A stretch of DNA of 64,000 nucleotides from an uncultured bacterium. GTDB taxonomy: Bacteria; Patescibacteriota; Dojkabacteria; J137. Made by a program: the position numbers and the translations under genes. The notes beneath the pieces are model-generated. The model made no database searches and was not told the origin of the DNA. It saw only the letters and a list, made by a program, of their open reading frames with translations. The stretch is from the NCBI GenBank assembly GCA_963700155.1, contig OY969472.1, positions 1,064,690 to 1,128,689 on the forward strand, written 5' to 3'. Numbering within the stretch: the stretch's first letter is position 1; every line of letters starts with the position of its first letter. This document shows, one piece after another, positions 1-64,000 of this stretch.

Positions 1-1
1 A

Positions 2-1315
2 AATGGTTTGAAATGTATTCTATACAAAAGAAGTGATGTTCACTCTATAAATGTTTCAGTTGTCGTCAACGTTGGAGCATTAGATGAAAATATACAAAAC
101 AATGGAGTTTTTCATGTAATGGAGCATTTAGCACTTGATGGAACTAAAGAATTGAGTACATGGGACAAAGTTAATGATTTTGTTAATAACATATCAGCAA
201 GCAGTAATGCTTATACTGCTTTTGACCATACAAAATATTATGGTACTTTTCCTGATAAGTATGCTGAGGAAGCTGTTTATTTTCTTTCTCAAGTAGTTTT
301 ACATCCTCTACATAAAGACTCAGATTTAAATAAAGAAAGAATAATTATTTTAGACGAGATGGCTGGATATGAAGATTCAATAGGACAAAAAATATATAGG
401 ACAATGATTGAAAATAGATATCAAAAAATTGGTACTTCGTTTACTTTTGATATTATTGGAACAAAAGAAAATATAAAAAGATTTCAACAAAAGGACATTC
501 TAATTAATTATAAAGAAGCATATGTACCTGAGAATATGGAAATCTATATCGTAGGGAATTTTGATGTGGATGATATGAAAAAGTATATCTTGAAATATTT
601 TAATGATGATGTAAAAAAAATTAAATTTGGGAAAAAACCCAATAGAATATTTCATAAAAAATTCCCTGAATATTCCACTTTTAATATAAATGTTGGACAG
701 AAACTGGATTTAAATCAATATTATTTAACAATTAGTTTCCCTTGCTACGAATTCGCATTAACTACTCAAAGGAAAAGACATTTGTTAGGATTCTTATCTT
801 CAATGACAGCATCAGCTCAATATCAAAATTCAGTTCTTTGGAAAAGACTTAGAGAAGAATTGGGAATAGTCTACGGAGTAAATTCATGGTCACATTCGAT
901 GTATAATCGTGCTTTTTTCGCAATAGAAACCTCTTTTAATCCTGAGTATTTAGAAACAGTTATGAAGGAAATTTATAATGGTGTTAATACGATTTTAAAT
1001 GGAAAAATTTCTGATGATATTTTTAAAAGTAGACAAAAAAGAATTATTGATACCGAATTAATGAGATATGATAACCCTAATAATATTTTAAGTTGGATAG
1101 TTGATCAAGAAGATGAGCTTGCTATTCATCAAGAAAGTTTATCAATAAAAAAATATTTGGATCTAATTCAAAGTTATAAATTTAATGATGTTCTTCAAAC
1201 CGCAAAAGATACATTTGATTGGAATAAAGCAAATATTACAATTGTTTCAAAAGAGGATCCTGTAAAAGTTAAGAAAATGGCTGAAGGTATATGGAATAAA
1301 ATAACAAATGACTAA
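2..1315 (+). CDS. M16 family zinc metallopeptidase (insulinase-like), 5' partial at window edge
   Basis: HxxEH inverzincin motif (HVMEH) near the N-terminus. The reading frame is open to the window start, so the gene is truncated by the window; the listed start is TTG. Confidence 0.6.
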   Translation, partial: NGLKCILYKRSDVHSINVSVVVNVGALDENIQNNGVFHVMEHLALDGTKELSTWDKVNDFVNNISASSNAYTAFDHTKYYGTFPDKYAEEAVYFLSQVVLHPLHKDSDLNKERIIILDEMAGYEDSIGQKIYRTMIENRYQKIGTSFTFDIIGTKENIKRFQQKDILINYKEAYVPENMEIYIVGNFDVDDMKKYILKYFNDDVKKIKFGKKPNRIFHKKFPEYSTFNINVGQKLDLNQYYLTISFPCYEFALTTQRKRHLLGFLSSMTASAQYQNSVLWKRLREELGIVYGVNSWSHSMYNRAFFAIETSFNPEYLETVMKEIYNGVNTILNGKISDDIFKSRQKRIIDTELMRYDNPNNILSWIVDQEDELAIHQESLSIKKYLDLIQSYKFNDVLQTAKDTFDWNKANITIVSKEDPVKVKKMAEGIWNKITND

Positions 1316-1556
1316 AAAATCTTCTCCTAAAAAAAAGAAAATTAAAATTAATCCAGATATGAATTTAGCCGAATTCATAATCCAATACCCTGATCTTGTT
1401 GATGTTTTAATGTATGAATTCGGCTTTCATTGTGTTAACTGTATTTTTTCAGGAATGGATACCATTAGACAAGGTGCATCTTTGCATATGATAGAAGGAA
1501 ATGATTTTGATGAAATGATTGAGTATCTTGAAGACTATATTAATAACCCAGAATAA
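1308..1556 (+). CDS. DUF1858-like small protein (hybrid-cluster-protein-associated redox disulfide domain family)
   Basis: 82 aa; the pattern YPDLVDVLMYEFGFHCVNC...G..TI is typical of DUF1858. It overlaps the upstream gene by 8 bp. Confidence 0.45.
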   Translation: MTKKSSPKKKKIKINPDMNLAEFIIQYPDLVDVLMYEFGFHCVNCIFSGMDTIRQGASLHMIEGNDFDEMIEYLEDYINNPE

Positions 1557-1563
1557 TTTGGGA

Positions 1564-2238
1564 TTACTTGTCCAACAATTCTTTTAGATTTTGTAAGTTA
1601 GTACTCCATTCTTTCTTTTCAGTATCAAACCACTCTAATCCTTCGAATTGAAGTTTATATTTTGAGCTTGGTTCAACAACTGAACCAAGGTAGATATATT
1701 TTTTATTACTTGTTTTTGCCCATTCAATTGCTTTTGTCATCATTGCAATACCTAAATTGTTTTCTTTTGGAATATTAAGATCATAAAATGGATAAGCATA
1801 ATGGATCATTTCATTATTTATATAAGACAAACAGTAGCCTAAAGTTTTATTTACTTCGTTATATGTATAGATAAATACTGAGTTCATATTTGATTTATCA
1901 GGTTCTTGAAACATTTCCTTTATCTTTGAAGCACTCATTGTTCCGTCACCAAATTTTTGAGTGTAGAAAGTTTTACCTAGGGCATGTATTTCCCACGAAT
2001 AGTTTTCTAAAGGCAAATTTTGAACTTCTAACTTTAAATTATCATTCTTCCTAAGAATTCTTCTGTTCTCTGAATTAAGTTCAAAATTTGCTAAATTAAT
2101 TCTTAAAGATCGAGTTTGTATCATATTACCTTTTGCTGTTCTTGTTAATACAAAACCGTTATTATAGTTTTGAGTAACTTCTTCTTGATTTAATAATGGA
2201 ATACTTAATTCATCAGTTTTAAAATATTTGTTTGTCAT
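1564..2238 (-). CDS. ATE/Bpt-family aminoacyl-tRNA-protein transferase-like (GNAT fold)
   Basis: C-terminal YIYLGSVVEPSSKYKLQFEGLEW resembles the Bpt/ATE_C signature (YLGYW...YK..F.P.E.L). Size is about 224 aa, as in bacterial Bpt. Confidence 0.4.
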   Translation of the reverse strand: MTNKYFKTDELSIPLLNQEEVTQNYNNGFVLTRTAKGNMIQTRSLRINLANFELNSENRRILRKNDNLKLEVQNLPLENYSWEIHALGKTFYTQKFGDGTMSASKIKEMFQEPDKSNMNSVFIYTYNEVNKTLGYCLSYINNEMIHYAYPFYDLNIPKENNLGIAMMTKAIEWAKTSNKKYIYLGSVVEPSSKYKLQFEGLEWFDTEKKEWSTNLQNLKELLDK

Positions 2239-2344
2239 ACTTTAGTTTATAATTTATTAATTCTAAGATTTTTAATTAATAAAGTCCAATAAGAATTTAT
2301 ATTGAACAAATAGATTATATCTCATAAAATACATTATATTTATT

Positions 2345-2716
2345 ATGGCAAATAATATAGATAATATTAATAGTAAGATTGATTATTTGATTAGCGTTCA
2401 TAACGAAAACCAAGATACTACAATCGAAAATCTAGATTTATTTTCTCATGTTATTGCAGGGTTATTTCAGATATTGGCTATGAAAGGTGGCGAGGTCACA
2501 GAAGATGAAATAAAAGAGGATTTGGATATACTATTTCTTAAATTAAAAGATAAAATTGTTGGTGATATTGAACAAGAATTTAGAAATTATATAAAAAACG
2601 AGATAAATAGATATAAAGGTTTTATTGAAATAAATGATGTTTATAGTTTGGATTTCATAACTTTAAAATTAAGATTTACCAATTATATGTATAATTTAAT
2701 AAAAACCGAATATTAA
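2345..2716 (+). CDS. hypothetical protein
   Basis: 123 aa ORF; acidic and helical; no recognisable motif. Confidence 0.4.
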   Translation: MANNIDNINSKIDYLISVHNENQDTTIENLDLFSHVIAGLFQILAMKGGEVTEDEIKEDLDILFLKLKDKIVGDIEQEFRNYIKNEINRYKGFIEINDVYSLDFITLKLRFTNYMYNLIKTEY

Positions 2717-2777
2717 AAAAGTTATTTAACTTTTACTTATAATATAAAATTAATATTATTCATTAATTCTCCTAAAA

Positions 2778-3263
2778 ATGTCTCAAGATTACAAAGAACA
2801 GCTAGAAAGTTATTCTGATTTATCAAATCTAGAACCTATAGATCTTATCGAAAGTTATATTAATCATGATAATAAAGAATTATTTTATAATAGACTTTAT
2901 AATGTTGTGCTTAATATAACTGTTAGTTCGGATTTTAAAAATTTAAATGAAAAAGCAGAAATAATTGGTATCCCAAAGTTAGTTCAAGCAATTTTTGGAG
3001 AGCTCCCTGCAATTCTTATAGAATATACAAGCTCTACTAATGAAAAATTGGAAGAATATACTTTTAAGAATATACTGGAAGATCTAAGAGAAGATCTTAG
3101 TAAATATTTTAATATTAACCTTAATCCGATATTTCAAGATTATTATCATAACCTACATATTTTGATACCCCCAGAGCCTAGTTATTTTGATGCAATTGTA
3201 AAATCATTTTACGAGAACTACGAAAAAGAACTAAACAAAATATCAAATAATGCTATTGCATAA
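2778..3263 (+). CDS. hypothetical protein
   Basis: 161 aa ORF; no recognisable motif. Confidence 0.4.
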   Translation: MSQDYKEQLESYSDLSNLEPIDLIESYINHDNKELFYNRLYNVVLNITVSSDFKNLNEKAEIIGIPKLVQAIFGELPAILIEYTSSTNEKLEEYTFKNILEDLREDLSKYFNINLNPIFQDYYHNLHILIPPEPSYFDAIVKSFYENYEKELNKISNNAIA

Positions 3264-3415
3264 TGTATAGTGCTAATTTATAATCACACCTATGAATTTA
3301 AGTATCGAGTTTCAAAAACCTACAATTTTAAAGAAGTCAAAGCAATTCTAATTGCTACTGGCTTTCTTCTGATGTTTCCCTCTTAAAAACAATAGAATAA
3401 AGTTAATATTAATTT

Positions 3416-3793
3416 ATGGGTAATATTGATAAAACTAAAATTGAATATACAATTCTAGAGTACATCTTTGAAGGTCATGTCGACAATGACTTAATTTTAA
3501 ATGTTGATGATTTCTTAAATTATCTTGAATTATTAAGTGATTCTGAAAAGCTTAATATTTTAAATACACTATCAATATTAAAGGATAAATATAAAAGGTA
3601 TAATCATTTGGAAGAATATATTAAAATTAGAATTAGAAATTATGGAGTTGGTTTGATTATTATTGAAATCGAAACCACTCTACCTATTGTAAGTGATAAA
3701 TATTTAGAAAGCACATTATTTCAAGAAAGGGGAAACTGTAGAGTTGCAAACTCTTCAGGACCTTATAATAGTTCAAAATTGTTAGAATCGTAG
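3416..3793 (+). CDS. hypothetical protein
   Basis: 125 aa ORF immediately upstream of lysS; no recognisable motif. Confidence 0.35.
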   Translation: MGNIDKTKIEYTILEYIFEGHVDNDLILNVDDFLNYLELLSDSEKLNILNTLSILKDKYKRYNHLEEYIKIRIRNYGVGLIIIEIETTLPIVSDKYLESTLFQERGNCRVANSSGPYNSSKLLES

Positions 3794-3812
3794 TAATTAT
3801 TAAATAAGTAAA

Positions 3813-5354
3813 ATGGATGATAAAAAAAGTTCAGATTTAATTGGTCAAAGAAAACAAAGACTCGAAAAAGTTAAAAAGTTAAGAGATTTAGGTATAGACC
3901 CTTATCCAGCTAAATCTTTTAGAACTAACACTATAAAAGAAATTATTGATAACCCAGAACAATATTTGGTTGAGCAAGAAAAGAAGGGGAAAGAGGTTGT
4001 CTTAGCAGGAAGAATTACTAGTTGGAGAGGGCACGGGAAATTAGCCTTTGCTGATTTGGTAGATCAGGATGCTAAAATACAACTTTATATTAAAGATGAT
4101 GTATTGTCAGTAAAGGAGATTGAAGGTGGAAGGACACTCTCTTTTGATGAACTTGAACTAGTAGATGTTTATGATTTTATCGAGGTTTATGGTCAAATTA
4201 CTAAAACAAGAAGAGGTGAGCTTTCAATTCTTGTTAAACATTTAAGAATTTTAACTAAAGTATTAAGGCCACTGCCTACTTCACTTGAAGACAAAGAAGA
4301 AAGATTTAGAAGAAGATATGTTGATATGGCTGTTCATCCTGAAATTCGTGAACGAATGGAAAGAAGGTCACTTTTTTGGCAAGCACACAGAGAATTTTTG
4401 AATCAAAGAGGTTTTTATGAAATTAATATACCAGTTTTAGAGCATGTCCCTGGTGGTGGTGATGCTGTACCTTTTACTACACATATGAATGCTTTAGACG
4501 AGGACTTTTATCTTAGAATCTCTCATGAACTTCCATTAAAACGTCTAATTGGAGGAGGCTTTGAGAAAGTATATGATATTGGTGCAAGATTTAGAAATGA
4601 AGGATTATCTGATGAACATTTGCCCGAACATATAGCAATGGAATTTTATTGGGCATATGCGGATTGGAAAGATGGTATGAAATTTATTCAAGAATTATTT
4701 ACTTATGTTATAGGTAGAGTTTATGGTGATAAAAAAGTATTTAAAATTAGAGAATTTGAAGTAGATTTTTCAAAAGATTGGGAGATTGTTGATTTCAATA
4801 AAATAATGCAGGATAAATATGGTATCAAAAATATCTACTCAATTACTTTAGATGAAGTTAAAGAACTTCTAAGTAAAAATGAAATAGAATTTGATAGAAG
4901 CGTAAATATAGCAAGAGGTGTTGATGCATTATGGAAAAGGCTAAGAAAGACAATTCAAGGACCAGCATTTTTAGTAAATCATCCTAAATTTTTATCACCA
5001 TTACAGAAACCAAGTTTAGAAAATCCAAATATGGTTGAAAGATTTCAGCCGATTATTGCTGGAAGTGAATTAGGAAACGGCTGGAGCGAGGTTAATGATG
5101 CAGTTGATCAATATCAAAGATTTGTAGAGCAGCAAAATTTAAGAGATTCAGGAGATGCTGAAGCTCAATGGCTTGATGTTGATTACGTTGAGATGCTTGA
5201 ATATGGAATTCCACCTACATTTGGCTGGGGACATTCGGAAAGGGTTTTCTGGTTCTTAGAAGACGTTACTGCGAGAGAAGGTGTACCTTTCCCACAACTT
5301 AAAATGGATTTTGATAATATTACTAAAGAAATTTATCCAGAAGCTTTCGAGTAA
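3813..5354 (+). CDS. lysS: lysine--tRNA ligase, class II
   Basis: 513 aa with an N-terminal OB anticodon-binding domain. Class II motifs are present (FRNEGLS..H.PEH..MEFYWAY, GGGDAVPF, GWG.SERV). Confidence 0.9.
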   Translation: MDDKKSSDLIGQRKQRLEKVKKLRDLGIDPYPAKSFRTNTIKEIIDNPEQYLVEQEKKGKEVVLAGRITSWRGHGKLAFADLVDQDAKIQLYIKDDVLSVKEIEGGRTLSFDELELVDVYDFIEVYGQITKTRRGELSILVKHLRILTKVLRPLPTSLEDKEERFRRRYVDMAVHPEIRERMERRSLFWQAHREFLNQRGFYEINIPVLEHVPGGGDAVPFTTHMNALDEDFYLRISHELPLKRLIGGGFEKVYDIGARFRNEGLSDEHLPEHIAMEFYWAYADWKDGMKFIQELFTYVIGRVYGDKKVFKIREFEVDFSKDWEIVDFNKIMQDKYGIKNIYSITLDEVKELLSKNEIEFDRSVNIARGVDALWKRLRKTIQGPAFLVNHPKFLSPLQKPSLENPNMVERFQPIIAGSELGNGWSEVNDAVDQYQRFVEQQNLRDSGDAEAQWLDVDYVEMLEYGIPPTFGWGHSERVFWFLEDVTAREGVPFPQLKMDFDNITKEIYPEAFE

Positions 5355-5384
5355 TTATTTCTAAAGAATTAAGAAAGGTATTAG

Positions 5385-5410
5385 CGCCGTCGTTTTACCG
5401 AACGGCGCCG
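5385..5410. terminator. GC-rich hairpin (GCGCCG-N13-CGGCGC) between lysS and the minus-strand GC-rich RNA
   Basis: An 8-bp GC stem. On the minus strand it is followed by a U-rich tract (UAAUACCUUUCUU). The plus-strand side lacks a U tract, so it more likely terminates the minus-strand transcript. Confidence 0.4.
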
Positions 5411-5712
5411 AGGTACGGCTTTCCTAGCCTTGCCTCCAGGTCGGTTAGTACCGTTGCCTTAGGAGAACCAAAGTCCTCCAATGACCGATGAGCGATGTGG
5501 TCTGCTAGACGACAACTCTGAATCTGATGAGGTTGTTCGCCTGACGGTTCGCGGCGTTGAGGATGAGAATTCCTTCTTCGCGGCGAGTTTCATTGGAGTT
5601 ACCCTTAGAACCGTACATGATGCAAATCCTCCACTATTCATCGGTCTGCTCAGGCTCTGCCTTGTGAGCATCGGCCATGTGCATTGGCAAGAATATATCA
5701 TAGATAGTTTTT
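5385..5712 (-). ncRNA. GC-rich structured RNA candidate, possibly RNase P RNA (rnpB-like); identity unconfirmed
   Basis: About 52% GC across 330 nt in a roughly 28% GC genome. Both overlapping ORFs (5459-5743 minus, 5481-5714 plus) translate to implausible low-complexity proteins. Minus-strand blocks resemble RNase P type-A conserved regions, in the correct 5'-to-3' order (compared with E. coli M1 RNA recalled from memory). GCUCACAAGGCAGAGCC resembles GGGCUCCAUAGGGCAGGGUGCC. UAAGGGUAACUCCAAUGAAAC...GCCGCGAAGAAGG resembles GUAAGGGUGAAAGGGUGCGGUAAGAGCG. GCAGACCACAUCGCUCAUCGGUCAU resembles ACAGAACCCGGCUUAUCGGUCAG. There is long-range complementarity: AUGGCCGAUG with CAUCGGUCAU, and ACCGAUGA with UCAUCGGU. 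The element ends in a terminator hairpin. Confidence 0.35.
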
Positions 5713-5736
5713 GATGACAATAAATTTTGACAAAGT

Positions 5737-5766
5737 TTTTCAATAAGAAATATAATTAATTAATAT
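5737..5766 (+). promoter_or_regulatory. sigma70-like promoter TTGACA-N18-TATAAT upstream of the ORF at 5781
   Basis: Exact consensus -35 (5737-5742) and -10 (5761-5766) hexamers. The ATG lies about 15 nt downstream, so the leader would be very short. Confidence 0.3.
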
Positions 5767-5780
5767 TTTTAAATAAATAT

Positions 5781-6134
5781 ATGATTAGTCTTATAAAATT
5801 AAAACTTAATAAAATATTTAAAAATGAATTTCAAGAATTTGAAGACAATAAATCGGAAACTCAACAGCACTTGGAAGACATACTTATTAAATTTACAAAA
5901 GAGTATAAGCATGATTTAGCATTTGCATATGATATGCAAGATATGTATGGCACAGTAGAAGTTTTTAGGAAATATAAACCTTTAGTAGCAGAATTTTATA
6001 ATAATATTTTAAATTCAAATATTGATGAGGAATTATATGTTGAATATTTATCAATAAAGAATGGACTTCCTATGTATATTATTAGAGATCTTCTAACTGA
6101 ATCACAGGAATTGCTTAATCTATCAGAATCCTAA
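5781..6134 (+). CDS. hypothetical protein
   Basis: 117 aa ORF. Confidence 0.4.
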   Translation: MISLIKLKLNKIFKNEFQEFEDNKSETQQHLEDILIKFTKEYKHDLAFAYDMQDMYGTVEVFRKYKPLVAEFYNNILNSNIDEELYVEYLSIKNGLPMYIIRDLLTESQELLNLSES

Positions 6135-6136
6135 AA

Positions 6137-7036
6137 TTAAATAGAAGTCACTTTTGTTAAATGATAATTTCGACCTATACCTTCAAACCAGGTTCTTTGT
6201 CGCTTTGCATACTGTTTGTGGGCGAATTTCACTAATTCAACACACTTTTCAAGAGAAATTCGCCCTTCTAGGTACTCTACAGCTTGTTTATATCCCATGA
6301 TTTGAAGCCCAGGATCATCTTTTTTATATCCTAATTCAAGTATTTTTTTAGTTTCTTCAATAAGCCCATCTTTAAACATTTGCTCAACTCTATTTTCAAT
6401 CTTAATTTTTAACTTATTCCAGTCATATTCTGGATATAAAAATAAGTAATCGTATTCATGTAACGTATCATTTGAAAATATATCTTTTTCAGATTGGTTT
6501 ACAATACTTCCACTTTCGGCTTTTTCTATTAGACGTATCAGTCTTCTTGGATTATTTCTATCACTTTGATTTAAACTTTCAAATTTTTGATGATCTATTT
6601 TATTTAATTGTTTTTGAAGTTCATTTATATTTAACTGCTCTAGTTTGTTTCTCAATTCTAAATCTTGTTCTTCATTTAGATTGTAATTTTTAATAATCGA
6701 ATCTATGTATAATCCTGTCCCACCAACTAAAATCGGCAGCTTGCCACGTAAGCTTATTTCTTTTATAGATTTTCGGGCAAGCTGCCTCCATTCAAAAACA
6801 TTAAATCTTTTATCTGGAGTGATTAAATTAATTAAATGAATCGGAATTTTTTCAATTAAAAATTCATTCTTATTAATTTGCTTTATTTTTCCTTTATTAG
6901 TGCCAATATCTAAATATTTATAAACCTGTCTTGAGTCTGCATTTATTAATTCTCCATTATTGTTTTTCGCAATTTCTAAAGCTATATTTGTTTTTCCCGT
7001 AGCTGTAGGACCACCTATGATTAATATCTTTTCCAT
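6137..7036 (-). CDS. miaA: tRNA dimethylallyltransferase
   Basis: N-terminal P-loop IIGGPTATGKT; length and architecture match MiaA. Confidence 0.85.
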   Translation of the reverse strand: MEKILIIGGPTATGKTNIALEIAKNNNGELINADSRQVYKYLDIGTNKGKIKQINKNEFLIEKIPIHLINLITPDKRFNVFEWRQLARKSIKEISLRGKLPILVGGTGLYIDSIIKNYNLNEEQDLELRNKLEQLNINELQKQLNKIDHQKFESLNQSDRNNPRRLIRLIEKAESGSIVNQSEKDIFSNDTLHEYDYLFLYPEYDWNKLKIKIENRVEQMFKDGLIEETKKILELGYKKDDPGLQIMGYKQAVEYLEGRISLEKCVELVKFAHKQYAKRQRTWFEGIGRNYHLTKVTSI

Positions 7037-7038
7037 TA

Positions 7039-7605
7039 TTATTTTGATTTTATTCTGTTAATTAAATTCATGAAGTTTGAATATAGTTTCTCTGCTTCAT
7101 TTATTGTTTCATCATCTAAATTTATTAATTCTTTTTTTTCTTCAATTTTTTTTATAGTTTTATCCAAAGCTTCGTGAAAAAAAAGTTCTCCAGGTGTTTT
7201 ATATATACTGTTAAATAAATTTAGCCATCCTTTTGGTTCTAGATAAGAAATTGAGCAGGCATTCATAAATAATTTTGATTCAAGATATTTCTGTTCTCCA
7301 CCATTATGAGTCTGAATGATTTCAATAATTTTATCTTTTTTTTCTCCAGTTACTTCATACTTTTCCAGAATTTGATCTGCATATGTAACAGCCATCCTAA
7401 TATGCTGACTAGATTTATTAAGCATTGTTGCTTCTTGAAGTTTGTAATCTGCAAGAATAAAACCTAATGTCAGAGCTTCTATGTCACACTCATATTTATT
7501 TAAAAATATATCGATCCATTTATCTCTTAAATCAAGAATTATATCTCCAGGAAGTTCTTTAGAATAAAGTTCATTTTGTAATCTTTGTATAAGTTTTTCT
7601 AACAT
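7039..7605 (-). CDS. hypothetical protein (possibly a degenerate HD-like helical domain)
   Basis: 188 aa, adjacent to miaA on the same strand. No clean HD motif. Confidence 0.3.
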   Translation of the reverse strand: MLEKLIQRLQNELYSKELPGDIILDLRDKWIDIFLNKYECDIEALTLGFILADYKLQEATMLNKSSQHIRMAVTYADQILEKYEVTGEKKDKIIEIIQTHNGGEQKYLESKLFMNACSISYLEPKGWLNLFNSIYKTPGELFFHEALDKTIKKIEEKKELINLDDETINEAEKLYSNFMNLINRIKSK

Positions 7606-7677
7606 AAAAGTAATTATACCAATTCAAATCAGATATAAAAAAGTATAAACTAATAGGTATACATTTTCAGAATAATT

Positions 7678-9036
7678 ATGGATCAAAATGAAATCTTTCT
7701 AAGAATATTAATCACTATTGTATTAGGTGCAGTGCTTGGTCTTGAAACTGAAACTAGAGCTATTGAATCAGAAGGAAAAAAACAAGCTACCCGTGAAGAG
7801 AAAAGAAAAATAGGAGGTTTAAGGACTTATACAGTTCTTTCACTTTTTGGTGGTATTGCTGGAATATTTTATTTAGCAGGTCTAAATATTATTGTATATA
7901 TTTTCTTTATTTCGGTAATGGCCTTCACTATTGCTGCTTATATTTTGAATGTTCAGTTAAAAAAAGCTTTCGGTTTAACAACAGAAATTGCAATTGTTTT
8001 AACATTTGCATTAGGATTTTTAACTACTTCAGCTGTAATACCTTTGCCTGTTGTTATGTTAGCAATAGTTTTATTAACCTTCTTTTTATCACAAAAAAGA
8101 GGTATTGGAGCTGCAATTCAAAAAATACAACATAAAGAAGTGATTGATGTAATAAAATTCGGATTAATTTCTATAGTTATACTGCCTTTGCTCCCAAATC
8201 AAGATATTTTATTAGGTAATATTACACATTTAATAGATCCTACTATATCTATTGCACCTTCATTATCAAATATTGTTTTGATAAATCCGTTTCAAATTTG
8301 GCTTTTAGTAGTATTAATTTCAGGAATAAATTTATTGGCTTATGTTTTAAGTAAATTTTTAGGAAAACAAAAAGGAGTTTTTTTTGCAGGGATTTTCGGT
8401 GGATTAGTATCTTCTACATCAGCAGTTATCTCTTTAGGATTAAAATCTAAAAACGAAAAGAAAGTTGAGAATTCAAAATTATTTTCTGGTGTTGCTTTAA
8501 TTGCAAATTCATTTAGTTTTTTAAGTATTGGGCTTTTAGCTTTTATCACAAGTAAACAATTATTTATTGAACTACTTCCTGTAATGTTACTAATGTTTTT
8601 AACTGGTTTATTAGTCGCTTTTTATTTAGCAAATAAAAGTGATAAAGATGTTAACCAAGAACATAATAATTTAGGATTAAAATATGAAGCTTTTTCAATT
8701 GGGCCAGCAATTAGATTTGTAACATTAATTGTAATTATAAAGTTAGTCGTTCAATTATTGTTAGTACAGAATGTAGATAAGGGAGTCTTAATTGCTATAA
8801 CATCACTTTCTGGTTTAACTGGAATGGATGCAGCTGTAATTGCTTTTGGACAGCTAGTAAATAATTCTGTTATTACCTTAAGTACTGGAATTATCGCCTT
8901 TATGCTTTCAAATTATATAAATTTCTTGGGAAAGTCTGTTTACAGTTTTTTATTCTCAGAGAGAAGATATTTTATTTATTTAACTTTAGGACTAATAGTT
9001 GTAAGTATTTTTGGTGCTTTAGGATTATTGTTGTAA
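7678..9036 (+). CDS. MgtC/SapB family membrane protein with DUF4010-like C-terminal region
   Basis: N-terminal FLRILITIVLGAVLGLETE matches the MgtC signature (LGxxIGxERE). Polytopic membrane protein of about 450 aa. Confidence 0.55.
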   Translation: MDQNEIFLRILITIVLGAVLGLETETRAIESEGKKQATREEKRKIGGLRTYTVLSLFGGIAGIFYLAGLNIIVYIFFISVMAFTIAAYILNVQLKKAFGLTTEIAIVLTFALGFLTTSAVIPLPVVMLAIVLLTFFLSQKRGIGAAIQKIQHKEVIDVIKFGLISIVILPLLPNQDILLGNITHLIDPTISIAPSLSNIVLINPFQIWLLVVLISGINLLAYVLSKFLGKQKGVFFAGIFGGLVSSTSAVISLGLKSKNEKKVENSKLFSGVALIANSFSFLSIGLLAFITSKQLFIELLPVMLLMFLTGLLVAFYLANKSDKDVNQEHNNLGLKYEAFSIGPAIRFVTLIVIIKLVVQLLLVQNVDKGVLIAITSLSGLTGMDAAVIAFGQLVNNSVITLSTGIIAFMLSNYINFLGKSVYSFLFSERRYFIYLTLGLIVVSIFGALGLLL

Positions 9037-9046
9037 AATCATTTCT

Positions 9047-9364
9047 ATGAAAAAATTTACTAAGAATGATGAAGGTTTTATATGTTTCAATTGTAGAAAA
9101 GAAGTTGAACAACTTAATAATTCAAGCAGAGATCACTGTAATTTTTGCTTATATGGATTACATGTTGATATAAATCCAGGGGATCGATTGAATGACTGTA
9201 AAGGTGTTTTAGAACCTATTGGTTTAAAGACTTCTAATGGAAAGACTCAGATTGCATATAAATGCCAGAAATGTGGGAAAATTATTTATTGTAAAAAAGC
9301 TGAAGATGATAATCCAAATAAAATTTTAGAATTAAATACAAAAATCTGGGAGGATTCTAATTAA
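9047..9364 (+). CDS. small zinc-ribbon protein, RNHCP-like
   Basis: 105 aa with several CxxC pairs (CFNC, CNFC, CQKC); RDHCNFC resembles the RNHCP motif. Confidence 0.35.
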   Translation: MKKFTKNDEGFICFNCRKEVEQLNNSSRDHCNFCLYGLHVDINPGDRLNDCKGVLEPIGLKTSNGKTQIAYKCQKCGKIIYCKKAEDDNPNKILELNTKIWEDSN

Positions 9365-10130
9365 CAAAACATTTTAATCGCCTAATTCCATTATCTTCAA
9401 CATTAATCTTATATCCTTCTAAAGTGTGTTTTACTCCATCTTCATCGGATTCAAGCCATTCTTGATCTTGTAGGGGTTTATTTATATCTAAAATATTAAT
9501 AACACCTTCACGAATACCATTTTCTTTCCCAAAATATGGTGAAGAATGAATATATTTTATTTGAGTAACTGGTGTATTTTCTTTTGAATCATCTCTGGTT
9601 ACTTCTGAAACTAACATTACATGATGAGCGTTATTTTTTTTACCTTTACTTCTAATTAAGTCCCCAGGTCTAACATCATTTAATTCAACAGCTATAGAAT
9701 TATCATCATCAGTAACTATATCAGCTCCCATATTTTCAGCTGGTCTTAAAAAGTATCTTAACTTCCAGATAGGAGATTTTTGAAGAGGAGTTAATTCGCC
9801 CCATAATGGTTTATTTTCTTTTTCTTTATGCCATACATTAAGTAGGTGAACAACAAAACCAGAACAATCAATACCTATGCCTCTATTTATTAAAAACTCT
9901 TTTATTTCATCGGGCGACATATTATCAAAGTCAACTCCCTTAACTTTTTCCCAAATCTTTGCTTCAACCTCAATTTCATCAGGTGTCCCTTTCCCAACCA
10001 TTGCTCTTAAGTCTTTTCTTCTTTTGTCATTAATATAATATGGAGTTACTACCTCTTTATTGCCTAGTTTAAGTTTCTTATAAGAGTTAATCAAGTTTTT
10101 CACAACATCAGGAATTGTTTCAGTTACCAT
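9357..10130 (-). CDS. cytoplasmic NlpC/P60 (papain-like) family amidase/peptidase
   Basis: GIDCSGFV catalytic Cys motif plus HHVMLV His; no signal peptide. The likely true start is the ATG at 10130, 2 nt after the TAA of the upstream ATP-grasp gene, which suggests translational coupling. Confidence 0.5.
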   Translation of the reverse strand: MVTETIPDVVKNLINSYKKLKLGNKEVVTPYYINDKRRKDLRAMVGKGTPDEIEVEAKIWEKVKGVDFDNMSPDEIKEFLINRGIGIDCSGFVVHLLNVWHKEKENKPLWGELTPLQKSPIWKLRYFLRPAENMGADIVTDDDNSIAVELNDVRPGDLIRSKGKKNNAHHVMLVSEVTRDDSKENTPVTQIKYIHSSPYFGKENGIREGVINILDINKPLQDQEWLESDEDGVKHTLEGYKINVEDNGIRRLKCFVN

Positions 10131-10132
10131 AA

Positions 10133-11563
10133 TTATTTTAATAAATTTTCTAAGACTTTCATTGCTTCTATCACCCAAGGAGTGACTTTATTATTATATA
10201 CTATTTGATTTTGAAATTGCATTCTAGCTACTTCTTCATATTTATCCTTGATAGAATTTTGATTTTGAACTAATAGTACAAAACCACCATCTGTAATTTG
10301 ATCTACTGAATAACCATCTTTTTGCCAAACTAGTGGCTTATCTTTTTCCTCATCAATGAATATTACCTTTTCTTTTCTTTCTGGTGAACCAGAACTCCAG
10401 TCGAAAGCACTATTGTCACTTTGAAGCCTATAGATTCCAGAGTCGAGGTGAGTTTTGATTTGGAATTTGTCTTGCTTTGCTCTTAAGAATATTTGTGAAC
10501 CTTCAAGTTGATTAATTCTCTCCTCAGGAGAAAAACTCACCTCGACTCCTAAGAACTCAGCTAAATGTAATAATTCAAGTGGAATTTGATCCTGCTGAAT
10601 CTCAAGTTTTGTCTGCATTGATATATTTGCTGTTTGACGTGCATTAATTTCAATTATAAATATTTCATTATCTTTTATTATTAAGTCTATTCCAAATAAT
10701 CCTTTAAACCCTTTCTCTTTCATAATATTTCCAATCTTTTCAGTTTCATTAAAAATTTTAGATTTTATTTCTTCTGCTAAAGAATTTGCTAAGCTCCAGT
10801 CATTACCTACTGTAGAACCTTTTCCAGCAGTAAGTTCTTCATAGCCTGTAATTTGATATTGAAGGCCACAAATAAATATTCCATTCTTAGTAACACAACC
10901 ATTAATTGTATAAGGTTCGCCTTCAATAAATTCTGATAGTTTTACAATATTCCCAGAATAATTATTTTTAAAATTATTAAATTCATCTTCATTGGTAATA
11001 ATGAAAGTTCCAATACCTGTATGAGCTCTATCTAATTGAATCACAAACTTTTCTCCGTAATCTTTTGATATCGAATTATATTCATCATCAATCACCTCTT
11101 TTACTTCAGTTTTAGGTGTTAATATACCGTTTTCATGCAAAATCTTGGTCTGAGATAACTTATCTTCAAACATTCTATTTAAAGTTGCACTATTATTTAA
11201 AATTGTTCCTCCAAGATTTTGAAGGTTTAAATATGTTGGATTATTAAATTGGAAAAGTTGAGCATAAAACTTCCCATTCGTAACTTTCTTTAACCACTCG
11301 ATAGTTTTTGGATGGTTTATTAAATTTAATGTTGAATTAGTTTTAAGCTCAATACCTTCAGATTGAGCACAAAAAATTCTACTGGGATAAGTTTTTGAAA
11401 TTTCTTGTGTTATATAACTTTCATCTATACAAACTATGTAGTAGTTATCTAAATAATTTTCCAATCCTAGAGCTCTTTCAGCATCTTTTGCAAAATAAAT
11501 GATTCTGTTATCTTTTGTTAATTCATTAATTTTATCTAGTAGTTCTTGAGTTTTATTATTCAT
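10133..11563 (-). CDS. ATP-grasp fold ligase with an extra N-terminal domain
   Basis: C-terminal half carries GLFGIDLI...IIEINAR (the ATP-grasp E-x-N signature). Confidence 0.6.
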   Translation of the reverse strand: MNNKTQELLDKINELTKDNRIIYFAKDAERALGLENYLDNYYIVCIDESYITQEISKTYPSRIFCAQSEGIELKTNSTLNLINHPKTIEWLKKVTNGKFYAQLFQFNNPTYLNLQNLGGTILNNSATLNRMFEDKLSQTKILHENGILTPKTEVKEVIDDEYNSISKDYGEKFVIQLDRAHTGIGTFIITNEDEFNNFKNNYSGNIVKLSEFIEGEPYTINGCVTKNGIFICGLQYQITGYEELTAGKGSTVGNDWSLANSLAEEIKSKIFNETEKIGNIMKEKGFKGLFGIDLIIKDNEIFIIEINARQTANISMQTKLEIQQDQIPLELLHLAEFLGVEVSFSPEERINQLEGSQIFLRAKQDKFQIKTHLDSGIYRLQSDNSAFDWSSGSPERKEKVIFIDEEKDKPLVWQKDGYSVDQITDGGFVLLVQNQNSIKDKYEEVARMQFQNQIVYNNKVTPWVIEAMKVLENLLK

Positions 11564-11565
11564 AA

Positions 11566-11829
11566 TTATTTATCTTTTTGTCTTTTAATCCATTGTTTCT
11601 TCAGTATCTCTAAAGAAAGAGTTGATAAGAAAAATCCAATAGTAGGAATCAAAGCACTTAAATAAAAGTCTTGAATTCCTATTACATATAAAATTAAACA
11701 CATAACAATATATGTTAGTCCAGTTATGAGTCCTTTTCTTAACCAACTTGTTTCCCAAGCTTTATCTAATTCAACTCTTTTATTACGAGCCTTTAAAAGC
11801 ATTATCTCTTTTTCTAAATTTTTGTTCAT
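11566..11829 (-). CDS. small 2-TM membrane protein
   Basis: 87 aa with a charged N-terminus and two hydrophobic helices. Its ends are within a few nt of both neighbouring cluster genes. Confidence 0.35.
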   Translation of the reverse strand: MNKNLEKEIMLLKARNKRVELDKAWETSWLRKGLITGLTYIVMCLILYVIGIQDFYLSALIPTIGFFLSTLSLEILKKQWIKRQKDK

Positions 11830-12344
11830 TTTAATTTATATAAATAATATCTACCTATGGTTTTATCTGGTTCTTTATCTGAGAATTTAAAAGTATTTGT
11901 AATTATAATACTGTTTTTAGGCATTTCGCTAAATAATTTATCTTTTAACTTATCAATCTGCTCATTAAATATATAGAGATATGCTACATTATATCTTGAA
12001 AAATCATGTTTAAAAAAGTCCTTATTATGAATTTCAGTATTATTTTTTTTAGTTGTTAGAAGTCTTAATCTACTTAACAGTGATAAATATGGGTTAAATT
12101 CAATTCCCTCTGACTTTTCACAATAATCAGCCATCATTTTTACAATTCTTCCATCCCCTGAACCAATATCAATGAAATTAGTCGGTTTAGGAAGAATAAT
12201 TTCTTTTGAATCAATCAATTCTTTTAGTTTTTTTGCTGAAGAAGGATAAAATGGAGTCTGATTTAACCATGACCAAATTAGATATAATCCTCCAACTGCC
12301 AATAATATTTCAAATCCAAAAAAACCGATTAACATAAAATTCAT
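11826..12344 (-). CDS. class I SAM-dependent methyltransferase with N-terminal TM helix
   Basis: Motif I FIDIGSGDGRIV; 172 aa. Confidence 0.5.
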   Translation of the reverse strand: MNFMLIGFFGFEILLAVGGLYLIWSWLNQTPFYPSSAKKLKELIDSKEIILPKPTNFIDIGSGDGRIVKMMADYCEKSEGIEFNPYLSLLSRLRLLTTKKNNTEIHNKDFFKHDFSRYNVAYLYIFNEQIDKLKDKLFSEMPKNSIIITNTFKFSDKEPDKTIGRYYLYKLK

Positions 12345-12362
12345 TTATATTTTTTTAATAAA

Positions 12363-13313
12363 TTATCTACCTGATGCGATACAAATAACTTTCTTAGGAT
12401 TATAATTTTCTTTTACTTTAAGAAAACCTGCAATTGAAAGAAGTGAGTTATAAGAAAGATCATTTATATCTTTTGATTTAACAAATTTTTCAGTCTCTAT
12501 TAACTCATCATTAGTAATTTTCAAGATATCTCCATTGCATTCTTTAATAATTTTTAAAACTTGTGGAGATCTTAATCCAGATGAGTCAATAATTGCATCT
12601 GCCAAACTTTCAGATTCGGATGATACAGTAGATTGGTTATTTAAGGAATCATAAAAAGGATGTACTTTTTCAGTTTGGCAGACAAAAAGTTTAGGCATGA
12701 AAAATTCATTACCTAACTTCATAAATAATCCTTGAGATAATCCTACAAATCCAGAACCTGAAGAGGCTGGGCAAAAAATTAAAACATCTTGATTACTTTC
12801 CTGCCTGTTTAAAAATTCGGTTAATTCAATCCCTAAGCTCCAATAACCTTTTAAAGCATCTTCATCAACAGCAGACTTCAAATTTGGAATATTTTTTTCG
12901 ACAGAGATCTGAACTGCTTTCTTTTTAGGATTAAAATCTCGATAAAATGCTTCAGTATTTTTATCTAACAAGCGTATTAATAATTCTTGTTTTTCCTGAT
13001 TTATGTCATTTTTAACAACTACATATAATTTAAAGTTTAAATTTAATTTTTTTATATATGACCAATAACTAATTGCTGCATTTCCTGAAGTAGAGATAAC
13101 TCCTTCATGAACTCCTTCTGATAATAATTTTGTGAGTTTATAAGCTGTTGCACGATCTTTCCACGAACCAGTTGGATTTTGATCTTCTCTTTTTATAATA
13201 ACTTCTATATTTTCAAATTTAAATTTGTTAGTAGGTGTATTACCTTCTTGGAGTGTAATAACATTGCCTTCATCAACTTCTTTTCTTAGTTCTTTAAAGT
13301 CCCAGATACTCAA
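12363..13313 (-). CDS. PLP-dependent fold-type II enzyme (threonine synthase / cysteine synthase-like)
   Basis: NPTGSWKDRATAY contains the PLP-lysine motif (S-x-KDR) of the PALP family; 316 aa. Confidence 0.55.
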   Translation of the reverse strand: MSIWDFKELRKEVDEGNVITLQEGNTPTNKFKFENIEVIIKREDQNPTGSWKDRATAYKLTKLLSEGVHEGVISTSGNAAISYWSYIKKLNLNFKLYVVVKNDINQEKQELLIRLLDKNTEAFYRDFNPKKKAVQISVEKNIPNLKSAVDEDALKGYWSLGIELTEFLNRQESNQDVLIFCPASSGSGFVGLSQGLFMKLGNEFFMPKLFVCQTEKVHPFYDSLNNQSTVSSESESLADAIIDSSGLRSPQVLKIIKECNGDILKITNDELIETEKFVKSKDINDLSYNSLLSIAGFLKVKENYNPKKVICIASGR

Positions 13314-13396
13314 GTTATTTATTTTAAAAAGTAGTAAAATTAACCTATATTATCAATTATGATACAATTTTTAATTAAAATATTATATACCAATAT

Positions 13397-13777
13397 ATGA
13401 ATGATGACGATACAACTAAATTAAATAATGATGATAGTGGAGACGAAAGTGTTATGAATGAAAATAATGAAATGACAGAGAATGTAGATACTCAGGAAGA
13501 ATCAATGGAAGAAACAACATCAACTGATGAAGTACCATCTGACTGGATTAAAGTAACAAATGGAAAGTTTGTCTGTGGTGAATGTGAAAATGAAAGTGAG
13601 CCTGAAACAAACACTGTTGATGGAACAGTAAAAGCAGATACCGAGAAGATAAAATCAGATCTTAAAGCATTCCCTTCAAAAATAATTTATGGATCATGTC
13701 CTGTTTGTGGAATGGAATATACTTTTAAAGAAAAAAATGGTGAATTGTATATGGAACCTAGTGATATGATTAAGTAA
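13397..13777 (+). CDS. acidic protein with C-terminal zinc ribbon
   Basis: 126 aa; the N-terminal 50 aa are D/E-rich; CGECE...CPVCG pairs. Confidence 0.4.
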   Translation: MNDDDTTKLNNDDSGDESVMNENNEMTENVDTQEESMEETTSTDEVPSDWIKVTNGKFVCGECENESEPETNTVDGTVKADTEKIKSDLKAFPSKIIYGSCPVCGMEYTFKEKNGELYMEPSDMIK

Positions 13778-13844
13778 TAAGAGATTTGTAAAATTATTGT
13801 AAAGTAATTGATTAGGAGTCTTTTTAGGTTATAATAATATTAAG

Positions 13845-13975
13845 CACGTTGATGGTTTAATTAGAACTCTAACAAATTATAAGCTTTTGGTCGGATAATG
13901 TACTATCCCGTGGGATAGAGCTGCAAAGTCTGCAATCGTGTTTTCACGGAAGCTTCTAAACACCTATCAACGTGC
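13845..13975. ncRNA. candidate small structured RNA (unclassified)
   Basis: A 12-13 bp terminal helix (GCACGUUGAUGG...CCUAUCAACGUGC) encloses about 106 nt containing internal hairpins (CUAUCCCGUGGGAUAG). GC content is higher than the surroundings. A plus-strand promoter-like TTGATT-N16-TATAAT lies at 13808-13837 and a U-rich tract follows. It sits between convergent genes. Strand is uncertain. Confidence 0.2.
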
Positions 13976-14002
13976 GGATATTTGAATATTTTTGGGAATA
14001 TA

Positions 14003-14425
14003 TTAGTTAGTGACTTTACTTTCTAGAGCTTTTTTCAAGTTATAAATTTCATTACGTATTAACTGTGGTTGAAATTCACTTTCTACTTCATGAACTAAAG
14101 TGTTTCTCAGTTTATGAGCAATCCAAATTTTGTTATATGTATCCCTGTCAAACGCATTCTTAGCAGATTTTAAACGTTCTCCCATAGTCGATCCAGGAAA
14201 TTTCATTTTTCGAAGATAATAATCAAACAATTTATCATATTCAATTAGTGCTGATTTAAGTTCATGGATATTCGTACTTTGCGGATTTGCATTTATTCTT
14301 GAAATTTTAGATTTTATATCTCTTGAGATACTGCTTTCTTTGGAAGTAGAGGCAAATGAAATATAAATTGCAACGGCAAAAACTATTACTACTATTAAAA
14401 TTACTATTAATGTATTTGTGTCCAT
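14003..14425 (-). CDS. hypothetical N-terminally membrane-anchored protein
   Basis: 140 aa with a TM helix at residues 5-25. Confidence 0.4.
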   Translation of the reverse strand: MDTNTLIVILIVVIVFAVAIYISFASTSKESSISRDIKSKISRINANPQSTNIHELKSALIEYDKLFDYYLRKMKFPGSTMGERLKSAKNAFDRDTYNKIWIAHKLRNTLVHEVESEFQPQLIRNEIYNLKKALESKVTN

Positions 14426-14470
14426 TATTGTTCTAATAAATATAACATTATAGAAAAAAAGTGAAAGGAA

Positions 14471-14653
14471 GTGTTAATATTATTTATGATTTTTAGTAAT
14501 AAAAGATCAGATAAAAATATTAGACTAAGAAGCGGAGATGCAGGTGGTTGTGGTTGTATATTAATTATTCTTGGATTATTAGGTGTTGTTCTTTTTGGAG
14601 CACCTCCGGGAGCATTAATTATTATAGGTATTCTTATCTTAATATTTGGGTAA
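14471..14653 (+). CDS. small Gly-rich membrane peptide (60 aa)
   Basis: A GAAAGGAAG Shine-Dalgarno-like sequence lies directly upstream of the GTG/ATG start. The DAGGCGC motif is followed by a glycine-zipper TM segment. The ORF ends 4 nt before tRNA-Gly. Confidence 0.3.
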   Translation: MLILFMIFSNKRSDKNIRLRSGDAGGCGCILIILGLLGVVLFGAPPGALIIIGILILIFG

Positions 14654-14657
14654 TTTT

Positions 14658-14728
14658 GCGAGATTAGTACAGTGGTAGTACATCGGCTTCCCAAGCCGGA
14701 GACGCGAGTTCGAGCCTCGTATCTCGCT
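14658..14728 (+). tRNA. tRNA-Gly (anticodon CCC)
   Basis: Hand-folded cloverleaf: acceptor GCGAGAU/AUCUCGC, anticodon loop UUCCCAA, T-loop UUCGAGC, discriminator U. No encoded CCA. Confidence 0.85.
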
Positions 14729-14786
14729 AATTGCATAATAGTTTACATCAAATTATAATCTGATAATTATTATTTAAATTATATTT

Positions 14787-15188
14787 ATGACAAATTTACA
14801 AAATAGTGCTGATAATTTAGAAACAGAAACTCAATATAAAAGTATAGTTATTCCATTGAATGACAGAAATATTGAATTTTCATTAGATCCTGAAATTTTA
14901 CTTGAAGAAGAAAACTTAACTAATCTATTTAAACGACTAATGATTTTATGTATAGATTGGAGTAGTAAAGGCTGGTCGAGGTCAAATATTGATTTAATGT
15001 TAAAGAAATTAGGGTTTCCTGAAAAATATGCAGAAGCCATAGGAGTTGGATTTCGAATGTATATGCACGATTTAACTTGTCAATCTAATGGCGAACCTGA
15101 CTATAATGGGATAATTTATATAAAGAGAAAAATGAGTATAATACTTGAAGATCACAGACCTTTAATAGGAAATGTTCAAGAAAGTTAA
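14787..15188 (+). CDS. hypothetical protein
   Basis: 133 aa ORF. Confidence 0.4.
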   Translation: MTNLQNSADNLETETQYKSIVIPLNDRNIEFSLDPEILLEEENLTNLFKRLMILCIDWSSKGWSRSNIDLMLKKLGFPEKYAEAIGVGFRMYMHDLTCQSNGEPDYNGIIYIKRKMSIILEDHRPLIGNVQES

Positions 15189-15247
15189 TTTGCATAAAAT
15201 CTTTCCTCAACATATAATTTAACTAATTACTTCTTAAGAAAATAAAA

Positions 15248-15691
15248 ATGTTTGGAGATGTTAATAATGTAACTTTACTAGGGAACGTAACAAGAGATCC
15301 TGATTTAAGATATACACCCAGTGGTGCTGCAGTTTTAAGCTTTGGATTAGCAACCAATAGAAGATATAAAAAAGGCGAGGAGTGGGTCGACGAGCCTTCA
15401 TTCCACAATATTGTTATATGGAATAATGCTGAATCTTTAGCAAAAAGAATAAAAAAAGGAACTAGAATTTATGTAGAAGGCAGACTTCAAACTAGAAGTT
15501 GGGATGATAAAGATGGGAAGAAACAATATAAAACCGAAGTTGTTGTAAATAGAATAATCCTCGTAGCACGATTTGAAGGTGACAATCAGAGTTATGGAAC
15601 AGTAAGTAGTGATATAAGCAATGAAGCAGTTAAAACATCATCAGACTCGAACGAGGATGATACAATTGATCCTAATGACCTACCTTTCTAA
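15248..15691 (+). CDS. ssb: single-stranded DNA-binding protein
   Basis: OB-fold signature LLGNVTRDPDLRYTPSGAAV; acidic C-terminal tail ending DLPF. Confidence 0.85.
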   Translation: MFGDVNNVTLLGNVTRDPDLRYTPSGAAVLSFGLATNRRYKKGEEWVDEPSFHNIVIWNNAESLAKRIKKGTRIYVEGRLQTRSWDDKDGKKQYKTEVVVNRIILVARFEGDNQSYGTVSSDISNEAVKTSSDSNEDDTIDPNDLPF

Positions 15692-16204
15692 TTAGAAAGA
15701 ATAAAGGACAATCCCTATAGATGTTCCAACATTAAGACTAGCTCCTTTTCCATACATAGGAATATGAACTGTTAAATCACATTTCTCTAAAGTTGAGTTT
15801 GTTATTCCATATACTTCACTCCCTGCAATAAAACAAACTTTATTTTTGTCTTTCAAAAAATCATTTAATTCATTTATACTTTTAGATTCATCTGTAAGTT
15901 CAATTCCTACTATATAAAAACCTAACTTTTTTAAAGTTTGCAAAACTTCTCCTGTTGTATTTTTATAAAACCACTCTACTGATTCTTCTTTATTTCTAGA
16001 AGCTTTTTTCAATTCTTTACCAAAAGGAGGTTTTTGGCTTATTCCAGTCAAATATAATCTTTTTATTCCAGCAGCATCTGCAGTTCTAAATATAGAAGCA
16101 ACATTTCTAGCATATTGTATATTTTCAAGAATAAGGTATATTTCACTCTCTCGTTTCTCTACCTTCATTAATTTTTTTATTTCTTTTTTTCTTAGTTGTC
16201 TCAT
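15692..16204 (-). CDS. SpoU/TrmH-family RNA 2'-O-methyltransferase
   Basis: SPOUT motifs (AGSE.YGI, HIPMYG...SLNV); 170 aa. Confidence 0.6.
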   Translation of the reverse strand: MRQLRKKEIKKLMKVEKRESEIYLILENIQYARNVASIFRTADAAGIKRLYLTGISQKPPFGKELKKASRNKEESVEWFYKNTTGEVLQTLKKLGFYIVGIELTDESKSINELNDFLKDKNKVCFIAGSEVYGITNSTLEKCDLTVHIPMYGKGASLNVGTSIGIVLYSF

Positions 16205-16266
16205 ATATGTAATTATAAACTAAGTGTTGGTATAATTAAACGCAATTTTTATTATTAGATGGACAA

Positions 16267-16920
16267 ATGAGAAATTGGATTAAAATAATTGGAATATTAA
16301 GCTTAATAATAATAATGCTTTTAGCATGTATTACTACTCTGATTGGCGGAGCTTCATTATTATGGTTTAGAACATATCAAGTTTTTACAGAAAGGACTTC
16401 AGTTGCTGAAGTAACTATATCAGAATTAAAACACGATGATATTGGTGATTATGCAGATGTTAAAGTTCAGCAAATTTCAAAAGATTCAGCATTATCAGCA
16501 GTGTTTGGACAAGCAGATTCTAGTAAACAGATTCTTGAAAATGAACAGGACTTTAAAATTTATGGGGATACAATATATGTAGGTGGTCCGATTATTAAAT
16601 TTAAAGATCCATTAATTTTAATTAATTTTAAAACAATGTATAAATTAGGTAAGATTTATGGAAGGTATGACTTGAATAACGAATTGGAAATTAATAAATC
16701 TGAAGCTGCACAGCAACAGTCCAGTTATGATTTAAATGGAGGATATGCTGATTGGAAGTCACTTTTTGACAATATAAATTCACAAAATTTACTAGGGAAA
16801 TTTTATTCTTTATTTGTTGATACATCTCAAATTAGTTCTGCTGGTGTGTTTGTATCTGGACAAGAACAAAACTATACAGTGTATATTACAAATTTGGGAT
16901 TTCTTTGGAGCAAAGAATAA
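16267..16920 (+). CDS. hypothetical membrane-anchored protein
   Basis: 217 aa with an N-terminal TM helix. Confidence 0.4.
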   Translation: MRNWIKIIGILSLIIIMLLACITTLIGGASLLWFRTYQVFTERTSVAEVTISELKHDDIGDYADVKVQQISKDSALSAVFGQADSSKQILENEQDFKIYGDTIYVGGPIIKFKDPLILINFKTMYKLGKIYGRYDLNNELEINKSEAAQQQSSYDLNGGYADWKSLFDNINSQNLLGKFYSLFVDTSQISSAGVFVSGQEQNYTVYITNLGFLWSKE

Positions 16921-16968
16921 AGATCTCTAAAAGTAACCCTTTATTTGATATAATCCCTATGTGAATTT

Positions 16969-17040
16969 GGTGTTGTGGCCAAGTGGTAAGGCGAGAGTCT
17001 GCAAAACTCTTATTCGTGGGTTCGATTCCCACCAACACCT
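16969..17040 (+). tRNA. tRNA-Cys (anticodon GCA)
   Basis: Acceptor GGUGUUG/CAACACC; anticodon stem AGAGU/ACUCU; loop CUGCAAA; T-arm GGGUUCGAUUCCC. Confidence 0.85.
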
Positions 17041-17051
17041 TTTAATTAATG

Positions 17052-17300
17052 TTAATTATTGGCTTCCTTTAACGTTTCTATTAATGATTCTATCAATTTT
17101 AGGAAGGCTTCATTTTCACTCTCTCTATTTTGCTTACTTCTTTCAGTCAATTCCTCTAAAGCAAATGTAGCTGTATCGCTTGTTGGATCTTTTTTTATAA
17201 GTTCAATTAAATCTTCATTGGACAAATTTGATAATCTTTCCCTGTTACCTTTTTCAGTGTGTTCATATATTGTTCCTTTTAGATTGTCTACAAGATTCAT
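17052..17300 (-). CDS. hypothetical small charged helical protein
   Basis: 82 aa. It is more protein-like than the overlapping plus-strand ORF 17059-17313, which is a low-complexity S/F/L-rich translation. Confidence 0.3.
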   Translation of the reverse strand: MNLVDNLKGTIYEHTEKGNRERLSNLSNEDLIELIKKDPTSDTATFALEELTERSKQNRESENEAFLKLIESLIETLKEANN

Positions 17301-17364
17301 AATAATTTTTTAAAAAATGATTGTTGTTAATATACCACATTGCTATTGGTATATCTAAGATTTA

Positions 17365-19605
17365 TTAATAATTTCCACTATATCCAGGAGGAAGTGTTAG
17401 TTTACCAACTAGTCTATCTTTAAAACTATCTAAACTATCAAGTATTTGAACTCTTGATAAAAAATATCGTCCAGAATATCGATTATCAATTGCTCCTCCA
17501 CAACTAAACCCAAGAAGATATCCATCATTAATTTCATAATTTACTGAATTCCCATTAACTGCACAATAAGGGTAAGCTATAGCTATCACATCTTTCCCAG
17601 TAATGGCTTCAATAGCTGCTTTACTTCCTCCTATTTGTGTTTGTAAATCACTTGAGCTTGTTAGTTTTGATAAATCAGAATGTGACACAGTATGTGATTC
17701 TATTGACATTCCATTTTTACTCATCTCTTTTATTTGATCGTTAGTCAAGAATAATGAACCTGAAATTAAGAAAAATGTTGCCTTAAGATCATATTTTTTT
17801 AAAATAGGATAAGCAGCAGTGTATTGAGAATTAGTTCCATCATCAAATGTAATAAGAACTGATTTTTGACTTGGATTTTTATCTTCCTTTAAATCATTAT
17901 AATATTCTTCTATTGTTAGTGATCTATAATTATTTTTTACTAAATATGCCATTTGTTGTTCAAAAATTTCAGGAGATACATAATATTCTTTTGTATAGTT
18001 GTTTGGAGGTGTTTCAATACGATGGTACATTAATACAGGAATCCTAACTGTATTAACAGGTTGATATACTGGGGTAGGTGAATCTGTATCAAGATTATCG
18101 ACAGTTGTGTTGAAATCTTTTTCAATAATACTTTTATAATCGTCTCCGATATCATATATATAAAAGATATTTGCAGCAATAATATCTCCTTTTTTTTTGT
18201 TTATTAAATTAAGATTTAAATATTCATTGTCTGAATTTGGAATATATTGAACTAAGTAAGAGAATATTTTTGATAGATCTTCTCGTTGTGAAGTAGAAAA
18301 AGAATTATTTAATCCAATTAAAGTATAAAGTTTCTCGAAGTTGTTAAGTAAATTATTATTATTTTCTGAAGTATAGTTGTAAAAATCAAAAATTTCTTTT
18401 TGGTATGCAGTTAAATAAATTAATCGCAACAGTACATCATTATTAGCAGCTAAGTATATATTATTATAATTTTGTAGAGCTTTATCTATTTCTGATGGTT
18501 CAACTAGAGTATCTTTATTATAAAAATTCATATAAGAAGAAACTGAAATAGCATCTTTTTGTGAATTATTTCCTACCAAAGGATTTAATGTCCAAAGCAA
18601 TATATCATCAATATTATCTACTGGTGATGTGTCTTGGCTTTTCGTTAATTTGGTTTGAGAACCTATTTTAGCTAGAATTGAATCATAATTTTTCTTACTC
18701 TCATTTAATCCTAAAACTTGTGAATCATTTCTATTCTTTAATAGAGATGCTTGAATATTTCTTATATCAATATTATCTGCGGAGGATACATTAATAGATT
18801 CATAAAAAGTTTTAAATTTATTGTCCGATGGTTTTAATGAATAAAAGTTAAATGTTTCGAAATCATTATTAATATTTGAAACTTCATTTTGCTGAGCAAT
18901 ACTTTGAATTAAAACTAATTTATAAAATGAATTCACATTTGGATCACCAAAATAATCATTAAATTTACTCCATGCTTCCTCTAAAGAAGATGACGTATTC
19001 TTATTTATAAGTGTGGAGATATTGTCTAATAGTTCAATATTATTTGAAATTGCAGCTGATATATTTGAATCATAAAATGTAAAAATTCTTTTTAAAGTTT
19101 CAGAATATTTAAGAGAATTGATTATTGAGTGAAAATGATTTCGTAAAACCTCATTGTAAAATTTTATTTTTTCATTACGAATGATATTAAGTGATGAATT
19201 AATTATAAAATTATCATTTATCTGAATAGGTGTCTTATTATTTACTAAAGTAAGATAATTAAAGTCATTTGAGACTTTAGAACTTGTTTCACCTAAATTT
19301 AAAAACTCTACTTCGTTTTTATACGATAAACTATATGTTTTTCCTAGGCTTATATAACTATCAGGAAGTTTATTAAGTGAAGTATCATTAATATTTCCAG
19401 TGATAAATTTTGAACTACTATATTTTATCCCTGAGCTGAAATTATAACTTGGATACTCTGAAAAATTTAAGTTATAGGTTTGTTTTGAAATTATAAAATA
19501 ACTTCCTAAAATTAATACAAATCCTAAAGTTATAAATAGAATGCTACGTGGATTCAAATGAGAATTCTTTAATTTTTGTTCAATATATTTAGAAATATAG
19601 TACAT
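17365..19605 (-). CDS. large membrane-anchored extracytoplasmic protein with C-terminal polysaccharide deacetylase (CE4/NodB) domain
   Basis: N-terminal TM; C-terminal RIPVLMYHRIE...ITFDDGT..QY...P.L.KY...ATFF is typical of CE4 deacetylases. Confidence 0.6.
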   Translation of the reverse strand: MYYISKYIEQKLKNSHLNPRSILFITLGFVLILGSYFIISKQTYNLNFSEYPSYNFSSGIKYSSSKFITGNINDTSLNKLPDSYISLGKTYSLSYKNEVEFLNLGETSSKVSNDFNYLTLVNNKTPIQINDNFIINSSLNIIRNEKIKFYNEVLRNHFHSIINSLKYSETLKRIFTFYDSNISAAISNNIELLDNISTLINKNTSSSLEEAWSKFNDYFGDPNVNSFYKLVLIQSIAQQNEVSNINNDFETFNFYSLKPSDNKFKTFYESINVSSADNIDIRNIQASLLKNRNDSQVLGLNESKKNYDSILAKIGSQTKLTKSQDTSPVDNIDDILLWTLNPLVGNNSQKDAISVSSYMNFYNKDTLVEPSEIDKALQNYNNIYLAANNDVLLRLIYLTAYQKEIFDFYNYTSENNNNLLNNFEKLYTLIGLNNSFSTSQREDLSKIFSYLVQYIPNSDNEYLNLNLINKKKGDIIAANIFYIYDIGDDYKSIIEKDFNTTVDNLDTDSPTPVYQPVNTVRIPVLMYHRIETPPNNYTKEYYVSPEIFEQQMAYLVKNNYRSLTIEEYYNDLKEDKNPSQKSVLITFDDGTNSQYTAAYPILKKYDLKATFFLISGSLFLTNDQIKEMSKNGMSIESHTVSHSDLSKLTSSSDLQTQIGGSKAAIEAITGKDVIAIAYPYCAVNGNSVNYEINDGYLLGFSCGGAIDNRYSGRYFLSRVQILDSLDSFKDRLVGKLTLPPGYSGNY

Positions 19606-19679
19606 ATGTATAGTAAAACTTACTAATTCAATATACTAAAGAAAGTAATTTCTTAAAAGAGGAACATAGACAGATTATT

Positions 19680-20786
19680 TTAAATAATAATTCCTCCTCC
19701 AATACATTTATCTTTATCATAAACCACTAAGCTTTGTCCTGAAGTTACTGCTCTCTGTGATTCAGAAAATATGAATTTTTTATTTGCTATATCTAAGTGG
19801 CCAGGCTGAGGTTTCTGACGATAACGGATTGAAGCTGAAAGTTCTTTATTATTTGTGATATTTTTAGAAATTTCAGGATTAATAAAATGAATATTTTCAA
19901 GTTCAACTTCAGATTTATATAATTTCGGATGATTAGTTCCATGTCCAACGAACAATATATTGTTTTTTATGTCCTTGTTTACAACAAAATATGGGATTGC
20001 CTGGCCGCCTATTTTAATTCCTTCTCTTTGTCCAATAGTATAAAAGTAAATTCCTTTGTGTTCTCCAACAATTTCATTTGTGTCTATATCTTTTATCATA
20101 CCAACATTTTCAGGTATTCTAGACATTAAGAACTTTAGAACATTTATTTCACCAATAAAACATATACCTTGACTATCAGGTTTTTCAGCATTTGGTAACT
20201 TAAACTTTTTTGCAAGTTTTCTTACTTCCAATTTCTCTAAATTACCTACAGGGTAAAATACACGAAGTAATTGTTCTTGTGTAATATTGTACAAAAAATA
20301 ACTTTGATCTTTTTTAGGATCAATACCTTTTAATAAGTTATGATTACCATCTTTATCAATTTCATGTCTTGCATAATGTCCTGTAGCAATATAATCAGCA
20401 CCATCTGATAAAGATTTTTCTAAAAATAATTTAAATTTTATTTCTTTGTTACACATTACATCTGGGTTTGGGGTCCTTCCTCTTTTATATTCATCAAAGA
20501 AGTATTCAACTACTTTTTCTCTATATATTTTTTCAAAGTTATATGCACGGAATTCAATTCCAAGAACTTTACATACTGATTCTGCATCTTTTTGATCTTG
20601 TTCCCATGGGCATTCAGATTGAATTCCGTAATCATCCCCTGACCAGTTTTTCATATAAACTCCTGTTACTTCATATCCTTGTTGTTTTAATAAAGCTGCT
20701 GAAACTGCAGAATCAACTCCACCTGAAAGTCCTACAAATACTTTTAGTTTATTTCTTGAATTCATAGATGCTATTTTAACATGCAA
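19680..20786 (-). CDS. mnmA: tRNA-specific 2-thiouridylase
   Basis: PP-loop GLSGGVDSAVSA; catalytic Cys context; 368 aa. Confidence 0.9.
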   Translation of the reverse strand: MHVKIASMNSRNKLKVFVGLSGGVDSAVSAALLKQQGYEVTGVYMKNWSGDDYGIQSECPWEQDQKDAESVCKVLGIEFRAYNFEKIYREKVVEYFFDEYKRGRTPNPDVMCNKEIKFKLFLEKSLSDGADYIATGHYARHEIDKDGNHNLLKGIDPKKDQSYFLYNITQEQLLRVFYPVGNLEKLEVRKLAKKFKLPNAEKPDSQGICFIGEINVLKFLMSRIPENVGMIKDIDTNEIVGEHKGIYFYTIGQREGIKIGGQAIPYFVVNKDIKNNILFVGHGTNHPKLYKSEVELENIHFINPEISKNITNNKELSASIRYRQKPQPGHLDIANKKFIFSESQRAVTSGQSLVVYDKDKCIGGGIII

Positions 20787-21028
20787 GTACTAAAAAATCT
20801 TAACTATAAATGAATCTATTGATATAATTAAAATTATATAATTGAACGAAATTATGAATGTAAATGAAATTGCTACAGCGAATTTTAATACATTTATAAG
20901 TTTTTTCCCTGAAGCTAAACTTACTTCTGATCAAAAAGAAGTCTTAAAGTTTTTTTTTTCTAATCTACTATTTTGAAACAATAGCTGATAATTCAAATGT
21001 AATAGATGGTTTTGAATATGATTACTGG

Positions 21029-21430
21029 GTGGACGACGTAATAAAACAGATACAACTTTTTATAAATTCAAAAAAAATTGAACTTAGTTCAAATCAATTT
21101 AATAGTTTTATCGAATATTTCGTACTTAATTTAATAAAAATATATATTTATTTTTTTAATTCTAAAAATAGAAGGAATAATATTTATAAGATTTTAAATA
21201 AAACATTAAATAAAATCAGGGCTATTCCTGAAGAATACAACTATGTATCAAAAGTATTAGAAGAAAACTCACTTGAGATTTACAAATCTCGTAATTACGA
21301 TTTTTCTGTAAAGGAAATACTAGTTGCTTTAAGTAATCTTTTAGATATTTATAAGATTGATCCGAAGTTGAGAAAACAGCTTGAGATCAAAATTAGAAGC
21401 ATATTTGAAATTTACATAATCGAATCTTAA
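21029..21430 (+). CDS. hypothetical protein; probably the downstream part of a gene interrupted at a T10 tract (see findings)
   Basis: GTG-initiated ORF. The same frame is open from 20948, and a separate ATG-initiated 40-codon ORF (20854-20976) is linked to it by a +1 shift within TTTTTTTTTT at 20950-20959. Confidence 0.4.
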
Positions 21431-22326
21431 TTAAGATTGTTAAGTATATCTCTTAACTCTGCAGCATTTTCAAATTCAAGCATATCTGCGAAGAGTTGCA
21501 TTTGGAACTTTAATTCTTTAACAAATTTCTTCTGTTCGGCTTTTGGCATTGCCTTGTAACCTTCTGCACGTTTTTTAATATCATCTTCTTTCTCTTCAGA
21601 TTCTTTATCAACTTCTTTAAATTTATCTAATTGATCTCTAATTTCTTTCTTAATACTCTGAGGAGTAATTCCATGTTCTTTGTTAAATTTGTCTTGAATT
21701 TCTCTTCTTCTTCGAGTTTCATCAATAGCAAACTTCATAGAATCAGTAATTCTGTCTGCATACATAATTACCCTACCTTCAACATGTCGTGCTGCTCTTC
21801 CTATAACTTGAATTAGACTAGTTTGTGATCTTAAAAATCCTTCTTTATCTGCATCTAGAATAGCAACAAGAGATACTTCCGGAAGATCTAGACCTTCTCT
21901 TAATAAATTAATCCCTACTAAAACATCATATAATCCTTTTCTTAAGTCTCTAAGTATTTCAACTCTTTCTACTGTATCAATATCAGAATGTAAATATTTA
22001 CTTTTAATACCTTTTTCTATTAAAAAGTCAGAGAGTTCTTCTGACATTCTCTTTGTTAAAGTTGTTACTAGAACTCTCTGACCTTTCCCAATAACTTTAG
22101 TAATTTCATCTATTAAATCAGGAACTTGTGGCTTTTCCCATGTGGTTGAAGAATATGCTGGCATATTGGTATATCCATTTTTTTTCAGTTCATTTTTTAC
22201 TTTTTCAAAGGTTTCAGGCAAAGATGGTCTTATTTCAACGTATGGGTCTAAAAGACCAGTTGGCCTAATGATTTGATACACAATGCCTTCATAATTTTTA
22301 GGAAGATTATTATTCATAACTAGCAT
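21427..22326 (-). CDS. uvrB: excinuclease ABC subunit B, C-terminal half only (helicase domain 2 plus UvrC-interaction UVR domain)
   Basis: Near-identical to UvrB residues about 410-670 ([74 protein letters not shown]-terminal EFE.AAELRD). The ORF is only 299 aa. No N-terminal ATPase/beta-hairpin half lies upstream; 22330-22560 is non-coding. Confidence 0.8.
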
Positions 22327-22562
22327 TTTAACATGCGTATACTATTTCTTTAATAATTCATAATGTTTTCATTTCAAGAAGATATTATAAAAATAAGTAG
22401 TAATTCAGTCATTTATTTTGGCTTGATAAGTTATAAAATATTGACATGTTTCACACCAAAAATCGTGATACATATAATGATACAGTAATATGCTATTTAA
22501 TCTTGTCAAAATACATTGGAGGGAGTACTATTTAAATAGTAATATATTTTATCATCATTCTG

Positions 22563-22919
22563 ATGAAATACCTTTTTACTGCACCAGCACTTACAAAACC
22601 AACTTTCGAAACTCTTCAAGAGTATTCAATTAAACGATTCAATAAAATCGAAAAACTTCTTAAGGATATAAGATCCTCTGAGTTAAATTTGAAAATATCA
22701 GTCACAAAAGTGAAACACACATTTTGTATTGTAGTCGAAATTTATATGGGTAATATAAGTAAACCTATAATAGTAAAAGAGAAGGACAATGATCTAAGAA
22801 GAATAATTGATAAAGCTTCTGCACAATTGAAAAACGAAATTATTAAGAATAAAAAGAAAAGATTTGATCTATCTAGATTAAGGAAACATTCAAAAAAAAC
22901 TTTTAATAATTACAGTTAA
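22563..22919 (+). CDS. hpf: ribosome hibernation promoting factor / ribosomal subunit interface protein
   Basis: 118 aa; pattern and size match the RaiA/HPF family. Confidence 0.6.
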   Translation: MKYLFTAPALTKPTFETLQEYSIKRFNKIEKLLKDIRSSELNLKISVTKVKHTFCIVVEIYMGNISKPIIVKEKDNDLRRIIDKASAQLKNEIIKNKKKRFDLSRLRKHSKKTFNNYS

Positions 22920-23009
22920 TTTACAGTTTTATTGATTTAATCATTTAAATAACATAAAATTTAAAAACTTGGTTAATGCCAAGAAATCAAAATTGAAAGG
23001 AGGAAAAAA

Positions 23010-23420
23010 ATGAAGATTAAATTAAATAAAAAAATTCTTTTTAGTATGCCAATAATTTCATCCCTATTAGTTACTGTACCTGTTCTTGCAAGTGGCTATG
23101 ATTATACTTATAGCAATGCAGCAGATGCAGCTGCAGCTACAACATTTTTAGGGGGTACTTTTTTGTTAGCATGCTGTCCATTAATAATATATGTAGTTTT
23201 TGATCTTGTAATTGCATATATAGTTTATTCAGATGCAAAGAAAAACAAAGTAGAAAACGGTGTACTATGGGCTGTTATTACTTTCTTCTTCTCATTAATT
23301 GGTTTGTTAGTTTACTTCTTAGCAATTAGACCTGAAGCTATGAAGAAACATTCTGGAATGGCTACACCAATGCCAGAAACAAAGAAAGAAGAGAATATGG
23401 AAGAACCAAAGAAAGAATAA
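23010..23420 (+). CDS. small membrane protein with PLDc_N-like helix
   Basis: Signal/TM at the N-terminus; VLWAVITFFFSLIGLLVYFLAIRP resembles the PLDc_N small-domain family. Confidence 0.3.
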   Translation: MKIKLNKKILFSMPIISSLLVTVPVLASGYDYTYSNAADAAAATTFLGGTFLLACCPLIIYVVFDLVIAYIVYSDAKKNKVENGVLWAVITFFFSLIGLLVYFLAIRPEAMKKHSGMATPMPETKKEENMEEPKKE

Positions 23421-23443
23421 TCTCGAGATTATTTTGTAATTAA

Positions 23444-23485
23444 AAGGGGTTCCTTTCAGGAACCCCTTCTTATTGCTATTTTTTA
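23444..23485. terminator. rho-independent terminator (bidirectional) between convergent genes
   Basis: Perfect 10-bp stem AAGGGGUUCC-UUUCA-GGAACCCCUU followed by CUUAUUGCUAUUUUUU. Confidence 0.6.
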
Positions 23486-23496
23486 GTGAAAATAAC

Positions 23497-24039
23497 CTAA
23501 TTGTTTTTAAAGACATCAATTAAAAAAGCAATATGAACTTCAATTGGTATTCCTATTAATTCTGCACCTTTCTTAATATCTTCCCTATTAACATTAGCAG
23601 CAAATCGTTTATCTTTAAGTTTCTTTTTTATTGATTTAACTTCCATATCTTGATACTTATTTGGTCTAATTAGTGAAGCTGCATTTAAAAATCCTGAAAG
23701 TTCATCACATGCAAATAAATATTTATCTATTTCTGAAACAGGTTGTTTACCTGTTCTTTCAGGTGCGTGGGCTTTAATTGCTTCAATAACTACTTCTGGA
23801 TATCCTTTCTCTATAAGTATTTCATTGCAAGCCTTATTTGGATGTTCATCTGGATACATTTCCCAATCTAGGTCATGTAAAAGACCAGCAGTCCACCATA
23901 TTTGAATTTCTTCATCAGACAAATTTAATTTTCTAGCATAGCTTTCCATAGCTTTTGCAACCATCTCACAATGATTAATTAAACTTTCATTTTTTATGTA
24001 CTCCCGAAGTAGTTTTTCAGATTGTTCTCTTGAAGGCAT
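23497..24039 (-). CDS. HD-domain phosphohydrolase
   Basis: LLHDLD plus conserved His upstream; 180 aa. Confidence 0.55.
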   Translation of the reverse strand: MPSREQSEKLLREYIKNESLINHCEMVAKAMESYARKLNLSDEEIQIWWTAGLLHDLDWEMYPDEHPNKACNEILIEKGYPEVVIEAIKAHAPERTGKQPVSEIDKYLFACDELSGFLNAASLIRPNKYQDMEVKSIKKKLKDKRFAANVNREDIKKGAELIGIPIEVHIAFLIDVFKNN

Positions 24040-24056
24040 AGCTTTCTTATTAACAT

Positions 24057-24461
24057 TTAATTTTGTGATACAACATCAAGAATTATATTTACCATTTTAT
24101 CTGCATTCTTATTTTCTTCTCTTAAAACATGGTTAAAAATAAGTAATGAGAACGATTTTGATTCCCTTTGAATTTCATTATAAAGTTTTCTTATATTTTC
24201 ATCTTTAACTTTGTACTCTCCATTTAATTGTTTTACGACTAATTCGCTATCCAAAGTGCAAGTTAAGTCTTTTATTTTTAATTTTTGTGCAAGTTTAAGA
24301 CCTAGTTTTAAAGCATTGTACTCTGCATAGTTATTTGTTGCTATTCCTAAATATTTTGCATCAAATGAAACAAGATTCAATTTATCATCGAAAATAAAAC
24401 ATCCTGCAGCACTAATTCCTGGATTCCCTCTAGATCCTCCATCAGTAAATAAATAAAACAT
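24057..24461 (-). CDS. rnhA: ribonuclease HI
   Basis: FTDGGSRGNPG...AEY.AL motifs of the RNase H type 1 fold; 134 aa. Confidence 0.7.
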   Translation of the reverse strand: MFYLFTDGGSRGNPGISAAGCFIFDDKLNLVSFDAKYLGIATNNYAEYNALKLGLKLAQKLKIKDLTCTLDSELVVKQLNGEYKVKDENIRKLYNEIQRESKSFSLLIFNHVLREENKNADKMVNIILDVVSQN

Positions 24462-24477
24462 AAATAAGGATTAAAAT

Positions 24478-25080
24478 TTAAAATTTATCAAAACTATTAA
24501 TAAACCAGTTAATATTGTAAACCCATCGTTGTCTATCATCTACATCACCGGCATATGTTTTAACGATACAAGTAAGACTTTTGTTGCAAGGTTCTATAAA
24601 TCTTTGAGATATTTTGCAAGAAATAGATGTAAGTGCATCTTCCCAACTTGAATATTGAACACCATCAAGATATCCAAATGGATTATATAATTTAACAGGT
24701 AATTTCCCAAAACCTGATTCATTCCCGGCAATTGCTAGTATTATCTTCCAATCACCATTGCAAGCATCTGCTTGTTCAACTATTATATGTCCAAGACCTT
24801 GAAATGGTGAGTTATATTTTTTTAAGACAGCTTCAACTTTTACTACTTTTGCATCAAATTCTTTTTTCAAAATTTCACTTCGTTTTGAGTTATATATTGC
24901 TTGTATTTCACTACTTACTTCAAATATAGGTTCAAAAGTGACAGTATTTCCTGCTGCAAAAGTATCATTTCTCTTTAAAGTAGCATTAGCAGAAAAAGTA
25001 CTTACATATAAAGTACCTAACAAAGTTGCTAAAAAAGACAACACAAGCATTAGTTTGAATGTTTTTCTAAACCTATTCAC
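24478..25080 (-). CDS. secreted glucosaminidase (GH73)-like peptidoglycan hydrolase
   Basis: Signal/TM N-terminus; AIAGNESGFGK...YNPFGY resembles the GH73 catalytic region. Confidence 0.35.
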   Translation of the reverse strand: MNRFRKTFKLMLVLSFLATLLGTLYVSTFSANATLKRNDTFAAGNTVTFEPIFEVSSEIQAIYNSKRSEILKKEFDAKVVKVEAVLKKYNSPFQGLGHIIVEQADACNGDWKIILAIAGNESGFGKLPVKLYNPFGYLDGVQYSSWEDALTSISCKISQRFIEPCNKSLTCIVKTYAGDVDDRQRWVYNINWFINSFDKF

Positions 25081-25099
25081 TTTTAAAATCTGTATTTAT

Positions 25100-26272
25100 T
25101 TATTGAAGAATTTCAATATTATTATTATTTTGTCCTCCTAAAAAGTTTAGCATTAAACTGCCTGAAGTAGAAATATGAGTAAACCTTTTATTTTTAAGTT
25201 TTAAATTATTGAAAATTTTGAGTGTAGCTTTACCACCAGCAATTTTAAAAGTATTTTGTTCTGTATTGAAAGCAACTTCTTCAGTAATAATATTACTTCC
25301 AACTCTGAAATTCTCATTTTTGTATTCACCCATTGGACCATACAATAATATTTTGTTCGAGCTTTCAATAATTTTTGAGTATTCCTCAATTGTTTTTGGA
25401 CCTATATCATAACCTCTTAGAATTTCCTCTCCATTTATATTTTGAATCTTTGAATTTTCAAGTACTTGATCAGAAGGTAATAACAATTCAATATTACGTT
25501 CTTTTATTAGTTTTAAAATAGTTTTTGCTGAATTAATTTGTTCTTTTGTAGCATTAAGCTCTTTTACCTTTTTACCTAAAGCTTGGAAAAATAAATAAGA
25601 CATTTCTCCACCTAACATAAGCTTATTAATATTCGAAATATCATTAATTATGTATTCAAGTTTTGCATCCTTAATTTTTCCACCAAAAATAACTAGATAA
25701 TTATCTGTTTTAATTTTTTTAAACTCATTTAGTTTGTTTATTTCATTTAATACTTGAAACCCAACAGCTTTCTTTTTAATTAACTTTGGTAAATCATAAA
25801 CAGATGCAAATTTTCTATCCTCTGAAAAGTCATCATATATATATGCATTAGCTAGTTCAGATAAATGTTTAACAAATTCTATTCGTTTTTCATCAATTTT
25901 ACTCTCTTCTTCTGGATTGAATTTAAGATTTTCAATCATTAAAACATCTCCAAACTCCATAAATTTGATTGAGTTCTCACAATGTTTAATATCAGCAAAT
26001 TTAACTGAAGTTGATAATGTATTCCCTAAAGCAAATCTTACAGGCATAAGAGATAAAGAATCGATATACTCTCCTTTTGGATCTCCCAAACTACCGATAA
26101 CAATTACTTTGCAATGTTTATCTATAAGGTATTTTATTGTTTTTGAAGCTGATTTTAGAATGGTTAAATCAGAAACCTCTCCATTTTCAATGGGAACGTC
26201 AAGATTTGCACGTACAATTACAATCTTTTCATCTAATTTAAGGTTTTCTAATGACCGCATTTTCTTTACCAT
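25100..26272 (-). CDS. pgk: phosphoglycerate kinase
   Basis: N-terminal VIVRANLDVP and the overall PGK pattern; 390 aa. Confidence 0.8.
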   Translation of the reverse strand: MVKKMRSLENLKLDEKIVIVRANLDVPIENGEVSDLTILKSASKTIKYLIDKHCKVIVIGSLGDPKGEYIDSLSLMPVRFALGNTLSTSVKFADIKHCENSIKFMEFGDVLMIENLKFNPEEESKIDEKRIEFVKHLSELANAYIYDDFSEDRKFASVYDLPKLIKKKAVGFQVLNEINKLNEFKKIKTDNYLVIFGGKIKDAKLEYIINDISNINKLMLGGEMSYLFFQALGKKVKELNATKEQINSAKTILKLIKERNIELLLPSDQVLENSKIQNINGEEILRGYDIGPKTIEEYSKIIESSNKILLYGPMGEYKNENFRVGSNIITEEVAFNTEQNTFKIAGGKATLKIFNNLKLKNKRFTHISTSGSLMLNFLGGQNNNNIEILQ

Positions 26273-26340
26273 GAAGGTATTTTACCATTTTTGAGGAAAA
26301 TTTTCCAGCATTTAAGATAAATATAAGATAATATTGTAAT

Positions 26341-27603
26341 TTAAGAAATTACTTCTTTACCCATATATTTTTGTAATACTTCTGGAATTCTAATTGTTCC
26401 ATCAATTTGCTGAAAATTTTCCATTATTGCAATAGGAAATCTTGACATAACTATCGCTGTACCATTAAGCATATGAACATAGTCTAGTTTTCCTTCAGAA
26501 TTTCGATACTTAATATTAAGATTCCTAGCTTGATAATCTGTGCAATTCGAAGTCGATGTTATTTCTCCATAATCATTTCTTCCGGGCATCCAGGCTTCAA
26601 TATCATAAGTTTTTGCTGAACTTGTTCCCATATCACCTGTACATTGCTGAACTACTCTATATGGTATTCCTAAACTTTGTATAATTTCTTCTTCATTAGC
26701 TAGCAATTCTTGATGCAAATTTTCTGAGTCTTCAGGTTTACAGTAAATGAACATTTCTAATTTTGTAAACTGGTGAACTCTATATAGACCTTTCGAATAT
26801 TTACCATATGCTCCTGCTTCTTTTCTAAAACAGTGAGATATTGCAGCGAATTTCATTGGTAGATTTTTCCCATCTATTATCTCATCAGCATACATTCCGG
26901 CCATTGTCACTTCGGCTGTGGCGATGAGGCCAAGATCTTCTCCATCAATTTCGTACGTTTGAGCCTCATCGCCTCTAGGAGAATATCCTGTTCCTAAATA
27001 ATATCTTGATTTAGCTAAATCTGGTGTTGTGACCAATGTATATCCCTTTTTCTCTAGAAATTCTAAACCATATTGAATTAGTGCGTATTCTAATTTAACT
27101 GCATCCCCTTTAAGATAATAAAATTGAGATCCAGCAACCTTTGCTCCGGAGTCAAAATCTAATATTCCTAGTTTTTTACCAATATCAAGATGACTTTTTG
27201 GTTCAAATTTAAATTCTGTCTTTTCACCAACTTTTCTTAATTCTTTATTGTCTTCACTAGTTTTTCCTATTGATACATCAGCCATAGTCATATTAGGAAT
27301 TTGGCTTATCAAATCATTCCATTTTATTGTTAGTTCTCTATAATTCTCTTCTTCAACTTTTATATCTATACTATTCCTTAATTCTACAGCCATTCTTTTT
27401 GCTTCTTCTGGATTAGTTTTCCCGATATTTGATATCTCATTTCTTTTAGCATTATGGTTTCCAATTTTCGATTGAACTTCTTTTCTAGTTTGATTTACTA
27501 ATAGCCAGTCATCGACAATAATTTCTTTTCCCACTCCATATCTGTTAATCATATTCTGCTTAATTTTTTCAACATTTTCGGTAATAAATTTTGGATCTAA
27601 CAT
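26341..27603 (-). CDS. serS: serine--tRNA ligase
   Basis: N-terminal coiled-coil arm plus a class II core (motif 2 FRKEAG, motif 3 region); 420 aa. Confidence 0.9.
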   Translation of the reverse strand: MLDPKFITENVEKIKQNMINRYGVGKEIIVDDWLLVNQTRKEVQSKIGNHNAKRNEISNIGKTNPEEAKRMAVELRNSIDIKVEEENYRELTIKWNDLISQIPNMTMADVSIGKTSEDNKELRKVGEKTEFKFEPKSHLDIGKKLGILDFDSGAKVAGSQFYYLKGDAVKLEYALIQYGLEFLEKKGYTLVTTPDLAKSRYYLGTGYSPRGDEAQTYEIDGEDLGLIATAEVTMAGMYADEIIDGKNLPMKFAAISHCFRKEAGAYGKYSKGLYRVHQFTKLEMFIYCKPEDSENLHQELLANEEEIIQSLGIPYRVVQQCTGDMGTSSAKTYDIEAWMPGRNDYGEITSTSNCTDYQARNLNIKYRNSEGKLDYVHMLNGTAIVMSRFPIAIMENFQQIDGTIRIPEVLQKYMGKEVIS

Positions 27604-27779
27604 TTGAGTAATTTAACAGTTATGAATTGTACTGTTTGAATTTTAAAATATTTTATTAAAAAAAGATATGTACTATATTAACTAATTGAATGATTTCTTT
27701 TAAATTATTGTTATAAGGCTTTGAATTCCTAGTTATAAATATACCAAAAGATAGTTAAGCTATTTACTAATTTAGTTTT

Positions 27780-27947
27780 AAAATATATAATTATTATGAC
27801 TTTGAAGTTCTTTGGCAAGACTGAGTCATACAAACTAAATAAAGCTGTCTCAAGAAGTTGAGAAATTAAGGTGGAACCGCGGGAAACCGTCCTTAAAATA
27901 TAATAATTTATATTTTGAGGACGGTTTTTTATTTTTAAAATTTGGTA
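27780..27947 (+). promoter_or_regulatory. T-box riboswitch leader, glyQS type, glycine specifier GGC
   Basis: Stem I (AUGACU...AGUCAU at 27796-27829) contains GGCA in the specifier position (27814-27817). A short linker and a stem III hairpin (UCUCAA-GAAG-UUGAGA) follow. The T-box sequence AAUUAAGGUGGAACCGCGGG matches the consensus AGGGUGGNACCGCG, and its UGGA pairs with the U73-CCA of tRNA-Gly. The terminator CCGUCCUUAAAAUAUAA...UUAUAUUUUGAGGACGG plus U6 lies at 27885-27947. There is no stem II, as in glyQS T-boxes. Confidence 0.6.
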
Positions 27948-27988
27948 TCCATATATAAGAATTATTCAATAGTTTTTAGTTAGAATTT

Positions 27989-28741
27989 ATGAAAACAGTA
28001 AAAGATTTTTTTAAGGAAGTTAAAGATAAGCCTTCTGTAACTGATGCATACGTACTATATTTAAAAGGTATAGAACAAACTGGTGGTGAATATCCTGAAG
28101 TATATTTAAGTGGAGCATTAACTAGTGGTGGGTTTAGAAGGGATGAAAAATTAAGTTGGGATGAAGGATTTATTAAAAATGCTGAGCTATCTGCACAAAT
28201 AAGGAAAGCTTTATACGTATATAACTTATTGGATAAAAATAAGTTAATATTCTTCCCTGGAGATACAGCTACTTTCAATGGTTGGCATCAATTCGAATTT
28301 AATCTTTTTTTTGGATTAACTATAATAAATATAACAAATATTGAAGATGTCAATAATTTAGTGGAGACAGCCAAAAAAGTTGTCGATATGTACGGATTTG
28401 TTAATGATAGAGCTACACGTGACGATCGAATCCATAGTTATAAGAGTCTTTTAGATTTTTTTGAAAATTATATTAAAGAAAATGATATCGAGATTCAACC
28501 AGTCAAAGAGATTATTCAGATATTAGATAATGATATGTCACTTGGAGCTTGGTACGAGGTAGAACTGGCTAAATATTTTAGAGCAAGAGTTTTAAGAGTT
28601 AAGGTTAATACTAAATATAATTCAAATGATTCACTAATTTCAGATATTATAAGTAAGGTTGATTCACTAAAGGTACTTGATGTTGATTTCTTTGATGGTA
28701 ATTCTGAACAAAGCAAACCTATTTATTTAGTAGAAATATGA
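27989..28741 (+). CDS. hypothetical protein (250 aa) directly downstream of the Gly T-box
   Basis: Good ORF with no recognisable family; YLSGALTSGGFRRDE motif. Sits between the T-box terminator and glyQS. Confidence 0.45.
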   Translation: MKTVKDFFKEVKDKPSVTDAYVLYLKGIEQTGGEYPEVYLSGALTSGGFRRDEKLSWDEGFIKNAELSAQIRKALYVYNLLDKNKLIFFPGDTATFNGWHQFEFNLFFGLTIINITNIEDVNNLVETAKKVVDMYGFVNDRATRDDRIHSYKSLLDFFENYIKENDIEIQPVKEIIQILDNDMSLGAWYEVELAKYFRARVLRVKVNTKYNSNDSLISDIISKVDSLKVLDVDFFDGNSEQSKPIYLVEI

Positions 28742-28839
28742 AATTATAAAAAATTGATTTCAAAATAAGCTTTATACCTAAATGTATATTTTCAAACTGA
28801 TTTGCATTAAACTTTTATTATAAATTTTAAATATTAAAT

Positions 28840-30225
28840 ATGAATACTGAAATTACTTTAGAAAAAATCGTTGCATGGTCAAAAAGACGAGGTTTTATTT
28901 TCCCATCTTCAGAAATTTATGGTGGGATGGCAAATGTCTATGATTTTGGACCTTACGGAACATTATTAAAAGAAAATTTAAGAAATTTATGGCTAAAGAA
29001 TTTTGTTTACGATCGTGAAGATATTTATGCAATTGATAGTAGCGTTATTTTAAACCCAAAAGTGTGGGAAGCAAGTGGACATACAACTAGTTTTGCTGAT
29101 GTAATGGTTGAGGATAAAGTAAGTCATAAACGATTTAGAGCTGATCATATTATAGAAGACTATTATCTAAGAAGAAATCAAGATGTGAAAGTAGACGGTA
29201 AAACACCAGAAGAATTAGCAGAAATAATTAAAGAAAATAATATTAAATCTCCTGATGGTAACGAACTTACTGAGCCAAAAAGATTTAACCAGCTTTTCCA
29301 GACTGAAGTCGGAATTATTGCTGGAGAAAAAAATAAAACATATCTTAGAGGAGAAATTGCACAAGGTTTGTTTATGAATTTTAAAAACATTCTTGACTCA
29401 TTACATCCTAAACTACCTTTTGGAATTGGTCAGGCTGGGAAAGCTTTTAGAAACGAAATAACAATGGGGAAGTTCACTTTTAGAACTTTGGAATTTGATT
29501 TAATGGAGTTTGAATACTTTTTTGACAAAGATAAGCAAAATTGGAAAGAATTATTTGAATATTGGAAAGATCAAATGAATAAATTTGCAGAAATTATTGG
29601 ATTAGAAAAAGAAAATTTAAGATGGAGGGAACATGAAGATTTTGAACGATCGCATTACTCCACTAGAACTGAAGATTTAGAGTATAAATTTCCGTGGGGA
29701 TTCAAGGAAATGTGGGGATTAGCATATAGAACAGATTATGATTTAAAAAATCATCAGGAAAAATCCGGAAAAGATTTAAGATACACATATCCCGATGGTA
29801 AAAAGATACTACCACATGTAATTGAACCAACCTTTGGTTTATCAAGATTGATAACAGTTTTAGTATTTGATTCATACAGAGAGGAAGAAGTTAATAGTAA
29901 AACAAGAGTGTATTTAAAATTCAAACCATCTATTGCTCCAATAAAATTTGCGGTTTTTCCTTTACAAAAAGACGAAAAACTTAGAGAGTTCGCAAAAAAT
30001 TTATACACTGATTTAAGAAAAGATTTTATTGGTGAATTTGATGATTCAGGTAATATTGGGAAAATGTACAGAAAGCAGGATGAAATTGGAACACCTTTTT
30101 GTATAACTGTAGATTATGAAAGTTTGAATGATAAAGCGGTAACAATTAGAGACAGGGATACTATGCAGCAAGAAAGAATTTCAATTGATAAATTGAAAGA
30201 TTATATTAAAACAAATTTAAAATAA
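28840..30225 (+). CDS. glyQS: glycine--tRNA ligase (alpha2 homodimeric type)
   Basis: N-terminus EKIVAWSKRRGFIFPSSEIYGG..N.YD.GP.G is typical of alpha2 GlyRS; class II motifs; C-terminal anticodon-binding domain. Confidence 0.85.
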   Translation: MNTEITLEKIVAWSKRRGFIFPSSEIYGGMANVYDFGPYGTLLKENLRNLWLKNFVYDREDIYAIDSSVILNPKVWEASGHTTSFADVMVEDKVSHKRFRADHIIEDYYLRRNQDVKVDGKTPEELAEIIKENNIKSPDGNELTEPKRFNQLFQTEVGIIAGEKNKTYLRGEIAQGLFMNFKNILDSLHPKLPFGIGQAGKAFRNEITMGKFTFRTLEFDLMEFEYFFDKDKQNWKELFEYWKDQMNKFAEIIGLEKENLRWREHEDFERSHYSTRTEDLEYKFPWGFKEMWGLAYRTDYDLKNHQEKSGKDLRYTYPDGKKILPHVIEPTFGLSRLITVLVFDSYREEEVNSKTRVYLKFKPSIAPIKFAVFPLQKDEKLREFAKNLYTDLRKDFIGEFDDSGNIGKMYRKQDEIGTPFCITVDYESLNDKAVTIRDRDTMQQERISIDKLKDYIKTNLK

Positions 30226-30238
30226 TAAACTAAGAAGT

Positions 30239-31285
30239 TTAGTTAATCGTAAGTCTATACTTTGTACCTCTTCCTTGGCCTTCAATCTTAACTAGTTTTT
30301 TTCTTACAAGATCATTAAGGTCTCTAAATGCAGTCATTGTAGAAACTTCCATCATATGACAATAATCTTCACGTTTAATAGAAGGTACTGTTTGTAGGTA
30401 TCGTAAAACTTTAAGTTGTCTCTTATTTAAGTCTAAAAATGGTTGACTCTTTGATGTTTCCTCTTCTTTAATGAATTCTGAAATATTTTCTCTGGTTTCT
30501 AATTGTTCTTGTGTCAAGGTTTGTGTAAAAACTTCAAGCCAATTTGATATTTCAAAATTAGTTCGACTTATATTGTAAGCTTCTATTAATTTCTGCTCGT
30601 TATTATCAAAATTTCTTACTATAGAAGTAAAAACTCGGTATGATAGATTATTCTTATATAATAGATAATTTGCCAATGCAATTATTGTTACCTTATTTCC
30701 CGCAATAAATGGGTATAATTCAATTATTCTATAAATAAAAACACCAATCCTAATAATTGGAGTGACAGTTGGTGTTACATCTCGATACCACTGAATTACT
30801 TCGATAACCTCCTGTTCTAATCTTGCTGAATCTATATCTTTATCCCTTAACTCACTCCAATTATCAGTTGTAGTATCAATTTCATCACTAATATTTCTAA
30901 ACCTTGCTTCCCAATTTTCTTTCCAATCAGAAACAATCATTTTATGAATATGATTTACAATACTTAAATCTATTTCTGAATAACTCTCTGAAGCATTTGA
31001 TTGCGTAAAATCTATGAGATGTTTGAAATTAATTAATATTTGAAGTTTTATTGGATCAATACTTTCAATTGTCATTCCTGTGCTAAGCTTTTCAGCATCT
31101 TTTAAAGTTATTTCAACTCCTAAAATATGTGCTAAATGAAACATATCATATATTTTTGTTGAAAGATTCATTTTAAATTTAGAATCTTGTGATAAATCAA
31201 TATCTTGAAGTGTAGTTTTATAGTTTTCTAGTCTAACAAGTTCTGTAACTAGTTTATCAGTATATTTAAATTGAGGTTGATACAT
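30239..31285 (-). CDS. Fic/DOC-fold-like protein with degenerate active-site motif and C-terminal winged-helix DNA-binding domain
   Basis: YPFIAGNKVTII aligns to HPFx[DE]GNGRxxR, with His replaced by Tyr and GR replaced by KV. The preceding ...WEARFRN fits the Fic core. The C-terminus (LRYLQTVPSIKREDY...TAFRDLNDLVRKKLV) is a wHTH. The start is probably the internal ATG at 31285; the ORF-track start at 31366 adds an AT-rich hydrophobic artefact. Confidence 0.35.
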   Translation of the reverse strand: MYQPQFKYTDKLVTELVRLENYKTTLQDIDLSQDSKFKMNLSTKIYDMFHLAHILGVEITLKDAEKLSTGMTIESIDPIKLQILINFKHLIDFTQSNASESYSEIDLSIVNHIHKMIVSDWKENWEARFRNISDEIDTTTDNWSELRDKDIDSARLEQEVIEVIQWYRDVTPTVTPIIRIGVFIYRIIELYPFIAGNKVTIIALANYLLYKNNLSYRVFTSIVRNFDNNEQKLIEAYNISRTNFEISNWLEVFTQTLTQEQLETRENISEFIKEEETSKSQPFLDLNKRQLKVLRYLQTVPSIKREDYCHMMEVSTMTAFRDLNDLVRKKLVKIEGQGRGTKYRLTIN

Positions 31286-31394
31286 ATTAGAGATGATAAT
31301 ACATAAGTGATATTTAAATAATACTATAATGTTACGAAAAAGCAAAAAAATTAATTTAAGAATCACTATATGCTATATTCACTAAGTATAAAGT

Positions 31395-31467
31395 GCTGGC
31401 TTAGCTCAAATGGTAGAGCAACGGTATCGTAAACCGTAGGTTGTGAGTTCGATTCTCACAGCCAGCT
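31395..31467 (+). tRNA. tRNA-Thr (anticodon CGU)
   Basis: Acceptor GCUGGCU/AGCCAGC; anticodon stem ACGGU/ACCGU; loop AUCGUAA; T-arm GAGUUCGAUUCUC. Confidence 0.85.
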
Positions 31468-31489
31468 AATTAACTATTAATTCATAATT

Positions 31490-32614
31490 TTGGATTCATA
31501 TTTACACAAAAAAAGTGAAGACAAAATTTCAGAATACATAAAAATAATTTCTGTTCAGTTAGATATTAATTTAAAATTACTAGAGTCAATGATTAGTAAA
31601 TTTTTAATATCTGAAATACCTTCATTAAGTTATGAATATCAAACTGTCAATATTTATAATGAACAAAATAAACTAATTAAAATAAATTCATTAGAACTTC
31701 GAAATAAAATTAATATCTTGCTATTAGATATAAAAGATGTATCAAGCGAACAGTATGAACTTTATAATAATAAATTGTTTAAAATTTTTACTAAATTAGA
31801 TTTTGTTTCAAAAATAAATGATGAACTACTCATTCTTGAAGATTTGATTTTTTCAAGGCAACCAACTCAAAATCAAATATTACTTATTTTGAATGAAATT
31901 CAAAATTTTAACGACGAAGAGAATGATAGTTTTATTTCTAAAATATTTAGTTTAGTAGATGAATATCTATCAAAAAATAATTTTGAAATTGCACATATAA
32001 AAGTTACTTGGCAAAATTATTTATTAAATTATATTAAAAGTAATATTGAAAGAATATTTCAAGGTGATAAATCTTTGATTATTAATTTATCAATCGATGA
32101 TTTAGAAGAATTAATATATGAAAGTAATCTAATAGTAATCTTTTGTAATAAAATTGATATAGTTGAAATAAAAAAAATGTTAAAAAGTATAGTTTCAAGG
32201 AAATTAAAGTATATTAGGAAACAAGATGTTAAAGACGAAATAGATATCAACTTATTAGAAAGTTACTATAGTGAATTAAAAAGCGATTTATTAAATTACA
32301 ATCAAACTGTTTTAGTAGAAAAATTTAAACCTGAGTTTCTTGAATTAATTAATACTTTAGTAGATGAAGATGAATTACCAGATTATTATTTTTTATCTAG
32401 ATTAATAAAATTATCTAAAAATCTTTTATATTACAACGATCCAGATTCTTTAATTACTAAAAACATTGATAAAATTTTAAATATAATAATGTACTTTAAG
32501 AAGGAATATATTAAAAGACTTAGTAAAACAAAAAATAAAACTATAATATTCAAATATAGAAGTCATTTGGAGCAAATAGAAAATTTTCTAAATCTTTTAA
32601 ATAATGAAAACTAA
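31490..32614 (+). CDS. hypothetical protein
   Basis: 374 aa; overlaps the next gene by 11 bp, suggesting an operon. Confidence 0.4.
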   Translation: MDSYLHKKSEDKISEYIKIISVQLDINLKLLESMISKFLISEIPSLSYEYQTVNIYNEQNKLIKINSLELRNKINILLLDIKDVSSEQYELYNNKLFKIFTKLDFVSKINDELLILEDLIFSRQPTQNQILLILNEIQNFNDEENDSFISKIFSLVDEYLSKNNFEIAHIKVTWQNYLLNYIKSNIERIFQGDKSLIINLSIDDLEELIYESNLIVIFCNKIDIVEIKKMLKSIVSRKLKYIRKQDVKDEIDINLLESYYSELKSDLLNYNQTVLVEKFKPEFLELINTLVDEDELPDYYFLSRLIKLSKNLLYYNDPDSLITKNIDKILNIIMYFKKEYIKRLSKTKNKTIIFKYRSHLEQIENFLNLLNNEN

Positions 32615-32912
32615 CTTATTCGAACAAATAAAATTAAAAGTAAAAGAGATCCCCAGAGGAATGGTTTCAACTTATGGTGAAGTAGCAAGAGCTGTAGGGA
32701 TTAACGACGCAAGAAAAGTTGGTTGGGCTGTTTATGGTAATCAAGATAAGAATATCCCTTGTCATAGAATTGTAAACAAGGCGGGCTTTTTGGCTGAAAA
32801 ATTTTCATTAGGTGGATGGCAAGAACAAAAAGCCCGCCTTGAACCTGAAGACATTGAGTTCATTGAAGAAAAACGTGTTAATATGAAAAAACATTTTTAT
32901 CAGTTCAAGTGA
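32604..32912 (+). CDS. MGMT-family protein (methylated-DNA--protein-cysteine methyltransferase DNA-binding/active-site domain only)
   Basis: PCHRIV active-site motif and an HTH region; 102 aa; ends with TGA. Confidence 0.65.
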   Translation: MKTNLFEQIKLKVKEIPRGMVSTYGEVARAVGINDARKVGWAVYGNQDKNIPCHRIVNKAGFLAEKFSLGGWQEQKARLEPEDIEFIEEKRVNMKKHFYQFK

Positions 32913-34288
32913 AGGTTAATTTAGCAATTCAAAGATTTATAATTCTAATTATATTTTACTTCCTCATCTCAGTAAGAGGTGATGGTTACTTTCCTTTTTC
33001 AGAAAATAGCGATCATAATATTTTACTTTTATTTCAGATATTTGTTGTTTTAATAAGTTTCTTTTTATTAATATTATTTTTTCAAAATAAAATATTAATA
33101 TCTTCAAAACTGTTTGAGTTCATAAAAAGACATCTGATTTTATTATTTCCTTTATTTACATTATTTTTAATTATCATAACTGATCTATATTTTTTAAAAA
33201 ATTATCTTAATTTTAAGAATTATTATAATTTTAATTATTTAGTTGTAATAATACTTTCTGTAATTTCGATCATATTTATATTTTATTGTGTATATAGTAG
33301 AAAAACTATATTAACTATTATTAGTATATTTAATTCAAGTTTTTTATTATCATTGATACCACTAATTTATTTTCCGATAAATTCTAAGATTGGTGATTTA
33401 ATACCAATTATTCAAAAGCAGTTAGAAGCTTTTTTAACAGGTCAAAATATTTATCAATTTTTTCTTCTTGATAATGGAGTCTTAACACAAGCTGTTAGAC
33501 AACCCGGTACAACTTTAAGTTATCTACCAGCTTATTTACTTAACATAGATTTAAGATTTATGGGAATATTTTTTACATTTTTAACCTGCTTTTTCTTATT
33601 AAAATTAATTTATAAAAATTTTAATGAAATTAAATTCGACTCTAAATTTTTGTTAATTTTAACGTTAATTTCGATAATATTACTATCTCCTTATAGACTA
33701 AATCGACTTGATGTTTATGAACCGGTTTTTTGGTTTTTGCTGACTTTAACAATCTATTTCTTAAAGACCAAAAAACTGGCACTAGCTTCACTAACATTTG
33801 GTATTGGTATCTTTACACAAGTTTGGTTTTGGTTGTTTTTTCCATTTTTTATCTACTATATTTTTAAAAAATACACTCTGAATAAAACTTTAAAGTGTAT
33901 TTCTATTATCATAATTTCTGGAGTTCTGCCTTTATCATTATTTATTTTTAGAGACTTTTCTGCTTATTATCAAAATGTTTTTGGTTATTATAATAATCTT
34001 GTTTCATTTAATGAGTTCAATTTATCATCGTTTTATTTAACTCCACTGATAATACAAAGTGGCTTAAAAAAACTTTTGTTATTCATTCAAGTTGTGTCAT
34101 CAGGTATAATTCTCTTTGGTTTTATTAGATCAAGAATTAATATAAAAACTTTGTTGATGTATCTTGGTCTAGTATTTTTTATTTTTATACAGTTTAATTC
34201 TTTGACTTGGAATTATATGTATTTAGATATTTTCGTTCTACTTATTATTTATTTATTTTTGAATTTAAAGATTGATGAGCAATTCTAG
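32909..34288 (+). CDS. polytopic integral membrane protein (GT-C-like glycosyltransferase topology?)
   Basis: 459 aa with about 12 TM helices; GTG start overlapping the upstream stop. Confidence 0.35.
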   Translation: MKVNLAIQRFIILIIFYFLISVRGDGYFPFSENSDHNILLLFQIFVVLISFFLLILFFQNKILISSKLFEFIKRHLILLFPLFTLFLIIITDLYFLKNYLNFKNYYNFNYLVVIILSVISIIFIFYCVYSRKTILTIISIFNSSFLLSLIPLIYFPINSKIGDLIPIIQKQLEAFLTGQNIYQFFLLDNGVLTQAVRQPGTTLSYLPAYLLNIDLRFMGIFFTFLTCFFLLKLIYKNFNEIKFDSKFLLILTLISIILLSPYRLNRLDVYEPVFWFLLTLTIYFLKTKKLALASLTFGIGIFTQVWFWLFFPFFIYYIFKKYTLNKTLKCISIIIISGVLPLSLFIFRDFSAYYQNVFGYYNNLVSFNEFNLSSFYLTPLIIQSGLKKLLLFIQVVSSGIILFGFIRSRINIKTLLMYLGLVFFIFIQFNSLTWNYMYLDIFVLLIIYLFLNLKIDEQF

Positions 34289-34952
34289 TAATATACTAAA
34301 ACTATCAGGTGGGTTAGAAAAAGCTATCAATGCAGGATACTTTATTTGGAGTAATGAAGGAATTGATTGGATAGTCAAAACTATAATAGATGAATCTTGC
34401 ATTACAGTAGATCATATTGATTACAAAAAAATTTATGAAATATTTAATACTTATTATCCAATGAAATATGAGAGCTTTACTAGTAGTATGGCTGATCATG
34501 CAGAGGAAATAATATCTAGATTGCAAAGTTTAGGTATTAATGTAAAACAATATCCATATAAGCAATGGGATCATGAAGATCTGGATATACTTGTTAGCGT
34601 TATTATTAATTCTAACAGTATTAACCCAGATGGCAGTTTGAATTATAAAAAGCTAGTTTTAGCATACTCAGGTAAAAAGTCTGAGATTAATCTTAGAACT
34701 ATAGTAAAAAAATATTGGTCTTATATTGAAGGGGCAATTGAATGTCACGGAATTTGTGTTTATAGAACAAATAAAACTATAGATGATAAACAATTACTAC
34801 ATTTATCAAGAGTAGTCTCATTCAATGGTTATAGAGACTCTTCTGGAAGAATTTTATGGGGAAAAATTTCAAAGGAAATTTTTCCAGGGGTCTCTAAAGA
34901 ACAATTGCGTAGAGCTTATTATAATTATGTGAAAGTAGATTCTGAGCCATAA
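34272..34952 (+). CDS. hypothetical protein
   Basis: 226 aa ORF. Confidence 0.4.
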   Translation: MMSNSSNILKLSGGLEKAINAGYFIWSNEGIDWIVKTIIDESCITVDHIDYKKIYEIFNTYYPMKYESFTSSMADHAEEIISRLQSLGINVKQYPYKQWDHEDLDILVSVIINSNSINPDGSLNYKKLVLAYSGKKSEINLRTIVKKYWSYIEGAIECHGICVYRTNKTIDDKQLLHLSRVVSFNGYRDSSGRILWGKISKEIFPGVSKEQLRRAYYNYVKVDSEP

Positions 34953-34996
34953 AACTTCTTTTACCTAATGGTATACTTGTTGCATAATATACTTCT

Positions 34997-37900
34997 ATGA
35001 TAGATTTAGACTTTTATATAAACAATTTAAATTTGGTTCAAAAAAAGGCCGTAGAAACTCTTCAGGGCCCTGTATTGGTTATAGCTGGACCAGGAACAGG
35101 TAAAACTCAGGTTTTAGCTTTAAGGATTGCAAATATAATTAAGCAGACTGACACATCACCTTCAAATATTTTATGTCTCACATTCACTGAATCAGGTGTA
35201 TCAGCAATGCGAAATCGTTTAATTAGTTTTATTGGTAAAGAAGCTTTTTATGTAAGAATTCATACTTTTCACAGTTTTTGCAATGAAGTAATTCAGATGT
35301 TTCCTGAAAAATTTGCTTTTGCTAGAGACTTAATTCAGCTAGATGATTTAAATAGATTAAAGGTGATTCAAAGCATTATAGATGAGTTAGATACCGAAAA
35401 AAAATACCAATTAAGACCTTTACATGATAAATATTTTTATCAGAACGAAATACTAAAACAAATTCAAACTTTAAAAAGAGAGGGAATCTCTGATGAGCAA
35501 CTTAATAAAGTTGCCAGAGATTCCCTCTCTGAATTAGAACAAAATGTTGAACTAAACAAGAGAACAGGGAAACCTACTTCTAAGTGGAACCTTGAGGTAA
35601 AAAATTATCAAAAATTAGTTGAGTTATCTGAGATCTATCATCAATATAATAAAAATTTAATTGAATCAGGGTTTTATGATTATGAAGATATGATTCTTTT
35701 TGTTAATAACAAGTTTTTAGAAGATGATGAGCTTTTAGCTTTCTACCAAGAAAAATTTTTATATATCCTTGTCGATGAATACCAAGATACTAACGGTTCT
35801 CAAAACCAATTACTGAAAACCTTGGGGAATTTTGATGAATCTCCGAATATATTTGCTGTTGGCGATGATGATCAAGCAATCTATAGATTCCAGGGCGGTA
35901 ATGTTGAAAATTTATTATTTTTTGAAAAACAGTTTAAAGATACTACTATTATACCAATAGATATCAATTATAGATCAAGTCAGCTTATATTAGATTTGGC
36001 ATCATCTTCAATTAAAAATAATAAAGCACGATTAGTTAATCTTATTCCTCATTTATCTAAAAATTTAAAAGCTGGTATTAAAATTCCAAACAACAAGACT
36101 GAAATTTATAGCTTTAGCCATTACGAAAATGAGAATAAATTTATTTCGCAAAAAATCAAAGAATTACATTCAAGTGGAGTAAACTATTCAGATATTGCAA
36201 TTTTTTATAGAAGACATAACGATTCAAATGATATAGTTGAAGCACTTTTAAAATCAGATATACCTATTAGATTAGCTGCAGGAAAGAATACACTTGATGA
36301 AATAGTCGTTCAAAAATTTATAAATCTTTTAAAAGTAATTTATCATCAAGATGAAAATCTTAACTTTATTTTGTTTGAAGTCTTATTTTATGAATTTTTA
36401 GGTTTAGAAAGAATCGATGTATTTAAATTAGTTAATTCATCTTCATTAAATAAAGAACCTTTATTCAACTTAATGCTAGATTTGGAGTACTTAAAAAAAA
36501 GTCATTATAAACAACCAGAAAAAATAAATAATCTTGCAAATAAGATTATAGAGTGGAGAGAAGCTGCATCAAACTTAACCTTAATGCAGTTTATTGAGAA
36601 AATTGCTGATGAATCAGGTTACCTAAATTCGATGTTTGATGGAGAAACGGATATTGAAGCGATTAATTCGATAAATTCATTATTTAGTTATATTAGAAAC
36701 ATTAATATGATTAATAAGAGACTAACTTTAAGAGAGTTTCTTGATGATATAAAACTTCTTGAGAAGAATAAACTTAATGTTGAAGAAAAGGAGCTTGATA
36801 TAAAAAAAGATGGTGTTAACTTAATGACAGCTCATAAATCTAAAGGGCTTGAATTTAAATATGTTTTTATTGCAAAATTTTATGATAAAAATTGGGGTGG
36901 AAATCGTTCTAGGAGCTTTATTAAAATACCTCTTGAAAAATTTCCATTATCAAATGTAAATGTAATCGAAAAAGTTGAAACTGATTTCGAAATTGAAGAT
37001 GAAAGACGTTTATTTTTTGTTGCATTAACAAGAGCAAAGGAACAAATATATATCACTTATGCAAAAATATACCCTTCAGGAAATACAACTAAGGAAGTCA
37101 GTCCAAGTCAATTTATATTTGAACTTGATAAAGACTTAATAACTAATATTGATACATCAAGTGAAGAAATTGAAGATTTAGAATATTTTAAGCAAAATTT
37201 AAATCCTTCAAGGCTAGCTTCACCTTACACAATTGAGGAAAAAGAGTATCTTAAATCAATTATTAAAGATTTTAAATTAAGTGCTACAGGACTTAAAGAT
37301 TATATAGAATGTCCTCTTAAATTTAAATTTACTCATCTTTTTAAAGTTCCTAAACCTATTCAAAGAAATGCTATATTAGGTTCAGCTGTTCATTTTGCAC
37401 TTGAAAATTACTTTAGATTATTAAAGAATAACGAAAAAAAAGATTTAAAATTTTTAATTGATAAATTTGATTATTATGTTAAAAAACAACTAATTGGTGA
37501 AGAAGACACTTCTTTAGTATTAACAGAAGGAAATAAAATTATTTCTGATTATTACGATCATTATAAAAATGAATTTATTCCTCCTCTTGAAGTTGAGTAT
37601 GCATTTAAAGGTAAAAATGTTGTATTTGAAATACCTGGGGAAGATCCAATTATAATTAAAGGAAGATTAGACAGAATTGATTGGATGGAAGATCAAAATA
37701 TTAAACAAAGAACTAATTTTGATATAAGAATTACAGATTATAAAGTAATGGTTCCACAGTCACAAAATTCAATAAAAGGCGGTACAAAATCTTCAAAAGG
37801 GTTGATTTTCAAACAGTTGATGTTTTATAAATTACTAGCTGATTCAGATCCATTATTTAGGCAAAATGTTTTATCACCTCGATATAATGTATCAGAAGTT

Positions 37901-38098
37901 TGTATTGACTTCATAAAACCGAATAGAACAGGAATCTATAAAATAGAACATTTTGCAATTTCAGATAGTGAGTATCAAGAATTTAAAGAAGAGGTAATTG
38001 ATATTGTCAAAAGAATTAGAAATTTAGAGTTTTCCGGTAGTGAAAAATATCCTTTATGTGGGGAATGTGAATATTGTAAATTTATTTCTCATTCATAA
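34997..38098 (+). CDS. UvrD/PcrA-like SF1 helicase fused to a C-terminal RecB/Cas4-type PD-(D/E)xK nuclease with Cys cluster
   Basis: N-terminal motif I AGPGTGKT; DEYQDT; helicase motifs through about 700 aa. The C-terminus has a Cys in ..IECPLKF.., D..DYK nuclease residues, and a terminal CGECEYC. Confidence 0.75.
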   Translation: MIDLDFYINNLNLVQKKAVETLQGPVLVIAGPGTGKTQVLALRIANIIKQTDTSPSNILCLTFTESGVSAMRNRLISFIGKEAFYVRIHTFHSFCNEVIQMFPEKFAFARDLIQLDDLNRLKVIQSIIDELDTEKKYQLRPLHDKYFYQNEILKQIQTLKREGISDEQLNKVARDSLSELEQNVELNKRTGKPTSKWNLEVKNYQKLVELSEIYHQYNKNLIESGFYDYEDMILFVNNKFLEDDELLAFYQEKFLYILVDEYQDTNGSQNQLLKTLGNFDESPNIFAVGDDDQAIYRFQGGNVENLLFFEKQFKDTTIIPIDINYRSSQLILDLASSSIKNNKARLVNLIPHLSKNLKAGIKIPNNKTEIYSFSHYENENKFISQKIKELHSSGVNYSDIAIFYRRHNDSNDIVEALLKSDIPIRLAAGKNTLDEIVVQKFINLLKVIYHQDENLNFILFEVLFYEFLGLERIDVFKLVNSSSLNKEPLFNLMLDLEYLKKSHYKQPEKINNLANKIIEWREAASNLTLMQFIEKIADESGYLNSMFDGETDIEAINSINSLFSYIRNINMINKRLTLREFLDDIKLLEKNKLNVEEKELDIKKDGVNLMTAHKSKGLEFKYVFIAKFYDKNWGGNRSRSFIKIPLEKFPLSNVNVIEKVETDFEIEDERRLFFVALTRAKEQIYITYAKIYPSGNTTKEVSPSQFIFELDKDLITNIDTSSEEIEDLEYFKQNLNPSRLASPYTIEEKEYLKSIIKDFKLSATGLKDYIECPLKFKFTHLFKVPKPIQRNAILGSAVHFALENYFRLLKNNEKKDLKFLIDKFDYYVKKQLIGEEDTSLVLTEGNKIISDYYDHYKNEFIPPLEVEYAFKGKNVVFEIPGEDPIIIKGRLDRIDWMEDQNIKQRTNFDIRITDYKVMVPQSQNSIKGGTKSSKGLIFKQLMFYKLLADSDPLFRQNVLSPRYNVSEVCIDFIKPNRTGIYKIEHFAISDSEYQEFKEEVIDIVKRIRNLEFSGSEKYPLCGECEYCKFISHS

Positions 38099-38838
38099 AC
38101 AAATATATATTTTTCTTGAGATACATAGTATTTACTTGTTTTGTCTGGAAGATTAGCATCAAGAGTTTTAACATCCTTTGATTTTTCTAATTTTTGAGAG
38201 ACTTCGTCATAATACTTTAATTGTTCTGAAGGAACATATTGAGAGAAAGCAGTTATAGTTTGTAAAATATTCTTATTATTATCTACCATATCGCAATTAA
38301 TAGGATAAATGTAATCAACTGGTTTTGAATACTTTTCAGATACATCTATATTCTCACCTGGGAAAATATAATCATGAAATAAAGGATCTAATGATATAAC
38401 TGTATATTTTTTAGGTTTTGATTCAAGAATAATTTTATTACGAAGATTTGGATTTCCATCTTTATCAGATGTAACTCCTGATTTAAAAAAACAATAACCT
38501 GAATTATCGTTTAGAGAAATTTCAATTAATTGAGCTGTTCTATTTATACCTTCAACATTAATTGTTCCTAAATCTTTCTTATTTTCATCTATTAAGTTTA
38601 TATCGAAATTACTTGAAGTATTTATAACAATTTTCTTTGAATCAAATGGTTGAATCAAATAATCTGAGCCTTTTAAAGTAAATGTTATTGGAACTTTATA
38701 GAAATTAACAATCGAAATTGTTTTATCTTCAACCTTGAAAATAATAATAAACAATATAGTTAGAATTACAGATATGACTGTTAAACCAATAGCAATTAAT
38801 GAAGTTGAAATTCTGTATTTGCCGATACTTAAATACAT
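38089..38838 (-). CDS. hypothetical membrane-anchored protein
   Basis: 249 aa with an N-terminal TM helix. Confidence 0.4.
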   Translation of the reverse strand: MYLSIGKYRISTSLIAIGLTVISVILTILFIIIFKVEDKTISIVNFYKVPITFTLKGSDYLIQPFDSKKIVINTSSNFDINLIDENKKDLGTINVEGINRTAQLIEISLNDNSGYCFFKSGVTSDKDGNPNLRNKIILESKPKKYTVISLDPLFHDYIFPGENIDVSEKYSKPVDYIYPINCDMVDNNKNILQTITAFSQYVPSEQLKYYDEVSQKLEKSKDVKTLDANLPDKTSKYYVSQEKYIFVYE

Positions 38839-38921
38839 TTTACGGTTATATATTAACTAATCTTAAACATAATACATCATAAAATTTGAGCTTCAAAGTT
38901 TTAAATAAAATAGGCGAAAAT

Positions 38922-41402
38922 TCATATTCGTTTGAATATGAATTTTCGAAATTCTTCAACTATAATAAATGATAACCCAAATATTAATGAGTAAATCCAT
39001 ATATCTGAACTTACAGGAATTGTTTTTAACAACATATTCATAAAACTATTATAAACAGCAAAAGTTAGAAGTATAGCCTCTATAATAATTGCAATAATTA
39101 CAGGTTTATTTTTAAAAATACCAATCTTAAAAATTGAATTTTTTTCACTTCTGGACATTAATGCTATAAACCATTGAGGAACAGCAAGAAATATAAGTGT
39201 AGCCGTCCTTGCATATTCAATACTATTACTCGATGAAATTAATATAAAGAAAAGGATTCCTAAAACACCCATATAGATCCCATAAAAAAGAACTCTAGAA
39301 ATTAAAAATGGATCAAGAATACTCCCTTTATATCTTTTAGATGAGTTTTTCATTACATCTTTTTCTTCTGGTTCGGTAGCAAGGGTGACATCTAAGAAAC
39401 CATCAGTAACTAGGTTAAGCCAAAGTAATTGTGAACCTAATAATGGAAGTGGCAATCCTAGAAATAATGATGATAAAATTGTTATAACTTCACCAACCGA
39501 GGTGATAAATAAGTATGTTATTACCTTTTTCAAGTTTTCGAAAACAACCCTAGCTTCTTCTAAGCCACTGACTATTGTTGAGAATTTATTATCAAGTAAA
39601 ACCATATCTGCAGATTGTTTTGCAACATCTGTTCCTCCCTGACCCATTGCTATTCCAATATCAGCTTTAACTAATGCTGGTGCATCGTTCACCCCATCAC
39701 CAGTCATTGAGACTACATGATTTTTCTTCAAAAGCATATCAATTAATTTGACTTTATTTGATGGTGTCGCGCTATATATTACTGCAGTATTATCAATATC
39801 AATAGATGATCTTGATTCCTCTGTATCAAGTTCATCACCTTTTATAATCTTTTTATTTTTAGTTAAAATTCCAACTTGAGTTGCAATTGCATTTGCAGTA
39901 TTTTTAAAATCTCCGGTTAACATAATAATATTTATTCCACTTTCTTGACATTCACGTAAAGAATCTTGAACATCTTTTCGTATTGGATCACTAAAAACAA
40001 GAACTCCTTCAAATTTAAGTCCAGTTAAATCTTCATGATTAAAAGTTTTCTTTGTAATATGTTTTGAAGCGATTCCAATCGTTCTAAATCCAGACTCTCC
40101 TAATGATTCAAAATAATCTTTAACTACTTTCTTTTGAGAGTCATTTTTGAAGGCGCACATATTTAATAATATATTTGGTGCGCCTTTTACAATTATTGTA
40201 TTTTTGCCATCAATAGTATTAAGAGTTGCTTGATATTTATATTCACTATCAAATGGAATTTCGTCTATTCTAGGTGATTCATTTCTTGTATTATCTATGT
40301 TTAAGTGATTATTTTGAGCGTACTTAAGAATAGCAATGTCCATTAAATCACCTTGAGCTTCTTTACTAATATAAGCATCATTACATAGAACTGTCATCTT
40401 AAGTAAATCAGCATTATTATCATCAGTTAGGAAGTTATTTTTATAAGTTGTTAATTTACTTTGAATAATATTACCCTCAGTAATTGTTCCTGTCTTATCA
40501 ACACAAATAACATCCGTACTAGCTAATGTTGAAGCAGAAGCGAGGTTTCTTATGACTGCATTCTTTTTACCCATTCTAAATACACCAATTGCTAATGTTA
40601 TTGTAATTACAACAGGTAACCCTTCAGGTATTGCCGATATACCTAATGAGACACTAGAACGAGCTATATCTTCTACTGGATAAAATTCAGCAACTCCTAG
40701 AAAGAACATAAACAGCACTATAGCTATAACAACAAACATTATTTTTTTAGTTAATCCTTTTAAATCTTTTTCCAAAGGAGTTATATCTTTATCTTTTCTT
40801 GAAACAACTTTTGTAATTTGACCTAACTTTGTTGACATCCCGACACTTTCAATTTTAATAATCGCCCTACCTGAAGTTACAAATGTTCCCATAAATACTT
40901 TATTATTCTCTTTATCTTTTATTGCTGGAAATGACTCACCTGTTAATTGTGATTCATCTACCTGAAGGTTTTTAGATGCTAGTATAGTTCCATCTGCAGG
41001 AACACGATCACCGGATTCGAGAGATATAATGTCATTTTTAGTGATTAAACTACTTTCAAGAGTAATAAGATAACCATTTCTAATAACTTTAGATTTAGGA
41101 GAAAGATAACTTTTTAAAGATTCGACTGCATTTTGAGCTTTAAGTTCTTGGAAGTATCCCACAAAGGTGTTTACTACTATTACCAAAAATATAACAACAA
41201 CATCTGTATAGTCTTTTAGGAAAAACATAAGTATCCCGATTATTATTAGAAAAATAATTAAGGGACTTTTAAGTTGATTTAAAATAAGTTCTAAAGTGGT
41301 GATTTTTAATGTATCTTCAATTTTATTTAATCCATATTTCTTGATGTTTTCATTTGCTTGATCGTCAGTAAGTGATACTGAAAAAAAATTCGATATGTCC
41401 AT
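38922..41402 (-). CDS. cation-transporting P-type ATPase (type II, Ca2+/Mg2+-like)
   Basis: DKTGTIT phosphorylation site; TGDGVNDAPAL hinge; 826 aa with about 10 TM helices. Confidence 0.85.
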   Translation of the reverse strand: MDISNFFSVSLTDDQANENIKKYGLNKIEDTLKITTLELILNQLKSPLIIFLIIIGILMFFLKDYTDVVVIFLVIVVNTFVGYFQELKAQNAVESLKSYLSPKSKVIRNGYLITLESSLITKNDIISLESGDRVPADGTILASKNLQVDESQLTGESFPAIKDKENNKVFMGTFVTSGRAIIKIESVGMSTKLGQITKVVSRKDKDITPLEKDLKGLTKKIMFVVIAIVLFMFFLGVAEFYPVEDIARSSVSLGISAIPEGLPVVITITLAIGVFRMGKKNAVIRNLASASTLASTDVICVDKTGTITEGNIIQSKLTTYKNNFLTDDNNADLLKMTVLCNDAYISKEAQGDLMDIAILKYAQNNHLNIDNTRNESPRIDEIPFDSEYKYQATLNTIDGKNTIIVKGAPNILLNMCAFKNDSQKKVVKDYFESLGESGFRTIGIASKHITKKTFNHEDLTGLKFEGVLVFSDPIRKDVQDSLRECQESGINIIMLTGDFKNTANAIATQVGILTKNKKIIKGDELDTEESRSSIDIDNTAVIYSATPSNKVKLIDMLLKKNHVVSMTGDGVNDAPALVKADIGIAMGQGGTDVAKQSADMVLLDNKFSTIVSGLEEARVVFENLKKVITYLFITSVGEVITILSSLFLGLPLPLLGSQLLWLNLVTDGFLDVTLATEPEEKDVMKNSSKRYKGSILDPFLISRVLFYGIYMGVLGILFFILISSSNSIEYARTATLIFLAVPQWFIALMSRSEKNSIFKIGIFKNKPVIIAIIIEAILLTFAVYNSFMNMLLKTIPVSSDIWIYSLIFGLSFIIVEEFRKFIFKRI

Positions 41403-41464
41403 TAATTCATTTTAAGAAACAAAATATCTTATTATAAAGAATTATCAATAAAGTTATAAGTATA

Positions 41465-42166
41465 TTATTTTATATTGAATATAAGTCTATAAAGTTTTTT
41501 AACTAATTTTTTTACATAACTAGTATGATCAAGAAGTATTACTAAGATACAAAACCATACTATTCCTAAACAGTAACTTGCTAATACATCACTGGTCCAA
41601 TGAACTCCAAGATAAATTCTTGAAATACCAATTAATAAAGTTAGTACAATACCTAAGAAAATTACAAAATACTCAAAATATTTATTTTTTATTGCTCTAG
41701 CTAAGAAATAAAATATAACACCATAAAAGGTTACAGCTATAATAGTATGAGCGCTTGGGAAGCTAAAGTTGTTTTCTATAACTAACGCATAATTAATGGG
41801 TGGTCTGGGTCTTTCAATTATAAACTTAATTATAGTGACAAAAATTATATTAAAAACTAGAGAAATTAATAATACTAATGCATAATATTTATGTCTTTTT
41901 ATAATTAATATTGTTGTGACGAATATTACAACAATAGTAAGTTCTAAAGGATTGCCAAGAGATGTGATTAGTAAGAAAAAAGTGTTAAGCTTTTCGTTTC
42001 TATTAGTATAAATAAAATTTAATATTTGACTATCTAAAATTGTTATTGCTTCTTTTTCGACCACATTATCCAATAGTTTTATAAATACTATTAAGGAAAC
42101 AAATGCTACAAAAAGAAGTATTATTAACCTTTTATTATTCTTTAAATTATTGAAAATTTTATCCAC
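41465..42166 (-). CDS. PAP2-family membrane phosphatase (undecaprenyl-diphosphatase-like)
   Basis: KX6RP (ERPRPP), PSAHT and SRIYLGVHWTSDV motifs. The ORF-track start at 42253 runs 19 codons into the tRNA-Gly gene. A GTG at 42166 is the first plausible start clear of the tRNA; the exact start is uncertain. Confidence 0.55.
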   Translation of the reverse strand: MDKIFNNLKNNKRLIILLFVAFVSLIVFIKLLDNVVEKEAITILDSQILNFIYTNRNEKLNTFFLLITSLGNPLELTIVVIFVTTILIIKRHKYYALVLLISLVFNIIFVTIIKFIIERPRPPINYALVIENNFSFPSAHTIIAVTFYGVIFYFLARAIKNKYFEYFVIFLGIVLTLLIGISRIYLGVHWTSDVLASYCLGIVWFCILVILLDHTSYVKKLVKKLYRLIFNIK

Positions 42167-42195
42167 ATTATTTTTTACACCAAAATTGTAAGAAA

Positions 42196-42268
42196 AGCGA
42201 ATGACGAGGCTCGAACTCGCAACCTCTTCCTTGGCAAGGAAGCGTTCTACCAATTGAACTACATTCGC
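42196..42268 (-). tRNA. tRNA-Gly (anticodon GCC)
   Basis: Reverse complement folds as GCGAAUG...; anticodon stem CUUCC/GGAAG; loop UUGCCAA; T-arm GCGAGUUCGAGCCUCGU; discriminator U. Confidence 0.85.
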
Positions 42269-42376
42269 TTGAATCTGCCTATAATTATAGCTAAGAGTTA
42301 CTGAATTTCCAATAATGTTTCTTATATTAAATTATTTATGTTTTAGATGTAAAATCCTATATAATTACTATTAATT

Positions 42377-43549
42377 ATGAAAGATTATAAAAAACAACCA
42401 AAAATATTAATTACAGGTGGACATTTGACTCCTGCTATAGCAGTACTTTCAGAGTTAAAAAAGAGAGGTTACCAGAATTTTCTATGGGTTGGGCATAAAT
42501 ACAATCAACTTGGCAATAAACAACTTTCACCCGAATATCAAATTGTAACAATGAACAATATCCCATTTTTAAACTTAAGAACAGGTAAGATAATTAGAAG
42601 TAGAGATTTAAAATCTTTTTTTCAATTAATTAAACAAATATTTTTAATCAAATTCGGTTTAATTAAGTCGTTTTTTATAATATTAAAATACAGACCAAGT
42701 ATAGTACTTTCATTTGGTGGTTATTTGGCTGTTCCAGTCGTTATTAATGCAAAATTATTTAGAACTAAGGTTTTGACTCATGAACAAACAATTGTTGTAG
42801 GTTCAGCTAACAAATTAATCTCAAAATTAGCCGATAAAATTTTAATAAGTTGGGATTCTTCAAGAAAATATTTTAATGCAAAAAAAACAATTTTAACTGG
42901 AAATCCAATAAGGAGAGACATTTTTAAAGTTAAATCTGAAACTTTAACTCAATCATTTAATAATGAATTACCCATCCTTTTAATTTATGGTGGTAATCAA
43001 GGATCTCATGAAATAAATTTTAGGGTTTTTGATATTCTTGAAGAATTTTTAAACGATTTCAATATTATTCACCAGACTGGTAATTCATCTGTTACCAATG
43101 ATTTCACAAAAGCTAAACAATTAAAATTAAGATTAAATACTGTCTTAAAAGATAGATATACTATAAGAGACTATATTCTTCCTAACGAAATTGGTGAAGC
43201 ATTAAATAAAGCTGATATTATACTATGCAGAGCAGGTGCTAATAGTATTTCTGAGATTTTAGCTTTAGGAAAAATGTCTGTCTTAATTCCAATTCCTTGG
43301 GCTTCTCATGATGAACAAACTAAAAATGCTGAATTAGTTGCAAGTACAGGATTAGGATATATTTTAAAACAAAAAGATTCATTGACCTCTCAAACTTTAT
43401 TTCAAACAATATTACTTGCTAATAATCAATTAAAATCTGGTAAAGGATTTAACAATAAATCAATTGATGAATGTAAAGAAATTGCTAAACAATATATTAT
43501 CTTAGATGCACCATCTAAAGTTGCAGATGAACTTGAGAAGTTACTTTGA
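42377..43549 (+). CDS. murG: MurG-like undecaprenyldiphospho-muramoylpentapeptide beta-N-acetylglucosaminyltransferase (GT28)
   Basis: N-terminal ILITGGHLTPAIAV matches the G-loop of MurG; C-terminal GT-B domain; 390 aa. Confidence 0.7.
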   Translation: MKDYKKQPKILITGGHLTPAIAVLSELKKRGYQNFLWVGHKYNQLGNKQLSPEYQIVTMNNIPFLNLRTGKIIRSRDLKSFFQLIKQIFLIKFGLIKSFFIILKYRPSIVLSFGGYLAVPVVINAKLFRTKVLTHEQTIVVGSANKLISKLADKILISWDSSRKYFNAKKTILTGNPIRRDIFKVKSETLTQSFNNELPILLIYGGNQGSHEINFRVFDILEEFLNDFNIIHQTGNSSVTNDFTKAKQLKLRLNTVLKDRYTIRDYILPNEIGEALNKADIILCRAGANSISEILALGKMSVLIPIPWASHDEQTKNAELVASTGLGYILKQKDSLTSQTLFQTILLANNQLKSGKGFNNKSIDECKEIAKQYIILDAPSKVADELEKLL

Positions 43550-43841
43550 AGTTAAGATATCTATACCAATCTATTTTTTATATTTTCATAACATGATTAA
43601 TCATATAAATGCGTTAAAAGTAATTTTAGTTGTAGGGATTTGTGGCATGTTGTTTTCTGGTTATTTAAGTTATCAGGAATTATTTTCTAATGGATGTACT
43701 TTAGGTTGTTCTAGTTTACCAACAAGCAGTTTATTTGGTATTCCAGTATGTGTATTCGGACTTATTATGTATACTATTATTGTTGTAGTTTCAACATTAG
43801 GGTTAATAAGAAAAAATGTAAGTTCTGAAGCAAAAGTATGA
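43506..43841 (+). CDS. small membrane protein, VKOR-like N-terminal fragment
   Basis: 111 aa; TM, then Cys pair (GCTLGC), then TM. Overlaps murG's end and tag's start by 4 bp. Confidence 0.3.
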   Translation: MHHLKLQMNLRSYFEVKISIPIYFLYFHNMINHINALKVILVVGICGMLFSGYLSYQELFSNGCTLGCSSLPTSSLFGIPVCVFGLIMYTIIVVVSTLGLIRKNVSSEAKV

Positions 43842-44410
43842 AAAATAAAATTCGTTGTGGATGGTGTGAATCTTCTGATTTAATGCGGGATTATCATGAT
43901 AATGAATGGGGGACTCCAATTCATAATGATAAAAAACTTTTTGAATTTCTTATTCTTGATGCTTTTCAGGCAGGTTTAAGTTGGTCAACTATACTTAATA
44001 AGCGTAATAATTTTGCTAAAGCTTTTGATAATTTCGATTATAAAAAAGTAGCTAAATATGATGAATATGATTATAAAAGATTAATTAATGATGCTGGAAT
44101 TATCAGAAATCGTTTAAAAATTAGAGCAACTATAAATAACGCTCAAAAATTTTTAGAAATTCAAAAGGGATTTGGAAGTTTTGATAAATATATTTGGTAT
44201 TTTGTAAATTATGAACCTATAAATAACAATTTTAAAGATATGAAACAAATTCCAGCTAAAACTGAGTTATCTGATAAGATGAGTAAAGATTTGTTAAAAA
44301 GAGGATTTAAATTTGTAGGTTCAACAATATGTTACTCTTTTATGCAAGCTGCTGGATTAGTTAATGATCATGTTATAGATTGCTATAGATTTGAAGAAAT
44401 TACTAAATGA
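43838..44410 (+). CDS. tag: DNA-3-methyladenine glycosylase I
   Basis: CGWC...YHDNEWG.P..D...FE.L.L..FQAGLSW signature with zinc-ligand Cys/His. Confidence 0.8.
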   Translation: MKNKIRCGWCESSDLMRDYHDNEWGTPIHNDKKLFEFLILDAFQAGLSWSTILNKRNNFAKAFDNFDYKKVAKYDEYDYKRLINDAGIIRNRLKIRATINNAQKFLEIQKGFGSFDKYIWYFVNYEPINNNFKDMKQIPAKTELSDKMSKDLLKRGFKFVGSTICYSFMQAAGLVNDHVIDCYRFEEITK

Positions 44411-45696
44411 ATAATATAGAAAATAATTACAACTTAATAGTAATTGGCGGAGGAGCTGCTGGTATTATGGCAGCTATCTCCGCCAAAAGAACTCATAAGG
44501 ATTTTTCTGTTTGTATAATTGATAGAACCTTTGCACTAGGCAGAAAAATCCTTGTCTGTGGTGCTGGTAGGTGCAATATAACAAATATAAACTTAGATTT
44601 GAGCGTTGATAAACATTATTATGGAGCTGAAAGTAATTTTATAAAAAATATTTTTGAACAATTTGGATATAAAGATATTGTAAAGTTTTTTAATGATTTA
44701 GGAATTGAATTATATACAGAACGCAAAACAAATATTGGCAAAATTTTTCCAATAACAGATCAGGCAAAAACAGTAAATGCACTTCTGGAAGATGAATTGC
44801 AGAGGCTTGGAGTTGATATTATTTTAAATACAGAAGTTACTGAAATTAAAAAAGATAGTAATTTTGAAATAATTACTGAAAGTATTAATTATTCAGGATC
44901 GAGGAATCGAGTTAATGAATTTAATACAGAATATTTGATAATTTCAAGTGGTGGTAAAACTTATCCTGCATTAGGTTCAAATGGAAGTATGTATTCAATT
45001 TTGGAAAGACTTGGACATAGGATGGTTGAACCAGTTCCTTCAGCCTTACCTTTGGTTTCTAAAAATAAATTATCGCAAGAATTACAAGGAACAAAGATGG
45101 AACTGGAAGTAACATCAATTATAAATAATATCGATATTAAAACAAGAACGGATGATGTAATGTTCACCCAGTATGGATTTTCAGGACCTGCAATACTTAA
45201 TATAAGTAGAGAGATTTCAATAGAAATTAATAGATTACATAAAAGTGATTGTAAAATTAAATTAAATTTTTTTCCGAAAAAAAATATAGAAGAAGTAAAA
45301 AATTTATTTGAAGCAAGATGGAAGAAACGACCAAATCAAAGCATAGAAAAAAGTTTATATGGTTTGTTCCCAAATAAAGTAGCAACTTCTTTGTTAAAAA
45401 TAATAAAAATCGATAATAATAAAGTAGTTAACTCTTTGACAGAGCATGAAAAATCCAATTTATTCGAAAGTTTAACTTCTTTTATAGTTGAAATTCAAGG
45501 TACAAGAGGTTGGAATGAAGCTGAATTCACAGCAGGTGGTATTGATACATCTGAAGTTAAACATAATACTTTAGAGTCTAAAATTATAAATAACTTATTT
45601 TTTGCAGGTGAAATATTAGATGTTGATGGTGATGTAGGTGGTTTTAATCTCTCTTGGGCGTGGAGTTCAGGGTATGTAGCTGGAAAACTTCATTAA
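44407..45696 (+). CDS. HI0933/BaiN-family FAD-dependent oxidoreductase
   Basis: N-terminal IVIGGGAAGIMAA dinucleotide fold plus family-typical length. Confidence 0.65.
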   Translation: MNNIENNYNLIVIGGGAAGIMAAISAKRTHKDFSVCIIDRTFALGRKILVCGAGRCNITNINLDLSVDKHYYGAESNFIKNIFEQFGYKDIVKFFNDLGIELYTERKTNIGKIFPITDQAKTVNALLEDELQRLGVDIILNTEVTEIKKDSNFEIITESINYSGSRNRVNEFNTEYLIISSGGKTYPALGSNGSMYSILERLGHRMVEPVPSALPLVSKNKLSQELQGTKMELEVTSIINNIDIKTRTDDVMFTQYGFSGPAILNISREISIEINRLHKSDCKIKLNFFPKKNIEEVKNLFEARWKKRPNQSIEKSLYGLFPNKVATSLLKIIKIDNNKVVNSLTEHEKSNLFESLTSFIVEIQGTRGWNEAEFTAGGIDTSEVKHNTLESKIINNLFFAGEILDVDGDVGGFNLSWAWSSGYVAGKLH

Positions 45697-45707
45697 TTAT
45701 TATTTAT

Positions 45708-45750
45708 CGGCGCTCAATGTTTAAATTAACATTGAGCGCTTTTATAAAAA
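45708..45750. terminator. bidirectional rho-independent terminator between convergent genes
   Basis: 13-bp stem GGCGCUCAAUGUU-UAAAUU-AACAUUGAGCGCU followed by UUUAUAAAAA. Confidence 0.55.
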
Positions 45751-45751
45751 C

Positions 45752-46069
45752 CTATTTCATTACTTTCCAACTATCAGCCAATACAGTAACTGTTGCTTTT
45801 GGCTCCTTACCTTTTTTAGGTAAATAAGCGTCAACTTCAGGTTTACCATCAACAAGAACTTTATCTCCTTTTTTAATCTCTTTTAATACTTTTTCAGAAG
45901 ATTTACCAAACACTAATACATCGTAGTATGAAACTTCTGACTCTTTTGAAATAGGATTATATTCATTAATCCCAAGAGAAAACTTTGAGAATTTTTTATC
46001 ATTTTTCCCAGTGATTTCTTCAGCATCTCTTGTAGCATGTCCTACTAAATATATATGGTGCATATCCAT
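45752..46069 (-). CDS. SSB-like OB-fold protein (short; no acidic tail)
   Basis: YLVGHATRDAEE...YYDVLVFGK pattern of the SSB OB fold. 105 aa; the DLPF tail is absent. Confidence 0.5.
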   Translation of the reverse strand: MDMHHIYLVGHATRDAEEITGKNDKKFSKFSLGINEYNPISKESEVSYYDVLVFGKSSEKVLKEIKKGDKVLVDGKPEVDAYLPKKGKEPKATVTVLADSWKVMK

Positions 46070-46128
46070 AAATAAATAAAATAAAAAATAAGTATGGATA
46101 ATTTTTACAGAATTTTCTTACAAAATAC

Positions 46129-48081
46129 TTACATATTTTGAGTTTGTGGAGGATTTTGTGGTTGTTCTGGAGGTTGTACTGGTTGAGTTACATCTTCAAC
46201 ACTTGGGAGTTCTTTGTTTTCAATATCTAATTGATCACCAGCTGGTGCATTAATTTTATTAGATAAAATTTCATTTGGATTTGTTGTAATTAGATTATGC
46301 TCATTTTCACTGGCTACAACTTGTATTGCAACATGATTAGCACCTGCAAAGAATATTCCTTGGCCAATTCCAGCAGACATTAAGAAAGATTTTTCTCCAT
46401 CTGTAAGATAAAATACTTTTTGAAGTTTATCTATGGCTGCAGGTGATTGTTTTAATAAAATTTGCATTGCTGAGTTATTAACTATCGCTTTACCATAATC
46501 TGAAGTCAAGAAATCATCGACATCTTGAGTTATTGTCGTTAATCCTAATCCATACTTTCTTGCTCTTTTCGCGATTGAGTATACGAATCTAGCAGCATCG
46601 TCATATTGCATCATAATCCAAGCTTCATCTATGATTAACAATCTTTTTCTCTTGTCTCTTTTAATCTTTGTCCAGATATAATCAAGCATGACATACATTG
46701 CCATTGGTCTTAAATCTTCAGTTAAGTCACGAATACTAAATACTGTGAAAGTGTTATGAATGTCAATGTTTGATCTTTTATCAAATACACCAGCTGCAGA
46801 TCCTTTTATATATTTTTCTAATCTTGTTGCCATTGAATGAGCTTCATTTTCTGCCATTGCATTTAGTATTTTATATAAATCTTCTAAAAGCGGAGCTTCA
46901 TTAGTATGTGTAGATGGGTCTGGAGTAATCCCTTTTTCTTTATAAGTTAAAATTAAAGCTCTATCTAAAATTGCACTTTCTTCAGGAGTTATATTTCCTC
47001 CAAGCATCATTCTTATGAGTCCAGCAACTGTTAAAATTTTAAATCTAAGTTCATCTTCATCTTTTTGATATATACCTGATAATTCAAATGGATTTAATTT
47101 TTGAGCACCATCTTGTGAGAATGAAATATATTCACCACCAACAGCATTACATAATCTATCAAATTCTTTTTCAGGATCAATAATTATAATATCAACTCCA
47201 AGCATTAATGATCTAACTGCTTCTAATTTAACTGTATATGATTTTCCTGCTCCAGATGTTGCTAATACAACAGAGTTTGCATTTGGTAAAGAAAATCGAT
47301 CGAATATAACTAAAGAATTATTGTGTAGATTTATCCCATATAAAACACCTTTTTCCATAGTTAATTCTGAACTTACAAATGGAAAAGTAGTTGCTATGGC
47401 AGTTGTATCAAGATTTCTAAGCATATTTATCTTATCTTGACCGTAAGGAATTGTACTTTGAAAACATTCTTCTTGTTGTAGTGTAGCAACTTTAATAATT
47501 ACACCAATTGTTGACATAGTAGATTCTAAATTTTTTCCTACTTTATCCAATTCATCTAAACTATCTGCATGAATTGTAACGTAAAGTGCATATTGGAAAA
47601 ATTTTTCATTACCAGCTGCAAGTTGTTCTTGGAGTGTTAAAGCATCTTGAAGTTGTTGTTTGGTTACAGGATCTCCTTGTTGGCCAGATTCAACTTGAAT
47701 ATTTATAGTTGCTTGCATCTCGGCAATTTTTCTTTTAAGTACTTTTAATATTTCACCAGTATCATGTGGATAATAAAAAGTACTTATATCAACTGGATAT
47801 TCAAAATTGATTAATGGTTCAAGCCAGTTTGGGACAACTACACTTGGGAAACCTATTGCAAAATACGATCTGAAATATCTATTCCCAATTATCAAGTTAT
47901 TAAAATTAACTTCAATTGCTGAAGGAGCAATAATATCTTTAACATCAACCATCCCTTGTACAAATTTTTGTACAGCAGTTTGCTCTTTAGTTAGAGCTTC
48001 AGCTTCTTGTTGAGAAACTGGGTCATCGTTTTTCTTTTTAGTTCCTCCTGTTAAATTTTTAACAAAGTCAAGTAATGCCAT
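46129..48081 (-). CDS. VirB4/TrbE/CagE-family conjugative-type ATPase
   Basis: Walker A ATSGAGKS; Walker B LLIIDEAW; 650 aa; Pro/Gln-rich C-terminal tail. Confidence 0.7.
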   Translation of the reverse strand: MALLDFVKNLTGGTKKKNDDPVSQQEAEALTKEQTAVQKFVQGMVDVKDIIAPSAIEVNFNNLIIGNRYFRSYFAIGFPSVVVPNWLEPLINFEYPVDISTFYYPHDTGEILKVLKRKIAEMQATINIQVESGQQGDPVTKQQLQDALTLQEQLAAGNEKFFQYALYVTIHADSLDELDKVGKNLESTMSTIGVIIKVATLQQEECFQSTIPYGQDKINMLRNLDTTAIATTFPFVSSELTMEKGVLYGINLHNNSLVIFDRFSLPNANSVVLATSGAGKSYTVKLEAVRSLMLGVDIIIIDPEKEFDRLCNAVGGEYISFSQDGAQKLNPFELSGIYQKDEDELRFKILTVAGLIRMMLGGNITPEESAILDRALILTYKEKGITPDPSTHTNEAPLLEDLYKILNAMAENEAHSMATRLEKYIKGSAAGVFDKRSNIDIHNTFTVFSIRDLTEDLRPMAMYVMLDYIWTKIKRDKRKRLLIIDEAWIMMQYDDAARFVYSIAKRARKYGLGLTTITQDVDDFLTSDYGKAIVNNSAMQILLKQSPAAIDKLQKVFYLTDGEKSFLMSAGIGQGIFFAGANHVAIQVVASENEHNLITTNPNEILSNKINAPAGDQLDIENKELPSVEDVTQPVQPPEQPQNPPQTQNM

Positions 48082-48098
48082 TTTATATTTTTATAAAA

Positions 48099-48770
48099 TT
48101 AAGATCTTACAATACCACTCTCAATATCTTGTTCTCTAAGGTTTAATACATCAAGTCCAGTTTTGTCAGGTTCATAGACAGAATAATAAAGTTTAACCAA
48201 TTCATCATTAGTTAATTGTCTTGCAGCAATACCCATGTTACCGAATTGTTTAATCATTGCATCTCTTTTTGGATAAAGCTCTTCTTTAGCTTTACTTATA
48301 ACTTCAGTAACATTAACAATTTTTTCTTGTTTTCCAAATAATTGTTTTAACCAGTTTGTAGAAACCATTGGTGTTTTAGTTGAAGGTATTATTGTAAAAA
48401 ATCTTTTATCTAGAATTTCAGTTGCTTCTGTTAAATTATTAATAAACTCTTGATATATTGACACTTGATTAGCGATTGGTTCAGAAGCGGCTTTTCTTTT
48501 ATATGAATCTAAAAGTGTTAAATATTTTGCAATATCTGTTCTCTGAGTTCTAATCACTATTTGTACAGGAAATCTTATTGAATTAAGAAAAGCCGCGAAT
48601 GAATATATTTTTGCATCCTTTTCCTTAGAATCCAATAAATCAAAGTTAAGCGAGGTAGTTTCTAATACTAAAGAAACTTTCCCGTTTTTTAATAAAACTA
48701 AGTCATCTTTAATATCTTCAATATCCAAATGTTCTTGTGTACTGATTTTTTTTGCATCAAATATCCCCAT
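48099..48770 (-). CDS. hypothetical protein co-oriented upstream of VirB4-like ATPase (possible split VirB4 N-terminal domain)
   Basis: 223 aa, 17 nt upstream of the ATPase gene. Confidence 0.35.
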   Translation of the reverse strand: MGIFDAKKISTQEHLDIEDIKDDLVLLKNGKVSLVLETTSLNFDLLDSKEKDAKIYSFAAFLNSIRFPVQIVIRTQRTDIAKYLTLLDSYKRKAASEPIANQVSIYQEFINNLTEATEILDKRFFTIIPSTKTPMVSTNWLKQLFGKQEKIVNVTEVISKAKEELYPKRDAMIKQFGNMGIAARQLTNDELVKLYYSVYEPDKTGLDVLNLREQDIESGIVRS

Positions 48771-48899
48771 ATATACTAATTTACAATAATTTTATAATAC
48801 TAAAACAAGATATCAGAAATTAAGTGAAGATTAAAGATAGGCTTTTCCAGAAAATTTAATAGCTTTATCTTTTTAGTAATAATTTGATATAATCTTGGC

Positions 48900-49271
48900 G
48901 TGTCAATTTTAGATATATTTGGTACCAAAAACGAGCGTCAGAATATAGTTGGTCAAGTCGACTGCACTGCAGAAGATGCACCAACAGTGTTTTTGGGTCT
49001 TATGCAGACAATGGGAATGTCAAATCCTTCGGTATCTATTTCAAATTCATCAAAAGGAGTATCAATATCAAAGAAAGGGAAAAAATACACATTAGTTCTT
49101 GAAATGTTCCAACCACCAATTCAGATAAGTTGGGAAGATCCAATTGATTATAATCAGATTTTAAGCTTTATAAATAAAATTTCTAGGGGAAATAATAAAG
49201 TTTGTTGGGTAAATTTTATAAATATGAGTGATGGAAGTAAATCGCTTCAATTTGCTATAGATCAAAATTAA
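48900..49271 (+). CDS. hypothetical protein
   Basis: 123 aa ORF. Confidence 0.35.
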   Translation: MSILDIFGTKNERQNIVGQVDCTAEDAPTVFLGLMQTMGMSNPSVSISNSSKGVSISKKGKKYTLVLEMFQPPIQISWEDPIDYNQILSFINKISRGNNKVCWVNFINMSDGSKSLQFAIDQN

Positions 49272-49344
49272 GACTTCTTTCCACAAAATTTGAATTCACC
49301 AGCGAAAAAGATAAAATAAGAATATTAAATATAAAATTTTATAA

Positions 49345-50163
49345 ATGAATTTACTATTTGACATAGGTGGTACTAGAATGAGATTTGCACTTTCTCAAGA
49401 TAATCAGAATTTACAAAATATTAAAATATATGAATCAATTCCTACCTATAGTGAAGCTGTTAAATTTATTTCAAGTAAAAAAGACGAAATCACATTAGGA
49501 AATTCTATTGAAAATATTTCAGGAGGAATTGCAGGTGTTGTAGTTAACAATGTTTTATTTAAAGCACCACATTTAGAAGATTGGGATAACAAGCCATTTG
49601 CAGAAGATTTAAAAAGTATTTTTAATGTACGCGACAATATTTATATAACTAATGATGCTTCAGTAGCTGCTCTTGGTGAAGCTACTAAAGGTGCGGGTAA
49701 AGATTACAATATTGTCGCGTACATAACATTTGGTACAGGAGTTGGTGGTGCAAAGGTTTTAAATAAAAAAATAGAAACTTCAAAATATGGTTTTGAACCT
49801 GGACATCAAATAATTAATTTTAATGATAAAAATTATACAACTTTAGAAGAACTTGCATCTGGTTCTGGATTACAAGCTAAATATGGAATTCCTGCCAAAA
49901 AAATTACTGACAAAAGTATATGGAACGAAGTAGAGAAATTCGCTTCTTACGGATTAAATAATGTTATCCTACTCTGGTCTCCTGAGGTTATTATTTTAGG
50001 TGGTGGTTTAATTAATAACAACAGATTGAATATTGAAAAGATTGAAAATCATCTAAGTAAGATAATTAAAAATCTTCCAACTCTTCCAATCATACAAAAA
50101 TCACAACTTGGTGAAGAAGCTGGACTTTATGGAGCTTTATTTAACCTAAACAATAAACTATAA
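49345..50163 (+). CDS. ROK/BadF-type sugar kinase (glucokinase-like)
   Basis: N-terminal LLFDIGGTRMRFAL; ILGGGL near the C-terminus. Confidence 0.5.
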   Translation: MNLLFDIGGTRMRFALSQDNQNLQNIKIYESIPTYSEAVKFISSKKDEITLGNSIENISGGIAGVVVNNVLFKAPHLEDWDNKPFAEDLKSIFNVRDNIYITNDASVAALGEATKGAGKDYNIVAYITFGTGVGGAKVLNKKIETSKYGFEPGHQIINFNDKNYTTLEELASGSGLQAKYGIPAKKITDKSIWNEVEKFASYGLNNVILLWSPEVIILGGGLINNNRLNIEKIENHLSKIIKNLPTLPIIQKSQLGEEAGLYGALFNLNNKL

Positions 50164-50191
50164 TCAGTACGATATATAATCGTATATAATT

Positions 50192-51331
50192 ATGAGTTCA
50201 ATTTGCTTTTACTTTCAACTTCATCAACCATTAAGGATTAATCCCGAGGCAAACAAGTTAGATGAACTTTTCTCTTATAATAAAAATGGTAAGTTAAATA
50301 ATAAGCTGATTTTAGAACAAGTTGTTGAAAGATGTTATTTACCTGCAACTGAAATGATGTTTAAACTTATTAAGAGACATCCTGAATTCAAAATTAGTTA
50401 TTCATTATCAGGTGTTTTAATTGAGCAATTAGCTAGAAATCATTCTAATGTTATAAATCTCTTTAAAAAATTAGCAGATACTGGAAGAGTTGAATTTTTT
50501 AATGAGACTTATTACCATTCACTATCTTCTTTATACTCAAAAAATGAGTTTACAGAACAAATAAAATACCATAAAGCCGTAATTAAAGATTTATTTAATC
50601 AAGAACCTGAGATATTCAGAAATACTGAAATAATTTATTCAAATGATATAGGAACTATGATAAATAATTTAGGTTATAAAGTTATTCTTGCTGAAGGAGC
50701 TGATAGAATCATAGGATGGATGAATCCAAATTTTTTATTTAAGGGAATTTCAGGAATAAATTTATTATTGAAAAACTATAAACTTTCAGATGATATTGCT
50801 TTTAGATTCGCAGATAAATCTTTCTTTGATTATCCAATGACGACTGATAAATATTTTAGAAGGGTTGATGCAATAAATTCATTAGGAAATGACTTAATAA
50901 ACTTATTTATGGATTATGAAACTTTTGGTGAACACCAAGCTAAAGAAACAGGAATTTTTGAGTTTTTCGAAGCTTTAATTGATAGATTAATTAATGACAA
51001 AATGGGTTTTATAAATCCTTCAGAAACTTATAAAAAACTTAAAGTAAAACAAATTATTTCAATGCCAGGTAATGTTTCTTGGGCAGATCATGAAAGAGAC
51101 ACTTCTGCATGGACTTCGAATGAAATGCAAAAAGAATCTCTTGAAAAAATATATTCACTTGAAGATAGAGTTAAATCTAAGGGGGACAATTATCTTCTTG
51201 ATATATGGAGAAAACTTCAGACTTCAGATCACTTTTATTTTATGTGTACTAAGAAATATGGTGGAGAGAATAGTGATATTGATGTACATTCATATTTTAG
51301 TCCTTTTGGAACTCCACGAAAATGCTTATGA
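50192..51331 (+). CDS. glycoside hydrolase family 57 protein
   Basis: N-terminal FQLHQP motif; ILAEGA and MDYETFGEH catalytic-region motifs of GH57. Confidence 0.6.
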   Translation: MSSICFYFQLHQPLRINPEANKLDELFSYNKNGKLNNKLILEQVVERCYLPATEMMFKLIKRHPEFKISYSLSGVLIEQLARNHSNVINLFKKLADTGRVEFFNETYYHSLSSLYSKNEFTEQIKYHKAVIKDLFNQEPEIFRNTEIIYSNDIGTMINNLGYKVILAEGADRIIGWMNPNFLFKGISGINLLLKNYKLSDDIAFRFADKSFFDYPMTTDKYFRRVDAINSLGNDLINLFMDYETFGEHQAKETGIFEFFEALIDRLINDKMGFINPSETYKKLKVKQIISMPGNVSWADHERDTSAWTSNEMQKESLEKIYSLEDRVKSKGDNYLLDIWRKLQTSDHFYFMCTKKYGGENSDIDVHSYFSPFGTPRKCL

Positions 51332-51384
51332 AGCTTATAAGAATGCTTTAAGAATTCTTGAAGAAAGTTTATAGCCAATTTGAT

Positions 51385-52314
51385 CTAGTTGCCAAAAACA
51401 TCATGACCTCCAAACATATTTCTTAACACAGAAACAACTTTTCCAATATAACTTGGTTTCCTTTGCGATTCAGATCTAAATTTTACTGATTCCTCGATGA
51501 CAGGAATATTAATTTTCATTTCCTTAGCAGTATTATAAGTCCATAGACCTTCCCCTGACTGAGCTACTGAACCTGAAATCTCATCTAAATTTTCACCGTA
51601 TTTTTTATAACCATCTATAAGCCATCCAATAAGACGTGATTCAATTACACTTTTATGATTATAAACTTCAGCGACTTCTTCAAGGTTCAGATTATATTTT
51701 GACTTTTTCATAACAGCAAATCCTTCTCCAATTGCTTGCATCATTCCATACTCAATACCATTATGAACCATTTTTACAAAATGACCTGATCCAGAATCAC
51801 CAAAATATCTATAACCATCTTTTACACTTAAATCTCTAAATATAGGTTCTACATATTCAAAAACATCTCTTTCACCTCCAATCATTATACAAGCTCCATT
51901 TCTAGCACCTTTTGGGCCACCGGAGACTCCAGCATCTAAAAGGCGAATTCCTTTTTCTTTTAACGCTTTATATCTTCTTTCAGTATCTTTGAAAAAGGAA
52001 TTCGCCGCATCTATAATAATATCGCCTTTATCCAGTAAGTTTATTAAACCATCTTCACCTAAAAGGATTTGATCAGTTGGGTCACCTGCAGTTAACATTA
52101 CCCATACTATTCTCGGGGTATCTAAGCTATCGACAAATTCCTTTAATGAATAATAGCCCTTTAGACCTTGTTTTTCATAAGATTTTGTTACACTTACGGT
52201 TCTATTATAAACATGTACATTCCATTTTTTATCATTCAATTGTAACGCTATTCCACCTCCCATTTTTCCTAATCCGACAATACCTATCAAGTGGTTATTT
52301 TTAAAATTTTTCAT
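51385..52314 (-). CDS. gnd: 6-phosphogluconate dehydrogenase (decarboxylating), short form
   Basis: IGLGKMGGGIALQL Rossmann motif plus the 6PGDH C-terminal domain pattern. Confidence 0.7.
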   Translation of the reverse strand: MKNFKNNHLIGIVGLGKMGGGIALQLNDKKWNVHVYNRTVSVTKSYEKQGLKGYYSLKEFVDSLDTPRIVWVMLTAGDPTDQILLGEDGLINLLDKGDIIIDAANSFFKDTERRYKALKEKGIRLLDAGVSGGPKGARNGACIMIGGERDVFEYVEPIFRDLSVKDGYRYFGDSGSGHFVKMVHNGIEYGMMQAIGEGFAVMKKSKYNLNLEEVAEVYNHKSVIESRLIGWLIDGYKKYGENLDEISGSVAQSGEGLWTYNTAKEMKINIPVIEESVKFRSESQRKPSYIGKVVSVLRNMFGGHDVFGN

Positions 52315-52338
52315 ATAAAAATATAATTTAAAAATAAA

Positions 52339-52620
52339 TTATTGTTCACGATTGCGAATTCTTCTAACTTCTTCTACTATAATTAAAGGAGCTTCTTCTA
52401 TCGGTCTATCTTTAAAAATACCAGTTGTCCAAGCTTTTATTACTTCATTAAAATTATTTATATCTAGTTTCCTTTCGTCTTTGTTTCGTCCAATTCTTTT
52501 ACTTATGCTTAAATCTGGATCGTCAACTTCATTTTCCGGCCCGAAATCATACATACCAGGTTCATCACTTCCAAATTCAATTATTGATGGGTCTAGAGTA
52601 TTTTTATTTCGCCTTGGCAT
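52339..52620 (-). CDS. hypothetical protein between zwf and gnd
   Basis: 93 aa ORF, co-oriented. Confidence 0.35.
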   Translation of the reverse strand: MPRRNKNTLDPSIIEFGSDEPGMYDFGPENEVDDPDLSISKRIGRNKDERKLDINNFNEVIKAWTTGIFKDRPIEEAPLIIVEEVRRIRNREQ

Positions 52621-52659
52621 ATTAAGTATTTAAAATATAATACTTAAATTCTAAGTATA

Positions 52660-54006
52660 TTATTTTAGTTTTTCATTAGCTTTTAAAATTATATCATCTG
52701 AATCTGCTTCATAAGTTTCTAATTTAACTACATTATCTTTCCAACCATCTAAAATAGGCTGAATAAATTCCCACATATACATACTTTCATCTTTACAAAC
52801 AAAAAATGTTTGATCACCAATAAAGAAATCATGAAGAAGTTGAGTATATTCAGCAACATAAGTATTTTTATTTTCTGATTCTTTCATCATTAATGTAATC
52901 ATATTATCTTCGTTTTCAAAAGTTATTCCAGGCTTTTTTGTCTTTACAAATATCTTAATTGAATCATCTGGTTCTAATGAAAATATTACCTTATTAATTC
53001 CTTTAAAATGAACAATTACTTCTTTGTGAACGTTTTTTAAACTTTTACCTGCTTCAAGATAAAATGGAACTCCTTCCCATCTTTTAGAGTCAATAAAACA
53101 CTTTAACTTAAAATAGGTTTCCATATTAGAATTTTTAGCTACACCAGTAACATCTTTATATCCATTATATTGAGCTCTAAATGTATTAGTTCTAATTTCA
53201 TCATGTGTTAAAGGTTTTAGCATTTTCAATAAATCAGTTCTATTAAATCTAATATTTTCACAGCATAATACACTTGGTTCATCCATTGTTGTTAAAGCAA
53301 GCATTTGTAAAAGATGATTTTGACCAACATCTCTTAAAGCTCCAAGAGTATCATAAAATGCCCCCCTATTATCAATACCAAGCGTTTCATTAATTCTAAT
53401 TTCAATTTTTTCGATATGTTTATTGTCCCAGATTGGATCAAACATTGAATTAGCAAATCTAAAACTAAGAATATTTTGAACACTATCTTTTCCTAAATAA
53501 TGATCAATTCTATAAATTTGCTCTTCATTAAAATATTTACTAAATAACTCTTCAGTTTGTTTAGAGCTTTCTAAATCTCTACCTACTGGTTTTTCAACCA
53601 TCAATTTTGTTGTGGGTTCAACAAAACCTGAATTTCCTAAATTTTCAATAACAATCTGATAAAGTTCGGGTGGGATTGCAAGGTATATATGTTTAGAAGC
53701 TTCGAGATAATCTTGTTTTATTTTTATATTTAAACTTTTAAAACTTTCTAAATCATGAAATTCCCCTTTATGGTATTCAATCATTGAAAGGAATTCGTTA
53801 ATATCATTCTTTTTTATATCAGACTTTTTTTCAACACTTTTTTTAACCAGCTCTCTAAATTCTTCATTTGAAAGATCTCGCCTGCCAAAACCAATAATTT
53901 TATGGAAAACACCTGGTTTTTCTTTATTTAAGCCATAAAGTGCAGGCGAGATCTTCCTATCCATTAAATCACCAGTAGCTCCAAAAATGATTAAAACATT
54001 ATTCAT
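52660..54006 (-). CDS. zwf: glucose-6-phosphate 1-dehydrogenase
   Basis: IIFGATGDLMDRKISPAL NADP motif; RIDHYLGKD signature; 448 aa. Confidence 0.85.
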   Translation of the reverse strand: MNNVLIIFGATGDLMDRKISPALYGLNKEKPGVFHKIIGFGRRDLSNEEFRELVKKSVEKKSDIKKNDINEFLSMIEYHKGEFHDLESFKSLNIKIKQDYLEASKHIYLAIPPELYQIVIENLGNSGFVEPTTKLMVEKPVGRDLESSKQTEELFSKYFNEEQIYRIDHYLGKDSVQNILSFRFANSMFDPIWDNKHIEKIEIRINETLGIDNRGAFYDTLGALRDVGQNHLLQMLALTTMDEPSVLCCENIRFNRTDLLKMLKPLTHDEIRTNTFRAQYNGYKDVTGVAKNSNMETYFKLKCFIDSKRWEGVPFYLEAGKSLKNVHKEVIVHFKGINKVIFSLEPDDSIKIFVKTKKPGITFENEDNMITLMMKESENKNTYVAEYTQLLHDFFIGDQTFFVCKDESMYMWEFIQPILDGWKDNVVKLETYEADSDDIILKANEKLK

Positions 54007-54073
54007 AAAATTGTTATTAAAATTTATACAAATTAATATACTTTATTTAAGTGAATTTTCAATGATATTGGTC

Positions 54074-55024
54074 TTATTTCTTCTTCTTTTTCTTAGATTT
54101 GTTTTTTTTATTCTTTTTTGTTGAAGATTTGGAAGTAGAGATAATTGGTTCTTCAGCTTTATCCCTCCTTTTTAAAATAGGTCTATTTAATAAGTTAATA
54201 TTTGGTCTTTGGAATTTTATATTAATAAGAAACTTCAAATTATTATAAGTAAATGAAGTCATTAATAATGAAACAAATATTAGAGCCGCAGTTACAATAA
54301 AATTAACACCTAATCCAAACGATACTGATAGAAGAATTATTACCGCAATGTATAAATACCTTTTATGGTAGAAAGCATCTGATGCATATAGTGAAGAAAT
54401 ATCTTCAAAATCTTCAGGGTTTATTCTCCAAATTACACTAAAATACATCAAACTTATCCAGATATTCATTAAAAAGAAAATAATCAAATCAATTTCTCTT
54501 ATTTGATAGTATCTTGAAAGTAAACTAAATAACCCTGCCAATATTAAATTTGAAAAGAAAACTAATTCGAAGTAATTAAGTAAAATATATAAATTTTGTT
54601 TACCAGATAATTTATTTTTTTGTTTTAGAAGAAAATAAATAAAGACAAAGACCGATGCTGCTATAAGGTATAGATTAATTAATATATTATTTATAATTAC
54701 ATTACTTCGTTCATAAAAATCTGTTGAAATTACAAAATCTACTTTTCTATCCAAGTTAATACTATCTAACATAACTTTTACTGGATCAGCTCCTTCATTC
54801 TCAAAATAAAGAACATTATTCACTCTATCAATTCTTACTAAATTAGTGTCATTTATTTTATTTATGAAATCAGAAATTTCATTTTGAGTGCCAGTAATAT
54901 TCACCTCGACATTATTATTCAACTCAAAATAATATAACCCTTTGTTAATAAAAAGTGAAAGAACAGCAGTTATTATTAGTAAACCAAATATTATTTTTGA
55001 TAGTGAATTTCCATTAAGTCTCAT
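54074..55024 (-). CDS. polytopic membrane protein with Lys-rich C-terminal tail (SecF-like topology, unconfirmed)
   Basis: N-terminal TM, an extracytoplasmic domain of about 100 aa, then 5 TM helices. The tail is KKNKKNKSKKKKKK. Overlaps the upstream gene by 11 bp. Confidence 0.3.
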   Translation of the reverse strand: MRLNGNSLSKIIFGLLIITAVLSLFINKGLYYFELNNNVEVNITGTQNEISDFINKINDTNLVRIDRVNNVLYFENEGADPVKVMLDSINLDRKVDFVISTDFYERSNVIINNILINLYLIAASVFVFIYFLLKQKNKLSGKQNLYILLNYFELVFFSNLILAGLFSLLSRYYQIREIDLIIFFLMNIWISLMYFSVIWRINPEDFEDISSLYASDAFYHKRYLYIAVIILLSVSFGLGVNFIVTAALIFVSLLMTSFTYNNLKFLINIKFQRPNINLLNRPILKRRDKAEEPIISTSKSSTKKNKKNKSKKKKKK

Positions 55025-56366
55025 TGGTTTTTGATTTTTTAAGATTAGGTAATTTAATATTTTTAATTTCTATTTCAAAAACATTTTTAAAATATAAAAT
55101 ACTCATTACGAATAGTACTAATAATCCAATTAATAATGCTCCAATAAAATCAGCTGACGTACCAATACTTATAATTAATTTATAACTTATTGCAATTACA
55201 ATAAATGTGAAGATAGATATATCTCTAATCATTCTAATAGAAGTTATTAATTCGTCTTCATCAGAACTATGTTCGTAAATATAGTATATCAAAGCGTTTA
55301 GAATAAATAACATTAATACAAACCCAATTAAGAAACTAGTTGAAATACTAGCCGTGAGAATCTTTAAAATTGAAACATAGGCTAAAATAAAGATGGATGT
55401 AGATAGAATATATTTTATTAACCCTTTAAATTTATACTTTACTAGAAAGTAAATAGCTAATATTAATGACGATATAATAAACATAACAGAAATAAAAGTA
55501 CCTGAATCCTGTTTATAAATAGGTTTTACTGTTGTGATATTTGGTTGAACTGTAAAAGTGTCACTAAACGGTTCAGTTAAAAAATAACTTCTTGCTACAT
55601 TTAAGAAATCGTTTGCCTCACGTACATTTGTAACACTCACTAATTGAGTAGGTACTGCTCTTAACATATCTTCATTGCTAGTTGAATTTGAATCATATTT
55701 AACTATATAAAAATCAGGATATCCATCAATCTCCATTAAAAAATAAGGTCCTTGGCTGTTTGCAGAAAATACACTATTAATAGTAGATACTTTGTCTTGT
55801 GATATTTTAAAAACTAAATGACTACCATAATTATCGTTATAATCAATTGTTACTGCACCTTGAATATCGTAATCTTTTAAATCAACTGATGTAGGGTTTT
55901 TCTGATCAGCTGTAATAAAAGAAAATTCAGCTTTATCCGTAAACCATTTCGCATAGTTTTCAGGATTTGAATAGTAGTCTGGGAAAGAGAAAACTAAATT
56001 ATATGCATCTGATTCAATCTGAGCTTTAACTTTAATATCATATAAACCAGATGTACTTACCCTCGATTCAACTTTATTTAAATAAGAAAGAAGAAGTTCT
56101 TGTTTTTGATCACTCGATAAATTAGTTTGTGAAAAATTTAAATTTGCATTAATTTCTTTTTTAGGATAAATTCCGAAACTCTTTTGGAAATTACCTAAAG
56201 ATGTTCCAATTTTTGCTGCAATTCTATCTGAAAAATTAATGTTGATTTCTTGTCCAGCAATATTTACAGTAAATGTTGGAATTGAAAGTATTAAAAATAC
56301 AAAAATAGAAATTACAATAAATAATATTTTTAAACTTTGACGATTCATAAACAGGATTATACTCAA
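55014..56366 (-). CDS. polytopic membrane protein (SecD-like or permease-like topology, unconfirmed)
   Basis: N-terminal TM, an extracytoplasmic domain of about 270 aa, then a C-terminal 5-TM bundle. No clear sequence signature. Confidence 0.3.
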   Translation of the reverse strand: MSIILFMNRQSLKILFIVISIFVFLILSIPTFTVNIAGQEININFSDRIAAKIGTSLGNFQKSFGIYPKKEINANLNFSQTNLSSDQKQELLLSYLNKVESRVSTSGLYDIKVKAQIESDAYNLVFSFPDYYSNPENYAKWFTDKAEFSFITADQKNPTSVDLKDYDIQGAVTIDYNDNYGSHLVFKISQDKVSTINSVFSANSQGPYFLMEIDGYPDFYIVKYDSNSTSNEDMLRAVPTQLVSVTNVREANDFLNVARSYFLTEPFSDTFTVQPNITTVKPIYKQDSGTFISVMFIISSLILAIYFLVKYKFKGLIKYILSTSIFILAYVSILKILTASISTSFLIGFVLMLFILNALIYYIYEHSSDEDELITSIRMIRDISIFTFIVIAISYKLIISIGTSADFIGALLIGLLVLFVMSILYFKNVFEIEIKNIKLPNLKKSKTNET

Positions 56367-56442
56367 GATTTACTAAATTTCAAATCAGCAATTTTATTCT
56401 AATTCGTTTATACTATATCATATTTAAAAATCAAGTAATTTT

Positions 56443-57741
56443 ATGCGTTCATTTCTAGGAAAAGCTTTAAATTTATTTAGTAATTCGAAATTCTCTTCAG
56501 GTATCTGGTTTTACTCTCTACCTGTTTTTTTCTTACTACTTGCCGATAGCGCAATGTCATATATATTTCCGATTGTAGTTGAAACTAATGTGAATTCTAA
56601 TACAATCTTAGGAGTAATAATGGCTCTTTCATCTGTAGCTGGTTTGATATCGGACTTTACTTTTCCACAGTTACTAAAGGATAAAACATGGAAATTTCAA
56701 CTTATTGCAGCAATAATTTTAACTTTCTTTTTCCCAGTTTCACTTACCTTAGGAGTTGTGTGGAGTTCAATATATCTGTTTATTTTCGGAAGTATAATTT
56801 GGGGTATCTACTGGGAGTTTTTAAATTTTTCAGAACAAAGTTATATAATCGATCAAGATAAATCTGGGGATTATTCTAAAGATTGGGGAGTTATGTATTT
56901 TGTATATCAAATAACTACGGTAATTGGTCCTATTTTAGGTTCATTATTAATTGTTAATTCATTAATAACTGCAAATATAACAATAAGTTTTATTCAAGTT
57001 TTAAGTCTCTTTTTTGCAATATTATTAATTCTTGGACTTCCTTCTAAGCAGTTTTCTCACTCAACTTCAGTTAAACATACACTTAAAATTTTTAAAGAAG
57101 TTAAGTATTGGGAAATTCTTTCAAGAAACGTTTGGCCTGTGATTATTGTAGGAGTTACAATAAGTTCTATTAATGCTGTATTTTGGACTATAGGAGGATT
57201 ATTTGGAGATTTATTATTTGGAAGGGGACTTGATTGGATTGTTATTGTTCTTTTTTCAGCTCCATCAATATTAGGATCGTTAATACTAACTAGAATTATC
57301 ATAAAAAAAAGAAAAAAGAAGTATTCTCAAATATTTCTTATTATAGGATGTATATTTCTTTCAATGATATATTTTGCAACTGATTCTATATTATTAATTT
57401 TGTTACTGATTATTCTTGCTAGTTTTTCGCTTTCATTTGTAGGACCACTTAACGATGCTGTATATTCTGATCTTTTAGATAGACTTAAGAAAGGTAGAAT
57501 ACACTTATTAGGGCTAGATAAAGCTAATACCTCATTAGCTTACATAATTGGACCTTTATTAGCAGGATTCTTAGCAGATAGAATAAGTTATCAACTAACT
57601 TTAACAATTGTAGGATCGATAGGTGCTATTCTTGGAATTATTCTATTATTATCTACACCTCGAAAGTTAAAACTTCCACAAAGTAAAATGAAGGAAATGG
57701 AACCTTCAGTTCACACGAATTTAGTTAGATCTACAAAATAA
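56443..57741 (+). CDS. MFS-like transporter
   Basis: 432 aa with about 12 TM helices. Confidence 0.4.
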   Translation: MRSFLGKALNLFSNSKFSSGIWFYSLPVFFLLLADSAMSYIFPIVVETNVNSNTILGVIMALSSVAGLISDFTFPQLLKDKTWKFQLIAAIILTFFFPVSLTLGVVWSSIYLFIFGSIIWGIYWEFLNFSEQSYIIDQDKSGDYSKDWGVMYFVYQITTVIGPILGSLLIVNSLITANITISFIQVLSLFFAILLILGLPSKQFSHSTSVKHTLKIFKEVKYWEILSRNVWPVIIVGVTISSINAVFWTIGGLFGDLLFGRGLDWIVIVLFSAPSILGSLILTRIIIKKRKKKYSQIFLIIGCIFLSMIYFATDSILLILLLIILASFSLSFVGPLNDAVYSDLLDRLKKGRIHLLGLDKANTSLAYIIGPLLAGFLADRISYQLTLTIVGSIGAILGIILLLSTPRKLKLPQSKMKEMEPSVHTNLVRSTK

Positions 57742-57742
57742 C

Positions 57743-58432
57743 TTACTTTGATTTAGTTTTACAAGTACAGTCTTTACAATCACAGTTGTCATGAGAGCAC
57801 TCTTTACAATTTCCCATCCTGCATTCTTTACAGTCACAATTGCAATCCATTTCTAAAAGAGGTGCATATTCATCTTTATATCTCTGTTCACATTCATTTA
57901 TTATTCTAATTGCTTCTGCAATATCAAAAAAACCTTCTACTTTACCAGTTCCTGGCTTTTTTAAATCTTTGTAATGCTCCCAGTAATAAGTTGTTTCAGT
58001 TTTGAAATATTCTCCCAAATCATCAATTGAATTTATATGTTTCATTCTTTTATCTTCACTTAATACAGCGATTACCTTATCATCTTCTTCACCACCATCA
58101 ACAAACTTCATTAGACCTATAATTCTTGCTTCAACAAGAGAGCCTGGTACTAAAGGTTCTGTTACATTTACAATTTCAATATCTAAAGGATCTCCATCTA
58201 AATCCCATGTCATTGGAATTCCACCATACGTAAATGGATATGACATTGAAGAAAATCCGACTCTATCAAGTTTTAATTGTCCGGATTCAGTAATTAATTC
58301 ATATTTATTTATTGAATGAGTATTTACTTCAACTATTGCATTTACAATATTGTCTTCCTCACTTGCAAATGCTGGTAATACATGTAAAAGATTCAGCATG
58401 TATTTAGAAGGATTGTGATTGATATTTGCCAT
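57743..58432 (-). CDS. ppa: family I inorganic pyrophosphatase with C-terminal Cys-rich (metallothionein-like) extension
   Basis: PPase motifs DGDPLD.E.V and the surrounding core. The last 36 aa contain 12 Cys (DCNCDCKECRMGNCKECSHDNCDCKDCTCK). Confidence 0.8.
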   Translation of the reverse strand: MANINHNPSKYMLNLLHVLPAFASEEDNIVNAIVEVNTHSINKYELITESGQLKLDRVGFSSMSYPFTYGGIPMTWDLDGDPLDIEIVNVTEPLVPGSLVEARIIGLMKFVDGGEEDDKVIAVLSEDKRMKHINSIDDLGEYFKTETTYYWEHYKDLKKPGTGKVEGFFDIAEAIRIINECEQRYKDEYAPLLEMDCNCDCKECRMGNCKECSHDNCDCKDCTCKTKSK

Positions 58433-58526
58433 GAACTATTGATAAAAATTAATATTATTAGTATGCTTTAAACAACAAAGAATAATACTATTTATTTTAC
58501 TTACTTTCAATTTAGTAAAAATATAC

Positions 58527-58889
58527 ATGAATGATACTCTAGAAAATTTAAATGAAAAATTCAATATTATTTCGGAAATTGAAGAAGTTGAGAATGAATA
58601 TAAACTATTACCTAAAAAATTCCAAACGTTGCCTATGAGTGAACATGTTGTATCCACTGTCATTGCTACCTTATTACAGAAAGTTAATAGATCTTATCCC
58701 GGAAGTATAAAAATTACTCCCGAAGAAGCAAAACTGCTACTAGAAGAACTTAGAGAGACAATAAAGAAGAGATATGGTTATGATGAAGAAACTTTGTCTA
58801 ATAAAATCAGAAAGGCATTTTTAGTTGCGGATAACAATTTAGAAACAGAGTGGCCTGAACTAGGGAAGACTTCAGAAGGATTAGAATAA
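58527..58889 (+). CDS. hypothetical protein
   Basis: 120 aa ORF. Confidence 0.4.
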   Translation: MNDTLENLNEKFNIISEIEEVENEYKLLPKKFQTLPMSEHVVSTVIATLLQKVNRSYPGSIKITPEEAKLLLEELRETIKKRYGYDEETLSNKIRKAFLVADNNLETEWPELGKTSEGLE

Positions 58890-58891
58890 AT

Positions 58892-59995
58892 TTATCCGTG
58901 TCTAAATATAGTCACATCTCCATCTTGAAAAACATACTCTTTTCCTTCTAGCCTAACTTTTCCTTTATTTTTAACGTCATTCCAGCTGCCGGCACTTATA
59001 AAATCATCATAAGTGCATACTTCTGCTGCAATAAACTTCTTTTCAAAATCAGTGTGGATTGTGCCGGCAGCCTCAGGAGCTTTGGCACCCTTATGTATTG
59101 TCCATGCCCTAACTTCTTCAGGACCTTCAGTAAAGAATGAAATTAATCCTAATAAATTATATGCCTCTCTTGTTAATCGATTTAGTCCAGTTTCTTCAAT
59201 ACCTAATTCTTGCATAAATTCAGATCTTTCTTCATCATTCATAGAAGCAAGATCAGAATCTGTTTTTACATCCATCAAAATCATTGGTTTTCCTTTGATT
59301 GCCTCTTTGATTGCTTTGACTCTTTCTGAATTTTCATTTTCTTCAGTATTTACAAGATAAATTACTGGTTTGTCTGTTAAGAGAAATAATTCTCTTCTAG
59401 CTTCCTTAAGTAATTTATCTTTGGACATATCACTATAATCTAGGGTGTCTGGTTTATAATCAATTCCCAATTTACCTGATTCAAGATGGTTCATTAATTC
59501 TTTTAAGAATAGAACTTGTTCAGAGATATCTTTATCAAACCTTGCTTTAGCTTCTAATGCGGCAATTCGGTTTTGTATAGTTTCTAAATCTTTTAAAATT
59601 AATTCAGTATTTATTAATTCAATATCTCTAACTGGATTGATAGAATTTTCAACATGTGTGATATTACTGTTATCAAAAGCTCTAACTAGATGAATAATTG
59701 CAGAAACTTCTTTAATATTAGATAAAAATTTATTTCCTAAACCTTCTCCTTGTGCTGCTCCTTTTATTAAACCGGCAATATCTACAAATTCGACAACTGC
59801 TGGAGTAGTTTTAACTGGTTTTGCTATATCCGAAATTTTAAAAAGTCTTGAGTCAACTACTGGAACAACACCATAGTTAGGATCAATTGTCGTAAATGGG
59901 TAATTTTCAGCTGGAATACTTTGTTTTGTTAAAGCATTAAAAAGAGAAGATTTACCTACATTTGGTAATCCAACTATTCCAAGTGATAAATTCAT
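58892..59995 (-). CDS. ychF: ribosome-binding ATPase YchF (Obg family)
   Basis: N-terminal G1 GIVGLPNVGKSS; C-terminal TGS domain; 367 aa. Confidence 0.85.
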   Translation of the reverse strand: MNLSLGIVGLPNVGKSSLFNALTKQSIPAENYPFTTIDPNYGVVPVVDSRLFKISDIAKPVKTTPAVVEFVDIAGLIKGAAQGEGLGNKFLSNIKEVSAIIHLVRAFDNSNITHVENSINPVRDIELINTELILKDLETIQNRIAALEAKARFDKDISEQVLFLKELMNHLESGKLGIDYKPDTLDYSDMSKDKLLKEARRELFLLTDKPVIYLVNTEENENSERVKAIKEAIKGKPMILMDVKTDSDLASMNDEERSEFMQELGIEETGLNRLTREAYNLLGLISFFTEGPEEVRAWTIHKGAKAPEAAGTIHTDFEKKFIAAEVCTYDDFISAGSWNDVKNKGKVRLEGKEYVFQDGDVTIFRHG

Positions 59996-60111
59996 TTATT
60001 CTTTGTAAAAGATTATCTGTTGGTATTATACCATTTATGTTAATAAATCTCTTTTTTTGGATTCTAAAATAATATGTTAAGATAAAATATTAAATATTAA
60101 ATGCTACATTT

Positions 60112-60387
60112 ATGAATAAGCCTAATAATGATTTAGAAAAAGATTTAAGTGAATTATCTCCATTACTAGATGGGATTTTTAATAAATTATATTCTATTTA
60201 TACTCCGTTAGAAGGTACCTATTATTTCGTAGATGATTTTATTAAACATACAGAAGAAGCTGGAATATCTATAGAGGATTTAATTATTTGGTTAAATTAT
60301 AGAATGAATACAACTCAAGAACCTATCTTGTTTAGAATAATTTTAAAATATGTACAAGAAAAGAAATCTTTGGAGAAAGAAGCTTAA
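60112..60387 (+). CDS. hypothetical protein
   Basis: 91 aa ORF. Confidence 0.35.
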   Translation: MNKPNNDLEKDLSELSPLLDGIFNKLYSIYTPLEGTYYFVDDFIKHTEEAGISIEDLIIWLNYRMNTTQEPILFRIILKYVQEKKSLEKEA

Positions 60388-60446
60388 TCAATATCAATTT
60401 AATCTTTATTTAGTTTAATTTTATTTAAATTTTAAGGACTTTAATT

Positions 60447-60776
60447 ATGGATCTAAATAAAAAACATTGTGTCCCATGTGAAGGTGGAGTCGATCCTTTT
60501 GATAAAGAAAAAATAAATCGATATCTAAATTATCTTGGAGAGAAATGGGAGGTTATTGATAATAAAAAGATAAAGTATACTTTTGAATTTGAAAGTTTCA
60601 GAGATGGTATCAATTTTGTAGATAAAATAGCCGATATTGCAGAAGAAGAAGGACATCATCCAGACATTTGTATTAACTATAAGAAAGTTACAATTGAATT
60701 AATGACTCATGCAATTGATGGTTTATCTGAGAATGATTTTATACTTGCAACGAAAATTGAGTTACTAATTACTTAA
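60447..60776 (+). CDS. pterin-4a-carbinolamine dehydratase (PCD/DCoH family)
   Basis: EEEGHHPDI...Y signature; 109 aa. Confidence 0.65.
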   Translation: MDLNKKHCVPCEGGVDPFDKEKINRYLNYLGEKWEVIDNKKIKYTFEFESFRDGINFVDKIADIAEEEGHHPDICINYKKVTIELMTHAIDGLSENDFILATKIELLIT

Positions 60777-61181
60777 TTAGCTCAAATCTATAAGTTTTGC
60801 TTTGATATTAGCAATAGTTTTTTCTTCATCTGATGTTAATGTTGTTTTTGTACCAATAGTATCGAGATATTCTTCTAGGTTTAATGCAACAGGTCTCTCT
60901 TCCTGAGTAAAAACACTCACTAATTTCCCTGTTTTATCATCCATCCTTACTTTTAAATTATTTCGCTTTACATCTGCCATAATAATTTCAAGTAAAATAT
61001 CATACAAATTTGATGGAAGATATTCGTTTACATAGTTTAATTTATCGGAGAAAGCTTCAATACTTTCTTGAAATGCTTTCTCTCTTTGTTCTTTCCACGG
61101 ATCATTCTTTTGGTCATTATTCATAAGTAATATATTTAAATATAATATCAATAATATATCAAACCAGTTTAACTTCTTCAA
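60777..61181 (-). CDS. hypothetical protein
   Basis: 134 aa ORF. Confidence 0.35.
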   Translation of the reverse strand: MKKLNWFDILLILYLNILLMNNDQKNDPWKEQREKAFQESIEAFSDKLNYVNEYLPSNLYDILLEIIMADVKRNNLKVRMDDKTGKLVSVFTQEERPVALNLEEYLDTIGTKTTLTSDEEKTIANIKAKLIDLS

Positions 61182-61284
61182 CTTATAACTCTATTTAATT
61201 TACAATATATAGAAAGCACGTTTATTACACTAAAATGTGCACAATTGGTGCTTTCTATATATTGAGAAAATTAATGTTGGTTCA

Positions 61285-63819
61285 TTAATTTATGATACTT
61301 TTTAGATTTTTCAGTCTTTCAACTTCTTCAGCTAGAATTTGAATATATAAAGCATATCCGATAGTTGAGATGTAACCGCTTTGTTCTTCACCTAAAAGAT
61401 TCCCAGCTCCTCGTATTTCTAAATCTCTACTAGCAATCCTAAATCCTGCTCCCAAATCTTGATTATCTACAAGAGTTTGCAGTCTATCTATGTATTTTTT
61501 CTGAATTATTTTACCTTCTTTATTATCAACAAAATCAACTGAGGATTTCCTAGGAGATATTAAATAACAATATCCACTTTTTGTTGATCTACCAACTCTC
61601 CCTCTTAATTGGTATAGTTGAGAAAGTCCAAATCTTTGAGAATTATTAATTATGATTGTGTTTACATTTGGGAGGTCAAGTCCATTTTCTATAATTGTTG
61701 AACAAATTAAACAATCGTACTTTCCTTTATAGAATTCTGTCATAACTTTATCAAGCTCATCACTTCTCATTTGACCATGAGCAATAGTAAATCGAATTCC
61801 TGGCATTAAATTATTTAATTTCAACTTCATTTGATTTATTGACTGAACTTCATTATGAAGAAAATAGACTTGACCTCCCCTTTTGACCTCAAAGTTAATA
61901 GCTTCAGTTATTTTATTATAATCTTCATGGATAATTTCAGTATGAATAGGTTTTCGTTCTTTTGGTGGCTGACTAATAATAGAAATATCCTGAATTGATG
62001 ATAAAGCCATACTTAAGGTTCTAGGTATTGGAGTTGCACTTACTGATAATAAATGTACACCATAATTTAATTGCTTAATTTTTTCCTTTTGTTTAACTCC
62101 AAAACGTTGTTCTTCATCAACAACAACTAGTTGTAAATTCTTAAATTTAACATCAGAACTTAACAATCTATGAGTACCAATAACAATATCAACGATACCA
62201 TTATTTACATCTTCAATAATTTTTTTATTTTTCTCTGTGGAATTAAACCTAGAAAGATATTCTATTCTAAAGGGGAAGCTTTTAAACCTTTCTTCGAAAA
62301 CTGCATAGTGTTGAGCTGTAAGTATTGTAGTAGGTGAAAGTACTGCCACTTGACCTCCATCTTCAACTATTTTAAATGCAGCTCTCATAAATACTTCAGT
62401 TTTACCAAATCCAACATCTCCAACTAATAAACGATTCATGGGTTTATCTTTTGTTAAATCAGACAATACTTCATTAATAGAATTCAATTGATCTTCAGTT
62501 TCAATATATTTAAATTCATCGACAAATTGTTTATAGTCTTTAGTATCAGAATTTGAGACAGGATTTGCTTCAGAGATTTCTCTTTTAGCAAAGTGTTCAA
62601 TAAGGTCGCGAGCCAAGAGTTCTGTAGATTTCTTTATTTTTGACTTTAAATGTTCCCATGATACTTTACCCAGTCGTGTAATTCTTGGCTCGCGACCTTC
62701 GGTACCAATGTATTTAGTTATCTTTTCAATTTGGTGAATTGGGACAAATAATTCATCATCGTCTGCATACTTGATTGATAAGTATTCTAATGATTCATTA
62801 TTAACTATCTCTTGTTTTAATCCTGAATAAATTCCAATCCCGTAGTCTTCGTGAACTACATAATCTCCAATTTGAATACTACCTTCGAATTGTTTTAGTA
62901 GTTTTTTTAAATTTGAAGTAACCTTTTTAATTCTTTCTGGTCTTGTTAAGTAAATTGCTCCAAATAATTCTCTATCTGTAAAAATTGCTATTTTTAATTT
63001 CTCAGAGATAAATCCAGCATCAAGGTGTTTTGAATTTAAGTTTCTAACAAATGATTTTGAAACAAAATCATATATTTTTACTTTTGCAATAGTCTTATTT
63101 GTGTATCCCTTAAGAAGTTTAAAGAGATCATTCTTATTTTTTGTTTTTATTAAAATTTGATAATTATTTCTTTCTAAAGATTGAATTTCTTTTTCTAGTA
63201 AAGCAAAATTGTGGTAGAAAAGATGAGGATATTGGAAATCAGAATTAATAAGCTTAATAGTATTACTCTCTTTAAGATCGTTTATTGAATTTACGAATAT
63301 ATATTTTGAAAATGATTTTGAAATATTAATTTCTGCAGAAATTTTTATACTATCCTGTTCGAGCTTTTCATCAAGAATATAGTTACTTAAATAAAGTTGA
63401 TTCAAGTATTTTATTCTTCTGTTATATAACTCGTCATAAGAGTATATTTTTTCAAGATCATTACCAAAGAATTCTAATCGTATTGGATGATCATAACCTA
63501 TTGGCCAGAACGAGATAGTGTCTCCTTTTATACTAAATTGAAGTTTTTCAGTAATTTCATTTACTTTCTCATAACTTAATGAGTTGTTGCTTAAATTGTC
63601 ATCTACTTTTAAAGTTGCAGAATTTAAATTGCTACTTGAACTTAGGTAATTAGCGATTTTTTGAAAAGTTATTTCCTTCAAAGTCCATATTTGCAAACTT
63701 TCAAAAAATCTTATTATGCTATCTGAGTAAATGTCTGAGTATACGAAAGCCTCCTCTTTTGAAATAAAGAGGGGTATTAAGTGAGGTAATGTTTTTATAA
63801 TTTGTATCTTTGAAGACAC
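61285..63819 (-). CDS. mfd: transcription-repair coupling factor, shortened form
   Basis: CarD/TRCF RNAP-interaction domain (IGDYVVHEDYGIGIY); SF2 translocase motifs (GDVGFGKTEV, DEEQRFGV, TATPIPRT, QLRGRVGR). Only 844 aa, against about 1150 in full-length Mfd, so the N-terminal UvrB-homology region and the C-terminal D7 appear reduced. Confidence 0.75.
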   Translation of the reverse strand: MSSKIQIIKTLPHLIPLFISKEEAFVYSDIYSDSIIRFFESLQIWTLKEITFQKIANYLSSSSNLNSATLKVDDNLSNNSLSYEKVNEITEKLQFSIKGDTISFWPIGYDHPIRLEFFGNDLEKIYSYDELYNRRIKYLNQLYLSNYILDEKLEQDSIKISAEINISKSFSKYIFVNSINDLKESNTIKLINSDFQYPHLFYHNFALLEKEIQSLERNNYQILIKTKNKNDLFKLLKGYTNKTIAKVKIYDFVSKSFVRNLNSKHLDAGFISEKLKIAIFTDRELFGAIYLTRPERIKKVTSNLKKLLKQFEGSIQIGDYVVHEDYGIGIYSGLKQEIVNNESLEYLSIKYADDDELFVPIHQIEKITKYIGTEGREPRITRLGKVSWEHLKSKIKKSTELLARDLIEHFAKREISEANPVSNSDTKDYKQFVDEFKYIETEDQLNSINEVLSDLTKDKPMNRLLVGDVGFGKTEVFMRAAFKIVEDGGQVAVLSPTTILTAQHYAVFEERFKSFPFRIEYLSRFNSTEKNKKIIEDVNNGIVDIVIGTHRLLSSDVKFKNLQLVVVDEEQRFGVKQKEKIKQLNYGVHLLSVSATPIPRTLSMALSSIQDISIISQPPKERKPIHTEIIHEDYNKITEAINFEVKRGGQVYFLHNEVQSINQMKLKLNNLMPGIRFTIAHGQMRSDELDKVMTEFYKGKYDCLICSTIIENGLDLPNVNTIIINNSQRFGLSQLYQLRGRVGRSTKSGYCYLISPRKSSVDFVDNKEGKIIQKKYIDRLQTLVDNQDLGAGFRIASRDLEIRGAGNLLGEEQSGYISTIGYALYIQILAEEVERLKNLKSIIN

Positions 63820-64000
63820 GAACGCATTATACCAGAACTGATAAGAATATTGCAGCTTAAAATTGACTTTATTTTATTAACTTTGTAAACTCCAATATTT
63901 AAAAATTTTTAATCAAAATGGCATTCAATAAATTTAAGAGTATAGTTTCCCAAAATAATTTACTAGAAATTGATGATGAAAAAGCTTTAGTAAAATTTAT

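Follow-up and report, generated by a model that had tools for sequence, protein, structure and literature searches.

Directly after lysS, at positions 5383 to 5690 of the window (the whole 64,000-nt stretch of DNA analyzed here), lies a block of about 306 bases with a GC content of 51%, against 27.9% for the window. The block is a real, unusual, lineage-specific GC-rich insert and the strongest composition excursion within the 64-kb window. In the searches run, it belongs to no known RNA or protein family and cannot be recognized as a gene or the remnant of one. One of a kind as it is, it may encode a small RNA. Our best guess, offered tentatively, is that the minus strand encodes an orphan noncoding RNA of some 300 nt with a transcription unit of its own. 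We infer the transcription of the block, RNA as its functional product, and every downstream function from the sequence, and a protein-binding or regulatory role of the candidate RNA would be a guess.

In 20-nt steps, the GC fraction passes from 0.25 to 0.30 into 0.45 to 0.75 at approximately 5383 and drops to 0.00 to 0.25 after approximately 5690. The richest 330-nt segment of the 64 kb reaches 0.515, approximately 6 SD over the mean (SD, 0.038), with the runner-up at 0.388. This excursion favors the minus-strand RNA, as does the location of a promoter-like site at one block edge and of a hairpin at the other (Table 1). The original prediction of a jump from about 28% to about 52% over some 330 nt agrees with the values measured for 5385 to 5715 (51.1% versus 27.9%). 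A Logan contig from a second, independent assembly is 100% identical across 3,710 bp, both block junctions included; the block is therefore not a chimeric join, and an assembly chimera was ruled out. The tRNA genes in the same window are 49 to 51% GC, so that the composition of the block matches that of the stable RNAs of this genome, which again argues for the minus-strand RNA. In addition, the public contig has zero genes called across the block, in favor of the RNA and against a coding reading. Two further candidates were rejected, namely, a replication origin or terminus at a local GC-skew peak, as the skew merely tracks gene orientation, and a tandem duplication of a unit of about 150 nt, as the two halves of the block are only weakly alignable (P = 0.03) and share no common fold.

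Table 1. Features of the GC-rich block and its right flank (positions in the window)
Feature	Position	Strand	Remarks
Candidate transcript of ~300 nt	5383-5690, start ~5685-5688 to hairpin	-	Basis: composition, fold, second assembly
Sigma-70-like promoter: TTGTCA, 17 nt with extended-10 TG, TATATT	5692-5720	-	Right block edge
GC hairpin GGCGCCGU..ACGGCGCU, putative terminator with noncanonical tail	5383-5409	-	Left block edge
Local hairpin GGAGGAC-UUUG-GUUCUCC	5462-5479	-	-10.3 kcal/mol, 97% of ensemble, z -2.99
16-nt hub UCAUCGGUCAUUGGAG	5476-5491	-	Complementary to three upstream sites (9, 9, and 10 bp)
Hub partner a CUCCAAUGA	5590-5598	-	9 bp, perfect; crosses helix b
Hub partner b GACCGAUGA	5638-5646	-	9 bp, perfect; closes ~150-nt domain in MFE fold
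Hub partner c AUGGCCGAUG	5669-5678	-	10 bp with one G-U; helix of the original prediction
77-aa ORF, frame open from 5463	5481-5714	+	Same reading frame as lysS; rival coding reading
Perfect 12/12 consensus sigma-70 promoter	5727-5756	+	Back-to-back with the minus-strand promoter-like site
Orphan 117-aa gene	5781-6134	+	Not found in relatives; may belong to the insertion

LysS is closest to that of Candidatus Dojkabacteria (Patescibacteria), with 72 to 75% identity to GTDB representatives and up to 84% in a large protein collection, which places the host among Dojkabacteria-like bacteria of the candidate phyla radiation (CPR). The genome is contained in sample ERR11571143. The block was compared with approximately 30 related lysS loci taken from genomes, metagenomes, and Logan assemblies. 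No homolog of the block was found in these loci by blastn or nhmmer at an E value of ≤100, nor was a known RNA or the GC hairpin found after lysS in them. Some relatives retain the wider gene order of lysS, miaA, and a gene for an MgtC/DUF4010 membrane protein. Directly after lysS, every relative is different, with an HD-domain gene, a NUDIX, GIY-YIG, VanW, or UvrB-C-like gene, or a C-terminal fusion of LysS itself, which marks the site downstream of lysS as a putative recombination or insertion hot spot. Because the block is absent in relatives, the DNA downstream of lysS is variable, and the neighboring 117-aa gene is an orphan, the block appears to be an insertion specific to this lineage, perhaps with that gene included, at a position that varies among genomes.

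The predicted promoter of the 117-aa gene matches the sigma-70 consensus perfectly (12/12), as does no other site in the first 20 kb of the window. When its product was queried against 5.8 billion clusters, the sole match was the protein itself, and it has no Pfam or PHROG family and no viral, phage, or plasmid relative in the collections searched. An AF2 prediction gave an all-helical model at a pLDDT of 50, too low for a fold search.

Searches beyond the lysS loci also came back empty. The phage, plasmid, and E. coli collections gave no blastn match to the block, and three 20-mers of the block and two protein queries found no match in viral contigs. As no blastn or tblastn match held, an origin in, or contamination from, phage, plasmid, or E. 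coli DNA was rejected. The missing homologs in the related lysS loci, these collections, and the viral 20-mer scans count against the minus-strand RNA. A block unique to this genome and absent in all related loci examined, at a spot where the sequence downstream of lysS differs in every relative, is also what would be expected of inert foreign or decaying DNA from a GC-richer source, fixed at a recombination-prone site and with no current function, its promoter-like site and hairpin being coincidental. The weakly alignable block halves would be consistent with such a scrambled origin. We consider this reading rather unlikely: donor-like sequence was not found in the searched collections at the DNA or protein level, neutral DNA of 51% GC in a 28% GC genome should decay fast, and the edges of the block are sharp and lie at transcription signals.

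Two GC-rich patches in related loci were rejected as relatives of the block. The patch after LysS in locus L015 corresponds to a linker of low complexity that leads into a C-terminal extension, and the GC-rich spacer of L021 lies upstream of serS, contains a T-box-like motif, and has no similarity to the block. This lysS-serS spacer, from a more distant relative, spans 385 nt (4492 to 4876) at 62% GC in a 44.5% GC locus, and has no Rfam match at an E value of ≤10. The T-box-like motif in it reads GGGUGGACCGAGCGG, and the spacer may represent an unusual leader of serS. In addition, the LysS proteins of this clade (P0009 to P0120; L002, L015, and L024 to L034) carry at least three C-terminal fusions (HD [PF01966], PF09391, and B3_4 [PF03483]) or none. 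Loci L028 and L029 share the same LysS and differ in the neighboring minus-strand ORF (5625 to 5942), which is a 105-aa GIY-YIG domain protein versus a 79-aa product without a domain match. This difference suggests a decaying homing-endonuclease-like gene beside lysS in these two loci.

At the right edge of the block, the minus-strand promoter-like site is one of approximately 22 sites that score at least 10/12 in 20 kb and the sole one with the TG. Promoter-like matches overall number 123 versus 127 in shuffles; as they are not more common than by chance in this AT-rich genome, the site is weak evidence, which tells against the minus-strand RNA and fits inert DNA. At the left edge, the hairpin is more stable on the minus strand (-17.6 kcal/mol, z = -3.71) than on the plus strand (-14.7 kcal/mol, z = -1.63). 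It bears out one half of the earlier claim that the minus strand ends in a GC hairpin followed by a U-rich tract. The other half did not hold, since the U-rich stretch begins only after AAUACC, and a terminator scan rejects the hairpin for this reason. A genuine terminator elsewhere in the window has its U-run immediately 3' of the stem, and the missing adjacent U-run is a point against the minus-strand RNA.

The whole block folds at -112.7 to -114.9 kcal/mol on the minus strand (z = -3.95) and at -115.9 kcal/mol on the plus strand (z = -2.81). For the 5' domain, the z-scores are -2.47 on the minus strand versus -0.64 on the plus strand, and the 143-nt core has a z-score of -1.44. Folding thus favors the minus strand for the whole block, the 5' domain, and the edge hairpin, in support of the minus-strand RNA; such strand asymmetry would be unexpected of random DNA. 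However, 14% of ordinary 206-nt windows of the genome reach a z-score of ≤-2.47, and once calibrated in this way, the thermodynamic support for structure is weak. These unexceptional z-scores also suit inert DNA.

The stable plus-strand fold, together with the lack of any other lysS terminator ahead of the block, raises the option of a structured 3' untranslated or terminator region of the lysS mRNA, for example, a stabilizer against 3' exonucleases. We regard this as very improbable, given that the 5' domain has almost no excess stability on the plus strand, where the edge hairpin is weaker as well. Moreover, relatives have no similar element after lysS, their visible terminators are short AT-rich hairpins, and 300 nt far exceeds what a stabilizer needs.

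The minus strand has a 16-nt hub that is complementary to three upstream segments (Table 1). The original prediction had noted a 10-bp complementarity of AUGGCCGAUG with CAUCGGUCAU. This helix is present, with one G-U pair, although it is not unique, as the hub has two more, perfect 9-bp partners. The two 9-bp pairings cross, so that they would form a pseudoknot or mutually exclusive alternatives. Two perfect 9-bp helices on one hub occur in 0.75% of shuffles (P = 0.0075), and several short motifs recur above chance, namely, UGGAGG three times (P < 0.0005), GCAGACC twice (P = 0.0005), and CCGAUG twice. Both observations favor the minus-strand RNA, and the hub complementarity would be unexpected of inert, random DNA. 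A trans-acting small RNA with a target in the window was rejected because shuffles give duplexes as good as the best one found; this lack of target complementarity counts against the minus-strand RNA.

The block had originally been proposed to be a compact, divergent RNase P RNA gene (rnpB), with an unclassified stable RNA as the fallback. Its size and GC content are within the range of RNase P RNA, and like the type A RNAs (RF00010, with E. coli M1 and the CPR forms), it has a long-range helix and a CPR host. Rfam 15 was run at the gathering score on the window, which covers 64 kb of the 1,140,724-bp contig, and with permissive filters (E ≤ 10) on both strands of positions 5300 to 5800 (501 nt) and likewise on the whole window. 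At the gathering score, only four tRNAs were found in the window; the permissive search of 5300 to 5800 returned one chance snoRNA match, and the block had no match in that of the whole window. Neither RF00010 nor RF00011 matched at an E value of ≤10 in the 501-nt search, in which scores below roughly 14 bits would escape. The covariance models of tmRNA, signal recognition particle (SRP) RNA, and 6S RNA gave no match on either strand, ARAGORN found only the four tRNAs in the window, and the minimum free energy fold is multibranched rather than a rod with a central bubble, in contrast to SRP and 6S RNA. RNase P RNA, tmRNA, SRP RNA, 6S RNA, and all other Rfam families were therefore rejected on the Rfam, ARAGORN, and motif tests, and the rnpB assignment fails on the very point by which it was to be judged, a search that returns no RNase P match.

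In RNase P RNA, the conserved regions CR-I and CR-V form the P4 helix. As the RNase P RNAs of CPR bacteria may score under Rfam thresholds, CR-I to CR-V were tested explicitly by scoring them on both strands against dinucleotide shuffles of the block, with E. coli M1 RNA as the reference (100% match to the annotated rnpB). The best matches of the five motifs were no better than in the shuffles (P = 0.35 to 1.0). For CR-I (GAGGAAAGUCC), the best match has 3 mismatches in 11 positions (P = 0.45) and lies at nt 253 of 311, close to the 3' end. CR-V (ACAGAAnnCGGCUUA) is matched with 5 to 6 mismatches in 13 positions (P = 1.0), and CR-II, CR-III, and CR-IV with 2 to 3 in 9 (P = 0.35 to 0.99). The RNase P-like blocks quoted earlier are absent from the sequence, the nearest matches requiring 2 to 4 substitutions each, and instead of the correct order I-II-III-IV-V, the minus-strand order is III (nt 27), IV (nt 46), II (nt 84), and I (nt 253). 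In addition, the 10-bp helix could not be upheld as P4/P2-like, since the P4 sequence is missing and the hub has two competing partners. The likeness to RNase P RNA goes back to short matches that are equally frequent in shuffled sequence; one short local minus-strand match to E. coli M1 RNA (P = 0.02) is the single above-chance resemblance.

Diverged CPR RNase P RNAs can miss Rfam thresholds, which speaks for the rnpB reading, yet they are reported to be detectable with RF00010 and to keep many conserved features, and one Dojkabacteria genome has a recognizable rnpB (Lui et al. 2021, PMC8172020). Furthermore, an essential RNA would not be expected to be missing at the same site in all relatives and to have no sequence relative. 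A highly reduced, divergent RNase P RNA is thus scarcely credible for this block, a recognizable rnpB being expected elsewhere in the 1.14-Mb genome, and local GC enrichment within AT-rich DNA does not by itself point to RNase P. The fallback fared better. Of the readings considered, a putative stable RNA outside the known classes ranks first, carried by the edge signals and minus-strand folding, although the z-scores are unexceptional for this genome.

A sub-threshold T-box leader was seen elsewhere in the window, at 27745 to 27930 on the plus strand (RF00230; E = 2.8e-4; 35.7 bits, where the gathering score is 93). Its AAGGUGGAACCGCG box is clear, and its terminator consists of a hairpin and a U-run. 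Downstream of the leader are a 250-aa ORF, for which Pfam gives no match, and a class II aminoacyl-tRNA synthetase gene (28840 to 30225). The leader is probably a real T-box in a reduced CPR form, overlooked at default thresholds.

The main competitor of the minus-strand RNA is a protein-coding reading, in which the 77-aa ORF would be a horizontally acquired small plus-strand gene or its recent remnant, cotranscribed with lysS or expressed from a weak internal promoter, its GC content coming from the donor and not from RNA structure. In a variant of this reading, the minus-strand transcript would act as antisense RNA to this gene, an arrangement known from convergent type I toxin-antitoxin loci. 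We hold the coding reading, with or without the antisense RNA, to be a serious yet unlikely one. It draws on 83 open codons in plus frame 0 (peptide, MTDERCGLLDDNSESDEVVR...) and on a gene-like base composition by codon position (G1, 0.36; T1, 0.14; GC2 lowest). Within 5463 to 5690, a base-by-phase test gave a χ2 of 17.1 (P = 0.011) for a sub-region picked after viewing the data; 5385 to 5462 is without signal, and the whole block gave a P value of 0.06. The confinement of this three-base periodicity to the open part of plus frame 0 is a point against the minus-strand RNA. The period-3 signal-to-noise ratio of 2.21 corresponds to the 95th percentile of shuffles, though the periodicity reaches approximately 70% of that of native genes. 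AF2 models the 77-aa product as a helical hairpin with a pLDDT of 68 (75 to 85 over residues 31 to 70), too low for a fold search. The variable site, which holds mobile-type genes such as GIY-YIG in relatives, and the adjacent 117-aa gene, likewise an orphan, also fit an acquired gene.

Against this reading, protein searches yielded no relative. None of the frames of the block belongs to a Pfam or PHROGs family, a weak PHROG match to a holin being noise (E = 0.12). Searched exhaustively with HMMER, 1.84 billion representatives gave zero matches to the 83-codon frame, and 5.8 billion clusters gave none at an E value of ≤10 to a concatenate of all other frames. When viral contigs, phages, and plasmids were searched in translation, the only match was to a plasmid (E = 0.1; Shinella hisN), which is antisense to hisN, was gone in the sense frame, and was discarded. 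A conserved protein-coding homolog overlapping the block, which would have spoken against a structured RNA, was thus not found in the protein searches. The earlier view that the ORFs across the block are implausible as proteins is borne out by the 77-aa (plus) and 94-aa (minus) frames, both without family or homolog, and this lack supports the minus-strand RNA.

Codon usage points the same way. All ORFs of the block have a codon adaptation index (CAI) of 0.24 to 0.37, in contrast to 0.70 ± 0.04 for the genes (minimum, 0.61), and a GC3 of 0.46 to 0.62 versus 0.165; the 77-aa ORF itself has values of 0.31 and 0.48. Moreover, its ATG directly adjoins a stable hairpin, and the GC-rich block reaches approximately 95 nt upstream of this ATG. 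A 37-aa minus-strand ORF with GGAGGA 8 nt upstream was rejected (CAI, 0.24); this genome is nearly without Shine-Dalgarno sites, so the GGAGGA carries no weight. The Shine-Dalgarno core (GGAG, GAGG, or AGGA at -18 to -7) precedes 2 of the 64 ORFs of at least 100 aa in the window, whose upstream regions are AT-rich; the ORF at 23010 to 23420, which has a strong AAGGAGG, is an exception. A decayed HD-domain gene or LysS C-terminal extension, suggested by synteny, the shared frame, and a match of 6 of 8 residues, was rejected as well, since the HD profile scored -2.7 and -2.8 bits. Matches of the block to 47 extensions of the HD, PF09391, and B3_4 types were at chance level only. Should the block nonetheless be foreign coding DNA, it would be the record of a gene taken up recently from a donor that is richer in GC and not yet sampled.

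Type I toxin-antitoxin systems combine a small hydrophobic toxin with a transmembrane helix and an antisense RNA, and convergent loci of this type include fst/RNAII of pAD1 and txpA/RatA and bsrG/SR4 of Bacillus subtilis. As these are described, the block resembles them in its small ORF, in an opposite-strand promoter-like site from which an antisense RNA would overlap the ORF, in a hairpin shared at one end, in alternative pairings over long range within a structured mRNA, and in its strain-specific DNA. It differs from them in that the 77-aa ORF has an acidic N terminus, no clear transmembrane helix, and no toxin-family homology; the lack of a clear transmembrane segment also weakens the coding reading.

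Returning to the minus-strand RNA, the GC-rich block would have been inserted, in this lineage, into the variable stretch that separates lysS from miaA. Transcription would start near 5685, approximately 7 nt downstream of TTGTCA-17(TG)-TATATT, run convergently to lysS, and end at the GC hairpin at 5409 to 5383, with approximately 30 nt left to the stop codon of lysS. The predicted RNA would fold into a multibranched 5' domain of about 150 nt, closed by the 9-bp long-range helix and followed by short 3' hairpins, with the hub pairing with its three upstream segments in suggested alternative conformations or a pseudoknot. As a free-standing unit between genes and not a 5' leader, the candidate resembles independently transcribed bacterial small RNAs that have their own promoter and hairpin terminator. 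Unlike typical base-pairing small RNAs, it is larger (about 300 nt) and GC-richer (51%), and its target complementarity is at chance.

Long GC-rich intergenic regions of AT-rich bacterial genomes have been used to enrich for structured noncoding RNAs (GC-IGR approach), and these studies name an RNA only when several representatives and covariation are at hand, referring to others as "unnamed" or as a "low-ranking candidate" (PMC6429828, PMC11109978). The block resembles the unnamed motifs in being long, intergenic, far above the genome in GC content, and without a BLASTX-type explanation. In contrast to the named RNAs, it has one representative and therefore stays "unnamed" in these terms (PMC11109978).

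More speculatively, and with little probability in our view, the candidate could be the first member of an undescribed class of stable RNAs of about 300 nt in Dojkabacteria-like CPR bacteria, with the 16-nt hub switching among its three partners as a conformational switch or pseudoknot. Such an RNA may act jointly with the orphan 117-aa protein, whose gene is transcribed divergently, the two forming a horizontally acquired module. To our knowledge, the noncoding RNA repertoire of the Patescibacteria/CPR is almost unexplored. A real minus-strand RNA would extend this repertoire by a stable RNA specific to one lineage and would mean that even episymbionts with genomes of 1 Mb acquire new RNA genes at recombination hot spots.

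Follow-up and report, generated by a model that had tools for sequence, protein, structure and literature searches.

A CPR-wide gene module with a LysW-like carrier protein in Candidatus Dojkabacteria looks like an undescribed pathway tied to cell-wall precursor synthesis

Introduction

In the LysW-LysX-LysZ-LysY-LysJ-LysK system of Thermus and archaea, and in the synthesis of non-proteinogenic amino acids in Streptomyces that depends on an amino-group carrier protein (AmCP), the substrate is held by a LysW-family carrier, a small acidic zinc-ribbon protein (Pfam PF21344; PDB 3wwl and 5k2m) with a flexible C-terminal tail of the EP... type; an ATP-grasp enzyme loads the carrier, a PLP enzyme modifies the substrate and a hydrolase releases it. 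The LysW tail (EDWGE) ends in Glu, LysJ is a fold-type-I aminotransferase, and release is by the M20 metallopeptidase LysK. When LysW-dependent lysine biosynthesis reaches its last step, LysW holds Lys by its alpha-amine. In the CysO-CysM-Mec+ system of Mycobacterium tuberculosis, the nucleophile for a fold-type-II PLP beta-replacement enzyme is the C-terminus of a small carrier, from which a dedicated protease then frees the amino acid. CysO is a beta-grasp protein of the ThiS/MoaD type with a GG-thiocarboxylate, released by a JAMM metalloprotease and reactivated by the E1-like MoeZ.

Pairs of an ATP-dependent ligase and an opposing papain-like enzyme are also known. In the tubulin tyrosination cycle, an encoded C-terminal residue on an acidic tail is cut off by vasohibin, a papain-like carboxypeptidase among the cysteine peptidases of the papain superfamily, and re-added by the ATP-grasp ligase TTL. 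Glutathionylspermidine synthetase/amidase holds ligase and amidase in one polypeptide. YkfC, one of the NlpC/P60 gamma-D-Glu-L-diamino-acid endopeptidases of murein-peptide recycling, is cytoplasmic and releases the diamino acid from L-Ala-gamma-D-Glu-Lys. We know of no partnership of PylC (3-methylornithine--L-lysine ligase), or of the D-aspartate ligase plus racemase pairs that serve Lys cross-bridges, with an NlpC/P60 enzyme and a LysW-like protein. Here we describe a gene module that resembles several of these systems in part; a literature search found no paper describing it.

Results

We analysed a stretch of 64,000 nucleotides, the window, from a genome of Candidatus Dojkabacteria, which belongs to the candidate phyla radiation (CPR). 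Its relevant features are as follows.

1564..2238, minus strand: ATE/Bpt-like aminoacyl-tRNA transferase, 224 aa (Pfam ATE_C, 9e-9)
9357..10130, minus strand: NlpC/P60 (C40) cysteine hydrolase, probably cytoplasmic, 257 aa (AF2 pLDDT 92.8, catalytic residues)
10133..11563, minus strand: ATP-grasp carboxylate-amine ligase, 476 aa (Pfam ATP-grasp_3, 7e-16)
11566..11829, minus strand: small membrane protein, 87 aa, translationally coupled with its neighbours
11826..12344, minus strand: class-I SAM methyltransferase, 172 aa, with an N-terminal transmembrane helix (NF041081 match, motifs)
12363..13313, minus strand: fold-type-II PLP enzyme (PALP), 316 aa (Pfam PALP, 9.6e-32)
13314..13396: intergenic region of 83 bp that separates the LysW-like gene from the divergent PALP-led operon
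13397..13777, plus strand: LysW-like zinc-ribbon carrier protein, 126 aa (CxxC...CxxC alignment, Pfam PF21344, PDB matches)

The five genes between 9357 and 13313 had been predicted to form a co-directional minus-strand cluster, and all five open reading frames were found, with the junctions described earlier (in transcription order, an 18-nt gap, a 4-nt overlap and two 2-nt gaps). The prediction of an operon also holds: the junctions are tight, and 80 species-level genomes share the arrangement amid differing flanking genes, which makes it more than chance. The cluster of five genes is a real operon and is conserved across the CPR.

GTDB species genomes yielded at least 366 loci with a related ATP-grasp gene. 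Loci were retrieved with flanks of at most 6 kb; adjacency was counted over 80 loci and neighbouring genes over 83. The ATP-grasp and NlpC/P60 genes lie within 400 bp of each other in 73 of the 80 loci, and in one (L055) they form a natural fusion of 709 aa, comparable to glutathionylspermidine synthetase/amidase, which bears out the proposed coupling of ligase and hydrolase. PALP is directly upstream of this pair in 42/80 loci. A synteny check on the quartet of PALP, methyltransferase, ATP-grasp and NlpC/P60, suggested with the original prediction, found it syntenic in distant relatives. The conserved core has four parts: a LysW-like carrier, the PLP enzyme, the ATP-grasp ligase and the NlpC/P60 hydrolase.

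The first of these had been missed earlier. Its gene lies just beyond the five-gene cluster, divergent from the PLP gene. The protein starts with an acidic low-complexity extension of about 48 aa, its conserved core begins at about 13544 and ends at the stop codon, and an insert of about 20 aa separates its two CxxC knuckles. The family profile matches the LysW structures 5k2m_E and 3wwl_A, and 22 of 27 members match Zn_ribbon_LysW (PF21344; best 3.6e-12). The CxxC...CxxC motif and the C-terminal Lys are invariant in the family alignment: Lys is terminal in 120/120 of the top members (the best 120 of 1313 clusters found), with tails DEGK or EEEK, and in 50 of the 51 copies from the retrieved loci. 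Apart from this last residue the family tail is similar to that of LysW (EP...DEGK against EP...EDWGE). The protein in the window ends in ...EPSDMIK; its lineage has DMIK or EMMK, which leaves Lys as the only conserved tail residue and argues against attachment via a Glu side chain. The residue before the Lys varies (G, E, I or M).

Of 50 PALP-containing loci, 48 have the LysW-like gene and the other two are cut by contig ends; in 45 of the 50 it is no more than 450 bp from PALP. Where PALP is apart from ATP-grasp (L059, L066, L081 and L082), the gene moves with PALP. Searches begun from three LysW-like proteins recovered the same module each time. The gene thus looks like the carrier-protein partner of the five-gene cluster. 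The divergence from PALP is kept in most loci, and the 83 bp between the two genes are presumably a shared promoter or regulatory region. A promoter scan placed the top minus-strand match at 13410..13382 and several plus-strand ones at 13323..13386; the matches were not enriched over shuffles and the DNA is AT-rich, making this weak evidence.

A check had also been suggested on whether the 87-aa frame or a short frame nearby could be a precursor peptide. The small partner turned out to be the zinc ribbon. The 87-aa frame is no precursor peptide, and the operons of the other 83 loci, those of the nearest relatives L086 and L087 among them, contain nothing that corresponds to it. It is a real gene of a broad, uncharacterised family (676 representatives), also found fused to unrelated domains, and is a lineage-specific insertion outside the conserved system.

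The PLP enzyme starts at a TTG that gives MSIW..., in agreement with the N-termini of homologues. Its catalytic Lys52 (GSxKDR) is invariant, and it has SSSGN and SSGT loops where ThrC has GNAGN. The family profile matched PDB entries for ThrC (1.6e-31), serine racemase (1.7e-22), aspartate racemase (1e-19) and SbnA/CysM (1e-14), as well as dehydratases. The family sits between ThrC, the serine/aspartate racemases and the SbnA/CysM beta-replacement enzymes. Canonical ThrC was rejected: the protein is threonine-synthase-like by sequence, but matches to the NCBIfam ThrC models are far under their cut-offs.

The ATP-grasp protein (AF2 pLDDT 94.2) has invariant residues K135, E305, N307 and R309 (EINARQ motif) and a beta-rich C-terminal extension of about 130 aa that is specific to Dojkabacteria. 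By fold it is nearest to PylC, PurK and L-amino-acid or peptide ligases; the top match is PylC with L-Lys, followed by L-amino-acid ligases, BesA, PGM1 and the peptide ligase 8ynd. RimK, Ddl or another housekeeping ligase, named as what could undo the original prediction, is ruled out, since the protein is under every NCBIfam cut-off and its folds point elsewhere. It is also unlike PylC itself, with a score of 37 against a cut-off of 248 bits and no pylB or pylD present.

The ATG of the NlpC/P60 gene at 10130 fits the homologue N-termini, and the frame can be extended to a TTG at 10178. No N-terminal hydrophobic signal was seen in the sequence, and the enzyme is therefore probably cytoplasmic. 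C89 and H170 are invariant and position 195 is H or N; the catalytic domain has the fold and the Cys-His-His/Asn triad of YkfC. Unlike YkfC, it lacks SH3b domains and has instead a conserved family-specific N-terminal domain of about 80 aa (PYYIN...GKGTPEEI) and a C-terminal DNGxRRL motif; its Pfam NLPC_P60 score is under the gathering threshold.

The methyltransferase has a hydrophobic N-terminus and the motifs DxGSGDGR and GIExNP, and resembles the archaeal aKMT protein-lysine N-methyltransferases. NF041081, a protein-lysine N-methyltransferase model, was matched by 16 of 18 family members (best 2.7e-18, under the cut-off). Only a subset of Dojkabacteria has the gene, which occurs in about 31 of the 83 loci.

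The gene order elsewhere in the CPR is MurB, ATP-grasp, NlpC/P60, MraY, ATE-like transferase, MurC/Mpl ligase, LysW-like protein, PLP enzyme, MurD. Over 83 loci the neighbours include MraY (37), a MurC/Mpl-family ligase (21), the ATE-like transferase (20) and MurB (11). Near the operon in the window itself, mraY and murC/mpl are absent. The window does encode an ATE-like protein, at 1564..2238, which matches NCBIfam arginyltransferase models at 1e-15, under their cut-offs, and the L059 copy at E=1e-62. Its orthologues lie next to MraY, inside the module in other CPR lineages, so this gene is possibly a distal module member. As far as seen, the system is restricted to the CPR.

Discussion

Our tentative preference is for a carrier-protein pathway in which the terminal Lys is modified, released and reloaded, and which feeds peptidoglycan synthesis. 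The sequences show the gene set and its conservation, the folds, the invariant terminal Lys and the link with mur and mraY genes; the bonds made or broken, the substrates and the use of the product are what we infer, and substrate and product are guesses. The carrier would offer its C-terminal Lys with the alpha-amine tied up in a peptide bond, and this encoded Lys mimics the final LysW intermediate. The PLP enzyme would make an electrophilic aminoacrylate-type intermediate from, for example, free serine, phosphoserine or phosphohomoserine, and add it to the free epsilon-amine of the tethered Lys by SbnA or CysM/CysO-type chemistry. In Dojkabacteria, the membrane-anchored aKMT-like methyltransferase may also N-methylate the product. 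NlpC/P60 would then cut the bond at the amino side of this C-terminal diamino acid, freeing the modified Lys, as YkfC does with its own substrate. ATP-grasp, using ATP, would put a fresh Lys on the truncated carrier for reuse, much as TTL restores tubulin. The product, probably a diamino acid or some other modified amino acid, would be used by MurC/Mpl, MurD, MraY and the ATE-like transferase.

Load, modify and release would be divided among the enzymes as in the LysW/AmCP systems. The CPR module differs in that its tail ends in Lys, its PLP enzyme is fold-type II and ThrC-like, release would be by a cysteine hydrolase, kinase and reductase are lacking, and its neighbours are peptidoglycan genes. 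From CysO-CysM-Mec+ it differs in having a zinc-ribbon carrier that ends in Lys and an ATP-grasp enzyme in place of MoeZ. Several points count against the pathway: a reloading ligase must tolerate varied residues before the Lys; PALP and the LysW-like gene usually lie on opposite strands and hence are not co-transcribed; the two gene pairs are apart in many CPR and could be independent units; and the window has neither mraY nor murC/mpl near the operon. Proximity to mur genes may in part come from the compact dcw-type clusters that small genomes have.

A carrier of reverse polarity is unlikely by our estimate. ATP-grasp, as in PylC or D-aspartate ligase, would acylate the epsilon-amine of the terminal Lys with a free amino acid, the PLP enzyme would act on the tethered amino acid with its alpha-amine free (one possibility being to turn gamma-linked Glu or beta-linked Asp into the D-form by racemisation), and NlpC/P60 would hydrolyse the isopeptide. 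The freed D- or otherwise modified amino acid would go to MurD or cross-bridge synthesis; the carrier would be regenerated and Lys reloading would become unnecessary. The ATP-grasp fold matches (PylC, L-amino-acid ligases, BesA, PGM1 and 8ynd) all activate a small-molecule carboxylate for an amine acceptor, and the L059 orthologue matches the PylC model. PALP scores well against serine/aspartate racemases, and the Ser before GN in SSSGN occupies the second-catalytic-base position of serine racemase. NlpC/P60 relatives cut gamma-D-Glu amides, and MurD flanks PALP in two of the three loci reached from the LysW-like gene. We know of no precedent for tethered PLP racemisation, and the lysine-N-methyltransferase-like enzyme of the same operon would block the anchoring amine unless it has another target. 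Nor is D-Glu supply a general gap in the CPR, given the glutamate racemase of Saccharimonas, experimentally active according to a passage in PMC11974145 (its reference 104).

Two independent units in a shared cell-wall neighbourhood are likewise improbable in our judgement. ATP-grasp would be a ligase for peptidoglycan side chains or cross-bridges that, like D-aspartate ligase, works on the Lys epsilon-amine of UDP-MurNAc-peptide, NlpC/P60 would edit or recycle stem peptides like YkfC, and PALP would be a separate enzyme that supplies an amino acid, with the zinc ribbon as its small subunit or regulator. This agrees with the position of the ATP-grasp and NlpC/P60 pair directly between murB and mraY in other CPR, with the Mpl-like YPPxS motif of the neighbouring MurC/Mpl-family ligase, and with the MraY, ATE and MurC/Mpl genes that split the pairs in most non-Dojkabacteria CPR. 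About 30 loci have ATP-grasp and NlpC/P60 with neither PALP nor LysW inside 6 kb, although with such flanks the missing genes may often lie beyond reach of the count. Against separate units, in Dojkabacteria all the parts sit in one tight operon whose junctions are 0-18 nt, inversions in L022, L023 and L042 leave the LysW-like gene co-directional with and immediately upstream of ATP-grasp and NlpC/P60, and the invariant C-terminal Lys is left unexplained.

The idea first put forward, a secondary-metabolite cluster in which the PLP enzyme builds an unusual amino acid for the methyltransferase to modify, ATP-grasp forms a dipeptide conjugate and NlpC/P60 is an activating or self-resistance amidase, has the literature on rhizocticin/bacilysin-type logic (a ThrC-like PLP enzyme with L-amino-acid ligases) and the fold neighbours BacD, RizA, BesA and PGM1 on its side, but is very improbable for a module that has a conserved carrier protein and a link to core mur and mraY genes, is kept in at least 366 species-level genomes that are about 1 Mb in size and minimal in metabolism, and travelled with no transporter, NRPS or resistance genes in the loci examined.

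The original prediction of an uncharacterised small-molecule or peptide-modification system stands in that none of the known systems compared here matches it in full, and gives way in that the genes are not a sporadic metabolite cluster; they belong to a module set among mraY, murB, murC/mpl and murD. The cluster is the Dojkabacteria version of this CPR-wide module, which, with its carrier protein, looks like an undescribed pathway tied to cell-wall precursor synthesis.

Gene layout and conservation of the module

The minus strand at 9357-13313 carries five co-directional genes headed by a gene for a PLP enzyme (PALP), and a sixth gene, encoding a small protein resembling the zinc-ribbon carrier LysW, diverges from PALP on the other strand.

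13397..13777, plus strand: LysW-like carrier, 126 aa
12363..13313, minus strand: PALP
11826..12344, minus strand: methyltransferase
11566..11829, minus strand: 87-aa ORF
10133..11563, minus strand: ATP-grasp
9357..10130, minus strand: NlpC/P60-like

From PALP to NlpC/P60 the junctions measure +18, -4, +2 and +2 nt, and the start codons chosen for the cluster genes agree with the N-termini of homologues. The ORF listing and the homologue starts show that the original prediction, which described five minus-strand genes with tight junctions, was accurate on this point. A scan of the window DNA for promoters and terminators was uninformative in this AT-rich sequence (GC about 28%). An RNHCP-domain zinc protein gene (9047..9364, plus strand) is convergent with NlpC/P60, followed by MgtC/DUF4010 (7678..9036, plus strand) and MiaA (6137..7036, minus strand), a trio whose conservation is limited to the closest Dojkabacteria relatives (retrieved loci L004-L006, L010 and L014).

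We used the ATP-grasp alignment to scan one genome per GTDB species, which gave 366 related ATP-grasp loci, and retrieved 80 of these. ORFs in the retrieved loci were labelled by HMM with flanks of 6-9 kb, so the presence counts refer to these flanks: NlpC/P60 was present at 77 of the 80 loci and within 400 bp of ATP-grasp at 73, and PALP was present at 50 and directly upstream of ATP-grasp at 42. Where the loci have an informative lineage name, it belongs to Patescibacteria, the candidate phyla radiation or CPR (Dojka-, Uhr-, Magasanik-, Pacei- and Taylorbacteria), and we regarded the generic 'Saccharibacteria' and 'Gammaproteobacteria' labels of some MAGs as unreliable. In one locus, L055 (5914-8040, plus strand), ATP-grasp and NlpC/P60 are naturally fused in a single ORF of 709 aa. 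Its MAG bears the label 'uncultured Gammaproteobacteria', probably a misnomer for CPR.

The 87-aa ORF was found only in the window among the module loci. In the two nearest relatives (ATP-grasp identity 61% and 56%) the methyltransferase gene abuts ATP-grasp with no ORF between them. The 87-aa protein has a large uncharacterised family, with 676 representatives at E<=1e-3, all small membrane proteins in type. Fusions of family members to the unrelated DFP, flavokinase, Ham1, GNAT or DUF218 domains occur, so the family seems to be a small, promiscuous membrane module. The suggestion that this ORF might be a precursor peptide was not borne out: its absence from the operon at all other loci, the nearest relatives included, and its broad membrane family with domain fusions rule it out as a precursor or carrier, and we treat it as an accessory insertion. 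At 24 Dojkabacteria loci (for example L013:8679-9722), a protein family of about 348 aa that lacks a confident annotation adjoins the LysW-like gene or follows NlpC/P60.

A LysW-like carrier with an invariant terminal lysine

All four Cys of the CxxC...CxxC knuckles are invariant in the LysW-like family, and Pfam PF21344 (Zn_ribbon_LysW) was matched by 22 of 27 members, with a best E-value of 3.6e-12. The family profile matched the LysW structures 5k2m_E (2e-6), 3wwl_A (7e-6) and also 3vpb, E-values that are modest, as for short zinc ribbons of this kind. The window copy is divergent and falls below PF21344 on its own. Aligned homologues, of 53-90 aa, end in an invariant Lys preceded by acidic residues. 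A database search with the family returned 1313 clusters, and among the best 120 of these the C-terminal Lys was found in 120 of 120 (DEGK in 106, EEEK in 10, other tails in 4); it was also found in 50 of the 51 copies at the retrieved loci. In the window copy an acidic extension lengthens the N-terminus, a segment of 20 aa is inserted and the tail reads ...EPSDMIK; near relatives end in EMMK. Because the tails of the window lineage are DMIK and EMMK beside DEGK and EEEK elsewhere, Lys is the sole invariant residue of the tail. The extension (13397..13543, plus strand) comprises about 48 aa and is strongly acidic, low-complexity and rich in D, E, T and N. The extended form (122-142 aa, against 53-65 aa elsewhere) is confined to the window and its nearest relatives, and the true start codon in the window may lie further downstream.

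At 45 of the 50 loci with PALP, the LysW-like gene lies within 450 bp of it, and at 48 it is present somewhere in the locus; both of the remaining loci are interrupted by contig ends. A reciprocal start from three LysW-like proteins recovered the whole module each time.

The system resembles LysW/amino-group carrier protein (AmCP) pathways in logic and in carrier fold, the carrier family having the two-CxxC zinc-ribbon domain of about 50-60 aa. In LysW/AmCP, however, the substrate is carried on the gamma-carboxylate of the terminal Glu of an EDWGE tail, whereas the tails here are DEGK, EEEK or DMIK, and the module has neither the LysX/ArgX (RimK)-type ATP-grasp partner nor the M20 hydrolase LysK for release.

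Enzymes of the module

The PALP protein is a fold-type-II PLP enzyme (Pfam PALP, 9.6e-32). Its best matches were threonine synthases, but they scored far under the curated cut-offs (93 bits against a 358-bit cut-off for the best ThrC models). The family profile matched ThrC (1.6e-31), then serine racemase, threonine/serine dehydratases, aspartate racemase and SbnA/CysM. The family conserves the PLP-binding Lys52 and an SSSGN loop, and when aligned to 2zsj it has SSGT in place of the GNAGN PLP-phosphate loop of ThrC. The low scores and the absent GNAGN loop rule out a genuine threonine synthase.

The methyltransferase begins with a hydrophobic helix and carries class-I motifs. The most consistent match was NF041081, an archaeal protein-lysine N-methyltransferase, with a best E-value of 2.7e-18 and hits from 16 of the 18 members of the family; the window protein itself scored 26.7 bits against a cut-off of 200 bits. 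The gene was found at about 31 of 83 loci, every one from Dojkabacteria. A methyltransferase match in L046, a Dojkabacteria locus, proved to be an unrelated PCMT-type enzyme.

The ATP-grasp protein, whose named relatives are from Candidatus Dojkabacteria, keeps the invariant catalytic residues and has the three-domain ATP-grasp fold with the ATP-binding Lys and the E-x-N Mg2+ motif; the pLDDT of its AF2 model is 94.2. Its best NCBIfam match was PRK06524, 'biotin carboxylase', at 130 bits against a cut-off of 684 bits. NCBIfam and fold comparisons ruled out RimK, Ddl, biotin carboxylase and LysX; the original prediction had reserved the case of a housekeeping RimK or D-Ala-D-Ala ligase, and no equivalog-level match of that kind was found. 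An orthologue at another CPR locus (L059) scored 37 bits against the 248-bit cut-off of PylC (TIGR03909), the window protein was not among the matches listed, and neither the radical-SAM PylB nor the PylD dehydrogenase was found in the module neighbourhood of the retrieved loci.

The NlpC/P60 protein has an N-terminal domain specific to its own family and no visible signal peptide. Its AF2 model (pLDDT 92.8) shows a papain-like alpha+beta fold with a Cys-His-polar triad; C89 and H170 are invariant in the family, and position 195 is H or N. The last gene of the cluster encodes a bona fide NlpC/P60 (C40) hydrolase, with a putative preference for gamma-D-Glu-diamino-acid or related amide bonds. 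Sequence-only PDB searches with the ATP-grasp and NlpC/P60 proteins returned nothing. The N-terminal CHAP amidase and GspS-type synthetase of glutathionylspermidine synthetase/amidase are not the pair found here. Taken together, by the criteria tested the system is not ThrC, PylC, RimK, Ddl or Gsp synthetase/amidase, and we class the module under carrier-protein-mediated amino-acid modification. Literature searches found no description of this carrier/PLP/ATP-grasp/NlpC-P60 system.

Association with peptidoglycan genes

CPR outside Dojkabacteria show a recurrent gene order: MurB, ATP-grasp, NlpC/P60, MraY, ATE/Bpt-like, MurC/Mpl-family ligase, LysW-like (on the opposite strand), PALP and MurD. 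Among 83 loci, MraY was a neighbour at 37, a MurC/Mpl-type ligase with a YPPxS motif at 21, an ATE-like transferase at 20 and MurB at 11. For the neighbouring ligase, the MurC and Mpl models score almost alike, both under their cut-offs. In a Dojkabacteria subgroup (L030, L032, L035 and L039), Mpl directly follows NlpC/P60 and MraY lies a few genes upstream. These recurrent mur, mraY and ATE neighbours tie the module genomically to peptidoglycan precursor synthesis, but part of the mur linkage may arise merely from compact dcw-type clusters. In the window, the ATE/Bpt-like transferase gene (1564..2238, minus strand; Pfam ATE_C, 9e-9) lies 7 kb from the module; in other CPR its orthologues are part of the module, with mraY on one side and murC/mpl on the other, a position suggestive of a FemX-like peptidoglycan role.

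Several further genes were noted in the window and at the retrieved loci. A lysyl-tRNA synthetase gene (3813..5354, plus strand; NF001756, 1.8e-139) lies 1.6 kb from the ATE-like gene, a proximity that may be coincidence. At two Dojkabacteria loci (L046:10228-11676 and L048:6569-8011), proteins of the Mur-ligase family whose N-terminus is extended by a hydrophobic stretch, apparently a membrane anchor, are encoded close to the module. Envelope genes of the window include one whose 746-aa product ends in a polysaccharide or peptidoglycan deacetylase domain (17365..19605, minus strand), a PAP2 phosphatase (41465..42253, minus strand) and MurG (42377..43549, plus strand). The window also encodes a Fic-domain protein (30239..31366, minus strand) and a TraG/VirD4-like P-loop ATPase, a type IV secretion coupling protein (46129..48081, minus strand); genes similar to the latter lie beside the module at other CPR loci.

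A possible pathway and its alternatives

The observed facts point to a carrier-protein pathway centred on the terminal Lys. The last intermediate on LysW is lysine held through its alpha-amine. We tentatively favour a model, possible though short of probable, in which the carrier holds Lys in the same way; its substrate and product, like its bond specificities, are inferred. The PLP enzyme would add an aminoacrylate-type electrophile to the epsilon-amine, for which SbnA and CysM/CysO are precedents. In Dojkabacteria only, the product would be N-methylated by the aKMT-like methyltransferase. NlpC/P60 would cut off the modified diamino acid at the C-terminus, much as YkfC frees Lys from the murein tripeptide, and ATP-grasp would then reload lysine. 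This model assigns a necessary role to every conserved gene and would explain why a lysine theme appears in four independent lines of evidence. Its main weakness is the ligase: the carboxylates activated by the nearest ATP-grasp folds are those of small molecules and not of protein C-termini.

The main alternative reverses the polarity: ATP-grasp would use an amino acid to acylate the epsilon-amine of Lys, PALP would convert the residue so tethered, racemisation being one example, and NlpC/P60 would cut the isopeptide. We consider this scheme rather unlikely; it accommodates the lysine-methyltransferase-like gene less well. Supply of D-Glu as a general explanation is weakened by PMC11974145, which cites experimentally observed activity of a glutamate racemase from CPR.

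It is also rather improbable that ATP-grasp/NlpC-P60 and LysW/PALP are separate units, each independent within a cell-wall neighbourhood. At L059, L066, L081 and L082, PALP lies about 4 kb from ATP-grasp and the LysW-like gene stays with PALP; in the inversion variants L022, L023 and L042, the LysW-like gene is directly upstream of ATP-grasp and NlpC/P60 and co-directional with them. A secondary-metabolite cluster is very unlikely given the breadth of conservation in genomes of about 1 Mb.

Implications for Patescibacteria

CPR make up a very large, mostly uncultured share of bacterial diversity and have minimal genomes with few biosynthetic pathways. Because the module is kept in hundreds of minimal species genomes beside mraY and mur genes, it is likely important for the CPR envelope. 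A broader reading, which we offer as doubtful, is that Patescibacteria build a non-canonical cell-wall amino acid on a reversed-tail LysW-type carrier (Lys instead of Glu) by means of a PLP enzyme, ATP-grasp and NlpC/P60, a new branch of peptidoglycan-precursor synthesis that would be near-universal in CPR. In this broader reading the product could be either a D-amino acid or a diamino-dicarboxylic acid derived from lysine, similar in type to lysinoalanine. To our knowledge, the LysW-type carriers described to date, which serve lysine and arginine biosynthesis and a few natural-product pathways, have tails ending in Glu. The carrier-protein concept would be widened by a large family whose tail invariably ends in Lys and which works with other enzyme classes. 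The system could reveal unusual CPR peptidoglycan chemistry and could give a lineage-specific target or marker.

Follow-up and report, generated by a model that had tools for sequence, protein, structure and literature searches.

The window analysed here (the whole stretch of DNA, 64 kb, with a GC content of 27.9%) encodes half a UvrB. The open reading frame (ORF) lies on the minus strand at 21427..22326, stop codon included; the encoded part of the protein begins right behind helicase motif III and ends with the C-terminal UVR hairpin. In bacterial nucleotide excision repair, UvrB is the central helicase and verifies the damage. Judged by the comparisons below, this stand-alone C-terminal half (C-half) is preserved by selection across the class Dojkabacteria, and it is probably one piece of a naturally split UvrB, the halves of which assemble non-covalently.

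We assigned the domains of the C-half using Pfam. The second RecA-like helicase domain (UvrB domain 3; 21784..22107, minus strand) was recognized as Helicase_C at residues 74-181 (2.1e-21), and mapping of its residues to the structure 2d7d showed that motifs IV-VI and the arginine finger are present. It is followed by the UvrB-specific helical segment PF12344 at residues 188-230 (21637..21765, minus strand; 2.9e-24) and by the UVR helical hairpin, or UvrB domain 4 (PF02151), at residues 266-298 (21433..21531, minus strand; 23.4 bits against a cut-off of 21.5), which was modelled as two helices at residues 262-281 and 285-298. In characterized systems, this hairpin binds UvrC and autoinhibits UvrB (PMC7835731). 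In a tblastn search, the C-half matched E. coli UvrB from about residue 393 or 401 to residue 665 with 49% identity; the E. coli sequence used was validated by the alignment of its residues 5-670 to approximately 70 full-length uvrB genes. Both UvrB equivalog models were matched at positions 426-657 only, and the scores were below those required of a full-length UvrB (349.4 bits against a cut-off of 743 for NF003673 and 345.5 bits against 750.1 for TIGR00631). Walker A and B, the beta-hairpin (YYDYYQPEAY) and domain 2 were found neither in the ORF nor anywhere else in the 64-kb window. A sequence-only reading of the same DNA had described a stand-alone C-terminal half of UvrB without an N-terminal half upstream and without the Walker A and beta-hairpin regions, and the ORF, Pfam and tblastn results confirmed this description. 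It had also claimed a nearly residue-for-residue match to UvrB as far as the UVR domain; the match does extend that far, at 49% identity, but is interrupted by a 29-aa insertion after EIRP. A further correction to that reading is that the gene is on the minus strand.

The beginning of the gene was then defined. From the ATG at 22326, the ORF encodes 299 aa, and the nearest in-frame stop lies six codons upstream. Extension of the tblastn match upstream of this ATG crossed two stop codons without any real identity. The residues at this point read YTHVK-MLVM, and not 'MLK' followed by a stop as had been stated earlier. All 50 family members that were compared start 1-4 residues before the LP of an LPxxYxG motif, and in an alignment with 67 full-length UvrBs the C-half begins where these proteins read SAT-PGxYE; the alignment thus places the uvrB break immediately after helicase motif III (SAT). 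An extended -10-like element, TGtTAAAAT (22325..22333, minus strand), overlaps the ATG at 22326 and ends 7 nt before a second ATG at 22317; therefore, the true start is probably the second ATG, giving a protein of 296 aa. The sequence pattern TGnTAAAAT or TGnTATAAT was found 6-7 nt before the start codon in four lineages (the window and loci L001, L003 and L132), a position that implies a leaderless or near-leaderless transcript. The spacer (22327..22562; 236 bp) that separates the C-half gene from a divergent hpf-like gene at 22563-22919 has a GC content of 22.9%, in agreement with the earlier description of AT-rich non-coding DNA, and no remnant of an N-terminal half (N-half) was detected in it. 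A terminator-like hairpin with a T-run is located at 21216..21231 (minus strand), approximately 200 nt past the C-half stop and within an ORF of the opposite strand at 21029-21430; four terminator-like sites were found against 0.4 expected in shuffled sequences. For the C-piece of the proposed split, these results thus show a self-contained ORF that has a start and a stop codon as well as a putative promoter of its own.

We searched protein clusters for relatives of the C-half and obtained at least 120 clusters of 291-329 aa with 65-100% identity; all named clusters belonged to Candidatus Dojkabacteria or Patescibacteria. When the search was seeded instead with the representative that diverged most (P0122, 65% identical), the outcome was nearly the same. 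As the two differently seeded searches agree, we consider the family closed at approximately 130 clusters, with identities that reach down to 59-65% and with no full-length member among the matches listed. Databases label these proteins as "UvrB/UvrC motif-containing", "excinuclease ABC subunit B" or "hypothetical". Among 1.84 billion representatives clustered at 50% identity, the Dojkabacteria family was the sole genuine form of approximately 300 aa. The top representative match (P0121, 763 aa) was a head-to-tail duplication artefact, and the other matches of approximately 300 aa were contig-edge fragments in which SATPG was still present. The short form is class-wide in Dojkabacteria, which answers the question, raised with the first description of the gene, of whether the split is conserved in related genomes.

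The abrupt start and the AT-rich region upstream could also be explained by a decaying remnant or an artefact, i.e., a recent truncation, a pseudogene or a chimeric joint at approximately 22330, as the sequence-only reading had considered. However, the approximately 130 clusters share the same start, the ORF is intact in every family member, and dN/dS values for three orthologues were 0.06-0.12 (pS 0.63-0.74; synonymous sites are saturated). Together with identities as low as 59-65%, these values refute a very recent truncation or a pseudogene. A misjoin is likewise refuted by the stand-alone gene on nine independent contigs from NCBI, ENA, JGI and Logan, which have the same gene start and varied neighbours, and by one family member that was found on 49 contigs. 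Three kinds of neighbourhood were observed (PGK…RNase H…HD…hpf<>uvrB-C, SSB<>uvrB-C-mnmA and YchF<>uvrB-C), and the upstream neighbours were divergent or unrelated genes. We consider a remnant or artefact highly improbable. It is still harder to believe that a split intein or RNA trans-splicing joins the halves once they are expressed, for which nothing speaks beyond the split gene itself. A C-intein has approximately 35 aa ending in HN, followed by Cys, Ser or Thr, and the 1-4 variable residues before LPxxYxG are too few for it; moreover, no Rfam intron or ribozyme was matched in 21000-23000, even at E<=1. Even when artefact, pseudogene and post-expression joining are taken together, we regard them as very unlikely.

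Two features of the C-half, its N-terminal tail and an insertion, bear on how it might work. The tail (residues 8-28, 21 aa; 22243..22305, minus strand) was defined by alignment to the 67 full-length UvrBs, in which its homologue is the (T)PGxYE...QxIRPTGLxDP stretch after motif III: LPxxYxG of the C-half corresponds to (T)PGxYE, and a conserved 14-residue stretch comes next. It is nearly invariant in the 50 family members and is among the best-conserved stretches of the C-half. In the AlphaFold model (mean pLDDT 75.7, with most of the domain 3 core at approximately 90), residues 1-24 had pLDDT values of <50 and the tail was modelled as disordered. A predicted tail that is conserved yet disordered fits a segment that folds on a partner. 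From the topology of SF2 helicases and UvrB, the tail is probably the last strand of the first RecA-like domain (domain 1a) together with the hinge; if so, the C-half carries a fragment of domain 1a.

The family-specific insertion of 29 aa (approximately residues 36-64; 22135..22221, minus strand) follows EIRP, with the first domain 3 strand before it and the QxDDL helix after it, and is missing in all 67 full-length UvrBs. P37, M55, P56 and W63 are conserved within it among the 50 family members, and AlphaFold modelled it as a helix at residues 37-49 and a short helix at 56-59 (pLDDT 94-96). Unrelated insertions occur at the same site in two full-length UvrBs (P0138 and P0154).

We next compared the predicted fold and the functional residues of domain 3 with those of characterized UvrBs. 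In a Foldseek search against the PDB, ranks 1-23 were all UvrB (E 1.6e-20 to 4e-15), with an rmsd of 2.5-3.9 A over approximately 210 columns for most of the 23, indicating the fold of UvrB domain 3. In a gap-free alignment to 2d7d, R143, D147, F164, R177 and R180 of the C-half correspond to R506, D510, F527, R540 and R543 of B. subtilis UvrB and are invariant in 50/50 family members. In B. subtilis, these residues form a network of DNA contacts and ATP coupling and are named as essential, R543 being an essential ATP-binding residue (PMC3458569). UvrB domain 3 forms half of the ATP site, which lies between domains 1a and 3 (PMC7835731). Since the site is shared in this way and the five essential residues are invariant, the sequence conservation speaks for continued docking of a P-loop domain onto the C-half.

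The same residues help in assessing an accessory paralogue, i.e., an N-terminally truncated duplicate that exists beside a full-length uvrB and has a regulatory role, such as competing for or chaperoning UvrC through the UVR hairpin. The C-half does keep this hairpin, and a full-length UvrB of approximately 55% identity would rank below the at least 120 matches listed and would hence be invisible in our protein search. However, the C-half is 49-58% identical to canonical UvrBs, as orthologues of different phyla are among themselves, and a mere UvrC-binding regulator would not need all the catalytic and DNA-contact residues of domain 3 to be invariant. In addition, no full-length uvrB was found in approximately 400 kb of Dojkabacteria DNA, and duplicate genes are uncommon in genomes of approximately 1 Mb. 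An accessory paralogue is therefore improbable in our judgement.

A split UvrB would require an N-half elsewhere in the genome. We searched the window by tblastn with eight UvrB N-half queries (E. coli and seven others) and matched only the UvrB-like D2 of Mfd. The same was true of approximately 337 kb of Dojkabacteria loci (overlaps included, from at least nine genomes), which reached up to 10 kb on either side of the C-half gene or mfd. This absence is weak negative evidence, as approximately 337 kb were covered out of genomes of 0.86-1.19 Mb. Twelve neighbourhoods of C-half and mfd homologues contained no ResIII/UvrB_inter gene besides mfd. The gene that abuts the C-half in loci L311 and L312 proved to be a glycosyltransferase tail. 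A genuinely split uvrB, which had been proposed from the sequence, is the best-supported reading, although its N-half was not located in the window or in these loci.

Wider collections were also searched. A contig scan with the C-half, the matches of which were driven by the universal peptide MYADRITD, gave among the matches listed one Dojkabacteria locus (L003) and 79 full-length uvrB loci of other phyla. In IMG/VR, 48 uvrB loci were matched by an N-half alignment, and an N-half alone was present in none of them; locus L122 was a phage/host chimera. We also designed a DNA pattern for the N-half, which required FRLPSAxDNRP and forbade the Y396/E397 codons and which was passed by 0/128 local core-motif matches. 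On metagenomes, it returned at least 120 matches, and no Dojkabacteria N-half was among the matches listed, all of which were uvrB genes altered by a one-codon indel, a frameshift, a truncation or a chimeric join. AT-biased codon patterns were dropped because their sensitivity on real Dojkabacteria genes was too low. When the C-half was used as a proxy, generic and AT-biased profiles ranked Dojkabacteria last; therefore, a protein search for the N-half with such profiles could not have listed one from Dojkabacteria. Plasmid and phage collections contained no Dojkabacteria DNA. In the literature, we found no account of a naturally split, truncated or stand-alone uvrB.

The partners of UvrB were assessed in the window and in related genomes. 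The window contains mfd (61285..63819, minus strand; 844 aa) with UvrB_inter (the UvrA-binding, UvrB-like D2), RID, DEAD and Helicase_C domains. The protein passed TIGR00580 (814 against a cut-off of 800). On the E. coli-type model of 1148 residues, it ended near position 988 and therefore lacks the C-terminal D7; this short form without D7 is class-wide in Dojkabacteria. A uvrA gene is located just upstream of mfd in three Dojkabacteria, one of which is the closest relative found (its Mfd is 75% identical). It encodes 1000-1028 aa with UvrA_inter and UvrA_DNA-bind, and the UvrB/Mfd-binding domain PF17760 is kept. By synteny, uvrA of the present genome is probably just beyond the end of the window. 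Because uvrA adjoins mfd in three relatives and Mfd is intact in the window, excision repair looks retained rather than decaying. The shortened mfd had been read, together with the C-half, as a sign of remodelled nucleotide excision repair. This holds in part: D7 is indeed missing, but Mfd passes the equivalog model, the UvrA-binding domain is kept, the short form is class-wide and uvrA lies near mfd in relatives.

The short Mfd raises a further explanation, in which the N-half of UvrB was lost and the C-half is an orphan module that works with another supplier of a first RecA-like or P-loop domain, or with a docking platform such as the Mfd without D7. It agrees with the N-half searches of the window and the approximately 337 kb of relatives' loci and with the structured family-specific insertion. 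In addition, D7 is autoinhibitory and normally masks the UvrB-like D2 of Mfd (PMC7835731), and its loss is class-wide. However, the Mfd of the window matches UvrB models over D2 only and would have no use for a conserved arginine finger. The UvrB-like module of characterized Mfd proteins has no ATPase motifs, which also counts against Mfd as the partner. The tail keeps the exact UvrB sequence after motif III, suggesting a fit to UvrB domain 1a, and UvrA keeps its UvrB-binding domain, although Mfd needs that domain too. For these reasons, we rate an orphan module as rather unlikely. Its most specific version, in which Dojkabacteria have no N-half at all and the tail and insertion dock onto the UvrB-homology module of the D7-less Mfd or onto another P-loop protein, thereby coupling UvrA/Mfd directly to UvrC, is doubtful at best.

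We return to a split UvrB and propose the following course. In an ancestor of Candidatus Dojkabacteria, uvrB would have been broken just after helicase motif III (SAT). The C-piece would have retained the last approximately 20 residues past motif III, the whole of domain 3, the UvrB-specific helices and the UVR hairpin, and a promoter of its own would drive its transcription, probably into a leaderless mRNA. A separately encoded N-piece would contain Walker A/B, the beta-hairpin and the UvrA-binding domain 2. The two pieces may join non-covalently, the invariant tail docking into the N-piece and the 29-aa insertion perhaps helping to hold them together. Once reassembled, the protein would have a closed ATP site between its RecA-like domains and would act as an ordinary UvrB with UvrA, Mfd and UvrC. 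The docking mechanism is speculative, because we know of no characterized precedent for a helicase split inside the first RecA-like domain.

In comparison with canonical UvrB (TIGR00631/NF003673; 2D7D/2NMV and 3V4R of B. subtilis, 1D9Z/2FDC/6O8E of B. caldotenax and 1C4O of T. thermophilus), the C-half shares domain 3, the UvrB-specific helices and the UVR hairpin at 49-62% identity. R506, D510, F527, R540 and R543 are kept, and the partners uvrA and mfd are present in its lineage. In contrast, everything up to approximately residue 392 is missing, including motif III, Walker A/B, domains 1b and 2 and the beta-hairpin; the 29-aa insertion follows the first domain 3 strand, and the C-half appears to form a separate transcription unit. 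The reverse gyrase of Nanoarchaeum equitans offers a likeness: this multidomain ATP-dependent DNA enzyme is reportedly encoded by two unlinked genes in a reduced genome and is presumed to reassemble non-covalently. However, its split is said to lie between modules, whereas the uvrB break, which follows motif III, apparently falls within the first RecA-like domain, and only one piece is seen here. Because of this position of the break, the ATP site would have to form between two polypeptides.

Parts of UvrB also occur apart from the full protein in other contexts. UvrB* is a proteolytic product without domain 4, and the isolated C-terminal domain has been used for studies of UvrC binding (PMC7835731). 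Such fragments indicate that a UvrB domain can exist as a polypeptide of its own and still bind partners, domain 4 being autoinhibitory and UvrC-binding; however, they are proteolytic or made in vitro and are cut at the boundary of domains 3 and 4, whereas the C-half is encoded in the genome and starts after motif III. The UvrB-homology module of Mfd (D1a-D2-D1b), in the same window, is likewise a part of the UvrB architecture outside a full UvrB. It is the N-terminal part without ATPase motifs, fused to a translocase, whereas the C-half is the complementary C-terminal part and stands alone.

To our knowledge, every characterized UvrB has its two RecA-like domains in one chain, and its ATP site and limited translocation need movement between the domains. 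A separate and conserved second motor domain would test whether covalent linkage of the motor domains is needed, and the Dojkabacteria C-half could show what a docking tail and a helical insertion are able to replace. If no N-half exists, the importance of the finding would rise considerably. As uvrB is a phylogenomic marker gene, a split uvrB may bias estimates of completeness and phylogeny for Dojkabacteria. Finally, Dojkabacteria could show how a fission inside a RecA-like domain becomes fixed in a genome of approximately 1 Mb.

The stand-alone gene for the C-terminal half of UvrB (21427-22326, minus strand) is preceded by an extended -10-like element (TGnTAAAAT/TATAAT; 22325-22333, minus strand) that lies 6-7 nt 5' of the likely start codon, the ATG at 22317. 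We found the same element just upstream of position 10001 in three other Dojkabacteria loci with this gene (L001, L003 and L132), again 6-7 nt before the start codon. This arrangement, present in several lineages, suggests that transcription of the gene would be leaderless and that translation would not begin at the first ATG as annotated (22326). At the other end, an ORF of 133 aa with a GTG start and without a Pfam match (21029-21430, plus strand) is convergent with the C-half gene, with an overlap of 4 nt. A terminator-like hairpin on the minus strand lies inside this ORF, and L132 and L134, another locus of the family, have no counterpart of it, mnmA being located directly 3' of the C-half gene in both. 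The ORF may not be a real gene. A pair of genes for TraC-like and TraG P-loop (VirB4-type) ATPases at 46129-48081 (minus strand) was also observed at 16450-19075 in the mfd locus L300 and at 1700-4292 in the C-half locus L311; the pair is recurrent among Dojkabacteria genomes and adjoins the uvrB C-half gene in one case.

The Dojkabacteria C-half carries a 29-aa insertion, and two UvrBs from the search of 50%-identity representatives, P0138 (full length, 727 aa) and P0154 (an N-terminally cut product, 401 aa), contain insertions of approximately 30-45 aa at exactly the same site, following the first strand in domain 3. These insertions are unrelated, and this position seems to be a hot spot for insertions. 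A different interruption was observed in two Chloroflexota genomes, in which UvrB residues 1 to ~45, as far as the Walker A region, are encoded 1.3-1.7 kb upstream of the rest (L008, 7115-7240 and 8912-10786; L017, 4404-4535 and 5820-7688). This separation of the first residues from the remainder suggests an intein, an intron or a mobile insertion.

The highest-ranking protein in the representative search, P0121 (763 aa), was rejected as the genuine best match, as the C-terminal ~350 UvrB residues are repeated head to tail within one predicted protein; the repeat most likely arose as an artefact of assembly, and it inflated the score, hence the first rank. In four metagenome contigs (L231, L264, L277 and L289), the uvrB sequence stops between DNRPL and motif III, and the reading frame runs on into unrelated sequence; a HIT-like and a Fic-like sequence are among these continuations. 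None of the four is Dojkabacteria-like, and each is probably either a chimera of assembly or a remnant left by rearrangement. A further uvrB is carried by a 59-kb contig filed as viral in IMG/VR (L083/L124, IMGVR_UViG_3300024243_001175). In this gene, TGA stands where the Walker A motif has its Gly residues; with a GC content of 23-25%, the contig looks like a cellular fragment using genetic code 25 (Gracilibacteria-like).

The mfd gene of the window (61285-63819, minus strand) passes TIGR00580 and lacks the autoinhibitory C-terminal D7 region; such short, D7-less Mfd proteins (780-890 aa) are kept in at least 120 Dojkabacteria clusters. In three relatives (L300, L301 and L305), uvrA is located just upstream of mfd. 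In L301, from a complete Dojkabacteria genome (AP024679.1), uvrA is itself directly preceded by 2.2 kb without a called gene (4809-6989); this interval contains no ORF of at least 70 aa and may be a gene that has decayed or one that encodes an RNA.

Finally, a GC island (5390-5710; ~50% GC versus 28% for the genome) lies between the gene for a class II aminoacyl-tRNA synthetase (3813-5354) and an ORF (5781-6134). Rfam gave no match to it, even with E<=1 allowed, and tmRNA was not found there. Folding of the island gave z = -3.1 on the minus strand and z = -1.8 on the plus strand, and the island probably encodes a structured RNA that has escaped annotation.

Follow-up and report, generated by a model that had tools for sequence, protein, structure and literature searches.

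A predicted tRNA-Gly-responsive T-box of reduced plan, lacking elbow platform and Stem II, ahead of an unannotated gene and glyS in a Dojkabacteria genome

T-boxes of the glyQS/glyQ type are described from Bacillus, Geobacillus and Oceanobacillus (Rfam family RF00230; structures 4LCK, 4MGN, 6PMO and 6POM as cited in PMC7583486). [quoted passage not shown] The actinobacterial ileS T-boxes of Mycobacterium and Nocardia (6UFG and 6UFM as cited in PMC7583486) have an 'ultrashort' or 'short' Stem I. Current structural models require of every T-box an elbow platform on Stem I or else a Stem II for holding the tRNA; tRNA binding is barely present in RNAs with a truncated Stem I and no Stem II, and the glycine T-boxes are dependent on the platform (PMC7583486). 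An RRRxG-stem III-AA motif has also been described (PMC7583486). No paper in the searchable literature links T-boxes with Dojkabacteria-like lineages, and a sequence-only reading of the locus discussed here rightly held a T-box in a lineage of this kind to be noteworthy in itself.

The window analysed is a stretch of 64,000 nt from an uncultured bacterium of the Dojkabacteria (contig OY969472.1, positions 1,064,690 to 1,128,689). Within it a promoter is followed by a leader of ~140 nt (27795-27936), a 250-aa ORF (27989-28741) and the gene of a glycine--tRNA ligase (28840-30225). The features, in window coordinates, are these:

27763-27791, + strand: sigma-70-like promoter with -35 box TTTACT (27763-27768), 17-nt spacer and -10 box TATAAT (27786-27791), 10/12 matches
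27795-27830, + strand: reduced Stem I hairpin of 36 nt, from direct reading and folding
27795-27800 with 27825-27830, + strand: C-stem UAUGAC/GUCAUA
27801-27805 with 27823-27824, + strand: K-turn, 3-nt bulge UUU (27801-27803) and G27804-A27805 opposite G27823-A27824
27806-27809 with 27819-27822, + strand: NC stem AGUU/GACU, 4 bp
27810-27818, + strand: terminal loop of 9 nt, CUUUGGCAA, carrying UUGGCA
27814-27817, + strand: specifier GGC (Gly, 27814-27816) and conserved 3' purine A27817
27831-27847, + strand: A-rich linker of 17 nt, 5' of stem III, with the purine string AAAGCUG at its 3' end
27848-27863, + strand: stem III, UCUCAA GAAG UUGAGA, then AA (27864-27865)
27864-27881, + strand: T-box sequence, AAUUAAGGUGGAACCGCG
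27864-27894, + strand: T-box sequence plus antiterminator, -6.6 kcal/mol
27868-27871 with 27891-27894, + strand: helix A1
27872-27878, + strand: 7-nt bulge UGGAACC
27879-27882 with 27887-27890, + strand: helix A2, including the G27879·U27890 wobble
27882-27936, + strand: intrinsic terminator, a stem of ~20 bp (27882-27929) plus U tract, -30.0 kcal/mol
27989-28741, + strand: 250-aa ORF of an unannotated family, with motifs YLSGALTSGG (39-48), GW (98-99), D180 and SLG...E190
28742-28839, + strand: ORF-glyS spacer, 98 nt
28840-30225, + strand: glycine--tRNA ligase (GlyRS), dimeric (alpha2) type, 461 aa; NF003211 583 bits (cutoff 312), TIGR00389 488 bits (cutoff 243)
14658-14728, + strand: tRNA-Gly(CCC)
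42195-42269, - strand: tRNA-Gly(GCC), predicted to be the ligand, with an anticodon (GCC) complementary to GGC; position 73 is U and the CCA is not encoded

Like the glyQS/glyQ T-boxes, the leader is predicted to regulate GlyRS by transcriptional attenuation. As in these T-boxes, the specifier is GGC with a purine after it, Stem I has a K-turn at its base, there is no Stem II, purine string, stem III and AA follow one another, and A2 has a G·U wobble at its base. The 7-nt bulge is likewise of the UGGN-ACC type and fits the discriminator, which is U in both tRNA-Gly genes of the window and matches the A of UGGA. Unlike theirs, the specifier loop of this leader is terminal rather than internal, the whole leader is only ~140 nt long, and GlyRS is not encoded by the first gene of the operon. 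The natural truncation of Stem I, the missing elbow platform and the K-turn are likenesses to the actinobacterial ileS T-boxes. However, those are specific for Ile, require Stem II (S-turn) and a IIA/B pseudoknot for tRNA and act translationally via a sequestrator of the ribosome-binding site, whereas the window's leader is Gly-specific and has an intrinsic terminator. It has neither Stem II nor the pseudoknot because only 17 nt separate Stem I from stem III. A leader devoid of both elbow platform and Stem II is unprecedented.

The sequence-only reading had recognised the GGC-A specifier, the lack of Stem II, stem III, the conserved T-box sequence with its UGGA bulge matching U73 of both tRNA-Gly genes, and the strong terminator, all of which stand. 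Its assignment of the leader to the glyQS class does not, as the elbow platform is absent and Stem I is a short K-turn hairpin that has no distal half and bears the specifier in its terminal loop. Neither an AGNGA nor a distal-loop motif was found between the promoter and stem III, and Stem I closes in its 9-nt loop. The position of the promoter places the 5' end of the RNA at, or within a few nucleotides of, the base of Stem I. The other group-1 leaders also have promoter-like boxes, some with the -35 sequence TTGACA; in the group-1 relatives the -10 box ends ~3-16 nt 5' of the C-stem, and a promoter lies immediately 5' of Stem I in every member examined.

RF00230 is the sole plausible Rfam family match for the leader. 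The check proposed in the sequence-only reading does return it (27745-27897, + strand, 35.7 bits, E 1.8e-6 in a 401-nt search), but this score is far below the gathering score of 93, and a scan of the whole window at the Rfam gathering threshold finds no T-box. In the Rfam alignment 86 model positions of Stem I are deleted and the model's Stem I is put on DNA upstream of the promoter. The hairpin so labelled (27749-27765) was considered as a relic of the distal platform and rejected: it lies upstream of or overlaps the -35 box, it is without AGNGA and the loop consensus, and three related loci (L081-L083) do not conserve it. The relatives tested score 33.6-46.3 bits against RF00230 or go undetected. 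No second T-box occurs in the window at E <= 1, for example upstream of the divergent serS.

Eight related leaders have an architecture in common with that of the window and show strong covariation. Across the alignment of all nine, 92.1% of paired cells are complementary, compared with 69.2% in shuffles and 52% or less in slid controls. Compensatory changes are found in 18 of 24 pairs; 9 of the 10 pairs of helices 1 and 2 vary on both sides, and helix 3 (stem III) is 95.6% paired with compensatory changes in all five of its pairs. The G·U pair of A2 is invariant (9/9), and RNAalifold independently arrives at the same structure. By direct sequence reading, the K-turn motif (3-nt bulge, GA opposite GA, adjacent C-G pair) is present in the window and seven relatives, and the terminator overlaps the antiterminator in all eight leaders read in this way except L011, where this is unclear. 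A covariance model built from the nine related leaders gives the window 97.3 bits and detects a T-box ahead of glyS in 23 of 80 related loci (E <= 0.1), or 25 if two matches separated from glyS by a gene are included; all T-box-bearing loci are labelled as metagenome-assembled genomes. The loop triplet of the relatives is always a Gly codon (GGC, GGA or GGU) at the same position of the loop, mostly followed by A, and the bulge is UGGA or UGGG, matching U73. Their linkers measure 13-21 nt. The UU that precedes the codon is less general, being read in 19 of 27 leaders. In the six loci that come from the genome scan GlyRS is 59-74% identical to that of the window, in L081 and L083 46-54%.

Since codon, discriminator match, antiterminator/terminator switch and covariation agree, the leader is taken as a glycine-specific transcriptional T-box, as the sequence-only reading had it. 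On this sequence evidence it would be a working attenuation T-box of reduced plan, specific for tRNA-Gly(GCC), that controls the 250-aa ORF and, most likely, glyS; the probability of this reading is put at about 0.78. It is proposed that no more than the proximal elements of Stem I, namely C-stem, K-turn and lower helix, would survive in the hairpin at the RNA 5' end, which would display GGC-A in its terminal loop, with the linker leading to a standard discriminator domain of purine string, stem III and A1/A2 with UGGA bulge and G·U wobble. Because the 5' arm of the terminator includes the 3' strands of both A1 and A2, terminator and antiterminator are mutually exclusive. By default the -30 kcal/mol terminator would form and transcription would end at ~27936. 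Uncharged tRNA-Gly would pair with the loop through its anticodon and with UGGA through its free NCCA end, which would stabilise the -6.6 kcal/mol antiterminator and let RNA polymerase enter the ORF and most likely glyS too. U27812-U27813 together with the specifier read UUGGCA, the complement of UGCCAA at positions 33-38 in the tRNA-Gly(GCC) of the window; this extended loop-loop pairing and the strong GGC:GCC duplex may offset the loss of elbow platform and Stem II.

An ordinary glyQS-class T-box, with long Stem I, internal specifier loop and elbow-binding distal platform that has merely diverged in an AT-rich genome, would account for the glyQS-like discriminator half, the missing Stem II, the K-turn and GGC-A. 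It is nevertheless a very improbable reading and is already contradicted by the sequence: Stem I is a hairpin of 36 nt with its codon in the terminal loop and without AG bulge or distal-loop motif, the promoter abuts it, and 86 Stem I positions of the Rfam model are deleted in the alignment. What the motif looks like when present is seen in sister leaders that keep AGNGA and a GAUAGUGAAAA-type hairpin. The leader could also be a decaying relic, insensitive to tRNA and left only as a leaky attenuator or a partial terminator that is always on, while glyS would be expressed from another site. In favour of this, neither the platform nor Stem II, the two auxiliary tRNA contacts that are known, is left, a truncated Stem I by itself gives very weak tRNA binding in the systems studied (PMC7583486), and the ORF-glyS spacer has a conserved block that might serve as a promoter. 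Yet the reduced architecture is kept across nine leaders, at GlyRS identities of 59-74% and 46-54% to the window, with compensatory changes in every helix, and Gly codon, UGGA bulge, G·U wobble and terminator/antiterminator overlap have all been retained, which is not expected of a relic; this explanation is considered improbable.

A bolder version of the preferred reading, that of a working T-box, is entertained tentatively, at slightly less than even odds. The leader would represent a minimal, hitherto undescribed T-box class that recognises tRNA-Gly by just two short contacts, Stem I would be modular, and an N-deoxyribosyltransferase (NDT)-like protein family would belong to a glycine-starvation regulon. 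One contact would be a kissing of the anticodon loop over 5-6 bp, via UUGGCA with U33-A38, and the other would be made with the NCCA end. In a motif-anchored scan, leaders of sister lineages carry a platform hairpin of the AGNGA and GAUAGUGAAAA type at the RNA 5' end, followed by the specifier and without K-turn or lower stem. If the reading is true, this complementary reduction would mean that Stem I is modular and open to dismantling in two different ways.

The gene downstream of the ORF passes the NCBIfam equivalog cutoffs for glycine--tRNA ligase, dimeric type. Between 27000 and 31500 the only terminator-like site is that of the leader (27882-27929 and U tract), and the ORF-glyS spacer contains no terminator-like site and no significant fold. 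glyS would be co-transcribed with the ORF, and the two are predicted to be induced together on glycine starvation. A block of the spacer at ~28768-28815, AGCUUUAUACCUAAAUGUAUAUUUUCAAACU..., is conserved with L081 and L083 and may, judging from the sequence, serve for RNA processing or as an internal promoter.

The sequence-only reading placed an uncharacterised, conserved 250-aa protein between leader and GlyRS gene, and this is confirmed by 55 clusters of homologues and by 250 open codons, for which the chance at the window's base composition is ~6e-10. The homologues were found by a full HMMER scan; a word-indexed search returns the protein itself only and a family profile four proteins. G186 and E190 are invariant in the family and the other motifs are conserved. 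The window's ORF has no Pfam, NCBIfam or significant PHROG match and no library model at E <= 0.1, whereas three of 48 relatives match DUF4406 (best E 6.4e-4) and three of 48 match PHROG 355, a nucleoside 2-deoxyribosyltransferase (best E 7.2e-6). The structure prediction suggested earlier yields a confident AF2 model (pLDDT 95.8, pTM 0.92; a single-sequence model, at pLDDT 45, is unusable), but Foldseek against the PDB gives nothing at E < 0.1, the best match having E 0.16. The top PDB fold matches, CARF ring nucleases, TIR and KaiC, were set aside as generic alpha/beta folds, and protochlorophyllide reductase, from the family profile against PDB sequences, is a chance-level match only. A fold search of BFVD has a DUF4406 protein at the top (E 0.036), with several NDT proteins next. 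On these sub-threshold matches the protein is probably a divergent member of the NDT-like superfamily (DUF4406 PF14359, PHROG 355, DNPH1/Rcl). Like that superfamily it combines a predicted alpha/beta fold with a strand followed by a glycine-rich loop near the N-terminus and an invariant Glu in S-x-G-x3-E after a late strand; unlike its members it is ~100 residues larger and has long helical insertions. If it is NDT-like, it would by analogy bind or cleave a nucleoside or nucleotide.

The genomic context of the ORF differs between its close and its distant homologues. All three close homologues (L081, L082 and L083, with GlyRS 46-54% identical to that of the window) show the order T-box, ORF, glyS, so that with the window four of four members of the close subfamily occupy this slot. 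In this respect the recurrence near glyS or T-boxes, which the sequence-only reading proposed to check, is found, but it does not extend to the distant homologues, which have no glyS link and lie in unrelated contexts; in the next-closest homologue (P0005, L086) glyS linkage was looked for and not found. The slot holds a GNAT acetyltransferase in L002, a Ham1 ITPase in L027, an additional hydrophobic protein of 281 aa, probably a membrane protein, in L083 and ~900 nt without an ORF in L023, and it is empty in most loci. As other lineages have GNAT or Ham1 in this position, a function of the ORF related to glycine or tRNA-Gly, as the sequence-only reading suggested, is at most a possibility; the linkage in the close homologues is in its favour, and the varied slot and the unlinked distant homologues are against it.

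The ORF may simply be a passenger in a slot that accepts unrelated genes in compact genomes, in which case control by tRNA-Gly says nothing about its function. The varied contents of the slot and the unrelated contexts of distant family members speak for this, and the chances of it are judged to fall a little short of even. Against it, the close subfamily is in the slot throughout despite the low GlyRS identities, and loci with a GlyRS closer to that of the window are without the ORF; together these suggest that T-box, ORF and glyS either stay linked or move jointly. The protein could instead be a starvation-response enzyme of the nucleotide pool, an N-glycosidase like NDT, DNPH1 or PpnN that would be induced with GlyRS when glycine is short. 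The analogy would be with nucleotide degradation in the stringent response. DUF4406, PHROG 355, the BFVD fold and the family hints point in this direction, Y-LSG-TSGG and SLG-x3-E resemble YFCGSIRGG and SLGVGYELG of the checked human DNPH1 sequence, and the Ham1 protein of L027 is itself a nucleotide-cleansing enzyme. The comparison of the family with human DNPH1 in hhalign is however not significant (probability 0.6%), nor is any PDB fold match, and such an enzyme is a rather unlikely identity for the ORF.

As far as can be read from its sequence, a T-box in a Dojkabacteria-like genome appears to have lost the elbow platform on which all studied glycine T-boxes depend. The conserved, covarying family to which it belongs, having neither platform nor Stem II, makes the requirement for one or the other directly testable, and at ~100 nt the RNA would be roughly the smallest natural tRNA-sensing switch. 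Because these leaders lie far under the Rfam threshold or go undetected, standard annotation misses amino-acid-responsive regulation in such genomes. Through its regulation by the leader, an unannotated protein family of 55 clusters with a confidently predicted structure also becomes approachable.

The leader ahead of the unannotated 250-aa ORF is a reduced T-box variant that is missed by standard models, and as such it is more interesting than the sequence-only reading had proposed. The region 27740-27940 folds far more stably than shuffled sequence (z = -5.4), and its elements, with the first hairpin read directly from the sequence, and the genes that follow are:

27763-27791, plus strand: promoter-like site (TTTACT, 17 nt, TATAAT)
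3' of the promoter-like site, in order: 36-nt hairpin, 17-nt A-rich linker, 16-nt hairpin, AAUUAAGGUGGAACCGCG, terminator
First hairpin, lower part: C-stem UAUGAC/GUCAUA, then the 3-nt bulge UUU
First hairpin, upper part: 4-bp stem AGUU/GACU with the 9-nt terminal loop CUUUGGCAA
27989-28741, plus strand: the ORF
28840-30225: glyS, dimeric glycine--tRNA ligase (NF003211, 583 bits)

The same direct reading places G27804-A27805 opposite G27823-A27824, the signature of a K-turn in the first hairpin, and finds no AG bulge, distal loop or Stem II in the window leader. The triplet GGC (27814-27816), followed by A, is 1 nt off the closing pair and relative to the lower helix takes the specifier position of ordinary T-boxes, but the loop closes where an ordinary Stem I runs on for about 60 nt more. 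The glyQS-type anatomy claimed earlier therefore does not hold. The discriminator half is orthodox, with a purine string, stem III followed by AA, A1, the bulge UGGAACC and A2, which has a G·U pair at its base. The terminator (about 20 bp and a U tract) is the sole terminator-like site within 27000-31500, and because its conformer reaches -30.0 kcal/mol versus -6.6 for the antiterminator, termination is the default state. Between the terminator and the ORF start lies a motif, UUUGGUAU(C/A)CA, at 27941-27948, which recurs at about 1985-1995 of L081, the locus of a close ORF homologue; the loci of the other two close homologues, L082 and L083, lack it and have the start codon right after the U tract.

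Rfam at gathering thresholds reports four tRNAs only and no T-box in the whole window; a sensitive scan of 27600-28000 matches RF00230 (T-box) at 27745-27897 with 35.7 bits (E 1.8e-6) against a gathering score of 93. The 3' half of this alignment is convincing, while its 5' half has 86 model positions deleted and sets 'stem I' on DNA upstream of the promoter. The base of that 'stem I' is a small hairpin, AGAUAGU-UAA-GCUAUUU (27749-27765), which lies upstream of and overlaps the -35 box and is not conserved in relatives. Tested relatives with the window-type leader (group 1, with a short K-turn Stem I) score 33.6-46.3 bits, and the other leader type, from sister genomes, is not detected at E <= 0.01 in the four leaders tested; routine annotation would thus miss all of them. 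What the sequence-only reading saw in the sequence nonetheless holds: its T-box call is correct, in line with the RF00230 match and the covariation in nine leaders, and the ORF and following gene are as it described.

A motif search in 80 related GlyRS loci from a genome scan showed that several relatives have a T-box sequence shortly before glyS. From nine aligned leaders (window, L081, L083, L001, L076, L041, L048, L023 and L011) RNAalifold alone recovers five helices, namely the C-stem, NC stem, stem III, A1 and A2. Paired cells in the model-based alignment amount to 92.1%, versus 69.2 ± 2.1% in 500 shuffles (the observed value attained in 0/500) and no more than 52.2% in a slid-partner control; the observed values are somewhat favoured as seed alignment and structure derive from the same nine sequences, although distinct pair types per position are still many. 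Two-sided changes occur in 18 of the 24 pairs, including 4/5 in the C-stem and 5/5 in both the NC stem and stem III, and the G·U of A2 is invariant. All eight members that bear the K-turn have NNN-GA on the 5' strand and GA beside a C-G or U·G pair on the 3' strand. Seven leaders have GGC as the loop triplet and two (L023, L076) have GGA; all nine triplets encode glycine, and the next base is A in every case. Every member examined has promoter-like boxes just upstream of the C-stem, the -10 box ending about 3-16 nt before it, and some group-1 leaders have a -35 TTGACA at proper spacing; since these boxes adjoin the C-stem, no hidden upstream RNA element is possible. Large insertions of about 30-55 nt in the A2 loop (L011:3745-3795, L023:3050-3080, L029:3870-3900) call to mind the lineage-specific 'stem Sa' insertion of staphylococcal glyS T-boxes (PMC9177973).

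The window has two genes for tRNA-Gly, each identified by ARAGORN and Rfam:

14658-14728, plus strand: tRNA-Gly(CCC), discriminator U, then AAT
42195-42269, minus strand: tRNA-Gly(GCC), discriminator U, then TTT

The discriminator U stated earlier is thus true of both. Neither gene encodes the 3' CCA, so the NCCA end read by the T-box must be added post-transcriptionally. Glycine T-boxes have no Stem II but use the platform of a long Stem I; in Actinobacteria, where Stem I is naturally truncated, Stem II is indispensable; and the tRNA affinity of truncated Stem I RNAs alone is barely detectable (PMC7583486). Glycyl T-box variants include loss of the K-turn and gain of Stem II, with the distal platform kept in all (PMC11404447). 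Unlike these T-boxes, the window leader and its eight relatives lack both auxiliary contacts. Positions U33-A38 (UGCCAA) of the window tRNA-Gly(GCC) complement UUGGCA (27812-27817), with a predicted duplex energy of -6.8 kcal/mol versus -2.6 for GGC:GCC alone. Of the 27 leaders read directly, 19 have UU ahead of the codon; as these leaders are related, the counts are not independent. The codon neighbours in Listeria glyQS are A and G (PMC11404447), in contrast to the UU...A of the window leader. It may be inferred from the sequence that the extended loop pairing possibly compensates for the absent auxiliary contacts.

R1, a covariance model built from the nine leaders, scores the window leader at 97.3 bits and matches immediately upstream of glyS in 23 of the 80 loci (E <= 0.1), with a distant match in L037 (E 0.67) left out of the count. 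Two more loci, L002 and L027, have a match parted from glyS by a gene. R1 has no second match in the window, and the neighbouring synthetase gene is without a T-box of its own:

26341-27603, minus strand: seryl-tRNA synthetase (serS), divergent from the T-box promoter

Divergent serS recurs in L082, and L081 has a partial tRNA-synt_2b gene upstream. In a scan of 185,579 species-representative genomes, the closest GlyRS genes (56-74% identity) are from MAGs labelled mostly Candidatus Dojkabacteria, others being labelled Saccharibacteria, Doudnabacteria, Roizmanbacteria, Levybacteria, Microgenomates or Patescibacteria group; the labels come from the submitters, with clear mis-binning in some cases (e.g. 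'Gammaproteobacteria'). Within the literature searched for T-boxes together with Candidate Phyla Radiation, Patescibacteria or individual phyla, no paper was found.

A second reduced T-box type is located upstream of glyS in sister genomes:

L004-L007, L009, L010, L012, L013, L018, L020, L029, L047, L057, L002, L003: second-type leaders
In each, about 60-110 nt 5' of the T-box sequence, e.g. L005:3860-3960 and L006:1185-1295: second-type elements

These have a -10-like box, preceded in L004, L005, L006, L009 and L010 by a -35 TTGCAA, and within 5-9 nt of it AGNGA, 3' of which is a covarying helix of 5-7 bp with a loop such as GAUAGUGAAAA. AGNGA and the loop helix constitute the elbow-platform motifs, AG bulge and distal loop. 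UUGGCA or UUGGUA follows 6-10 nt past the platform helix, and neither a K-turn nor the 5' strand of a lower Stem I is found, which makes these leaders the complement of what the window leader has lost.

That ORF homologues would adjoin a T-box and glyS is true of the three close ones. The gene order T-box, ORF, glyS is found in L081 and L082, and in L083 a further gene, whose stop overlaps the ORF start, is inserted after the T-box. The GlyRS proteins of these loci are only 46-54% identical to that of the window, and the ORF is encoded in none of the 80 nearer loci (56-74%); the linkage thus spans more divergence than many ORF-less lineages, which argues for its retention. More distant family members adjoin unknown genes, a ribosomal-protein cluster or an ATP synthase operon, and the next-closest homologue, P0005, is not near glyS. 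The distant homologue P0049 (264 aa; L084:4614-6795, L085:106-2287) follows, after a 1-nt gap, a 461-aa protein without Pfam match, with which it may form a two-gene module; the pair is preceded by a ribosomal-protein/rpoA cluster, and a class I aaRS gene (tRNA-synt_1b) comes next. The slot between T-box terminator and glyS also has other contents:

L002:3355-3984: GNAT acetyltransferase (Acetyltransf_3, E 1.7e-17)
L027:844-1428: Ham1/ITPase (E 1.2e-31)
L083:3159-4004: 281-aa hydrophobic, probably membrane, protein without family match
L023:3090-4000: about 900 nt without an ORF of at least 60 aa

This variety counts against a specific functional tie of the ORF to glyS, and a glycine-specific role is not established. 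The 98-nt spacer between ORF and glyS in the window (20 nt in L082) contains no terminator and does not fold significantly (z = -0.95), so co-transcription is likely. This is tempered by a block, (G/A)GCUUUAU(G/A)CCUA...AUAUUUUCAAACU, conserved at 28768-28815, L081:2840-2885 and L083:4810-4850 although the flanking proteins are only 35-54% identical; it too lacks a significant fold and may be an internal promoter or processing site. Beyond glyS the window continues with:

30239-31366, minus strand: 375-aa protein, Fic/DOC domain (E 2.6e-7) plus an HTH-like region at the C-terminus, convergent with glyS and 13 nt from its stop codon
31395-31467: tRNA-Thr(CGU), next after the Fic/DOC gene

Just downstream of glyS in L083 (6403-6777) is a bacterial class A RNase P RNA (148.5 bits), which lacks one helix and has an insertion of 90 nt at a point where 15 nt are expected from the model.

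The ORF is genuine and conserved, and its family is unannotated. An open frame of 250 codons has a chance of about 6e-10 at 28% GC, and a full HMMER scan of 1.84 billion representatives gave 55 clusters at E <= 1e-3, of which the three close homologues (252-253 aa) align end to end at 35-47% identity and the remainder are 22-31% identical. The protein has no match in Pfam or NCBIfam at E <= 0.1. G186 and E190 are invariant, Y21, Y39, T45, G48, N64, W99, Y151, D180 and L185 near-invariant, and the family motifs are YLSxAITSGG, GWxQxDYxxFW and LxDxxxSLGxxxE. With the family alignment, AF2 gives a confident model (pLDDT 95.8, pTM 0.92), for which Foldseek finds no significant match in the PDB (best E 0.16). 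A DUF4406 protein is the top match in a viral structure set (E 0.036, probability 0.87), and several nucleoside deoxyribosyltransferase and SLOG-type proteins rank next. Pfam DUF4406 is matched by three of 48 members (best E 6.4e-4) and PHROG 355, 'nucleoside 2-deoxyribosyltransferase', by three (best E 7.2e-6). Human DNPH1, its sequence verified against the PDB, has motifs similar to those of the family, YFCGSIRGG and SLGVGYELG; profile-to-sequence comparison of the family with DNPH1 is not significant. On balance the protein rather probably belongs to the N-deoxyribosyltransferase-like superfamily, as a divergent and enlarged member. The modelled fold is plausibly nucleotide-handling, and the earlier prediction that the ORF would be induced by uncharged tRNA-Gly is a reasonable one.
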